DNA of 53,579 nucleotides, counting the filler, from Basidiobolus ranarum (Eukaryota): NCBI GenBank assembly GCA_040143965.1. It is 3 parts of 3 records of this genome, joined end to end, with 100 filler letters (N's around TTAATTAATTAA, not from the genome) between each part and the next. Parts side by side here need not be neighbours in the genome. Positions count along the whole stretch, not along the records: positions 35,813 to 53,579 come from JASJQH010000292.1; 2 more parts are not named here. One strand, given 5' to 3'. The stretch's first letter is position 1. The number at the start of each line of letters is the position of its first letter. A model generated the notes under the pieces. It saw only the letters and a list, made by a program, of their open reading frames with translations. It did no database searches and was not told the origin of the DNA. Of this stretch, positions 1-53,579 are shown piece by piece. Made by a program: the position numbers and the translations under genes.

Positions 1-111
1 CTAAGTAAATTCCAATTGAGAATAATGGATAATATCTTAGTGAATTATAAGATAACTAAGTACTAAGCTATATATGACTATATAGGTGTTTAGGCAATGC
101 TAATTTCAACA
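1..111 (-). mobile_element. Ty1/Copia LTR fragment (LTR 5' end TGTTGAAATTAGC on the minus strand), cut by the contig start
   Basis: Reverse complement matches the LTR copies at 17646-17828 and 36661-37007; ends ...GCTAATTTCAACA at 111. Confidence 0.85.
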
Positions 112-419
112 GTTAGTTGGTGTGAACAAATTGTGATATTAGTAGTAAGATAATACAAGATCTATAACTAACCATGTTGGACTTTCTAACCTATTGCTAG
201 GACTTGTTTTTTATAACACAATGGCATTATACATTTGTGTCATTAGATCCAGCTTTCTGCACACTTCTTGATATTGTTGGACACATTCTGACATTCTCTA
301 CCAATATACTTTTTGTCATAGCTTGTTTGTTACATTAGGTTAGTGTCCAAACATCTTTAACCTAATGCATCTAATGTATTCAAATATGATTTTTGATCAA
401 CTGGCAGCAATCTTCAAAT

Positions 420-646
420 TGGGAATGTATATAAGCTAGGTGGTTTTCACTTATTGCTCTATTGAGTAGAAAGTTGATATTTCCATGTGCACAAAGTTTG
501 GAGCTTCTTTGAAAAATCTCTACATCTAAGAACTTCTAAGTAAAGTACTCTTAAGAATAGTAGATGATATCTTAAATCAATATGGAATACCTAAATACCA
601 AGCTATATATAACTATATAGATGTTTGAGCTATGCTAATTTCAACA
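420..646 (-). mobile_element. Degenerate Copia LTR with internal deletion
   Basis: Ends GCTAATTTCAACA at 646. Shares blocks (catgtgcacaaagtttgg, aacttctaag, ttttcacttattg) with LTR 16759-17105. Left boundary is approximate. Confidence 0.75.
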
Positions 647-800
647 GTTGATATCCTGTTTCCAATTTTGTGTTCCAAATAGTCATCACCAAAAGTAGCC
701 CACTATATATATCTTAAACCAGGATAACTAGTCCTCTTCTAGTCTGTGAGAATCTATTGAACTGCTTCATGAGGTATTTGGACAATAACCCAAGTATTTG
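647..800 (-). mobile_element. Degenerate Copia RT/RNase H junction remnant
   Basis: Minus translation HEAVQ*ILTD*KRTSYPGLRY...GDDYLEHKIGNRIST resembles Copia H..AVKRILRYLKGT...GYSDxD...DRRST; many stops. Confidence 0.55.
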
Positions 801-1140
801 TCATCAGTGATAGACATGATTAGAAACTATTTGAAATACAGACATATATATTCACCTGTTATTGTAGAAGCATTTGATACTTGATTTCATAATACCAAGT
901 TGTAAAAATATTCAGCTACGCCAAAGAAGAAATCACATTCATATGGTAGTAGTTTAAGGTGTATACCGCAATGCAGATGGGAAGACACTGTATTGTGATT
1001 CATGGGATCTCATGGACAGATAATAGGTTGACATACGCTGCATTTTATTTTGTCAAAGAAACAGAAAATACAATTACAAGTCAGTGAATCAAAACAATTC
1101 GGCTGCGCCATAACCGCAATTGATCAAAGCAAGAAGACAT

Positions 1141-1671
1141 ATGTTAAGAAAAATCTGGATACTTGGCTTAGTCATGATGAAGCCTTCAGAATTCATACAG
1201 GCGGCTGGAGGGGAACGTCCAATAACCATGGACGCAGAAAAAAAAATTCATGAGCAATTTGAGCCCTACCAGGATATGATTGCATTCAGTTCGAAGAGAT
1301 ATGGAATTTCTTCTAAAGCAGATGTTTACACTTCATTAGAGTGGCATAAAGCGATTTCTTTCTATGGGCTGGCTCCTTCTGTGAACCCTCCGAAAAATCC
1401 CTTAGATTTATTTGAAATGGCTGGAAGCTTATGTCCTATGTTTATCGCAAAAAAGCAGATAGGGGTTGTCATTGCGGTTCCAGTTCAAGAGGGTTCTTGG
1501 AAGATTCAAGAGTTCAACACATATAAAGACTTGCTAGACGATATTGATGAAGCCGTATCACGCTTTTCTGAGCTATCAAACGAAGAACCACGCGTACTCT
1601 ACGATATGTACACAAATCTTAAAGCGGTTTTTACAGAACACAAAGTGATCCCATTTAACTCACACAATTGA
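1141..1671 (+). CDS. Intronless hypothetical protein (~176 aa from first ATG), possibly of bacterial origin
   Basis: Open ORF 1120-1671 with globular-looking composition (LCPMFIAKKQIGVVIAVPVQEGSWKIQEF), no obvious introns, lying next to TE debris. Family not recognised. Confidence 0.45.
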   Translation: MLRKIWILGLVMMKPSEFIQAAGGERPITMDAEKKIHEQFEPYQDMIAFSSKRYGISSKADVYTSLEWHKAISFYGLAPSVNPPKNPLDLFEMAGSLCPMFIAKKQIGVVIAVPVQEGSWKIQEFNTYKDLLDDIDEAVSRFSELSNEEPRVLYDMYTNLKAVFTEHKVIPFNSHN

Positions 1672-2312
1672 TTGAGCTTACAGAAGAACAAACCTCTTTC
1701 GATGGAAGACTTTACTACAATTATTCAGAGATTTTATAATAATTAGAAAAAAGATTGTTGTTGTGCAGGTACTATTAGAGATACCATAGCTACAACATAA
1801 GCAACACCCTTGGTCCTGAATGTGAGGAGGAAGGTCATCTCTTTATGATTAAAGTTACTTAAGGTTTTGTCAGGAGTATAAAACAGCCAAGAAAATGCAT
1901 TGGAACTAGTTGAGAATTCTTTTGTGAGTGTTTCTTCATGAGATTTTTGCACCTCATGATACTTTAAGTAATAGACTTAAGATGGGGATGTCTTGATTAG
2001 GCTAGGAAAGCCCTGTCCCTGCTTGAGCAAATTGCTCTTTAAATGTATAATGAATAAGTGTGGGTTACTTTTTGTTTGGGTCACTTATAGCGTTGACAAA
2101 TATTTTCTAGATACAATTTACGAGCAAGAATGAGACAGACTGGGCTGGTAGTATTTCAGATGAATTGGAGGTTTTAGGATAATTAGAAGCACTTTTTGAA
2201 AATAAATATTTGGACTTGGATATGTTATTGGCTTCAGAAGTATCCAGTAACTTATAAATACTTACTAACTAGTGTTGACCTTAAATGGTGGTGGGTGAGC
2301 GTTGGATAGAAA

Positions 2313-2415
2313 TAACCCTAACCCTAAATCATTATCAATATAGTCTAAGTAATGTAATCTAACCCTAACCCTAAATCATTATCAATATAGTCTAAGTAAT
2401 GTAATCTAACCCTAA
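2313..2415 (+). repeat. 47-bp tandem repeat (~2.2 copies), each unit starting with telomere-like (TAACCC)2
   Basis: TAACCCTAACCCTAAATCATTATCAATATAGTCTAAGTAATGTAATC at 2313 and 2360; partial third copy at 2407. Confidence 0.9.
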
Positions 2416-2836
2416 TGTTGTCTAGTTAGTTCATTGAAAAGTAGTGAGATCTTCACGTGCAAAAGATCGTTTTTCTATCTAGCAATCCTTTGCCTAGCCC
2501 TTAGCCAACCGGATCTCCCGTTTTACTAATTGATGTTCCGTACTAGTATTCGATGGATGCTTTTCTTTGCCTTATCCTACTTGATTTGGATTTGACACGT
2601 GCCTCGGATGGTGCGGGCTGCTGGATATCACTAGTGTCACATAGTCCTTTCTTGCCCATACTTTCACATGAAAATCTGATGTTACGATCACTACTCAAAT
2701 ATCTCCCAATTTACCTATTTCCATATGAACATAGCCTTGGCTCCCTGCAGTCAATTATAAGTATATAAGCGAATAAAGCCCATAAGCAGCCCCATAATTT
2801 CTTTCCCTTGTTGGTACACTTACTACTCTAACTAGA

Positions 2837-3659
2837 ATGCCCCTATTTCCTACACCTGATCTCTTCAATCAACTTGGCTGGCCCTTACTTTCTTCTAATT
2901 CTGAAATCCCAAACGATACCATTAAAATAGTGGAACTACCTGAAGATTCTCTGGAAGACATGCTTTCCTCTACGGAAGTCGATCGAGCAATCATTCTGTC
3001 AGCTCATGCTGTTGAGCGAGAACAAATGGGCAGAAGAGATGAAGCTTTGGGCCTGTATGTAGAAGCCCTAGAAAGCATGTTGAACGCTATGCCAGGTAAG
3101 CTTGTATTTCCTCAGTAGAGAAGTATTTGTTGACAGTTAACTAATAGTTTATCTTATTATTGTTGTAGTTCAAGAAGACCCTGAGCGTAAGAGAGCAGTT
3201 GCTCAAAAAATCAAGCAATACTTGGCGCAGAACGATATAGACCTCGATACAACACCTGAACCTTCCAATGCAACCATCTCTGATACTATTATCAATACAG
3301 CCATTAATACAGCGGTTGCCATCAAGCAGTCACCCATTCCTGATGCCATTAAATCCACCGTAAACTTTACACTAAGCAAAATGAAGAAGTTTGACCAAGC
3401 GTATGGTGTTCGTGAAAAAGCATGGAAACTGGGTAAAATTGGAGTAAACAAAACTCTAGAGATGGATCAACAATATAGGCTTCATCAAAAGATTAGCAAT
3501 GTGGTATTAACCGGAGCCACCGCAGTCATGAAAGCCGGTATTGCCTATCAAGTGGCCACACCTTATCAAGAGCTAAAATCCGAAGTACGGAGTCAACTAG
3601 AAGCCAACAATAATGCAGAACTTGGCTGTACTGATTCACACCTACTCAAAATCCAGTAA
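2837..3659 (+). CDS. MIT-domain-containing protein (2 exons; intron 3096-3168)
   Basis: Spliced sequence AHAVEREQMGRRDEALGLYVEALESMLNAMP|VQEDPERKRAVAQKIKQYL fits the MIT three-helix pattern; the GT-AG intron joins in frame. Confidence 0.75.
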
Positions 3660-3816
3660 ATTTGCTGACCTACAGTTGGTATACTTTCGATGACTGATAG
3701 ACACGTACTTACACATATATATTGACATGTACATCCAATTATAACTTAATTACTGTAATTAGCCCAACTCACATAATCATACCCTAAACACAATAAACTA
3801 TCATATAGATAGAAAT

Positions 3817-3872
3817 TACCATTATCATTATATTATCGGATAGCTACCATTAGCATTATATTATCGGATAGC
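3817..3872 (+). repeat. 28-bp tandem duplication
   Basis: TACCATTATCATTATATTATCGGATAGC followed by TACCATTAGCATTATATTATCGGATAGC (1 mismatch). Confidence 0.85.
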
Positions 3873-4484
3873 ATGACGGAAAAGCTATATATATATATAT
3901 GTTAGATAAGGGCGCACAAAGCCCTAACCCTATCATTGAAAAGGTGATTATTATTAAACGATTAAACCATCAAACCTCAGCTAGGCTCTACCCAGTTTGA
4001 ACCTATATAAGCTATATATATATACTTAATACATAGACAAAACCAATAAGTTATCCTATCCCCCCTAGGTTTTGCAAATGAAATTGAGAGATTTCCTTTA
4101 AATATGGTTTATTCATCTTCCTTGCTTTAAAACACTTGCACTACTCGCGTTGTTCACACTACCATAACTTGAAGCATTTCTTCAATATCACGTGTTCTCA
4201 AATCATCAAGTAAGCTGGATATATTAGGAACTTTTGAAACTAATCATTCCAACACTGTTTTTAAATAAATCATTACCCTCGGATCAAATCACACTAAGGT
4301 ACTAAATAGGCACGAAAATCGCCAACTCTGATATCATTACTGAGTATGCATTTACCCGAATAGTGCGGTATATATAAGCTGTCACTTTCTTCTATAGTCT
4401 GTTACTTTTCTTCGTCCGTCTTTTCTTCATCTTGTCCTTTCACTTTAGCTCTTATTTCTTGTACAATATTCGCCAACAATTACA

Positions 4485-7400
4485 ATGGTGAACGGTAATC
4501 AAGTGGCCTCATTATTTGAGACTCTCATGGTTAGTATGAACCAGCTGTTCAATTTGTAAAGAGAATTCTATTAAACCCGACGAACTTAGGACAACATGGG
4601 TATTGAAGAGAACAAGAGAGACCCTTTAAGGACGTTACCCGAAGAGCAAAAGCGAGCCATGATAAGGAATCAAACAAGAAGAGAGACCAGGAGCCCTGCT
4701 ACTGTGCGTAAATGTCTATAATCCTAAAGAGGTCTATTACAAGCTCTAATCCATTTTTCTTTTTGGACATGTACTTAGTTCTTGGTTAAGCGATACCACA
4801 AATTCAACAAGAAATTTCCCGAGTATTATATTCGAAAGTTGAGTGAGGCCAACGTCAAGGCATTATCAGCAAATGACTACAAATCGCTACACGTTTCACT
4901 TTCAACGCAGGCTATAAGGTTTGTTTAGTATGGTATAGAGATTGGATCAAACGGATTCTTAAACCGACATTTCTAGTTGGGTGCGCCAATTTGTGGAACT
5001 CAAAGGTCTACAATTCCTCACAGAATCCATCTACAATTCCTGCAACAAGCTCAACAGGTACTTTTTTTACGCCAACCTCATCACCAATTGGGTTTCTGAC
5101 CTACCACAGTGTTTACCATCCCTTACCACCACCACTACCCTTTCACTGAAACTGACACTTACTATATATAGAAACATGACGGATTTATCTCTGGAATATG
5201 AAATCATGAAATGCATTAAGTCAGTTTTAAACACCAAGGTTGGTTTTTAATATAAGAATCAAAAATATTCCCAGAAGAGGATATTTTTAGTTCGATCTTT
5301 CCCATTGATCATAGTCACTAAATCAACGTCATCTTTAATTTAATCCAGATTGGTGCTAAAAGTGTTTTAGCTCACCCGAAATGCATCACCGAGATCACTT
5401 TTGCGCTTGAGTCTCCCTCATTGGGAGTAAGAAAACTAACGGTCGATATATTAGCCTTTATATGCTACCTAAACATACCTACTGGAAGACAATATGTCGT
5501 TGACGCCATGAAGCATATCCAACAGATAAGGCAATATGACTATATTTATGAGGTGTGGCTGCGACACTTTACTCTTGACATCTGGAGAAGTGGCAACGAT
5601 ACCGAGGTTGATTGTAACAAATATGATAAGATCTCTTCGGACACCCACTTCTACGAATACTTGGTAAGTTTCTATCTATATTCGAACCAAAAGCCGTAGT
5701 ATTAATGATCTTTTCTTATAAAGGAGTCGAACTTCATATTCATGAATAGTTTGATCGACACTTGTGGCGAGCTAAAAAGCAGAATAACCACTCGTTTGCA
5801 CATGATCGCCTCAGGGATACGCTCTGTAGTTCATAAAGCCAAGCGATTTGGAAGCTCCACAGTAAATTATCAGCTGAAAAGATATGTATCTAGAGAGGAA
5901 GCTGATTATATGAGTATGTGCTCCGCGGATTTTAGTTGGCGTGGCATAAATCCTCATGATCTATTTATGGCCACATTTCGACCAGTCGACAGGACCAAGA
6001 GTCATAAACCTTTTTTATCCATTTTAAACCATTTATTACACGCTCAAAGAAATCCAAAGTCAAGGTAAAGATTTAATCGATGAATGAACGCGGGTTACAA
6101 GTATTAATGATGAATTCGAATTTTTAGAAACAATTATTACCAACTATTGGACTCTGTGGTAGAACAAATGGTCTCTGAAGAGATAACAACTGTGCATAAG
6201 AAAGTATCCAGGATATTTGAAGTACAAGAGCTCTCTTCCGCATCTGAAGATGAGAGTATATTCAGTTCACGTATTTCTAGACTTCGTGGCAATTCAATTG
6301 CTAGATCTAGCTCTTCGATATTATCCGATCAGTATCCCAAGACACCTACAATCGACTCGTTCAGTATGTGTGATAGCTTAGTTAATGGAACTTATGCTAT
6401 CCGCAATCAATTTGGGGACTCTAACAAAGAAGGGATTCCACCTCCTCCCCCACCGGTACCACCAGGTAATGTTGCATAGTATACTTGTAACAAACAATTG
6501 ATGCTTAAAAACAATCATCGTTTCTCATTAGGTGTTGACGAGTACACGAAACGTACACCTCAAAAACCTGTCAAGAAATTCAACTGGGAAAAACTACCGG
6601 AATACGCTGTAGAAAATACATTTTGGAAAGAAGGGGAAATTGTACCAGGTATGGTGAAATTGGAGGAAGAACTAGAAAAGGACGGAATATTTGAGGAATT
6701 GGAGGATAGATTCGCAGTCAAAAACAATCATACTACGCCTACGTTTGAAGTAAAGAAACAAGCACCGAAGTATATTCAATTACTGGACAGAAAACGTTCT
6801 CATCAAATTGGTAAGTAGTAAAAAAGGATGCACTCAAGAAACAATAATTGAATTAATCCAATGTTGGACACTAGATATCATGCTAAGCAGTATGAAGCAG
6901 TTGTCTCCAAGCGAAGTATGTGAGGCTTTTCTTAAAAGCGATATATCTGAGGATCTGCTGGAGAATTTCATGAAGTGTCTTCCCACTGAGCAAGAGGTAA
7001 ATCGAGAGCGAAATTTGACAATATCTTTAAGTTTGGTATTTATTCAGTCAATATTTTCTAGGCAAAAGTATTGGAATCGTACCTTGACTACGAAGGGAAA
7101 GAATTGGGAAGAGCGGAAGCTGTCTTGATAGAGGTAGGGTCATTCACGAGTAAATTATCAAAAGAAAAGGAGTGAAATTGATTTGAATCATTTGAATACA
7201 TAGACCCTTAAGATCGATTCCTTTGAGGAGAAATTGAAGGCGGTTTACTTAAAAATCACGTTTAATGAAAAGGCTTTCGGTATGGAGAAGGTAAGTATTT
7301 ATACCGAAAAGATTTCGACTTCTTATCATTCTAATTTTCATCGATTTTATTAGAGTCTTGATAGCATTCTTCAGGCCTGCGAAACTTTGAAATCTAGTGA

Positions 7401-8542
7401 GCATCTGGCTAAACTCTTACAGGTACGATTTTCAATTACCATACAATCTAATCATCCAACAAAGCATAACAAAAAACCCCTTCATCTAGCTGATCTTAAT
7501 TATTGGTAACTTTATGAATGGTAAAGATTTTCGAGGGAATGCCAAAGGATTCAAAATACACAGTCTCAACAGGGTAAGAAGAAAAGATCAATTTACTAAT
7601 TTCATATGTTCTCTAACTAAATTCACTCATTAGTTGAACGATATCCGTACCAACAATGATTCCACCACATTATTACACTTCCTTTTAAACGTCATCGAAA
7701 AGAAGTTCCCAGAGCTTTTAAAGATCAGAGAAGAGTTAAAAATCACCAAGGTCGCTAGCCAAGGTATGTCTAACATTTATCGATGATTGAAAACTCCAAC
7801 AATACTAATCAATGGAGATTTAGGATCTTTCACCGAGATCAGTGATATGATATACACTCTGAGAAACGAGCACAACAAATTAGCCCGCAATCTTGGGGTT
7901 GCTATTTCGAAAGAAGAGATGGTCGTGGAAGCTGAAGTGGAGGATTCGAGTTTATTCTTCACTGAAATGAGACGATTCTTCTCGGAAGCGAAGAACAGCT
8001 TGGCCACACTTGAAGAGAAACTGAACAATACCAGAGAAGTATTTGATGAAACAGTGAGATTCTATGGTGAAGACGCAGACACCATTAGCTGCCAAGATTT
8101 CTTTGAAATATTCCGAGACTTTTCGTATTCTCTCAACAATACCTTCAAAGATAACCAAGTGGAAAAGGAAAAGAGGGAAATATTGGAAAAACGTCGGGAA
8201 AGACAACAACAGATTGAATTAAGGAAAGAACAGCAACAAAGTCTCAGTAGACACAGTGTATACGATATTGATGTTTCTTCCATCACCGATGAGGATAGCG
8301 ATAACAAAGGTGTGATGGATAATCTATTAGAGTCTCTTCGTGATCATAGAAAACTTAGTAAACGTCGAGAGAAAAAACGTCCAGAAATCCCGAAATTACA
8401 TACCGAAATTTATAGGGATAGAGATATGGGAGCGATCTCTGCTACTCCATCTCCTATAGATATCGATCCACTTTCAGCAAGAGCTACTGAACTATTGAAC
8501 CAGATTCAATATGAGAACAAGCTACAAACTAGCGAATGTTAA
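4485..8542 (+). CDS. Diaphanous-related formin (GBD/FH3, short FH1, FH2, DAD), ~16 exons
   Basis: GBD-like LHVSLSTQAISWVRQFVELKGL; FH1 PPPPPPVPP; FH2 KKFNWEKL...TFW and IGNFMNG...AKGFKI; DAD-like GVMDNLLESLR; GT-AG introns. Confidence 0.9.
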
Positions 8543-8776
8543 GTTCAACCATTTGTATTCGCTATTTTTAATTGAATTTGATTGATTTGTATTTCATTTC
8601 ATCACATCACTTTCGGCCAACATGATCCACCATTCTGTACATAATCAATGAAGGTTACATATGTAAATCAATAAAGTAAATGTTGTATAACTATGCTTGT
8701 ATTTGTATCTGTAGGATAGAGATTCTCATTAATTTAATCGTTTTGTTGAAGTTTACAATTTATTGAGTGATGAGGA

Positions 8777-11700
8777 TTAATTTTCAAGTATTGGGAAAGC
8801 GATCAAATCCATTTGTTTCTTCAAGAATTTCTCATTGAATACTTTATGAACCATTTGGAGTATTCTTAATATATAATAAATAGTCAACAGAATAGATTTC
8901 TCCAAGTTATCTGGATTTGAGTTCTTTTCATCTGCATCTGTGTGTAATTGATTTACATGAGCACGAAAGTTATCGATCAATTCCTCAGTGGACATTAAAA
9001 AGAATTTTTGACTTAATATGAGATGTTGGTATCTTTTGTTTTCCAGTTCCTGTAATTTCATTCCATTTTCAGTGCTACCACCATTAAAGAAAGTTTTGGT
9101 AAGCTAGCAATAAAGAGGTTGAGATTTTAAGTATATTCACATTCACATTCACATTCACATTCACAATAGGTTTCCAAAATACGTGGATTCTTACCTCCAA
9201 ACACTTGAATACTACTTGTAATTCCGTTTCACTTAACGAGTTTCCGTTCGTACCTAATGGTGGGAAAAGGATATTCTCGTAGATGCTTAGAATGCTATCC
9301 CATATCTCCTTGGCTACCATATTCCAACTTTTATCGTATAGGTTTTCGTAGAGATTTCCCAGATTGTTGTCCAGATAATTCCAGAGTGGATGTAACGCTC
9401 TATCACATAGTTCAGCCGTGATCGCCGTCGTAGATTTCCCTTGGAAACGTACGAATATCCCGTAAATATGTTCACTAAGGTCCTGATGCATCTGGATAAG
9501 ACAGGGAAATATTTAAATGGGAGTGGAAGGGGTGGGGGGGGGGAGGCTTGGCTCATGAATTTACCTGATGTACAAGTAGACGTGACATATCAGTTAGTGT
9601 TACTGCGATGATATTTAAACTTTTTCCAAAGTAAAATTCCACATCTTCAGTTTCACCAAATGCCATACTACGTATCAACACTCTACCATGGGGAACGAGG
9701 TGAATCCAATCTTCTTGAATGGTATATTCTGAGTATACTTGTGGCTCTAATTTCAATGGTAATCCAGTACCGCAGATGTCTTCTTGCATGTAATTCTTCG
9801 CGCATACCATGACATTCAATTCCTCACTTCCATTCGCTTCGAATTGAAATGACTCTTCCCACCACGGGTTCAGTGATGAGTCGATCACCGTGGTTTCGCC
9901 GATCTCTCGACTCCCAACGCTCAACATCACTGATGGATCGCTCGACCCATTAAATCCACAGGCTTGTAGGTTTTGCGCCTGAACCACGGTGACCAAGTAG
10001 GTAAGTGAAGAGGGGACTTTAAGTGAGTTGACAACACCCAATCCGTCCTGTTCAGGGTTGTAATCTAGCGCAGTCCAAAGCTTGAATAGACTACTCTCTG
10101 CTTGGGCCAGATTGTTTAACATTACACAATACTAAGAATATCGAAAGATTTAGCTCATGTTAAATCAACAATATCCAAAGACTTACCTCTTTATGGATTT
10201 GGTATTCATTTTGGGTGGAGTCATTCCAGTTATTCTTTCTCAAAAGACTAGACCAGCTATATTTGCTTGAGTTGACAGTGCTAAGTGCGATCTCATCTCG
10301 TTGACTTTCCACTAGCTCTCGGAATTTCTCTCGAATGATCTGACAGTATAGTTGAATTCTTTTCATGACAATCTAGTGAATAAAGGTTGTTTAGAATTCA
10401 TGATTGAGTCAGCAATCTGTGCCTTTCCTCACCTTGGATAGATCCCGAATGAAATTCGCTTTCATCTGCGAGGATGGCCATTGTAGTTCGAATCCCGGGT
10501 TAAGTTGTTGTTGAAAGAAAGTGAACAAGTCAACAATAGAAGAGGAGTGTCGTAGTTTTTCCGATACAAAAGATAACTTCAAAAACTGGTTAGAATCCAT
10601 GGTCATTCTCGAGTAAGGATCTTTCTGGTACCTGATCTCCTTCAATGGCGCGCTTGACCCAGTCAAGTGCTTTGGTATCCAAATCAGCCAACCACCGATT
10701 GATTTGCGACTGAAACCATCTGGTCAGATCAAATTGGAACTGCAGTCTAGAGGAGAAAAGAAAAAGAGAGGAAAGGGTGTTAGAGATGAAGTAGCGTGAG
10801 TTCAAGGTAGAATATTTACCCGTGTAGTTTGGCGATATCCGACAATCGAGTGACATTGGAATAGAGCTCAAAGGTATCTCTTAAGGCAATGTGTTGACTG
10901 TTTCGATCGTCAATCATGTTCTGAATATCCAGTGTGAAATATCCCAACTGTGGTTTGAGCAAAGTAGATATGACGTTGATTCCTGGGGAGGTCTGAGTTC
11001 TAGATAGGAGTTAATGGATAGGGCATCTATTGCCATACAAAGAAAAGTCAATCAACGTACTTGAATTCGTCGAAAGGGAACATGGTTCGACACTTGGCGA
11101 TATCCTCCAGCATGATTCGTGTCATCTCTAACAGATTCTGAGCTTCATTGAAATCTTGCTCATCATCGAAGACTCTGACTTGCAACCCCTTGTATCTTTC
11201 CAGAGCCGAGTACTATACACACATGGAGTTAATCAATGTTGGTATTCTATTGTCTACCGTGTCAGGTTACCTGAATGCATTCTTCAATTTGTTGGATGAA
11301 AGGGCCAGGGCCTTCCCGATAGCTCATGAGAATCGGATTCTCTCTGATATTGCCTATGATCACTTTGATCCAACCGAATTCCTCTTGTGGATTGCCATCC
11401 AGCAACTGAAGCGTTTCTCCAAATCGTCTTACCAACAGAATTTCCAGTGAGTTACAGGCAGAAAGAAAGGCTTGGATCTGATAAAAATAAGGTTTAGTTC
11501 ATACATTGTTGACGCATTCATATTAGATTCGACCTACATCCGGGTGAATGGCGTCTTCCGTAAGCGTCTCTATTCCCAAGATAGCCTCACTTAAAGACCC
11601 ATACGACAGCTCCTCCATCTCCCATTTGATGGCCGCAACTTCAAGCTGGGCGGTCTGTCTGAAGAAAGATGGAATTCTCCAGTGATGAGAGCAGAGGCTT

Positions 11701-12736
11701 AGAAAGATGGTACTCGTTTCTTTGTATTTCTCATCACTTTGGTCTTCGGGAAGCATCAATAGTAGCAAATTCTTGAAATGTTTCCGGGCATCAGTGGGGA
11801 TTAGTGTCACCTTCTCTTCCTATGGTACGATTGACTTAGTATAGTTTCTTTCATCCATTATGACTGAAATTTAGTATACCTGCTCATCCAGTACACATGG
11901 TATAGACCGAAGTCCACTTAAAAGTTGGTTGATTTTTTCTTTTTCCGTAGATAACCATCCTTGAAAATCCGCATCTGACTCGAAATCCTCTGCCGTAAAC
12001 ACCGCCTCTCCTTCATCAAGTTTAGCATGATGAGATTGTAACTCAATAATGGCTGCCTAAAGGGTATACAGATGGGTGAGTAAAATTGGAATGGATTAAG
12101 GAACGCTGGTCTACATACTTGTCTTGTACAATATGGGCGTAAAAGATGAATATTTTCCTGGTGTTCTTTCGAGTCTAAATTAAATATCTCTCCCACAAAC
12201 TCCACATACTGATCCTGCTCTAAATGTAGCAGGATGAGTTTGTAACTACCCAACCTATTCATCAAATCAGTGTTTCCTCTGGCTAAAGGTAGTGCCACTA
12301 GAAGTAACTCATCTATACACTTTACCAGTCTAGTTTTAACTTGCAAAGAAGGGGATAAACCATTGTTTTGAAAGTCAAATAAAACGTAGTCCACATAAAG
12401 TTGGATGAGCTTCTCAAGGGTTACGCTCTCTGCGGTACCTTGACTACGCAAGGCTGTGGCCAAGGTTGCATAGCAACGTGAAGCCACTTGGTTGGGTTCC
12501 AAAGGATGGGTGGTTGGTGTTGTAGGTGAACTCGTCCCTTTCTCTAGTGCTTCACATAGGCCCTCACAAAACTCCTTTGATAATGAAGTTTCGGTTGTTT
12601 GAAATTTTTCCTTATATGTCTCCTGCCCGGCCTTGTAAACTTCTCTAGCGATATTCTGCTGTAATAAAGCGATTCTTAATGCATGTTCATATGTTTCAGA
12701 GAAGCTAGTCTCGTTGTCGGAGGGCATTTCTTCCAT
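8777..12736 (-). CDS. Munc13-homology (MHD) + C2 domain protein (Git1/Ync13/UNC-13-like), multi-exon
   Basis: C2 domain VTVVQAQNLQACGFNGSSDPSVML...SLNPWWEESFQF; MHD-like WVKRAIEGD..HSSSIVDLFTFF and PLWNYLDNNLGNLYENL; spliced exons between 12736 and 8777. Confidence 0.8.
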
Positions 12737-13442
12737 TTGAACGAAAGTTCCACTTTTCCCGATAAGTTCGTTTAACTAGTCTGTTTATATGGGCATAAAA
12801 TTTGGCAAGTAGGTTAGACTAATCTCGTAGCGAAAACCTAGGAATACAAGTGAGAAGTAGACTCGTTGAAAGATAGTTACTAGAAACCTCCCAGACCTGC
12901 CCAGTCTAGCTCACAAAGTATATTGTTGATCCATCAGTAATTAGACTGTGTGCACCGAATGAACGATGTCCCAAATTCGGTAATAATGACTTATTGGATT
13001 CCCATATTGATCCTGGATCCCAGCAATCAGGATGAAGTGTGTGTGCTAATCACGAAACGAAACAATTCTAACTCCCAGCATTCAGAGAGTGTCATAGCCC
13101 CAATATGATTATCAGCCATGTCATTCGATGTTGTGAATCAAATAGTGTTGTGCGTTCACGTGCGATGCAATGAGATCTTGTTTAGATAAATGCTATGTTC
13201 AGAACAAACATCCCATCACATCATAGATATTTCAACCCAATGATCCCGATTTTAACGATCCTATTTGTTAGTTGATTGTTTGAGCCATCTTCAGGCGCTG
13301 CTGAAGCAACATTATGTGCGTGTAAAATAAAATATCTCCTCCACGAACAGAGTGAATTTATTTTCTTTTAGGTTATATCTAAAAGTCTCTTCACTCACTA
13401 CTTTAGGAAATATTGAAACTCTATTTCGACGTAAAACTGAAA

Positions 13443-14571
13443 ATGAACCTTCACCCACCGGTTATTCCAAAACAAACTCAGTTATCTTCAAGTGCTTCCA
13501 CGACCAACCACTTGCTTTCATACTCTCCTTCCTCTTACTACTCTGTCTCCCCTCCAGCATCCTCTTCTTCATCTTCCACCTCATCTTCCATCACCAAAGT
13601 TCCACCCCAACTCTCCACAATCATTCAGCCCATCTCTCAACCAGTTACCGGCATATCAGCACAACTTGAACAAACTGATTCTAACGTTGACACGTCTTCA
13701 CCCTTTTCTAAACTCGAGCCGGAATTTCTTCAGTTTTTAGACAAAGGACCCTCGGAGCACACCTCTCCCCGAGCCTCTGGTCCAAAGTTCGGTGCCAGTG
13801 AAACAAAAGAAAGTTCCCCACCCAGGTTAAGCTTGAAACACATGTCAACCGATCTGACCACAGCGGTATTTTCTAGATTAAGTTATGTACTTGGTGAGAA
13901 CTCGGAATTTTTAAGGGAAGAGGCAGTTGATACTTCCCACCCTATTACTTCAGAACCGCAACTCCCCCATTCCTGTGGAGTTATTAGGGTGGAAAGAGAC
14001 TATTCCAAAGGGGAAGGTTGTCAATTTTCCCAAGAATATCCTTCGGAATTGAATGATAAGGTAATGATGATTTTCATGGATTTTAATCATTGAAAAATCA
14101 CTAAACTTGCTCTCGTATCATCAATACTTATTTAGATAACAGTAGAGACATTTCGAAATACTATCACTCAAATTAATGGGATCCTACGTAAGGCAGAATA
14201 CTCTTGGTTTCGAAATTCTTTGGATAATATCATCTCGTGTTTATCTCTTTATACCTATCCATTATGCTTTGGAAGCTTTTATCAGAAGGTGAGTAGAGTG
14301 TGATGGTTTGGGAAATGGGAAATGGAAAATTAATGAATTCGTGTATCTTCATTTAGTGTATGAAAGAATTGAATCAGCTAATTGCTTCGGAGAATTCGGA
14401 ACTGTACTTACCTGCGGGATTACACATACAAGACCCTCGTAGAACCGCATTCCTTTTCGTATCCTTTACCCCATTACAACAATTGAATCGAATCGAATTG
14501 AATTGAATTTATTCTATCAAAGTTATCTTTAACATGAATTCATTTAGTTGGAAATTGAAATACTCGAATGA
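13443..14571 (+). CDS. ERF4: Golgin A7/ERF4 family palmitoyltransferase accessory subunit with Ser-rich N-terminal extension (4 exons)
   Basis: VIRVERDYSKGEGCQFSQEYPSEL|TITQINGILRKAE...CLSLY|N...PAGLHIQDPRRTAFLF|LEIEILE* matches the Erf4/GOLGA7 domain. Confidence 0.85.
14459..14547 (+). other. U12-type (minor spliceosome) GT-AG intron in ERF4
   Basis: 5' splice site GTATCCTTT; branch site TATCTTTAAC (14524-14533) ending 14 nt before the 3' splice junction; no polypyrimidine tract; removal gives AFLF|LEIEILE*. Confidence 0.85.
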
Positions 14572-14640
14572 TGCTTGATTGTAGAATACACGAAGATACT
14601 GGAATGTTACTTGATTGTATAATACACGAATACAGAACCC

Positions 14641-14695
14641 TACACGATACAACACAATACGACACCACGCCACACCACATCACATCACACTACAC
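14641..14695 (+). repeat. Degenerate pentamer microsatellite between convergent ERF4 and FIBP 3' ends
   Basis: tacac gatac aacac aatac gacac cacgc cacac cacat cacat cacac tacac. Confidence 0.7.
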
Positions 14696-14830
14696 GTTAA
14701 TCTAATTTATGCTCGGTTGCTTCAAGGGTTTGTTCAGAGGAGGGGGAATCGATATTGATATTATTTCATCCATGTACATTTAATTCAAAATAAACTCCAG
14801 AGTCATGAAATACTCGGCGCCAAATGATGT

Positions 14831-16236
14831 TTACGAGGCACGTATCCGGGTAAGGGGGGAGAACTTGGGAACGCGGTAAAGTCTGGTGGACATCAACCTA
14901 ATCCCCGTCAAAAGTCTAGTCATAGCAGCAATATAACGTTTCTTCAACGTAGTATCAGAGAAAGACAAAAGAGCGAAAGAAGTGATCATACTGGAGAACA
15001 ATAAATCCATATCAGAAGCGGAAAGACCTACCAATACACAAGGTTCAATGATCTTTTCCATTAAATTTAAAAAGATATCTTTGGTTTCTTTGGCATTGTA
15101 TAGATCACAGCCTATATTCAAAATATTTCTATAAAGAAATTTAAATTGATGACTAAATTTATCACTCGTGTTCACATTCGTATGCGTCTTTAAATCTTGA
15201 AATACTGCTATACGATATTCTTCAACTTGTCCTTTGTCTCTCGTCATCGCTAATTTTACGTCACGTATATCCAAGGCTAGATTCTCATCAAATCCCTCAA
15301 GGTTGGTGGAGGTGGTGGGTGTCCAATACTGGGATAGAACGGAAGCGCAAAATTCAAAGTCTCCAAAATTATAATAGGTCAACTTTCTTCGAGAAGTGTC
15401 CAATCTATTATTACTCATGAAGATTATATGCGCGTATTGACTAAGCGAAGGAGAAAAAGAAAAGAAAGGATTAATAAGAAGAAAATAACCTATGTAAGGG
15501 AATATCTCCTACCTAGCTAATTTAGTAGAAAGTAAAAATTTTTGTTCAATATCTTCAATTATACGTTGTCCTTCAGTATCTTCTACTTGCTTTAAAATTC
15601 TTTTCAAATTATCAAACTAAATGACCATGAATTTTCCATTACCGAATATTGGTTACAAGAAAGGGTTAAAAATCAGAACTAACTTGACGTCTACAACTTC
15701 CAAGTGGGATCTTGCTTTTGATACTGATATCCTCTAAATCTTTTCTCAAACGCGAGTTAAGTTTTTTCCCCAATAATTCTCGCATGACCGTTTCATCAAA
15801 GCTATAATATCTGAAAGTAAAGGAAGGGTTATGAAAGGAGAAGAGAAGGGGGGGGGGAAAGAAAGGTGAATAATTCGTAACCACTTACCTTTCCACAAGT
15901 TCTCGTTTTACTTCAATGGGTAGAGGAAAAAGAAACTGTCCTATAAAATATCTCGGTCTATGTAGATAACTTTCGAACATCTCAAACGCGCGGTAATAAG
16001 AAAGTACATAGTTATATACTGTCTTTGGGGAAATTCCATTAACAACCTGTTGTTTTTGACCTTCATAAGTTTGCTCCACTATAATAAAGAGGTTCGTTAG
16101 GTGAGGGAGTTATTTGGGAGTTAGAGGCAAGAAATGGTTGAATAGAATAACTACCAGTGAGTCCCATCAACCATTGTGAGAAAATATTCTCGTCAACAAC
16201 AAAGTCATTTTCAAGGAAAATAGTGAACTCTGACAT
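14831..16236 (-). CDS. FIBP: FGF1 intracellular binding protein (FIBP) homolog, multi-exon
   Basis: YYSFDETVMRELLGKKLNSRLRKDLEDISIKSKIPLGSCRRQ|FDNLKRI and NNRLDTSRRKLTYYNFGDF match the FIBP family. Confidence 0.85.
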
Positions 16237-16662
16237 AAGACGTTAAGCCAAGTAACGGTGAAAGGTTAATCCAATTCCCCTATCCCTCATTAAATGGGAA
16301 TCTTATGAATTTTCTAGATGAATTTGACTAGATTTAGATCGATTTCGTATTAGGTGGCATAATTTAAGAAATATCTAATTCATTGGTTTCTTCGAGTGAC
16401 TGCATTACATTTGGTATAAACATGGTCCACCATTAGTAAATTATGTATATGAAAAAATCTATTGCCATAATTCGCTACTAATATAATTAGCATGATCATA
16501 GACTTACACACTTATTGTACAAGAATTCATCAATATGGTAGTAGCTTGTTGCTTGGTTAAATAATTGTGAAATTAGTATTGTTTATTAGATTAGTTCTAT
16601 TCTTGTCGCAATTGGACATTAGATCTATAAGCATACAACCTATCCAGATATGTAACAAAATA

Positions 16663-16728
16663 AATAGCCAAGTATAGATCAAGAAATCTGCATCTAATAG
16701 CCAAGTATAGATCAAGAAATCTGCATCT
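16663..16728 (+). repeat. Perfect 33-bp tandem duplication
   Basis: AATAGCCAAGTATAGATCAAGAAATCTGCATCT twice (16663, 16696). Confidence 0.9.
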
Positions 16729-16758
16729 AAATACTAGCAGAAAATGAATTTTAGATTT

Positions 16759-17105
16759 TGTTAAAGTATTTGAGAGCCTGTTGGAAGTGGTTTGGAGAAT
16801 TAGAGAAATTGATTGCTTTCACATATTGATACATTGAGTTGAAAGTTGACAGTTATAGCTTCATAAAGATATCAGCAACTAACAGGTATCATATGCTAAG
16901 GAAGGTCCCAGGAGCATGTGTACAAAGTTTGGGGCTTCCAGGCCAAGTTTGGAAAATCCATATATCTTAGAACTTCTAAGTTAGTAAAAACATTACATGT
17001 ATATTCCAATAGAGAATAATGAGCAACATCATCGCTGAGTATAGGATAACTATATACTAAGCTATGTATGTCAATATAGGTGCTCAGGTAATGCTAATTT
17101 CAACA
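16759..17105 (-). mobile_element. Copia 3' LTR, 347 bp (TGTTG...TTTAACA)
   Basis: Same length and termini as LTR 36661-37007; preceded on the minus strand by polypurine tract GAGGGAGAG (17106-17114). Confidence 0.9.
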
Positions 17106-17645
17106 CTCTCCCTCAACTAAATTATCACATAAACCAATCTCAAGGAAGATATAAATTTCTCAAATTTCTGCCTAGCTAATGGTTTGGTTAGTATATCAGT
17201 AGTCATGCTTTCTGTATAACAATGAGTTAGGTCAATAGGCTTATTCTCTATGTCTTCTCTATTAAAAGGTTGTCTAATATCTATATGCTTGCTTCTTGTA
17301 TAAAATGTGGCATTTCTAGCTTATTGGATACAACCTTATTTATCTTGAAATATTGTAGTTGGTGAATTTTGAGAATAACCTGAATCTGTCAAGAGTTTTC
17401 TTGAGGATGTTCTGTTGAACTTCAAGAAATAGCTCCATTACAGCAAGGAAATAAGTATTCCATGTCAGATCTCCTGTCTGCAATATCCCTTCCTTAATTT
17501 AGATCTCAATATCCTATCAGTTCACAGCTTGATCCAAAATACATGTATTTCAAGCACAGATCTGTAGTACCTTCCAAATATCAGAAAATTCACTTGTCTG
17601 CTCTCATTTGATCAGATCCATAATTTTGAAGATATTGGTACATAA
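17106..17645 (-). mobile_element. Degenerate Copia RT/RNase H 3' end plus PPT
   Basis: Minus translation GRDIADRRS...NGAIS, ...SKHIDIR, TDILTKPLARQKFEKF; stops and frameshifts; PPT abuts the LTR. Confidence 0.85.
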
Positions 17646-17828
17646 TGTTGAAGTTGGCATTACCTAAATGCCTATACAGATATATATAGCTTAGTACTTA
17701 GTTATCCTATGGTTCACTAAGATATCATCCATTATTCCCAATTGGAATTTACTTAGAATATGTTGAAATTGTTGAAATTAGCATTGCCTAAACACCTATA
17801 TAGTCATATATAGCTTAGTACTTAGTTA
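17646..17828 (+). mobile_element. Stacked Copia LTR 5' fragments (starts at 17646, 17761, 17770), cut by the contig end
   Basis: Repeated TGTTGAA(A/G)TT... LTR starts in opposite orientation to the adjacent RNase H remnant. Confidence 0.85.
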
Positions 17829-17928
17829 NNNNNNNNNNNNNNNNNNNNNNNNNNNNNNNNNNNNNNNNNNNNTTAATTAATTAANNNNNNNNNNNNNNNN
17901 NNNNNNNNNNNNNNNNNNNNNNNNNNNN
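17829..17928. other. Artificial contig linker (N-run + TTAATTAATTAA + N-run)
   Basis: 100-nt spacer with stops in all six frames; identical design at 35713-35812. Confidence 0.97.
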
Positions 17929-18039
17929 GCTTTTACAACCACATCCCCAACCCATGGTCTTAGGGTTACAGAAATTCATGGGGTCCTGATCAACACCACC
18001 ACAATTAATGGTACAGTATCCTTTCTGTCGGTTACATAG

Positions 18040-18342
18040 CTTAGAAGATAGTAAAAGGGAACATATCCATTGAAATAGTTACCGCTTCTTGTGAAGTTTG
18101 CCACGATAATGTTCGGATAGAGCACTACCGGAGATAAAATGGCGGGAGCATTGAATGCAAAAATGTTCACCAAGTCCAGGAAGTTCAGTGTCTCCCTTTT
18201 GACTTGCCAAGAGTTTCTCGGTATTCTCGGTCTTTAAATCCTCGTGAATCTGGTCGAGATCTTTAGTTCTTCTACGAGTACGATATTTTCGGGAAATATC
18301 ACGAATTCCTCTGTGAGTACGTGAACGGCGAAGTCTACCCAT
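18040..18342 (-). pseudogene. BUD20: 3'-truncated BUD20/ZNF593 copy (first coding exon and part of the intron only)
   Basis: Identical to 31119-31421, but identity breaks inside the intron at 18040 and the last exon (VKLLKEEPY...) is absent. Confidence 0.75.
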
Positions 18343-18758
18343 TCTGTTAAGAGAATATGTCAAGTGTAGAAAAGAAAGGCTGGCAGAAAACCAAGTAAAA
18401 GTAGTGAAATTAAAATTAGTAAAAAAAAGACATGAATCTTTTCTCCAATAGATAAGGTAATACAATATGAATTCATCCACATTCGATGCTAGTCCCTTTT
18501 TTTCTTTTTTTTTTCTCTTCCTGATTTACTCGTTTAGCACAGGAGTTGGAAGTTGTGGTAAACCAAGTTTTGCACATTTAATTAAGAATACTTGAAAATT
18601 TGCAAAAAAAGATCTCATTAATCTACTCACTCAATGCTAACCATACGGATTGGCCAATCCTGAAGGTCTGAAAGTTATGCTAATTAAGGCCACTGATTTC
18701 CCACTGGTCTTTCTTCCTCTTCTAATTCCACCTCCCCCAAGTTGGAACGAAACTTAAA

Positions 18759-19277
18759 ATGGCACAACCAGTTCGGTAAGAATTTAATATCCTTTGACTT
18801 TTACTTGCATCCATCCAAGAGCGCTGTCGAATGAAACTGTAGAGTGACCTTTCATGTCTAACCACAACAGATGTTTTGTGATGTGTTGTCTGCAAATACG
18901 TTGGCAGTGACAAGGGTGGACGTTAGTGATAGGACCACCAAACCAACCATATACTAATTTGCTTCACTAGTCTTTACTCCAAGGGTCGCGTCTTAGGATT
19001 CAAGCGCGCCAAGCGTAACCAAAGAGTCAACACTTCATTGGTTCAACTCGAGAATGTCGGTACCAAGGAAGAGGCTCAATTCTACCTCGGCAAGAGAGTC
19101 GCCTATATCTATCGTGCCAAGCGTGAGATCAACGGATCCAAGGTCCGTGTCATCTGGGGTCGTGTCACTCGTTCCCACGGAAACTCTGGTGTTGTCAAGG
19201 CCAAGTTCAGAACTAACTTGCCTGCTCACTGTTTCGGATCCTCTGTCCGTATTATGATGTATCCTTCCCGTGTTTAA
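18759..19277 (+). CDS. RPL33: 60S ribosomal protein eL33 (L35a/L33), copy 1; intron 18776-18970
   Basis: [18 protein letters not shown]...[14 protein letters not shown]...[20 protein letters not shown]...MMYPSRV. Confidence 0.97.
18810..18920 (+). ncRNA. Putative structured RNA element in RPL33 intron (identical copy at 31889-31999)
   Basis: Manual pairing: 18810-16/18914-20, 18822-30/18901-09, 18831-36/18850-55, 18864-69/18884-89. Confidence 0.45.
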
Positions 19278-19656
19278 GTAATAGAGAGGGGGTTGGTTTA
19301 ACCTCAACAGCGTACATATGACTTTCCAAATGTTGCATAATTCTTTTAATTGAAGTGATGAATAAAACACAATTCAGAACCATCATTTATATATTCATAT
19401 CACCCATGTTGATTTTATAAATTTCCTATTAATACTTCAAGTTGAACCCAAAATTTTGGAATTAATCAAGATGTAGCTATTTAATCAACATTAGTTAAAC
19501 TTAGAAATAGATGCATATAAAATTTGATGCGAAAAAAAGAAAAAAAATTTACGATACAGTGAAGTTATACTAGGAAATGTATGTTTGATACAGTTATAGA
19601 GCACTTTTCTTCACTGGTAAAGAGTTTTATTCCTCCTAACATATACATTTTCCAGT

Positions 19657-22407
19657 ATGACTGAAGGTGAAAGAAAGGTATCAGCTCTTAAGAGATTGAA
19701 AAGCTCTTTGAGAGAAGCTGGTGTTATTGGTCAACAATCCAGAGCAAGTACTAGCAAGAAGTCAAAGAAGCGCGGAAGACCAAGTGAAGTCGGAAAGAAC
19801 GGTGTTCGTGAAAAATTGAATACCATTTCTAACGCTTTAAATCCTTTCGAGTTAAAAGTCTCTAAAACAAAGTATGACGTAGTGGGCCGTAAAGTCAAAG
19901 GTTCTCAAGGTAGACCTGGATTGAGTAAACAAATCGGTCAAGAGAATCGTAAGAAAACTCTCTTGGTGGAGATGCAGAATAAAAATAAAGCAGGTGGCTT
20001 TGTTGATAGACGTTTTGGTGAAAATGATCCAAATATGACCCCCGAAGAAAAGATGTTGGAGAGATTCTCGAAAGAAAGACAACAACGTAATAGAAAGGCC
20101 GAATTATTTAATCTTGAAGATGAAGACCTTACGCATTACGGACAGTCTCTTGCGGATATGGACGACTTTGATGAGGCTGGTTTGGGTATGAGTGATGATG
20201 AGAACGGACAAATCGATCGCACAACAGTTAGTATGTCTCATTTCGGTGGATTTGAACCAACTCCTGAGGAGTTAGATGATCCTGACAGAAAGAAGAGTAA
20301 GGCTGAAGTTATGAAGGAGGTTATTGCCAAGAGCAAATTCCACAAGTATGAGCGTCAAAAGTTGAAGGAGGAAGACGACGATTTAAGACAAGAGTTGGAT
20401 GATGGCTTGAAGGATATCCAAAGTATTCTTTTCGCTGAAGCAATGAAAAAAGAAGCAGCTGCTAGAGAAAAGGTAATATCGTGCTTTGATTGGCGTGTTA
20501 TCTGAGTTCACTATTTCTAACTATTTACTTTTACCATTACACAGATGGAGCCAAAAGAAGAGAAAAGTGAACGCGACGAAGCATACGACACTCTCGTACG
20601 TGAGATGGTGTTCGAGAAGCGTGCTAGAGCTTCTGATAGACAAAAGACTGAAGAGGAGTTGGCTCTCGAAGAAAAAGAAAAACTTGAGCGCGCCGAACGT
20701 CATCGTAAACGTCGTATGGAAGGTCTAGACTCAGACTCTGAATCAGAGGAATCGAAGCCCAAGAGAAAACGCAAGTCTGCTGGGGACGATCTGGAGGATG
20801 ATTTCCAAGAAGAAGAGTTTGAACTTGATCAATTTGGTAACAAGGTACCAAAGTTGTACAACATTCATGACGATCAACCTTCTGGAGAAGAGGAATCTGA
20901 TGAGGACGACGAAGAAGAGAGTGGAAGTGAAGAGGAGGAAGAAGAGTCTGATGAAGAAGAGGAGGATGATTATGCTGATCTTGACGAGGATGCAATGGAA
21001 GAGGCATCAGATGACGAAGATGTGTCAAAAGCAACTGCAGTCAAATCGTCCAAACAGGTCGCTAATGGCGAGAAAACGGAGCTTCCATTTACTTTCCCAG
21101 CTCCCAATAACCATGACGATCTTTTGGAGCTTATTGGTGGTTACAGTTTAGAGGACCAAATGACTATAATCCATCGTATTCGTGTTTTGCATCACATTCG
21201 TCTCGGCGCCGGTAACCGTCAAAAATTGGAGACCTTGTTTACTGTGTTAGTAGATCATTTGAAGTACTTGGGCCAACAGAATCCTATCCCTCTCGCCAAC
21301 ATCAATGCTTTGACCAAGCATATTCTTGAGTTGTCTCAACAAATGCCTGAGGTTGCTGCCGAGTATGCCATGTCAGATATCACCAGTTCTCAAAAAACCC
21401 TGAACAAGGCATTAGTAGCCGGTACCAAATCTGGTATGCCAAGTGCTGATGAGCTTCTTACCTTCAAGCTCTACGGTCACATTTTCCCTACCTCTGACTT
21501 GCAACATGTGGTTATCACTCCTTTAATGCTGATGATTGGTCAGTATTTAGGCCAGTGCTCTATCCGTAATGGTCGTGATCTTCTCTCCGGTCTTTTCCTC
21601 TCAAACATCGTTCTCGAATTTCAATCTTTATCTAAAAGAATTGTTCCTGAAGCACACAATTTCCTTCTTTCGGCATTGTATCATCTCGCACCACTTGAAC
21701 AATCCGAAACAATCCCTGGATGGTTCCCACTGATTGACGAATATTTCGGTAAATGGACTGAGGAATTGGATAACACCAAATTAAAGTCAGCCAAACCCCA
21801 ACTTATCAATTTTGGCGAGCTCTTGGCTTCTAGCAAAGTTACTCCCGAGTTCTTCGAGACAGCGGAGTTCCGCGCTACTGCCCTTAAGATGATTGTTCAT
21901 TTGATCGGCGAGTCTGCTGTATTATATTGCTCAACCGCTGCCTTCTTGGAGCTATTTACCCCTGCTCTAGAACTCATTAGATCTGTGCAGCAAAAGAAGT
22001 TCTCTACCGAGTTAAAGAAAGTATTTAGTGATGTAGAAGATAAACTTGCTAGACTTTTGAAACACGCAACTGATCGTCGTAAGCCACTCCAACTTCAAAA
22101 ACACAAAGCTATTGCCATTGCCTCATATCTGCCTAAATTCGAAGAGAACTACTCTATCGATAAGCATTATGATCCTGACCGTGAGCGTTCAGAAATGAAC
22201 AAACTGAAGAACCAATTCAAGAAAGAGCGTAAGGGAGCCATTCGTGAACTTCGTAAGGATAATCAATTCGTTGCTCGTGAACGCATCAAGACTGTCAAGG
22301 AGAAGGATGTTGCATATCATTCCAAGATGAGAAGCATTATGGGCAACTTGTCCGAAGCTCAAGGTGAAATGAACAAAGCAGACAAAAAGAAGAAGAATAA
22401 GTTTTAA
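19657..22407 (+). CDS. NOP14: Nucleolar protein Nop14 (intron 20473-20544)
   Basis: NPFELKV, GGFVDRRFGEND, LTHYGQSL, KSKAEVMKEVIAKSK, KKERKGAIRELRKDNQF. Confidence 0.97.
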
Positions 22408-22817
22408 TTTTATCTCACTTATAATGGTTTATTCTTTACTTCATCTCTACATAGCTTTGATTCTCACCACAATTTGTTACCTTGGAAGTTTACTTGGTCA
22501 TTGTATTTCCTCTATTCGGACCTTTTCTTCGCACGTATTGTACTCCACTTCTAGACGAATCATTCTATGCTATTTTATCTCTTTTTGTTTGATTGTAAAC
22601 TATTCTTACATCCATCCCAGTACAAGTGGTCAAGTGGTGCTCTTTCAATTCGCTTTTCATAAAATTAGTGATTTTTATAGATTATTTGGTGATTGATAAA
22701 GTAACGTGGTTTCATGTGTGTTCCTAACCCTGTATACATGGTGATTGTTTGATATTCAGTAAGATTGTACATAGCAAAAGAGTGGAAGTTTTTGGGTAGA
22801 TATGACGATATTATTCA

Positions 22818-23701
22818 TTATTCCTGGGAAGCTTCTACTCCTTCATCGAGGTCTTCCTCATCCTCGATATCTTCCTCATCTACTAGTTCCTCCTCCTCTT
22901 CCACATCATCACCTTCCTCCTCTTCCTCTTCGTCTATCAGTTCCTCTTCTTCCATTAGATCATCCTCCTGACCGCTAGCATTTTCCACTTTCGCATCCTC
23001 CTCGGCTTTGGTGGAGGCGGCTGTTTCGTCAGCTTCGGGATTATCCCTAGAATAGATGTTTAGTAAATATAGTGAGAACATCTAAAAACTATCTACTTAC
23101 CATGAAATGGGGAATCTAGTAACTCGAGGTTTTTCAGCCAATATATTACGATATAATTTATCGAATTCGACTTTTTCAGGAGGATTTTCTTTTAACTCTT
23201 CATCCATATATTCATTATTAACATAATAACCAACTCGTACGAACTCGCGCTCCTTGTATGAGCAAGTGAGAAGAATGACCGTTACTCCAAGAATATCTTC
23301 GTGAGGAATGAGGTCGGATTTAGGTGGTTCAGCCTAAAAACAAACAAAACCATTGTCATTCATTTCTGAATTAACAATATTGGGTTGCTAATATACTTAC
23401 TTGAAATACGAACTTATTTACTCCCACCGGAACAGGGCCGACTAAAATAGAATCTAATACTTGGTCAAAATGTAGGTTTTCGGCTGAGCCTACATAGATT
23501 AGTTTCCACTCGAGATCTTTAAATAAATAAAAAGAAGATTAAACAGCGGTAAACAATATATATAAAAGGATTTAAAGAGCTACCCTCTAGTAAAGAAGCA
23601 ATGCATTCAAAAGTAACCTCAAACTGATAAGAATTTCGAAAAAGTGTGGGGTTATCCAATACTCGAACGTTAGTGATATTAACGATACTCATAGTATCCA
23701 A
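22818..23701 (-). CDS. ASF1: Histone H3-H4 chaperone Asf1 with acidic tail (4 exons)
   Basis: [70 protein letters not shown]-rich C-terminus. Confidence 0.97.
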
Positions 23702-24299
23702 GTGGTGTGGACGAGTAGTTTAAAATGAGTTTTGTAAGAAAGGTATGATGAATATGTTATGAATTAAAGACGAGGACATTTCTGGTTTTTTTCGAATATT
23801 CACAGAGCCAATACTAACTCTTTTGGTTTGTTTACTTTTTTGTTGATTTATTGAAATTGTTGAAATTACGCCTGTTTGTCCTCCCCCAAATAAATCATAT
23901 ATTAATTCTTTATTCAAATCTCACTATAATTGTTGGATATTCTCCATAAATCCCCATTCAATCATAAGTTTTATACTTCACTTTGCCTAATATTTTGAAC
24001 TATCTCATTGGGTTAAGAACGCAGTCTTCATGTTAGATTTCAAGGGTCATGCGAATAGAAGCGTAGATTATTTGCAATAAGAACATGTCAGTCAGTAAAC
24101 CATGGTAATCTAGCGGTGGGAAGCGTTTAGAAAATAGTTGGATAAAATAATAAATACTTACAATCTTAACACGCTGCATGAAATGAGCATAAAGGGGGAG
24201 GGTTCATCCAGGGGATCTACTGCCTAGTTTGATATACAAGTGCTTAACGGAATATCTATATAGTCTTGTAACTTTGTTCTTATTCGAAAATAATCTTTA

Positions 24300-25901
24300 A
24301 TGTCTTGCGACTTGTCAGACCCTGCTATCGGCCCTGCGTACGAAGAAGTAGCAACTGGACAAGGTGCAAACTGGTATGTGCCCTGCCAGTTTTAATTAAA
24401 CTTTCCTAGCTTTAACCTCTATTTTAGGTTGATACTTGGCTACCACGATAGTAGAGATAAAGTATCTTTATACACTAAAGGAACGGGAGGTTTAGAAGAG
24501 TTTAAAGCGCATTTAACTGATGAAGTTCTCTATGGATATCTTAACTATGAGAACACTCTCATTTTTGTGACTTACATTAGTGAAGACGTAAGGTAACTTG
24601 CGCATTTCGACTATTTCTAGAGCTGAAGAATGAACAGTAGTTTCCTTCTTATTTCTTCCTATATAACTACTGAATATTTTTATTACATATAGTGGAATCC
24701 GTAGAGGTACTTAGAATATATCGAAGGGCTCGTTGTAAAGTCATAAAACTAACAACTCGTCATTTTATAGCTCGTGCTTTTGTACATGGCAAGCATGTAG
24801 CTACTGTACTAAACGTATGCATCCCATTTTTACTAGAATTGTGCTTATAGCGTGCAAAATCAGCAAGGAAACAATCTTCTAACTAAATATGATTTTTCAG
24901 AAGCATGATGTCTATTATACAGCTTCTAGTCTTGCAGATTTAACTGAGAGTAACATTCAAGCACGTATCCTCCCTAAGAATGCTGAAGCAACTACTGATT
25001 CTGAAACTCAGCCACTTGTTGAAGAAACCATAAATCCCCCAGATCTAGTTGAGAGCACTCCCGAAACTCCGGCTGAATCGATGCCCACTGCTGTGCCAGA
25101 GGATTCTCCAGGTGTTGACCAGATACCTATGGCTGATCCACCTTCTGAATCACCCTTAGTTCCTATCCCACACTCAAGTGATGGGGTAGAATCGGTTGAA
25201 GGAGAGTTGCAATCCCCAATGGAAGAAGTACATACTGATGCAGTATCTGAAAACATGGTACCAGATGAAATACCAGTCAACACTGATAAAGAACTAAACC
25301 ATAAGCCATCCGCGCCACTCCATAATGATACCGTTACTAAACCATTAACCAAAGATCCCGAAACCCTAGAAACCGAAAGAATATTTGAAGAGAATTTAAA
25401 GAAACGCGAAGTTTTAAGGAAACAAGTTTTGGAATCTGAGAATTCTGGGAATGTAAAGGATTTAAACAATTTATTCAATCAAATTCAACTTTATTAAATT
25501 ACTTCCCCTCCCTTCCCTCACTCTATTTTATGTAGGTCACTTCATTGGCTGGTTATATCACCATTCAAGGTGGAGGTGTTTATGTAAGTTACTAAACTAT
25601 TCTCAGTTCGAGTATCATCATTCTTAACGGTAATACTTTTTAGTTTTGGAAACGAAGATGGTATACACTTTGCGGTAATGTCTTGTATCTCTATCGTGAT
25701 GAGAAAGATAAGTGTCCTTTATCCAGCATCGACATGGGTGTTGGTATTAATCGAATTGAAGATGCTCGAAGCGAAGTCTTAATCCCTAATAGTTTCAAGG
25801 TAGAACTTCCCGTTAACGAGGTTTACCATTTCTTCGCTGATACTTCTGAGGAAAAAGCCAAGTTGATCGATGGTTTCTCAAATTGTGTTGCTACTCATTA
25901 G
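24300..25901 (+). CDS. ADF-H (coactosin/drebrin-like) + low-complexity linker + PH domain protein
   Basis: N-terminal SDPAIGPAYEEV..NWLILGY..GTGGLEEF..LYGY..GIRRARALVH; C-terminal LAGYITIQ..FWKRRWYTL..LYLYRDEK; includes a 14-nt microexon at 24693-24706. Confidence 0.8.
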
Positions 25902-26063
25902 ATCCATCCACTACTATCTATAAATTATTTCCACCAATGATATTCAAGTCTTACTCTGCTAATAACTATAATAAATTCCACTCTATTTACATACATATTC
26001 TCATTTCTCTTGATAGAAAATAGATGAATGATTGGATATTAGTGGACTGTATTGGAAAGGAGC

Positions 26064-27241
26064 TTAAAAAATGGAACAACAAAGGATGTACATGCCAATG
26101 AAAAATATCAACATACATAAATCATCGTAAGTAGAAGTGAAAATGGATTTATATTGATACAAAAGGTTGATACTTCTATGAGCCAAGCCTCCGTGAAATT
26201 GCAATGGAACTGGGATAGAAGTAGCCTGGTGTCCCTGCAATGATTAAGTGCATTAGGTAAATAGCTCAACAAATGACATGTGCATATCTCACTATACCTT
26301 ATTGAAGAGGAGTCGGATTGCTTGGAGACCCACTTCAGCTGTCAAGAAATACCAAAATACAGGCTATAACAAAGTTAGTAGAGAAAGAAATTGGGAAATT
26401 TATGGACCTTGCTTACCATATGTCGAACTCTACTTTCTCCATAAATATTTTCGGGTGAGTTATCTTTCAGTCGTCCGAATCTATCTGACATCATGTTTTC
26501 ACTCATTCCGGTACCCATCCATTCCATATAAAATACAAACGCTACTAGTACACCCACAGCTACCACTCTCAATGTGAACCACCAGCTTGGGGTGGATTGC
26601 TGGGGTTGGCCAGCTTGGCCTGACTGTTGAGACAACAACGATGCCAATGCAGGACCAGATAATAACGATTCAGGATTAAATGGCAAAGCTCCTGGATTGG
26701 GCGTACTAGCGCCTGATAAATTCTGTGACAATATAGATTGCCATTCTTGTCGAAAGGATAATAGAGGATCCTCAGCATCACTAATATCATTATTAGGAAG
26801 AGCGCGTGGGACTAAACTAGGGGTAGAGAATTGAGAACTAGATGATGGGCTACCAGTACTTGTAATACTGGGAGCTTTGAATGAATCAACAAAAGTTGTT
26901 TCAGAGATATTCTTGGGAGCAGTAGCTGGAGTGCTAAATATCTGGTCAACTATAAAATACGAGGTAAATTTCCATACGGTAAGAGCTCAAGGTTTAGAAG
27001 CAATCAAGAGCTTACCTTCATCATCAGTAGACTTCTTGATGGTTGGAATGGAACTGTGATCAGGCAAATCTGTTTCTTTTGGGGCTGAGTCAGATGTAGT
27101 TGAAGCTGGAGTGGCAGCGGCGTTAGCATCGATAAAAGAAGCCTTGATGCGATTTAGACGGTCTTCACCGCTAGCTAATATTCTACGTTGACGAGCTTCA
27201 CGACGACGACGAAGGCTTTCTCTATCAGATTCGGTGGACAT
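26064..27241 (-). CDS. GET2/CAML-like ER insertase subunit, multi-exon
   Basis: N-terminal RRRREARQRRILASGEDRLNRI motif, disordered linker, three C-terminal hydrophobic segments ending YDDLCMLIFFIG. Confidence 0.75.
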
Positions 27242-27630
27242 GTTGAAAAAAACTTTCTAATATATTACGAAAATACTACCGACTAAAGTGTACCTCGAGT
27301 GTAGAATAATTTTGAAGAGTTGAGGTACCTGGACCAAATCATCATAATTCATCCCCTCCCCTAATGAGCACTCTCGAATACTACTGGTATATTCGATGGA
27401 TATGTGTCGATATTCTTACTGGATTAAATTGTGTGATAAAATAGAAAAATCAATCAAATCGTCCAAACGTGACAAAAGTCCTAAATTATCCAAGTTTCAG
27501 AAATTACCATCAATATTTGTAAGCTATTATTTGTTTATTACTGTGATATGAATGTCATTTAGATAGGAGATCTATTTACATAATATGCTGCACTTGAAAT
27601 GGAGATGGCGCTTTCATAACTGAAGGTTAG

Positions 27631-29516
27631 CTACCTGGGTGAGTTTGTTCTAGGGCGTGTTCGATCCTGACTGGAGCAGGCAAACGCAAGAATCCATTTG
27701 GCATTCGTAAGAGTGTACTTCAAAGCACGAGTCCATATTTCGTCTTGGTTGAATTGTAGTTTTATAGAAGCCTCGCCGATTTTATCTTTGTTGATTCTTG
27801 ATGCAAGCATTAATCAGTGATTTTTGATGGAGAACGATGGTTAGCAAACATACCTGTATGGCAGCTTTAAATTTGTATCCTGTTGTTCGGCAAAATCACC
27901 GAGTTGTTGCAAGCAATTCAGAAAGGCTACCATTGCATTATCGAACCGTCTGTTTTGTAGCAACCTTCCTATATGTAGATCACCAGAGCCATATCTAGCA
28001 AACACAAAAGTATTAAAAAGGAACTTGACGAGAAGTGAGTGCTATACTTACAACTCATAACTGGCGCGGTCCCCATCTATCTTCTCAATTCTTGAGAACG
28101 AGCCGAGCGGTACTAATCGATAACTGCAAGATGTCCAACAATTAATACGTTTGTTTTTTAAAGTATCGATCCATATTGTGAATGGCATTACGTCTTAAAT
28201 TTAAACCGCAATTTGTTGGCGATTGTATACAGCAGCAGCGCTGTCTGTCCCCAAGCGGCATTGATCTCGCTCCATTCGACCTAAGGAGATGCTTACTCAA
28301 TAAGCTTGCAATTACTGGTACTTTTGTGTTGTTCTATAACATACCGACTGATTTGGTAAGCGACCCAATCTGAACCCATTGATGGTGCCAAAATGGCCAT
28401 CATGTCCAATATTAAATGTATCATTGTAAACATTAGTCTTCTGGAGCCTTTCGAGCTCACGAGCATCGTGGTCGTATTTCAAGTTAACGCTATCTCTTTC
28501 ATTTTGAAACTCTTGAAGTTGAATTTGAAATTCATTATAATCTTGCCAATAACTAGAAGAAAGTCGATTAGTTGACCTCACAAAGCCATTGACGACAAAA
28601 CACACATTTCAATACCTTTCTTCCAGGCCATCAATCTGGCGGGCTTCTTTCTCAAGTGATTCAAGCTCGTCCTTGAGTCCGGCCAGTTGTAAATCCATCT
28701 CTTCAAGAGAGTCGATAGCTACCTTTTGTTGGTTATTTAACTACGTCAACAATAGAAGTATTTAAGTGAGATGATTGTCTCCAACAGAAATTTCGAAATG
28801 CAGTACTTACATCCTCAATCTCTTCGTTTAAAGCTTCTTGATCAAAATCATCACCAGCTTCAGAGTCGATCTTCTCAATAAATTTCTTGTAACATTCGTA
28901 TTCTTTAGAAAGTTGGTTAAGCTTTTCAGACATCGAATCTAGTAACATTTCAGTACATTCTTGGCACAGTGGGTGATCTACATCAGTTTTACTCGACATG
29001 ATCTCTGCCAATCGGTTAACTACACGAACCCGGTGACTTAAACTCGTTGGTTTAGAATCGATATCTAATTTACCATTGGACTCACTGGAGTTTTGAGTGG
29101 TTGGTTCAATAGAACGAGACAACATAACATAGGAATCCGAAGGGGTGGGGAGATTCTCCTTGTTGTTCTCCATGGGAGAAGACAATAGGTTTGGTGAGGA
29201 AGAACGATTAGGTGTGATAATTCGTTTGACTAAAGGGGTCGCTGAAATGGGTAATTCTCTAGGTTTCTTAGGGACCTCTTTTCCATTTTCAGTATGGAGT
29301 GGATCAGCTGAGTTGATATGCTCAACGTCGAATTGATGTGTTGACGAAAATGAGTCTAAAATGGAATATGAATAAACAAACAAGTTGAGCAGTCAAAGTA
29401 TTGAAAAGAATGTTACCAATTAAGTGGTCAAAAGTATTGTTACTATCTAACAATGATTCATCTATTTTTAACGACTGCTTACAGCGTTGACAATGAATTG
29501 AATTGAAGCTAGTCAT
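27631..29516 (-). CDS. ATG6: Atg6/Vps30/Beclin-1
   Basis: [71 protein letters not shown]. Confidence 0.95.
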
Positions 29517-29998
29517 TTCTCAAGTTACTAGATGGGTAGCTTTGGTAATTCCTTTAGATTATCTATGACTGTATGCAGGCAAAGCGAAGGGATGAAAGTT
29601 GCGTTCAACAAAGAGTGAAGTTCGTATTTTTGTAATAAAAGTAGCACCTTTTGGTGTATGAGAAAGCCTATTCACAAATTAGTTTACAACCTCTGAGATA
29701 CGTCAACTGACTAGTTATCTGTGTAAAGTAGCGCGATACTCAGCAACCACATATTCATCCAAATAATAACCATGTGATTGTGAGACGATCAATAGTTCAA
29801 TTTAGCTAAAACCAAAATGACAGAGAACTGATTTACTCCTGCTCTTGGTGGTAACATTGATCTGAAGTAAAATAATCCAAAAGTTTAATATGAATAATGT
29901 TGGGGTTTAGAAAATTTTGATGATTTCTTAAAGCTCAGTCACTTCTCTTTTATAGCAGCACAAAGTGAAGGGTTAAAGCACATTTCACCTCAAATATT

Positions 29999-30723
29999 AT
30001 GTTCCATATCCTTCGTCAAGTGAATACTCCTCTTACTTCTGTCCATAGGCTTAAGCCTTTAAACTTGATACGATATGCCTCAGTCTCACTCAGTAAAGGT
30101 GACAAGAAACTAGCGGAGAAAGACAGAAATAAAGTACTTGTTTATATGGGCCCAATCGCCACTACCATTCGTTCTTTCAAATTCTACGGTTTGATATTCA
30201 GTGGCTGTGGTCTTATTTCCATTCCTTTCCTGTTGAATGTAGGGGCTGAACCTTTGGCTGGTGCGGCTGGAGGTAAGTCAAATAGCTGATACTTCACTCA
30301 CAGCTACCTATACTAACCTGAATGATTACCACTATGATACCTGTAGCTTGCATCTCCGCACTTACACCTACAGTACTACTTCAATACCTTACTTGTAATT
30401 ATGTTACTAAACTTTCTGTTTGCAACCCACCTAGCAAACAGAAGCGTAAGCAAGGATATGAGGATAGTCAAATTCTCGCCATTGAGACTTTAGATTTCAT
30501 TGGAAGACCCAAAGAAGCCTTGATTCGTTTGGGAGATCTTAGAGATGATACACGTAAATTCCGGTTTATCTCATGGAAAAACATTGGCAAAGCTGGTCGT
30601 AAGAATTACTTCATCGAACGAGAAATCTTCAAAGGTGACCCTAACCTCTCCTTAATCATGCAAAAAATCGTGGCAAACTCACCCAAACCCAAAGAGAGCT
30701 CATGGTCGTTGTTCAACGTTTAG
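29999..30723 (+). CDS. TMEM70-like mitochondrial membrane protein (intron ~30273-30346)
   Basis: Basic presequence-like N-terminus; LVYMGPI..IRSFK, two TM segments, YVTKL, IETLDF, as in the TMEM70/186/223 family. Confidence 0.6.
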
Positions 30724-30984
30724 ATTCAAAGCATTGATTACATTCAACTAGACTTCCATAATAAATGTAGTCACAGTCACATTGCAAATACCACATATAG
30801 TTTAACATTAATGGATTTTATTAATAATGTGAAAGTGAGTTCTAATCGTGAAAGACATAAAATGGCAATAAACCCAAGCGCATAGACAATGTGAAATATC
30901 ACACCTTTATCAATATCATGGTATATACAGAATTTTGAATAAGGAAGTACTTATATCTCAAATATATGTGGAATATCAGTGTAT

Positions 30985-31421
30985 TTAAGCTATATTCACA
31001 TCCTTCACTTCCTTCTCAGTACGTTTTCCATTGTCGGTAGTCAAACCAGCAGCAGCCTCTGCTTCCTTTTGGTTGTATGGTTCCTCTTTCAAGAGCTTGA
31101 CACTATAAAAAGGATAAACTTAGAAGATAGTAAAAGGGAACATATCCATTGAAATAGTTACCGCTTCTTGTGAAGTTTGCCACGATAATGTTCGGATAGA
31201 GCACTACCGGAGATAAAATGGCGGGAGCATTGAATGCAAAAATGTTCACCAAGTCCAGGAAGTTCAGTGTCTCCCTTTTGACTTGCCAAGAGTTTCTCGG
31301 TATTCTCGGTCTTTAAATCCTCGTGAATCTGGTCGAGATCTTTAGTTCTTCTACGAGTACGATATTTTCGGGAAATATCACGAATTCCTCTGTGAGTACG
31401 TGAACGGCGAAGTCTACCCAT
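30985..31421 (-). CDS. BUD20: Bud20/ZNF593 C2H2 zinc finger ribosome export factor (intact, 2 coding exons)
   Basis: RRRTKDLDQIHEDL...LPGLGEHFCIQCSRHF...H.RGKLHKKR|VKLLKEEPYNQKEAEAAAG. Confidence 0.93.
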
Positions 31422-31837
31422 TCTGTTAAGAGAATATGTCAAGTGTAGAAAAGAAAGGCTGGCAGAAAACCAAGTAAAAGTAGTGAAATTAAAATTAGTA
31501 AAAAAAAGACATGAATCTTTTCTCCAATAGATAAGGTAATACAATATGAATTCATCCACATTCGATGCTAGTCCCTTTTTTTCTTTTTTTTTTCTCTTCC
31601 TGATTTACTCGTTTAGCACAGGAGTTGGAAGTTGTGGTAAACCAAGTTTTGCACATTTAATTAAGAATACTTGAAAATTTGCAAAAAAAGATCTCATTAA
31701 TCTACTCACTCAATGCTAACCATACGGATTGGCCAATCCTGAAGGTCTGAAAGTTATGCTAATTAAGGCCACTGATTTCCCACTGGTCTTTCTTCCTCTT
31801 CTAATTCCACCTCCCCCAAGTTGGAACGAAACTTAAA

Positions 31838-32356
31838 ATGGCACAACCAGTTCGGTAAGAATTTAATATCCTTTGACTTTTACTTGCATCCATCCAAGAG
31901 CGCTGTCGAATGAAACTGTAGAGTGACCTTTCATGTCTAACCACAACAGATGTTTTGTGATGTGTTGTCTGCAAATACGTTGGCAGTGACAAGGGTGGAC
32001 GTTAGTGATAGGACCACCAAACCAACCATATACTAATTTGCTTCACTAGTCTTTACTCCAAGGGTCGCGTCTTAGGATTCAAGCGCGCCAAGCGTAACCA
32101 AAGAGTCAACACTTCATTGGTTCAACTCGAGAATGTCGGTACCAAGGAAGAGGCTCAATTCTACCTCGGCAAGAGAGTCGCCTATATCTATCGTGCCAAG
32201 CGTGAGATCAACGGATCCAAGGTCCGTGTCATCTGGGGTCGTGTCACTCGTTCCCACGGAAACTCTGGTGTTGTCAAGGCCAAGTTCAGAACTAACTTGC
32301 CTGCTCACAGTTTCGGATCCTCTGTCCGTATTATGATGTATCCTTCCCGTGTTTAA
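31838..32356 (+). CDS. RPL33: 60S ribosomal protein eL33, copy 2; intron 31855-32049
   Basis: Matches copy 1 except AGT (Ser) at 32309 versus TGT (Cys) at 19230. Confidence 0.97.
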
Positions 32357-32701
32357 GTAACTAGGGAGAAACTACTTTAACTATTAGTAGTTTGGTCACG
32401 TCGGATGTATGAAGTCTCGTTTCACTTTCTAAATGTTGCATATTTCTTTCATTTGAGACAGTGAATAATTCGGGACATTGCATATCTTTAATCCTTGAAT
32501 GTCAATACCATGATTATTACATAATAAAGATGTCATTTAGATATGAGCTTTCAATACCCACTAGCCACTACCCATTACTGAAAATTTGGATATATGCTTA
32601 CTTACCTACTTCTTCGATCAAACACGAAACATTCCCCTCGCTTCTAGTCTAATTTACTACATTTTCTTCGATGAATGCAAGATGCTGATCTATGCACACC
32701 T

Positions 32702-32773
32702 TAGTCTGTTTAATGTTGAATAAGTTACATCATCTTCTAGTTTGTTTAATGTTGAATAAGTTGCATCATATTC
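32702..32773 (+). repeat. 36-bp imperfect tandem duplication
   Basis: TAGT(C/T)TGTTTAATGTTGAATAAGTT(A/G)CATCAT(C/A)TTC twice. Confidence 0.8.
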
Positions 32774-33824
32774 TATGTCTCATTACTGACGTTTCATATC
32801 TGTACAACAGAAGCTGGGGTCAGAGCTCCAACTATTGCGACTAGCTGCTTTTAGTGATTCCTGCTTAACCACATCTCCATTTAATAAGGATTCATCCAGT
32901 CCACAAAATGGGGATCTTTGCCATTTTATCACTGTACATGAGAATATATAAGAATCCCGACTTCAGGGGAAGATGGTGATGCAAACCAAGGTGCCCATGC
33001 GAAGAATTTATCATCATGCACTGTCCAACAGTCATTCGTCAATCATTCTTTGCTAATTTGCTGTGGATGAATGTCAAGGAGGGTGATACATTGTAAGGTT
33101 CCTGAGAAATGGCTGACCCATGACCTTTTGGTGCGAGCACTGAAGGGTCAACTACTCTTGTATGTAAAGTATCTGTTCGTTAATGATATCTTGATGGTTG
33201 TGGAAGATGCATAAAATCAAATACGAATAGTGATTTCAATGTTAAAGACACATGAACCATTATGTTGTACAGAGAGAGTAGCACACGGTTTAACCCCATC
33301 GTGCGATATGATATTGCAATAGTTAAACAGGTTGAAGAACAGATCAAGTAATTTCCGGGTAGAATGATAGCTAATGATCAAGTGGGCTCTTTATGGTTAA
33401 CTTCACCATTTCAGTATGCAGAATCAATGTCATGATGCTTCAGATTTGTTCTGGGTTTTTCAGGCATACATGTCATGCTTTCTGCATTATCCTTACTTGA
33501 AGATCCGCTTGGGAAATATAAAGTTCAACATTGCTGATTCACCTGACAATATTATTTCATCTGACATTATTATTTTGGCGTTTTTGGCATCTATTTCTTC
33601 TTTAGTCTCCTAGGCCTATTACCTTATTTGGATATCGGGTTTTCGCTTCTAGAAGTTCTATTGGATACAGGGCTAGGCATCTTGGTTCGTGATTTCTTTC
33701 TATATAACCCAACACAGTTCCCCAAATTATCTAGAATTTCTCTACTTTCCTTTTGTTTCATTTTCCATTTTCCATTTTCTTAATTTATGCTTCTTCACTC
33801 ATTTACATACTAATCAAATAACCA

Positions 33825-34511
33825 ATGCACATCAACACTAACCTACCATACTATGGAAGCGTCCCGTCACTTGAAGAGGACCTTGATTCCTCTACTGATT
33901 CTAATTCTTCTGTCCAAACTGACCACTCAACTTTTAAACCCAACTATGTTTCCTTCATTCCACCTGAATTTCTGTCTCCCAGACTAGAGAGAAAAAGAAC
34001 TCGATACTACCGTTGGCCTATGTTATTGATTCGTTGGTTGGTGCTAGCGACTAGTATCGGCTCCATTATATCCGTCTTTCATTTCATGGATAGATGTGGT
34101 GTAAATTCCACTACTTGTTGGTTGGCAATCTGTGGAGTTCTTTCGACAGTGGTCGCCATAATCTACTTAACTAATTGGGCACGACGTAGAATTTGTTACC
34201 AACCACCAGTTCTGCTTGATGCCTCAAAAGCTTTAGACTGTCCAATTAACGAGCGGATACCTCTATTACTGTGTCGACCTCATAGACATAGTCGGGCTGT
34301 GCTACATCTTTTGGTTCACTTGACTATATCTTTGTTCTGGGCTGGAGCTCTGCTAGATTTGTATCTTCGTCGGAACAGATGTTATGCTTTGAATGGATAC
34401 ATACAATGTGATGTGCTCTATATTTCGACAAGTCTGGTTATTTCATGCTTTGTTAGTTGGGTATTCGCCACTATTCTTATTATCCTTGATATTAAGCGTA
34501 GAGAGTTCTAA
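33825..34511 (+). CDS. Intronless 4-TM membrane protein (MARVEL-like topology), unknown function
   Basis: 228-aa ORF with four hydrophobic helices and Cys pairs in loops; TATA-like TATATAA and CT-rich region upstream. Confidence 0.7.
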   Translation: MHINTNLPYYGSVPSLEEDLDSSTDSNSSVQTDHSTFKPNYVSFIPPEFLSPRLERKRTRYYRWPMLLIRWLVLATSIGSIISVFHFMDRCGVNSTTCWLAICGVLSTVVAIIYLTNWARRRICYQPPVLLDASKALDCPINERIPLLLCRPHRHSRAVLHLLVHLTISLFWAGALLDLYLRRNRCYALNGYIQCDVLYISTSLVISCFVSWVFATILIILDIKRREF

Positions 34512-35712
34512 AAGGGCATCTAGTCGAGCCTCTCGTTGGTTTATTTATGCCAAGTTTCAAACCTGTTATTGGGTTGATTTTGATCTTTTCGCGATGTCAC
34601 ATTCACTTTCACTTTCACATCCCAGCACTGTACATACAATATGATATGTCGTAAATTGTATATATACATAACCCTCAGTTCTCTGATTCATTCTGTCAAA
34701 TATAAACGCATCACTTCCAAACCCTCACCCTTCATAGTACATAATAGTGTCATTAGTAGAACCATCGAAGCTATAATATTCTGTTGGAAAATGACATTGG
34801 AAACCAAGCCATCTAGAATAATATATCTATGGAAGTATGTCCCACAAAGATAATCAACTAGAAAGGTCCAATGATAGTAGAAGTAAATAGGTGATCATGG
34901 AGGATTGAGGGTTCCATGTACTACCACTGTCCATGCATCGACCAATTCTAGTGAAGTGATGGAATGGATGGAGGTTGTGGGTGGACCATGATGCCGAGTT
35001 CCAGGTGATACAAAGATCTTGGACCTTTTCGTCACCTTTAGATTGGCATAATTAAGAATGGTTGAAATATTCTTATCATTATTATCTTATCTAGATTAAT
35101 AAATCCCGATTTCACTCGTTTATTTATTGCTTTGTACATCCTTACTATTCAACTCACATTCATGCGGCACAAACACCTTCGCTGTCGATTAAGGAATACA
35201 ATTTCGATTGCCTGGGTATAGTCTAATTAATTTAACCTTGGCTTCAAATATATTAAATGGTGAACTTGTCATGGAAGTTCGATTTTACTCGGTGACATTT
35301 TGGTCAACCAACGTGGTAATATATTTTATTCTCCCATTAAACCTGGAATATACAACTTTTATTAATATAAACCGAATCTAACTAGTAAGGTAAACCCATC
35401 AGTTTGTATTCCAAAAGCTTGATCCTTTTCATCTCTTAGCTGGTGGAGTATGGTCATAAATTACCCAATCGAGTCTTCAGAGCTACCAATCATGGTTGAG
35501 ATCAAGTTTTTTAACCAAGGATATGCTCTTATTTTCTTTCAAGGTTTTTGATTCATTTTCTTGGGGTGGAAGGGTGTGGGCACCGGCGCACTCCTTGTAG
35601 GAGAAATCGATATTTTTAGCAATTTTTCGAGGATTATTCAAGAACGTGCTTTATGAACTCAAAATATTTCTAGACTGTTGGATAAACCATTTTATCACAC
35701 ACCTTTGTGCAT

Positions 35713-35812
35713 NNNNNNNNNNNNNNNNNNNNNNNNNNNNNNNNNNNNNNNNNNNNTTAATTAATTAANNNNNNNNNNNNNNNNNNNNNNNNNNNNNNNN
35801 NNNNNNNNNNNN
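35713..35812. other. Artificial contig linker
   Basis: N-run + TTAATTAATTAA + N-run, 100 nt. Confidence 0.97.
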
Positions 35813-36660
35813 GGAAAATCATTGAGAAATATCACAAAAAGCAGAGGACCTAGCTGCTTTTTGAGTGGTGAGCTTGCTGAGGAGATCTATATGGACCTGA
35901 TAGATGGATTTGTGGACCCAGAAAACCCTAAAAAAGTTTGCAGACTCCAGAAAACACTCTATGGCTTAAAACAATCTCTGAGAGCATAAAATTACAAAAT
36001 AGAAATTTTTTTGGAAACACTTAAATTCCAAAAGTGTAATGTTGACTATAATATCTACTTCAGGCCAGATAAGACAAACCCAGCTTTATTAGCCATGTAT
36101 GTAGATGACCTTATTATAGCAACCAAAGACTTGAAGACTTTGGAGAAAACAAATCCAGCTTATCAGCCAAATTCAAAATGACCAATCTGGGTGAACTGAC
36201 TTAATATCATGGAATCCAAGCTAAGACATATAGAACTACCTAACAATAACTTAAACCAGTCTAAGTATATCCTAGATATATTAAATAATTTTAAAATGGA
36301 AGAATGTAATCTAGTATCTATCCCAATGGATATAAATCCTAATTTGACTAAAATTGGCTCAAATCAGGTGCTCTTGGATTCAAATGAAAGCCAGAAATTT
36401 CTTGATCAATTTATGGTTGGTAGTTTGATGTATATCATGGTTGGAACATGGCCAGATATTGCATATTCTGTCGGAGTTATGTGGCAATATCTTCAAAATT
36501 CCTAATCTGATCAAATCATAGCAGTTAGGCAGATTTTTAGACATTTGAAAGGTACTGTGGATCTGTGCTTATGATACACATATTCTGGATCAAACTTTGA
36601 TCTGATGGGATAATCAGATGTAGTTCAAGGAAGAAATGTTGAAGACAGGAGATCTACAAC
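35813..36660 (+). mobile_element. Degenerate Copia reverse transcriptase to RNase H start
   Basis: AFLSGELAEEIYM, KVCRLQKTLYGLKQS, MYVDDL, VGSLMYIMVGTWPDIAYSV, EDRRSTT; stops and frameshifts. Confidence 0.92.
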
Positions 36661-37007
36661 TGTTGAAATAAGCATTGCCTAAACATCTCTATAGTCATAT
36701 ATAGCTTAGTACTCATTTATCTTATAACTCACTAACATATTATTCATTATTCTCAATTGGATTTACTTAAAATATTGACACTGACTTAGAAGATCTCAGA
36801 TATATAGATTTTTCAAACTTGTGCTAGAAGCCCCACACTTTGCACACATGTACCTGGGATCTTCCTTAACACATTCTACATGTTAGTTTGTTTACATCTT
36901 GACAACACTATAAATGTCAACTGAATACTCAATAAATCAATTAGCAAAAACTACCAATTTCTCCAATTCTCCTAACCACTTCCAACAGGCTCCCAAGTAC
37001 TTTAACA
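36661..37007 (+). mobile_element. Copia 5' LTR (347 bp) nested in the preceding element
   Basis: TGTTG...TTTAACA, homologous to 16759-17105; followed directly by PBS and gag. Confidence 0.9.
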
Positions 37008-37019
37008 AGTTATGAGCCC
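37008..37019 (+). other. Primer binding site of the internal tRNAiMet (anticodon arm) type
   Basis: AGTTATGAGCCC directly after the LTR resembles the GGTTATGGGCCC PBS of copia/Ty5-type elements. Confidence 0.7.
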
Positions 37020-37057
37020 CAAGCTTGCACTCTCTGTAATGTCTACTTCTCAAATTT

Positions 37058-37468
37058 ATGGAATTTTTCCTTCTTATGAAAAATTTGATCGAACCAATTA
37101 TTAAGTTTGGAAAATTAAAATGAAAATGCTGCTGCAAGAAAAAAGACTTTGGGACACTGTTGTAGGAGAAGAAAACAATGCAAAACTATCTGAAACCAAG
37201 GTTTTACTCCCAGCTAAAAAAGAACACAGAACCTTTAACACAATTTGCTTCAATGTTGAAGACAAATTGTTAATTCAATGTTCAAGAGTTAAAACTGCCA
37301 AGAAGGTATGGAAAGCCTTGGAAGACACCTATCAAGCAAGTTCTGCTGCTAACAAGATGTTTCTATGAAGACAATTCTTTAACTCAAAGATGAAGCCAGG
37401 AAAAGACATTAAATCACTAATTATTGGAGTGACTATTTTAGTGGATGAAATTGAATGCATTGGAGTAC
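37058..37468 (+). mobile_element. Degenerate Copia gag N-terminus
   Basis: EKFDRTNY*VWKIKMKMLLQEKRLWDTV...KTAKKVWKALEDTY...; stops; ends abruptly at the allantoicase sequence. Confidence 0.85.
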
Positions 37469-37870
37469 CTACCTTCCAATATCATCTTACCCACTCGTGG
37501 TGAAAATATGGGTGATGGCTGGGAAACCAAGCGTTCTCGTACCCCTGGTCACGTTGATTACGTAATTATTAAACTTGGTGCTCCTGGTCGTGTTCATGAA
37601 GCCATTTTCGATACTCTCCATTTCCGTGGAAACTTCCCCCACCAAGCCTCTTTGGAGGCTTGCTATTCGGAACAGGAGAACCCATTGAATAATCCTGCTG
37701 CTCAATCCGATGATTTCTGGACTACCATCTCCCCCAAACAAAAGACTGCCGCTGATACCGAGCACAAATGGGATTTAACACCCAAGGACAAGGTCTTCAC
37801 CCATGTTCGCGCCACTATCTACCCTGATGGTGGTTTCAAGCGTCTCCGTGTGTTTGGTTATAGAGCCTAA
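37469..37870 (+). pseudogene. DAL2: Allantoicase C-terminal repeat only (5' half missing), fused to Copia gag
   Basis: PSNIILPTRGENMGDGWETKRSR..GHVDYVIIKLGAPG..DTLHFRGNFP..IYPDGGFKRLRVFG; upstream sequence is gag, not the first allantoicase repeat. Confidence 0.85.
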
Positions 37871-38345
37871 ATATTACACATTTGCATTAACATACCTGTA
37901 TTTTCCCATCTCTAATAAATATTCAAGCATTTGAAAATGTACACCCAAAGTGTTTGCAACCCTCAGTTAATTCTTTCCGAATATACCATGCTCGTTAGAG
38001 TAAAGCATAATAATTTATCACTGTGCTAAAGCTACCAGAAAGGCTGATTTGAGCATTCGTCGGTACAATTCAATCGGAATTATACGGAGCAATATCCATT
38101 AAATCTAGCGTATAATAAGTTCCACAAATTGATTCGAATTTTGGTTATATTTAATCCACTCAATGGTTCATCTTAAGATAACCGAGTCAAAGCTCATCTA
38201 TATTTAGCAAAGAAAAAAGGAAAAAAAAAGGTTTCTCCTAAATTGAAAGAATTATACATGTCAGAATATACTCGTAACTAAAATTCCTGGAGAAAACTTC
38301 CGTTTATCATTTTCAACCACTTACCTTAATTTATTCATTAATTGG

Positions 38346-40193
38346 ATGTCAAGTTCCAAATTCCTCTCTTTTTTACGTCTTTCAAGAGTTTCACTCTACG
38401 AAACAACCAGACAATATGGAATTATGGCAAGAGCCAAACGTAGAGCTGGCATGTCTTTGGAAAATACCATACAAAAAAGCCTGGAAAATGAGGTGGAGCC
38501 AATTTTAAAGAAAGTTGAGGAGAATATTCAAGCTGAGACAAAAAATGTAGTACCAATAAATAATATTGGGACTTCGGAGAAACCTACTAAAATCCCAAGA
38601 ACTCCCAGAGAAATCCTTGATTTTACTGAAACCAAAAAAGCAACCTCTACTGAACACATTCCTGCTGCTCAAACTATCACACAGCCAAAGCCTACAACGA
38701 AAAAGGGGAAAAATGTCCCAAGCAAACCTTACAGACCACCACCTCTTGTATCAAGAACTGGCCAAGTGATTATTACACAACCGGGTATTGATATCAATTT
38801 GGATATACTCTTACTTCGAACAGCTAGTAACCTTTTCAAACAATAGATATGAGAGTAAAACTTCCTCAAGTTTACGAAAATATTGAGCAGCCACCAAATC
38901 CTCACCTACTTCGTGTCGCTATCATTGGGGCGGCCAACGCAGGTAAATCCACCATGGTTAACCAGCTTGTTGGTGATGAGGTCAGTCCTTTTACCATTTC
39001 TCTTTCACGATAATGGTTAATAATGATTTGAATATTTGTAGATATCAATTGTCTCCGAAAGACCCCAAACAACTCGTGAACGTATCCTTGGTGTTATGAC
39101 CGAAGAGAATACACAGATTGTAAGCAATAGAGCGTGTGCCAATTATCTATGTAATTATTATTAACTTTATCCACGGTTAGGTATTTTTGGATACACCTGG
39201 TGTTATCCCAAATAAGAATAGATTAAGGTAAGATATATATTTTTACAGAATCACCACAAGAAGTGGATGTTAACGTGATAAATGGTATAGACTAGTTCGT
39301 GAAATTGTAAGTGCTCCTTGGCACACTATCAATGAAGCTGAGCATTGTAAGTGATTTTCTTCTCGCCAAAAAAGCATTCTTGATAACATTCTAATCTGAC
39401 TCTCTCTTATCATAGTGTTGATTTTGATCGACGGGCCTGAAGCTGTTAAGCGTTTCTCCGTTGCAGAAACATATTTATTTGAGCGATTAAAAGATATCAA
39501 CGTCCCAGCTACACTTGTATTAAACAAAGTAAGTTTGTCAGATTTTTTAAATGAAGCTCATATCCACATAGCTCAAATACTAACCACCCCTATCACTAGA
39601 TGGATCTCGTTGAAGATAAAGATATGGTTACACTTCTCACTGAACACTATCAAAAGCAGTATGGCAATATCATGCGAACTATCTATACCTCAGCCTTACA
39701 CAACGTTGGGGTATCTGACGTCAAGGTAGATTTAGGTGCCTCGATCATAGCAAGAGATATACTAATATGACTTTCTTAGGAGTGGCTGATGACCTTAGCA
39801 AAGCCTAATAACTGGGTGTACCCCAAACAGCAAAAGGGAGAAATGTCGGATTTAAAGCGCGTAGAGGAATTGATCAGAGCGGAGTTCTTTTCACGTTTGC
39901 ATTCATACTTGCCCTATACCATTCGCCAGGAAAATACTGGTTGGACTAATATACCCAGTGGTGCCCTCCGAATTGATCAGAACATCATTGTCGACAAGCC
40001 TAGTCAAGAGGTAAGTCTTATATTAGATGCACAAGGGAGTATGTAGGCACTAATAGGATTATTTGCATAGAAAATCATTGTCGGAGCACAAGGAAAGATT
40101 ATCAAAGAAGTGACCGCGGCTGCCACTGGTCGCATTGCCCGAGTTTTAAAAAGACCGGTCCATTTATATTTAAAAGTTAAAACCAAGAAATAA
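38346..40193 (+). CDS. Mitochondrial Era-like GTPase (ERAL1) with KH domain, multi-exon
   Basis: G1 GAANAGKS, G2 PQTTR, G3 DTPG, G4 NKV|D, C-terminal KIIVGAQG..PVHLYLKVK; presequence-like N-terminus. Confidence 0.9.
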
Positions 40194-40949
40194 TCACCAT
40201 CATTCACATTGCATACTTTTCAAATAGATAGAATTAACCAACTCCATATTTTGTAATTTTCTTTACATTGATTACACGAATAATCTCCCGTCTAATTTAC
40301 ACGTTTGTAATTTTAGAACAATTTGTTGAGGGGCCTTTTATTAACTTTTAGAATCACTTTGAAACTGAATCTTTTTCAAGTAAATATATCTTACTTCAGC
40401 TTGATCTTTTGTAAGAGATACATGATGGATTTGGAATACGTCGAATTTCATTGATGAACATTATTATGAACTCTCATAAATTATTGAGATTTACCAAATC
40501 GCCTTGAAAGGGTCCAGCTCGGGGTCCAATGAGATTTTTAAACATTGCGAACCAAGTCTCATTTTTTGGTCAAAATCGCTTTCCCAATCTATCGCTTCCT
40601 ACAGTATTAAGAAGAGGGCGCTTGAGTACTTGGTTAGTCTATGAAGAAATTTTTACAAGGATATCTCTAAAGTCTTATTTGTGGCCGGAAATTTGGGTGG
40701 TTTGGAATACACATCAGATGCAGTTGAGTGTAGATGTGATGAGGGTTAAAATCCCTCCAAGAATGCGTATATAGCAGGGTGAAGGTGAATAATAAAGGGA
40801 AAACTTATGATAGCGAAAATTGGTGTATCCTTATTGATCTTTAGGTAGAATGTTATGACGGAAGAGTTGGCGATTATGGTAGCTCATTAGTGGCATAAGA
40901 AGCAGCCAAGATTGTAGGAGTGAGTGATAAATAAGATTGACGTTTCTAG

Positions 40950-41645
40950 TTAAAGAGCGTCGTTACATTCGGTAACTTCTCTGATATTTGATCCTTTGGG
41001 TCCAGGTTCTACTAATGTAGTGTCCATTATTTGTTTATAACATGGATGCTGATCGACTAAATTCGTGTAATACTGCTGTAGAGTTTCTGGAGAGCAGTAT
41101 AACCTCCAATTGATAAAAAATAGGAACTCTAGTTCCAGAGCATTGATCTCTTGGGTAGTTATACCTCCCACCTTGGCATAGTGTGTATTCGTACAATAAG
41201 CATCGCATAGGTTCTTGGAAGCGGCTACTATCGCCGTTATGAGAAATCGATGAACGGTTAAGGAGGAAATGACGAAACTTCTGTGTAGTTCACTTATACG
41301 ATCGATGTATACAATTAACATGATAAGACACGGTTTTTCGACAGATGCGTACCTTACAATACGTTTTAAATATTCATAAACAGATATGGCAGGTGGTGTA
41401 CGGGAATGAAATCTAGTTAGATTACTGGGTGTCAACGGAATCTGGTCGTTGTGGGCAATTAGACGATTAAACATGTCCGCTTGATAAAAAAAATAGAATC
41501 AGTTTCCATTGAAAATGAGAACTAAAATAGAAAAGCTACTCCTTGATTTACCTATCAAATGTGTCAAATGACCAGTATCAGCTAGATAAAATGCCTTAGG
41601 AACCTCTATGGTTGTAGCGGCAGTAACAGACAGTGTGCTACTCAT
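40950..41645 (-). CDS. PHO80/PCL-family cyclin (PREG-like), 2 exons
   Basis: LTRFHSRTPPAISVYEYLKRI...VYIDRI...LTVHRFLITAIVAASK..D...NTHYAKVGGI...INALELEFL. Confidence 0.9.
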
Positions 41646-43931
41646 ACAAGCTGCAGATTTGGGTATAGTAGTAGGAATTAGGATAGTTTGTAGAATCGCC
41701 AGGCAAACTTTTAATGACGTATGAAAAACAATGGGGAATACTATGAAAGTGCGACGGAGAGGAATGCTCAATTGATAGGAGTCTGCTAATCAATGTCTAG
41801 TTTTGTGAAATAGCTAAAGGCATGTAACTAACACCTGGTAAGCCATTACTTTTATTTCTTTAATAAAACTATCCAAAACTTTCCTAGAAGGTATATATAT
41901 ATATATACACACGAACTAAAAAATAGGGAATGCAAAAATTGCCAAAAAAAGTCGAAGTGTTTTAGAAGGACAGAGTGCGAAATCAGCGAAAACTATTGGG
42001 TAGGATGAAAGTATAAATTCATTTTGAAGTGTAATTAAAAGACATACACTTCGCCTTATAGTAACAGGTGACAATATAGGTAACAGTAAAAGGATAAACG
42101 GAACTACGATTCTTCACTAGCAGATAGTTGAAAAAACCCTTTCCTTTCTGAGATACTATTTTATTTATTCCGCAACCCCTTCTGCTCAACGGAAGATGCC
42201 TTGGGCAAGCGTAGATCAAGACGATGGTTGTTTAACGAGCTCAAAATAAGGCATTCTATGCAAGTGGATAAACTAGAGCTAGGCATTCCTCGATCACAAT
42301 TAATGAGCCTGACTCTACTGTTGTTGATTTTTCGGATGAAAGACCTACACGGCTCATACGTCATTCAAAATGCACTCATTATAGTGAATTTAGAATTGCG
42401 CCACATTCAATCGCCCTTTCTTATTTGATCATGTTTGGTATTTATTTATGCGTATTTTGGGAAAATCAGTGTTCTAATTTCAAATCGCTCTCAGGGTAAC
42501 TTTGTTGATAAGCAGTGATCCAAATTCCTGTTAAGAAACTAGCTTTATCAATCAAAATATATGCAAGCAAAGTGATCCGCTGGAAGAGGAGAGCCATTGG
42601 TGTATTTGTGTCTGATACTCTCTTTTCAATAGGTTTGCAGATTTATTTACTTTCGTATTTGCACCGCATTGTATCCTTGAAAGTAGATTTTGTCCAGGTA
42701 GGTGGCACTTTTATTTCCACTTTCTGAGCTATTCTCCTCTCTATTACCGATATCCAGCTACATATTGATTGAGCAAGCGAACTGCTATTTATCACTCAAC
42801 CTAGTGTCGATAAAACAAACAGCTCGCGGGAAGAGCAAAATTGATAAATATTGAATACCACATATTGTTTACACAATGATATGCCACCCATTCAAAAGTG
42901 ACGTTCCTAACATTCGATTTCTTTGCATATTAATCAGAAACAACTTAGTCACACCATTGTCAACAATCATGTATGTTGCATTCAACTATCCCAGCCACAG
43001 CTTATCTAACAGCTTTTCTTCATTGCTAACAGTGGAAAGAATTCTCTAGACCTATTGGAACTTGTGGCGACCAATAAATACTACCTGCTTCAACACACGG
43101 GTCCGACACCCCTGTAGCCGCACTTATAGTTTCTGTACAATAAACTCATAATTACTGAATACGATAGATATCAATCTCGTAATTGTTGAATTGTCACTAG
43201 TGGATCCATACTGATAATGCCTGCACCGCTTCAGAAGTGTTCTGGCTAACAAATGTTGGTGGACTGACACTCATATGACTTATTGGCCTCTTGTAGAATA
43301 AGCCAAGTGGATCTTCATCTCCCCCGCAGTGAGGTCACCTGAACTACATATGGGTTGGCGCAGGCCATTGTTCCATCGCATCCAAGCCATACATGTGAGT
43401 CAATTTGAATACGTGGTAAATTGTACCAGAGAGTATTAGGGACTGATTATCACAAAGATAAAAGGACATTTGTAAAGTGAGACATAATGAAGAGCCATTG
43501 CTCCAAGATGGAAATCAGCCAAGTCATCAATGTTCAGGAATGCATATTAGTTGATCTGGACTGTTGCCGATATTACTTGTCAAAAGAGCTATCCAATGAA
43601 CTATCCCTGATGATCCAAACATTTTAGGAATAATAATTTCTTCTTATTGGGCGAAGTGACTGTCTTCATATTTAACAAAGCTTAGCTATATCAAATTGAA
43701 ATGGTATTGTTCTTCCTTTTATAACTCCGTGTTTATATCCCCAAGTTTATGCTTCAACTGGTGGAGTAATTTTCATTTTTTTAATCATTGTTATTTTACC
43801 CGTTTTAGGCCGGCTGTGTTAATTGTATTTCACTGTAGCTGCAGGTTCATTATTGCAGTCTAACCTTTTATTAGTCGAAGGCTGCGTGAGCCCTCCTCCT
43901 TTATCTACCTTCAGAGCACATAAACGCCTAC

Positions 43932-45594
43932 ATGCCCGAACCCATAGTTGGCAAGGTCACTGAGATTGGACTGCCCAAACCTTCTGTTACTTTTTACAAG
44001 CAAGAAGATACTCCACTAGTCCTTACTCTGACCTCTATTGACAAGGCTAAAAGAGAACTTGTATATCGTATCAAGGCTAAAGTAAGTTTACCTGTCTACA
44101 ATAAGCTTCCAGCCCTAAGTTTATTTATTTAAAGTATGTCTTTCTGCCTACAATGCTTAACAATATTTATTTCAAAATCAAGACCAATCTATCGCAATAC
44201 CGAAAAAAAAATTACGATGCTGTTGAAAGAACCTACGGTGAATTTGAAAGGTTACATACCTACCTCCTGAACGCGTATCCTGAATGTATTATTCCTATGC
44301 TTCCTCGTCAACCAGACGAGTGTGGTAGTCCTGATAAAAATTTACGGCTGATCAAGAATGCTCTTCAAAATTTCCTCGGCAGGTTAGCTGCTCATCCAAT
44401 TTTGTGTCAGGATTCTGAACTCCAATCTTTCATAGAAACAGATTTTGTAGTATGTATCCTCTCTGTGAGTACACGACCGTATACTTGTACTGACGGTTTA
44501 TTCCCATTTATAGTACAAACCGACCAGTAGAGTCAATCCGATCAAAGTTAATCGTTTTCGAACGAAAGTCAAGGATACATCTAATGGGGAAAAGGATCCC
44601 TTAGATTCTGAGTATACAGCATTAGTTGCACTTGAGAATAACTTGCAGAATTCATCGAAGATATTGACAAAATTAAGTAGAACTCGCAAAAGTAATGGCA
44701 TCTTATTTGTACAGAAATTTCATCGGAAAGTAATACTGAATATTGGATGTTATCAACGGTTCTTTTATATAGATTGGAGCAATTCAGAAGTGGAAATTGC
44801 CAGTAAGTTGACTTCGTTTGCTGCATCAGAAGTGACCAGTCCTATGTCTAGGTATAGCTCTCACAATTATACACAAATTCGACTATGAAAGTTATTCACT
44901 TTGATCTTTTCAGACCGCTACGTAGGTTGGGCGAATATTTCTCCAAATCCAGTGAGCTAAACGTGGTGCAGGCATGTTACCATCAGCGTCAAATATGCAA
45001 TTTTGAATACGAATTCCTAAAGCAGATATTGCTCTATATAGACGGATCACCAAAGTGCTCTTTTGGGGTTCTTTTTTGACAATTACATTAAGAATGCTAA
45101 ATATATACAGGTAAATAATAACTCATCATTTACCGTTCTAAAGACTGCGATTGACTCTATTTGCGTAGCTACTGCTTCTTAATCGAATCAATGTAAAAGC
45201 TGAATATGATACTTCCGTAAAAACATCGGAAAAGAGACGACAGGCTATTGTAGTGATGAAAGCCTCCGGAAGCATCAAAACAGAGAAAGTAAATCAAGCA
45301 GTGGAGGATCTAGAAGAGGTAAGCATGTCTCTTGCAACTCTTTACATTTAATTTCACAGCATTAATCATGCATATCTCCATATTATGATGAGATAGGCTA
45401 AGCAATTCGAAACATATAAGCGAGCATTGCATAATAAGATTGACAAGAATTTAAGGAGTGAAATTGAGATTTACGAAACAACCAAAGTATATGATTTTTT
45501 GAGTTGCTTCAACACATACGCACGTAAACAACTGGAAATAGAAAAACAGAAACTCCAATTGTGGGAGAGCATGTTAAACGAATTGACTCAATGA
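43932..45594 (+). CDS. VPS17: Retromer PX-BAR sorting nexin, Vps17-like, multi-exon
   Basis: IKAKTNLSQYRKKNYDAVERTYGEFERLH..L..AYPECIIPMLP (Vps17 PX-like); BAR region ending IKTEKVNQAVEDLEEAK. Confidence 0.75.
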
Positions 45595-46709
45595 TGTAAA
45601 GACGGCGCTGGAGAAACCTTTGCATCATGCATTATTGGGTACATTGTTCAAGTTGATTTATGGGTGTACTTTCATTTAGATACACAAAAGACAAAGATTG
45701 ATTTGTATCGTTTCTTCTTTTCACCTTTACCTCAGCCCTATGATATTTTCACTTTAGTATGGGCACCAATTCATCCCTGTATTTGTCTGTAGAAAGTATT
45801 AGATGAAATTTATCAACAATGGTACTAAGAAAGACCATTAGAGCTCTAGTGTTCCCTATTCCTGTTCCAATAATATATATCTGCCAATTGAATGAATCAT
45901 GGATTTTTCATCGTGTATCCCATTTTATTATCCATTTCAACAGATCCCAAACAAAACATGTCTAGGTCAATCTATAGGACACAGTACACACTCGTGTGGA
46001 GATCAACCATGTTTTATATGCCTGTACAAACTAAAGATTTATGAAGGAATCTGCACATGTGAAATCAACGAAGGGCTTATTACTATGTGAGTATATAGAC
46101 AGGGACATGTATTTTTGTGGCGTAGGATGAGCAAAATCAATATATTTGGCTTCCTACATCGAAGAGTGTTTATTCCGACTAGGCCTTGGCAGTATAGATG
46201 AGGGCAAACCAGTCGATTTTTCACCACCAAACAGGTGAGTTTCTCGCGAAGTATAGCAACAAATATCTGTTTACGTTGTAAAAGACGGTTGATCAAAAGT
46301 CTACGAGTGCACATAGTCACAGCAGCATCAGCCTGTTAGTACAAAAGTCATTACATATCGTAAATGCTACTATTTATTTCCCGATCTTATTCACCCATTA
46401 AATATCCATCTTTCTCCAAGTATCCTTTGACATTTGTATGTAAAGCATTTACAAACATCTACTCAACTAGAAAAAATCACTTGACACTATATACTTGGCC
46501 CGGCTCGGATCGCTCACAAATTTCTGTAATGAATATATACTAAGCTTGATTAAAGATGTTAAACTTAAATCTGATTTTATACTAAGAAACTGGAATCCCG
46601 ATAGCTGAAACAGTCATTGTATTGAAATGATTTTTTTTACAATAAATTTGCTTTTTCTATTTTTGTGAAGGATGGTAATCTATGCTTTTTGTGTACTTGC
46701 TGCCAGATA

Positions 46710-49037
46710 ATGTTCTTATTACGTCCTGGACACTGGAAGTCAATAACAAGAAATATTCCATTGTCAAATAGTCGTCTGTTTACTGTTAGTTTATACAACA
46801 GCTATAGTACCAATAATACTCGCATGCCGTGCGAAAAGTCCAAATCACAAACTCGTTTAACTAGTGCTCCTTACACTTCTGCGAGTAGACGTACTATGAA
46901 TTCTCCAAAGAGTTATGGGGTAAACAAAAATACCGGACACATAATGAAGATCAATTTGAATCAAAAAGAGAGAGAAATCTGCGACCTTTTACATGACGTT
47001 GCTTTGAACATAAAAAAAACTGATCCAAATCTTCCTTCTGTTGAATTAAGAGTAGCCGGTGGCTGGGTCCGAGATAAAGTTGGTTTTTTGTTTTCACTGA
47101 GTACTTTTTTTTAGCTTCATTTCATGCTCACTAATATCCTGGTTCTAGTTATTAGGCTTGGAGAGTCATGATTTGGATATCGCTATCAACAGCATGCTTG
47201 GTTACGAGTTTGCGCTTCATGTGAATCAATACTTGAAGCAGAAGGGGTATACCTCGAAACATGTAACCAAGATTGCCTCAAATCCTGACAAATCAAAACA
47301 TTTAGAAACAGCAACATCTATGGTATTTGGAATGTCACTTGATTTTGTAAATTTAAGAGGTGAAGTGCGAGATGAAAGTACGAACAATCTTGAAGTTGTA
47401 AGTTGTCAAACTTGTGTTGAGCTCAGGTTGGCTATCTAACTGTTATTTCATTTGTATAGTCTTTTGGGACCCCTGCACAAGATGCTTTTCATCGCGATAT
47501 CACCATCAATGCACTTTTTTACAATATACTACACAAGAAGTTGAGGACTTTACGAACATGGTAAGTTTGAGTATTTATAATGAATCATCATTAAAGCTAA
47601 CTTCTGATAATTATTGTAACATAGGGAGTTGCCGATCTAGGCGAAGGATTGATTCGTACACCACTTCCGGCCATTGAAACTTTTAGCGATGATCCTTTAA
47701 GAGTGCTCAGATGTATTCGGTTTGCCAGTAATTTTGACTTTGAAATAGTAGATGATGTTAAACAAGCCATCTCTCAACCGGAAATCATGGTAAATTTATC
47801 ACTAAAACTATAGTCCATTCGATCCAACGAACCTAACCACAAATTTTATTAACAAGGCCAATCTAAGCAACAATATCAGTAGAGAACGAATCGGTGTTGA
47901 GTTGGACAAAATACTTCGAGGTAGGCTAGTTTGCGATTGAGATGAATTTCTTGGAAAGCTACTGATTTTCTCGACACTTGCTGAACATAGGCCCAAACCC
48001 TTTGAAAGGCTTGGGACTTATTCACGGATTAAACTTGTATAATGTTGTGTTTATCAAACCACAAAACGATGCTGTGGATTCCATTCAGAATACCTCCGTT
48101 GGACTGGAATTGTCAAAAACGATCAATTGGTATGTTATAATTTGGTAGTGTTGGAATGTATGTTATGTATTGAATGTCTTATCATCCACGGACCAGGTTG
48201 ATTCATAAACGCCATATTGCTGAGGTTATCCCCAACTCGACAGAAGAAATGAGATGGCTTTATCTTGCATCTAATCTTGTACCATATAAAGATATGGTTT
48301 ATCAAGAGAAAAAAAAGCAACTTCCCATTGTTCATTATATCATCAGAGAAGGATTGAAGGTAAGCAACAAAGTTGAATTTCCACAATGCTCAAATCTTAT
48401 TACACTTGACTTACTGCTACCCTCAGTCCTCCAATGTGGATATAGATACTACATGCAAGCTTCTCAACTCTTTAAACACTCTCCGTGAAGCGGTTAAGAA
48501 CAATCATGCTGCATCATTAGACAGACCTACGCTAGGGATGTTGATCCGAGAGATCGGAAGCAAATGGAAACTTGCGATTATGTTTTCTTTGGCCAATGAT
48601 ATTCTTCCGTTTACTGAAAAATGCAACGAAATTGAACAGAGTTAGTAGTTTCGCTTTATTGATTGCCATTCACTTTGGATGGTTTTATTTACATTTCATC
48701 AACTCAAGATGAGGATATGCAGCAAGTTATCGAAAAATACCGGGAGTTTGTTGCGCAGGTTCATGAATTTGGCATTGAGGAGTGTTACTCTTGGAAATAT
48801 ATTGTGGATGTAAGTTAATGTTGATAATCCAAGCTAGAGAATTTCTCTTTCTAATATCTAATTGCCATGTCGAAATTGTAGGGAAAGAAAGTCGCTACGT
48901 TACTAGGAATTAAGCCAGGCCCGCAGATCAAGGATACACTCGAGAAAGTTATGTATTGGCAGTTGGGACATCCAGAGGGCACTCCAGAGCAATGCATTGA
49001 ATTTGTCCAAGATTTAGCATCCAAATCTAAGCAGTAA
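46710..49037 (+). CDS. CCA1: Class II tRNA nucleotidyltransferase (CCA1-like); apparent 1-nt frameshift at ~47529, may be a pseudogene
   Basis: RVAGGWVRDKLLG..SHDLDIA, NPDKSKHLETA, DFVNLR, DDPLRVLRCIRFAS, ISRERIGVELDK, IKPGP; in-frame ATGs at 46710/46824/46896/46944. Confidence 0.85.
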
Positions 49038-50080
49038 TCCGAGAAATCATGGGAATCGCTGGAATAGCATCATGGAACTACCGTTTATCGTTTTAAACAT
49101 GAGACTAATCTCCAAAATAGAAAATATTTGATTTAGTAAATATTCATGAGCCAAGTCATTTGATTTTAAGAATAACTTATGAAGGGCATGTGATCAGTGG
49201 GTAGTGTGCACTTTATCCGAATGAGGTAATATCTCGTGGTAGTGAATTATGACTCATCAAATAGGGAGTAAGATTCCAGTTTGAGAGGATCAGTTGAGTA
49301 TGTAGTACACAGACAAGCCGAGGTTTTAGAATTGGGCTTTGAACTCGTTTGTTTCGAATTAGACATTCATTAGAATATGAGTGCGCTTATATGCCTGAAG
49401 TAAAACAGTGAAATGACTCTTTCTGATGGCGATGTGTAATAGTTAATGCTGGCACGATCAGATGATTGGATTGATATTGAAGAATTCATATATTAGGTCG
49501 AGGCCCGTTTTGATGCCAAATCTTTATAAAAACATCGCAATAACGATACTCTGTAACAATATGGATGTTTTTCGAACGTAAGGTATATGTATTCGTAAGT
49601 AACGGAGAAACATGTTAGATTGATATGATGATCCATTTGGTACTTCGCCTTCGGTATCGGTATCCGTCGGTATGAATTCACTCGGCAACTGGGTAGAAAA
49701 CATCCTTTATGCTTACTCTCGCTACTAAATTAATTTCATTACCAGTTTTCAAACCAGTTTCACTTTGAGGTGTACAGGAGACGACTTGAGAAATTAAACG
49801 AGCGAGTGTTTTTTTCACTCGTACTGTTCTCTCACCTGGATTCTAAACCCTTATATTATATTTAACATTCTTTAACCCCTCCCGCTTTTATTTTGTAGTT
49901 GTATTCTGCCTTAATATATTCATATATATCTCTATCCCTTGTACTCATACGCTCTGAAGAGTAAACGTACTTCCGTGTACGATTTGCTTTTACCTACCTT
50001 GTTCAGCTTATCCTCTTGGCTTTTCTAAGCAGTAGACCGACTAACTTGGTTATATAATTATATGTCAAGTTAATAAAGCA

Positions 50081-50293
50081 ATGTTTTCTTCAGCCATTGT
50101 TGACAACAATATTCAAGTAATGGGCATATCTACTAAGCCGGAATCGGAAGAACTTGATGACCCAATGGAGTTAGATGAAGAGAACTCCATACCAGTCATA
50201 CCGGAATATGCGCTTCGGCGGAGAGGAGCACTCGCTGTAGTAGACCAGTCAGTACAAGCTTTCTTAGCTACTCGAATACCTAGTGGCAATTGA
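50081..50293 (+). CDS. 70-aa acidic small protein with RRRGAL motif
   Basis: ATG in AAAGCAATG context, CT-rich/TATA-like upstream region, possible 5'UTR intron (~49961-50032), protein-like composition. Confidence 0.5.
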   Translation: MFSSAIVDNNIQVMGISTKPESEELDDPMELDEENSIPVIPEYALRRRGALAVVDQSVQAFLATRIPSGN

Positions 50294-51832
50294 GTCAGTC
50301 ACACTTTCTTGTTACGATATCAAATTTCCCAATTTCTGTATATTATCTTCTTATTCATAAAGAAACTTCCGATTTACACTTTCCTGGATAACTTCCAAGC
50401 AAAGATTTCAGAGGTTTCTTGGGAATCCTGGAAATAAGGACACTTCAACACCCCCCTTTCTTTCCAGTTTAGTGAGTGAAAGGTCTTACATCTTCCCAGT
50501 GAAGTTTATTCGACAATAATTGACCGTCCAGCAATATCATCAAATGCGTACCATTTGAGCTATAATGCATGCTCTTCACTAATATGGGGAATCCTATTTA
50601 TATACCATCATTAATTTGGCTAGGTATTAATCGAACAATAAAAAACTGTATATGCGAAATCCTCCCTTTTCAAGATTACCTAAGTGGAAATGGTAATTGA
50701 GTGGTGATGATAATGCTTCTTATATCTCAGAACATTGTTGCTGATTTTAACTAAATTTGTCAATTATGTAAACAGAGCTTCAAGAAAGTTGATACCCAAT
50801 GGCCCCATTCACACCAAAATATCCATTTAATTGGAGTAAGTGTTGGTTCTGTGTTCATCCATTACGCAATGAAAAGCCGCTTATCTAATTTGCGACCACT
50901 TGTCAAGTGTCACTGCAATTATCAGATGCACAGAGTAGAAGGTACAAGGAACCCAGAAGTCAATAGACATGCGATTGTACAACTATAATCCTCCTACAAT
51001 CCAGTAGCATATTCAGTAGTACTATGGCAGGCTATGCATGAACTATACCATAAATTGATAGCACTGTGCACCAAAGAAAAAATAGGAACTTAGTTAAGTG
51101 CAGATACTTGCTGCACAAAGAGTATACAGTGGGGGGAGAGGGAACCATCATTAGGAAAAACGAATGAACGTCTCCAATAACTTGGCTAGCGATCTAGGAA
51201 TATTATTTCCGAGATTGCTTGACACTATGTCACCATTCAACCCCATTAGACGTAGGCTGGATTTCTTCGTATGGATGTTCGACAGTTCGTGGAGGCCAGA
51301 TTATTTTTTCAATCACAGTTGATGCCAGAAAAAGGGGACCAAGTACAAGTTTGGGAAACTCTGGATGGTTTCTTGGCAGCGACCAGGTTGAACAATCCTG
51401 CATGTTTTAAGAACTTTCCTAAGAATCATCAGTCCTAGCCTATGATCATCACATTTGCCTATTTCGACTCATAATTTCGTCATGTCGTAATAGGTTGATT
51501 TCCCAAATGTTTCTAAAGTGGTCGATTTCATCTTAGAAGTAGGGTTTGGGATCTCAGTATATAATACTTACTCCAAGGTTCCACCAGCCAAAGCCAGGGA
51601 GGCTATTAGGGATTACATCGCATCTATGGAAATTAAGCACCATCAAAAGTGAAACAGCACTTGCTGTATTACCCCATGGCCTTTTGGGTCCATCCGAGAA
51701 CAGCAACTTGGCAGACGTTTTTATACCCAAGTGCTACAGATATTTAGTTATATAAACTAGGTGCAATAGCTCATCCTTTCAGAAACGTCCTCATAACTAC
51801 TTCCACTTTCATACAAAGTCAATCAATTAACA

Positions 51833-52696
51833 ATGGCTAGTGCATCAGTTCTCAACGCTGTTCTCATTCACGAATTTCCCCACGTGTTAGAACCAGATGT
51901 CCACCAAGAACTTCCCCCATTAACTAAACACGAGTCTGACTGCTTTACTGATCCTTCAGCCAAAATTGCCGATTATGCTCGTACCGTTAAATTCCCTAGT
52001 AAAGCTGAATTTCGTGAAATTTTAGCCGATCGTGAACAAACCAATGAACTATACCAAAGTATCTTGGACACCCGTAAGACTCTCAACGAACTTACTGAAG
52101 AATATGAGAATACTCGTTCCCAAACTATCGGTCATCTTCCTGAAAATTGGACCGTGCGTATTTCTCCATATTTCGAGAGAGCTCACCAGATGGCTCTCCA
52201 TAGATTTCACTCACCACAGTCATCTTATTTCTTGCCCAATAGTGATGATGACATTGTGGCTATAATCAGACAGTGGAATATATTTCCTGAATCCATTTGG
52301 AACTACTCACATGGCAGTGAACTAATACTTGCATGGATCAAGACTACCTATGAACTTGAACGTGCTGCTGTACGCAATAAAGTCCTTGGAATCCGAATGA
52401 GTGTTCGTAAGAATCGTAAACTAGATGGAAAAAGTCTGAGCCAAGAGTTACTTCTCTCCGCCAACCACCCTGTTACACTCCAAGCGATCAAAAAGACAGT
52501 TTTACTACGTGATCTTGCTAAAAGATCAGGTGCCTGGGAAGGGATTAAAACTTTCGATAACAACCAGAAAGAGCAAAAATTCTGGGGAGACTACGTTCAA
52601 GAGTTGCGTACACTTCGCGATATGTCACTTCACCAGGCTGAAGCCCACCTTACAAAGATGATAAAAGATGATCAGAATAGCCATGGAAAGTTTTAG
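51833..52696 (+). CDS. Intronless hypothetical protein, 287 aa
   Basis: Long ORF with ACAATG start and host-like codon usage (CGT, GAA, CTT); helical; no family recognised with certainty. Confidence 0.75.
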   Translation: MASASVLNAVLIHEFPHVLEPDVHQELPPLTKHESDCFTDPSAKIADYARTVKFPSKAEFREILADREQTNELYQSILDTRKTLNELTEEYENTRSQTIGHLPENWTVRISPYFERAHQMALHRFHSPQSSYFLPNSDDDIVAIIRQWNIFPESIWNYSHGSELILAWIKTTYELERAAVRNKVLGIRMSVRKNRKLDGKSLSQELLLSANHPVTLQAIKKTVLLRDLAKRSGAWEGIKTFDNNQKEQKFWGDYVQELRTLRDMSLHQAEAHLTKMIKDDQNSHGKF

Positions 52697-53579
52697 AAAG
52701 AATAGGTTCAAATGAACCATTCCTGATATAAATATAGCGATTTCTGAATTTTATGAACTAAAAGTTATATTTCAAGTATTTAATTATGAGCAATGAAATA
52801 TGTATCCGTATCTACAACCAATGTATATTTAATTGATTGAAGTAAATTTATTAAAAACCTTCTGCACAGTGACTATATTTCTAATCTGTGGATGCGACTA
52901 TCATTCAGACTTTATGAGCTGCAGTATTTAATAAGAGCCTTGAAGCTCTACATATGATCCCAAGTTCATACATGATGGTTACCAATTTGTGAATCGAAAA
53001 TCGATGCAGGAATATCATTTAATATATATTGTGACCCTGGCTACCATTAGATATCTGTATACCAGATCTAGATATAATTATTATAATTTCCAAATACAGC
53101 ACAGCATGTGATACAATCCTGGAATTTTAGTTACCATGAAAATGACCTGGCACGCTGACAATATGCAAATTTTATGATTCAAGCTCAACCTGATAGTGAA
53201 AATTTGGAATCGAACTAAATCGACTCTTTATTATTAGTATTAGGCTGCTTAGTGACAATAGTACTCTTTGTTGAACAACCCTTATAATATGCATGCAAGG
53301 TGGTTTTTGAAGGATTCTTTGAAATACATCGTAACACTCGAGGGTAAATGCTCGCTATTTGGGTTCCTTGTTAGTTTTTATATAAGATCGATTGCTTATG
53401 TTAAACCAAGTTCATTTTTCCAAATTGTTTTGACTGTCTTTTTAACTATACCATCGCTACAGTAACGTTACTTGAGCGATTATATATGGATTAGTTATCT
53501 CCTTGGGGGAATTTACTGTATTTAAATTCTAGTGATTTGCTAGAGATTTATTGATAATTGACTGATTCTTAGAGATATG

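Follow-up and report, generated by a model that had tools for sequence, protein, structure and literature searches.

A conserved microprotein of Basidiobolus ranarum with a candidate PKA pseudosubstrate motif

Introduction

Does a 70-aa ORF in the genome of the fungus Basidiobolus ranarum encode a small endogenous inhibitor of PKA? The question arises from a short motif, LRRRGAL, which a preliminary description of the locus read as a PKA pseudosubstrate within a PKI-like microprotein of an early-diverging fungus. In fungi, the cAMP-binding regulatory subunit is to our knowledge the only known restraint on PKA, and no description of a fungal PKI-like protein was found in the literature searched. 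The attribution of the host is correct: B. ranarum is a zoopagomycote, and the Nop14 protein encoded in the window, i.e., the whole stretch of 53,579 nucleotides that was analysed, matches a protein recorded under the name B. ranarum at 100% identity. The window consists of three pieces (1-17828, 17929-35712, and 35813-53579), which are separate contigs. The linkers between them, at 17829-17928 and 35713-35812, are artificial and are each composed of TTAATTAATTAA with 44 N on either side; gene order across the linkers is thus meaningless.

The ORF and its genomic setting

The coding sequence of the microprotein, named P0001, occupies 50081..50293 on the plus strand, stop codon included, and lies in the third piece, which spans 17,767 nt. 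It runs from the ATG at 50081 to the TGA at 50291-50293 and encodes 70 aa; the frame is marked out by two full-length homologues (P0002 and P0003) and by the codon log-odds. Because an in-frame TAA is read from the sequence at 50042-50044 on the plus strand, the frame cannot begin before the ATG at 50081. With G at -3 and T at +4, this ATG has an adequate but unremarkable context, which tempers the earlier wording of a good start context. The upstream DNA described earlier as promoter-like comes down to a TATATAA at 50051-50057 on the plus strand, 24-30 nt before the ATG, a putative core-promoter element judged from its sequence only, and a 3-codon out-of-frame mini-ORF is situated upstream at 50062-50073. 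Neither Rfam families nor repeats overlap the microprotein locus.

The codon-usage log-odds were highest in the frame of P0001 (+8.6 bits), with values from +2.5 to -13.3 in the other five frames, and P0001 ranked 15th of the 82 ATG ORFs of 50-120 aa, which gives mild support for it being coding. The ORF stands alone. The CCA-adding-enzyme gene upstream has its own C-terminal exon, which ends near 49037, so that P0001 is not an exon of that gene, and the next long ORF downstream begins at 51833. P0001 is a single-exon gene of Basidiobolus ranarum, and we consider it highly probable that it is a real protein-coding gene. The other genes around it, encoding a PX/Vps5 sorting nexin, a Pho80-like cyclin, and an allantoicase, as well as a copia gag fragment, give no more hint of function than the CCA-adding enzyme and the 287-aa ORF that flank it, and no kinase-like ORF is present within the window.

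The CCA-adding enzyme (tRNA nucleotidyltransferase) gene is multi-exon and spans 46626-49037 on the plus strand; it was recognized by a weak Pfam match to the PolyA_pol head domain (E = 0.0083), and the rest, the C-terminal exon included, was followed by eye in the translated frames. The 287-aa ORF, at 51833-52696 on the plus strand and 1.5 kb downstream of P0001, is uninterrupted and matches no Pfam family at E<=0.1.

Homologues and distribution

A word-indexed search of 5.8 billion proteins yielded three proteins among three candidates, and an exhaustive phmmer search of 1.84 billion representatives gave two matches, P0003 and P0004. P0002, labelled Basidiobolus meristosporus, has 71 aa and is 72.9% identical to P0001. 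P0003, labelled B. ranarum, also has 71 aa and is 60.0% identical to P0001 and 57.7% identical to P0002. Since it carries the B. ranarum label and an accession from the series neighbouring that of the window's Nop14, P0003 is most simply a paralogue from the same annotated assembly, probably a within-species paralogue of P0001 that arose before B. meristosporus diverged.

We did not accept P0004 as a relative. In this vinculin-family protein an acidic stretch matches at only ~24 bits per repeat, and the residues aligned with the motif are IRGRSA, not RRxA; its E-value of 7.5e-11 is misleading because the weak matches of the repeats are summed. The protein itself, 836 aa in length, repeats a segment of 68 residues about eight times in tandem with hardly any change and looks like an assembly or annotation artefact.

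The Nop14 gene (19657-22407, plus strand), which appears as two long exons with ORFs of 282 aa and 620 aa, served as a divergence baseline for this pair of genomes. Its product is 77% identical to the B. meristosporus protein; with 73% between P0001 and its orthologue in the same two species, the microprotein is nearly as conserved as Nop14.

Beyond these three sequences, a profile search for longer or fused forms scored 8000 candidates and found none at E<=10, and the 146 pattern matches in the JGI metagenomes included none that could be confirmed as a relative. Searches of the ESM Atlas with the whole protein and with residues 30-70 gave no usable feature match, and the structure matches were single-helix look-alikes only. 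No Pfam family matched P0001 at E<=10, or P0002 and P0003 at E<=0.01. Among PDB sequences, a set that includes PKI peptide chains of 20 residues or more, there were no matches with the profile (E<=10) and none with the 27-aa stretch around the motif. As far as these databases show, the family appears restricted to the genus Basidiobolus within the protein and metagenome collections searched, and a spread over Zoopagomycota, Mucoromycota, and chytrids, in whose genomes a search for the conserved core had been suggested, is not what we find. A disordered protein of 70 aa could have diverged past detection.

Sequence conservation

The positions of the start and the stop and the length are common to P0001, P0002, and P0003 in their alignment (A1). 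The replacements among the three copies, at 58-73% identity, are conservative (L/I/M, D/E, and S/T), and 37 of the 71 columns are invariant and fall in clusters, the alignment holding three sequences in all, so that "invariant" carries limited weight here and below. The first cluster is an N-terminal patch (50081..50110, plus strand), in which M1, S3, S4, A5, I6, N9, and N10 are invariant. An acidic block, D26-E34 or DDPMELDEE (50156..50182, plus strand), follows with seven of its nine columns invariant.

The most constrained part of the protein is the block P38-A50, PVIPEYALRRRGA (50192..50230, plus strand), where all 13 columns are identical in 3/3 sequences. The next residue after PVIPEYALRRRGA is L, I, or M in the three sequences. 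This 13-column run is the longest invariant run of the three-sequence alignment, and only 0.2% of 200,000 shuffles reach that length (P = 0.002). In the C-terminal part, 9 of the 20 columns are invariant.

Predicted structure

P0001 has a net charge of -7 and a pLDDT of 0.41 in the ESM Atlas model. AlphaFold2, run on the three-sequence alignment, gave a mean pLDDT of 60.1, with values of about 63-72 for the blocks covering residues 41-60, and placed helices only at residues 42-48 and 50-65. The protein is thus predicted to be mostly disordered, and the initial picture of a stand-alone, acidic, disorder-prone ORF of 70 aa, together with its exact coordinates, is borne out. The second helix, at residues 50-65 (50228..50275, plus strand), is predicted to be amphipathic, and V54, D55, S57, Q59, F61, A63, T64, and R65 within it are invariant in the alignment.

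The LRRRGAL motif

The candidate pseudosubstrate core, LRRRGAL, is encoded at 50213..50233 on the plus strand, exactly where it had been reported, and corresponds to residues L45-L51. In substrate numbering, R47 occupies P-3, R48 P-2, A50 the P-site, and L51 P+1. An RRxA-hydrophobic sequence is present in 3/3 sequences, with the cores RRGAL, RRGAI, and RRGAM; A50, R47, R48, and also R46 at P-4 are invariant among the three, and P+1 varies among L, I, and M only. The RRx[ST]-hydrophobic pattern of an ordinary substrate occurs in 0/3. Both of the tests set beforehand on the homologues, that they keep the motif and that Ser or Thr does not stand at the Ala position, thus came out in its favour (3/3 and 0/3, respectively).

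The caution that so short a motif can arise by chance was well placed. RRxA[LIVMF] appeared in 0.46% of shuffles of P0001, and the window's ORFs of at least 60 aa in all six frames, 18,681 residues in total, contain it three times; the RRxA-hydrophobic motif alone is weak evidence of function. What lifts it above chance is its location inside the longest invariant run and the most constrained block of the protein.

Passages of a study on Smoothened (SMO) list the hallmarks of a PKA-C pseudosubstrate (bioRxiv 10.1101/2021.07.05.451193). In the core these are Ala at P, arginines at P-2 and P-3, and hydrophobicity at P+1. Outside it they are a bulky aromatic side chain, located at P-11 in PKI and at P-13 in SMO, and a helix that precedes the motif, and in function ATP/Mg-dependent binding of PKA-C together with its inhibition. 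P0001 and its homologues possess the whole core, namely, the invariant A50 (3/3), the invariant R48 and R47, and L, I, or M at P+1. The flanking hallmarks are absent from the three sequences. P-11 is V39, P-13 is I/T/T, and the sole aromatic residue near the motif is Y43 at P-7; P-6 is Ala44, so that the lack of Phe at P-11 and of Arg at P-6, pointed out in the preliminary description, is real. The model helix at residues 42-48 spans P-8 to P-2 only, and the prolines at positions 38 and 41 exclude a PKI-like N-terminal helix. An invariant Pro-containing segment, PVIPEY, is located directly upstream of the core.

Comparison with known PKA inhibitors

Our comparison with PKI, the type I regulatory subunit (RI), and SMO is one of short motifs printed in papers. 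Animal PKIs are described in passages of PMC7723848 as heat-stable proteins of 70-75 aa, mostly coil, in which residues 1-25 contain the inhibition domain and residues 37-46 form a leucine-rich nuclear export signal. The microprotein resembles them in size (70-71 aa), in being largely unstructured, and in a core that combines the P-3 and P-2 arginines with Ala at P and a hydrophobic P+1 residue. In the proposed mechanism it would likewise be independent of cAMP. The differences are substantial. P0001 shows no detectable sequence relationship to PKI in Pfam or the PDB and is known from one fungal genus, and its motif is situated in the C-terminal half, at residues 45-51 of 70, instead of within residues 1-25. 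The caveat about missing determinants therefore extends further than the two side chains first noted, to the N-terminal amphipathic helix, a conserved export signal, and the N-terminal position of the motif. A classical NES pattern was present in two of the three sequences, at non-homologous N-terminal places, and in 0/3 after the motif in the C-terminal half. Membership of P0001 in the PKI family was rejected on these grounds (0 Pfam families, 0 PDB matches, motif position, and no conserved NES), and it is at most a functional analogue of PKI.

The inhibitor site of RI has the core RRRGA followed by an aliphatic residue. P0001 shares this RRRGA-aliphatic core, which reads RRRGAI in the B. meristosporus copy, and has a Pro-containing segment a few residues upstream; a Pro-rich auxiliary motif of PRKAR1A is mentioned in passages of PMC13622983. 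Unlike RI, P0001, with 70 aa and no Pfam family, possesses neither a docking/dimerisation domain nor the two cyclic-nucleotide-binding domains, and for want of the latter cAMP could not release it.

In the SMO study, the passages concerned give the core of the PKI motif as RRGAI and report that the SMO peptide binds PKA-C at about 0.8 uM, a modest affinity attained without the full set of PKI determinants, and that the Trp at P-13 and a predicted N-terminal helix are both needed for binding (bioRxiv 10.1101/2021.07.05.451193). The likeness to SMO, whose motif is located in the C-tail of the vertebrate/insect receptor, is an RRGAI-type candidate decoy in an otherwise unrelated protein, which would be a case of convergence, and the RRGAI core of the B. 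meristosporus copy equals that printed for the SMO peptide. P0001, however, has neither Trp at P-13 nor a helix N-terminal to the motif, and it is a soluble microprotein, whereas SMO is a membrane receptor.

The viral protein BNLF2b of EBV carries RRNAL and an adjacent Pro-rich motif, both needed, and was found experimentally to bind and inhibit PKA, according to passages of PMC13622983. It resembles P0001 in being a microprotein with a conserved RRxAL-type decoy motif, an adjacent Pro-containing segment, and a disordered context. The two share no sequence relationship, and BNLF2b targets the kinase of a host, whereas the putative activity of the fungal protein would regulate the kinase of its own cell. 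SMO and BNLF2b show that functional analogues of PKI can originate independently.

Proposed mechanism and alternative explanations

We propose that the functional core of P0001 would be a short linear motif that mimics the substrate of an Arg-Arg-x-Ser/Thr-directed kinase. R47 and R48 at P-3 and P-2, together with the hydrophobic P+1 residue, would occupy the cleft in which the PKA catalytic subunit, when free, binds its substrates, and Ala50, which is non-phosphorylatable, would stand at the phospho-acceptor position and accept no phosphate. P0001 would then act as a competitive decoy inhibitor, independent of cAMP, and the PVIPEY segment and the C-terminal amphipathic helix might add affinity or bind a second partner. 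So understood, P0001 would be a convergent functional analogue of animal PKI, the RI inhibitor site, the Smoothened PKI motif, and EBV BNLF2b. R-R-x-S/T is the motif assigned to PKA/PKG in passages of PMC6611643, and PKA is the best single kinase candidate. The analysis establishes the gene, its conservation, and the invariance of the motif, and we infer that a kinase is bound, which kinase it is, and that it is inhibited.

This mechanism appears to be the best single explanation of the data, on the basis of three sequences and a five-residue motif, and we give it a probability of roughly one in three (about 0.35). That P0001 is a decoy of some basophilic kinase, whichever it may be, has about an even chance. 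The original proposal of a small endogenous PKA inhibitor thus survives in part: homologues exist, and they keep the motif with Ala at the acceptor position. Against it, P0001 does not belong to the PKI family, was found in Basidiobolus only, lacks the high-affinity determinants, and fits the consensus of another basophilic kinase as well. Two further observations also speak against a PKA decoy. A pseudosubstrate bound to PKA is extended around the P-site, as seen in PKA-PKI structures, but the AlphaFold2 helix of P0001 starts at residue 50, i.e., at the P-site itself. Moreover, L45 (P-5) and V54 (P+4) are invariant too, and neither is a requirement of PKA.

An alternative, which we likewise rate at roughly one in three, is that P0001 serves as a conserved adaptor of disordered structure and that a partner other than a kinase binds its invariant block, the RRxA-hydrophobic sequence being coincidental. 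The motif is short and common, as its occurrences in the window illustrate, and conservation is far from limited to it: PVIPEY, the acidic block, the N-terminal patch, and the C-terminal columns are conserved as well, which suggests several interaction modules. The basic patch and the amphipathic helix could lie on an acidic protein surface or on nucleic acid, or IPEY could be an LPxY-like ligand of a WW domain, but IPEY is not a canonical PPxY or LPxY sequence. A degron is a further candidate, and a loose D-box pattern does match P0001, but P0001 alone; the Leu of the D-box is Ile or Met in the other two sequences. We rejected an APC/C destruction box, the loose R-x-x-L pattern being present in 1/3 sequences and the strict pattern in 0/3. 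KEN, RVxF, PxIxIT, PIP, monopartite NLS, and RxRxxA patterns are likewise found in 0/3 each, and no alternative partner has positive evidence in its favour.

It is less probable, and in our judgement rather improbable, that P0001 is a pseudosubstrate or decoy for another basophilic Ser/Thr kinase, i.e., Snf1/AMPK, a CaMK-group kinase, or Aurora/Ipl1, instead of PKA. The AMPK/Snf1/CaMKI-type consensus has a hydrophobic residue at P-5, a basic residue at P-3 or P-4, and a hydrophobic residue at P+4. With a non-phosphorylatable P-site, this pattern, hydrophobic-x-R-x-x-A-x-x-x-hydrophobic (L45 ... A50 ... V54), is present in 3/3 sequences. Recognition by PKA alone fails to explain why L45 and V54 stay constant when P+1 to P+3 do not, but their constancy may equally reflect helix packing or another contact. 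Arg at P-3 plus P-2, in turn, is the signature of PKA/PKG. The motif of CAMK2 is given as R-x-x-S/T-x-D/E in passages of PMC6611643, but P+2 is Ala, Ala, and Ser in the three sequences, which do not show the D/E preference. Least likely is the absence of a functional protein, the ORF being a product of chance or a young gene-like sequence to which related genomes were given parallel annotations: it is very short, confined to a single genus, and moderate in codon log-odds, but its ends, length, and clustered invariance are kept through conservative replacements in three copies, its divergence is similar to that of Nop14, and B. ranarum has kept a probable paralogue.

Implications of a possible PKA decoy

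The fuller proposition is that a PKI arose independently in Basidiobolus, as a soluble microprotein that would clamp free PKA-C irrespective of cAMP through an RI-like RRRGA-aliphatic core, aided by a Pro-rich segment and a C-terminal helix; this we regard as unlikely on balance. If true, P0001 would have no described precedent in fungi as an endogenous, stand-alone PKA inhibitor and would mark the third independent origin of the device, after animal PKI and viral BNLF2b. It would place a cAMP-independent layer on the pathway that controls how fungi grow in form, respond to stress, and develop, and it would mean that disordered microproteins have come upon the PKI solution time and again by way of short motifs, for which Smoothened and BNLF2b are the precedents. 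Should the mechanism be confirmed, P0001 would represent a new convergent variant of a known device; should the PKA decoy fail, the gene would remain a conserved, genus-specific microprotein.

Additional observations

A motif-pattern search of metagenome contigs identified 115 loci of PKA-type genes. One of them (L057) is an intron-free fungal-type PKA-C ORF, P0005, of 354 aa, with the Pfam family Pkinase. In the PDB it is most similar to yeast TPK1 (1FOT, E = 2.9e-173) and next to catalytic subunits of mammalian PKA, and it was aligned with 18 others (A2).

In the third piece of the window, a gag fragment of a copia-type LTR retrotransposon at 37105-37365 on the plus strand (Pfam Retrotran_gag_2, E = 9.6e-13) adjoins the allantoicase exon at 37442-37867. 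The middle contig contains an exact direct repeat of 300 nt at 18040-18339 and 31119-31418, with 100% identity between copies located 13,079 nt apart; it results either from recent duplication or from an error of assembly. On the minus strand of both copies, an ORF of 87 aa encodes a dsRNA-binding C2H2 zinc finger of the JAZ type (Pfam E = 4.3e-07).
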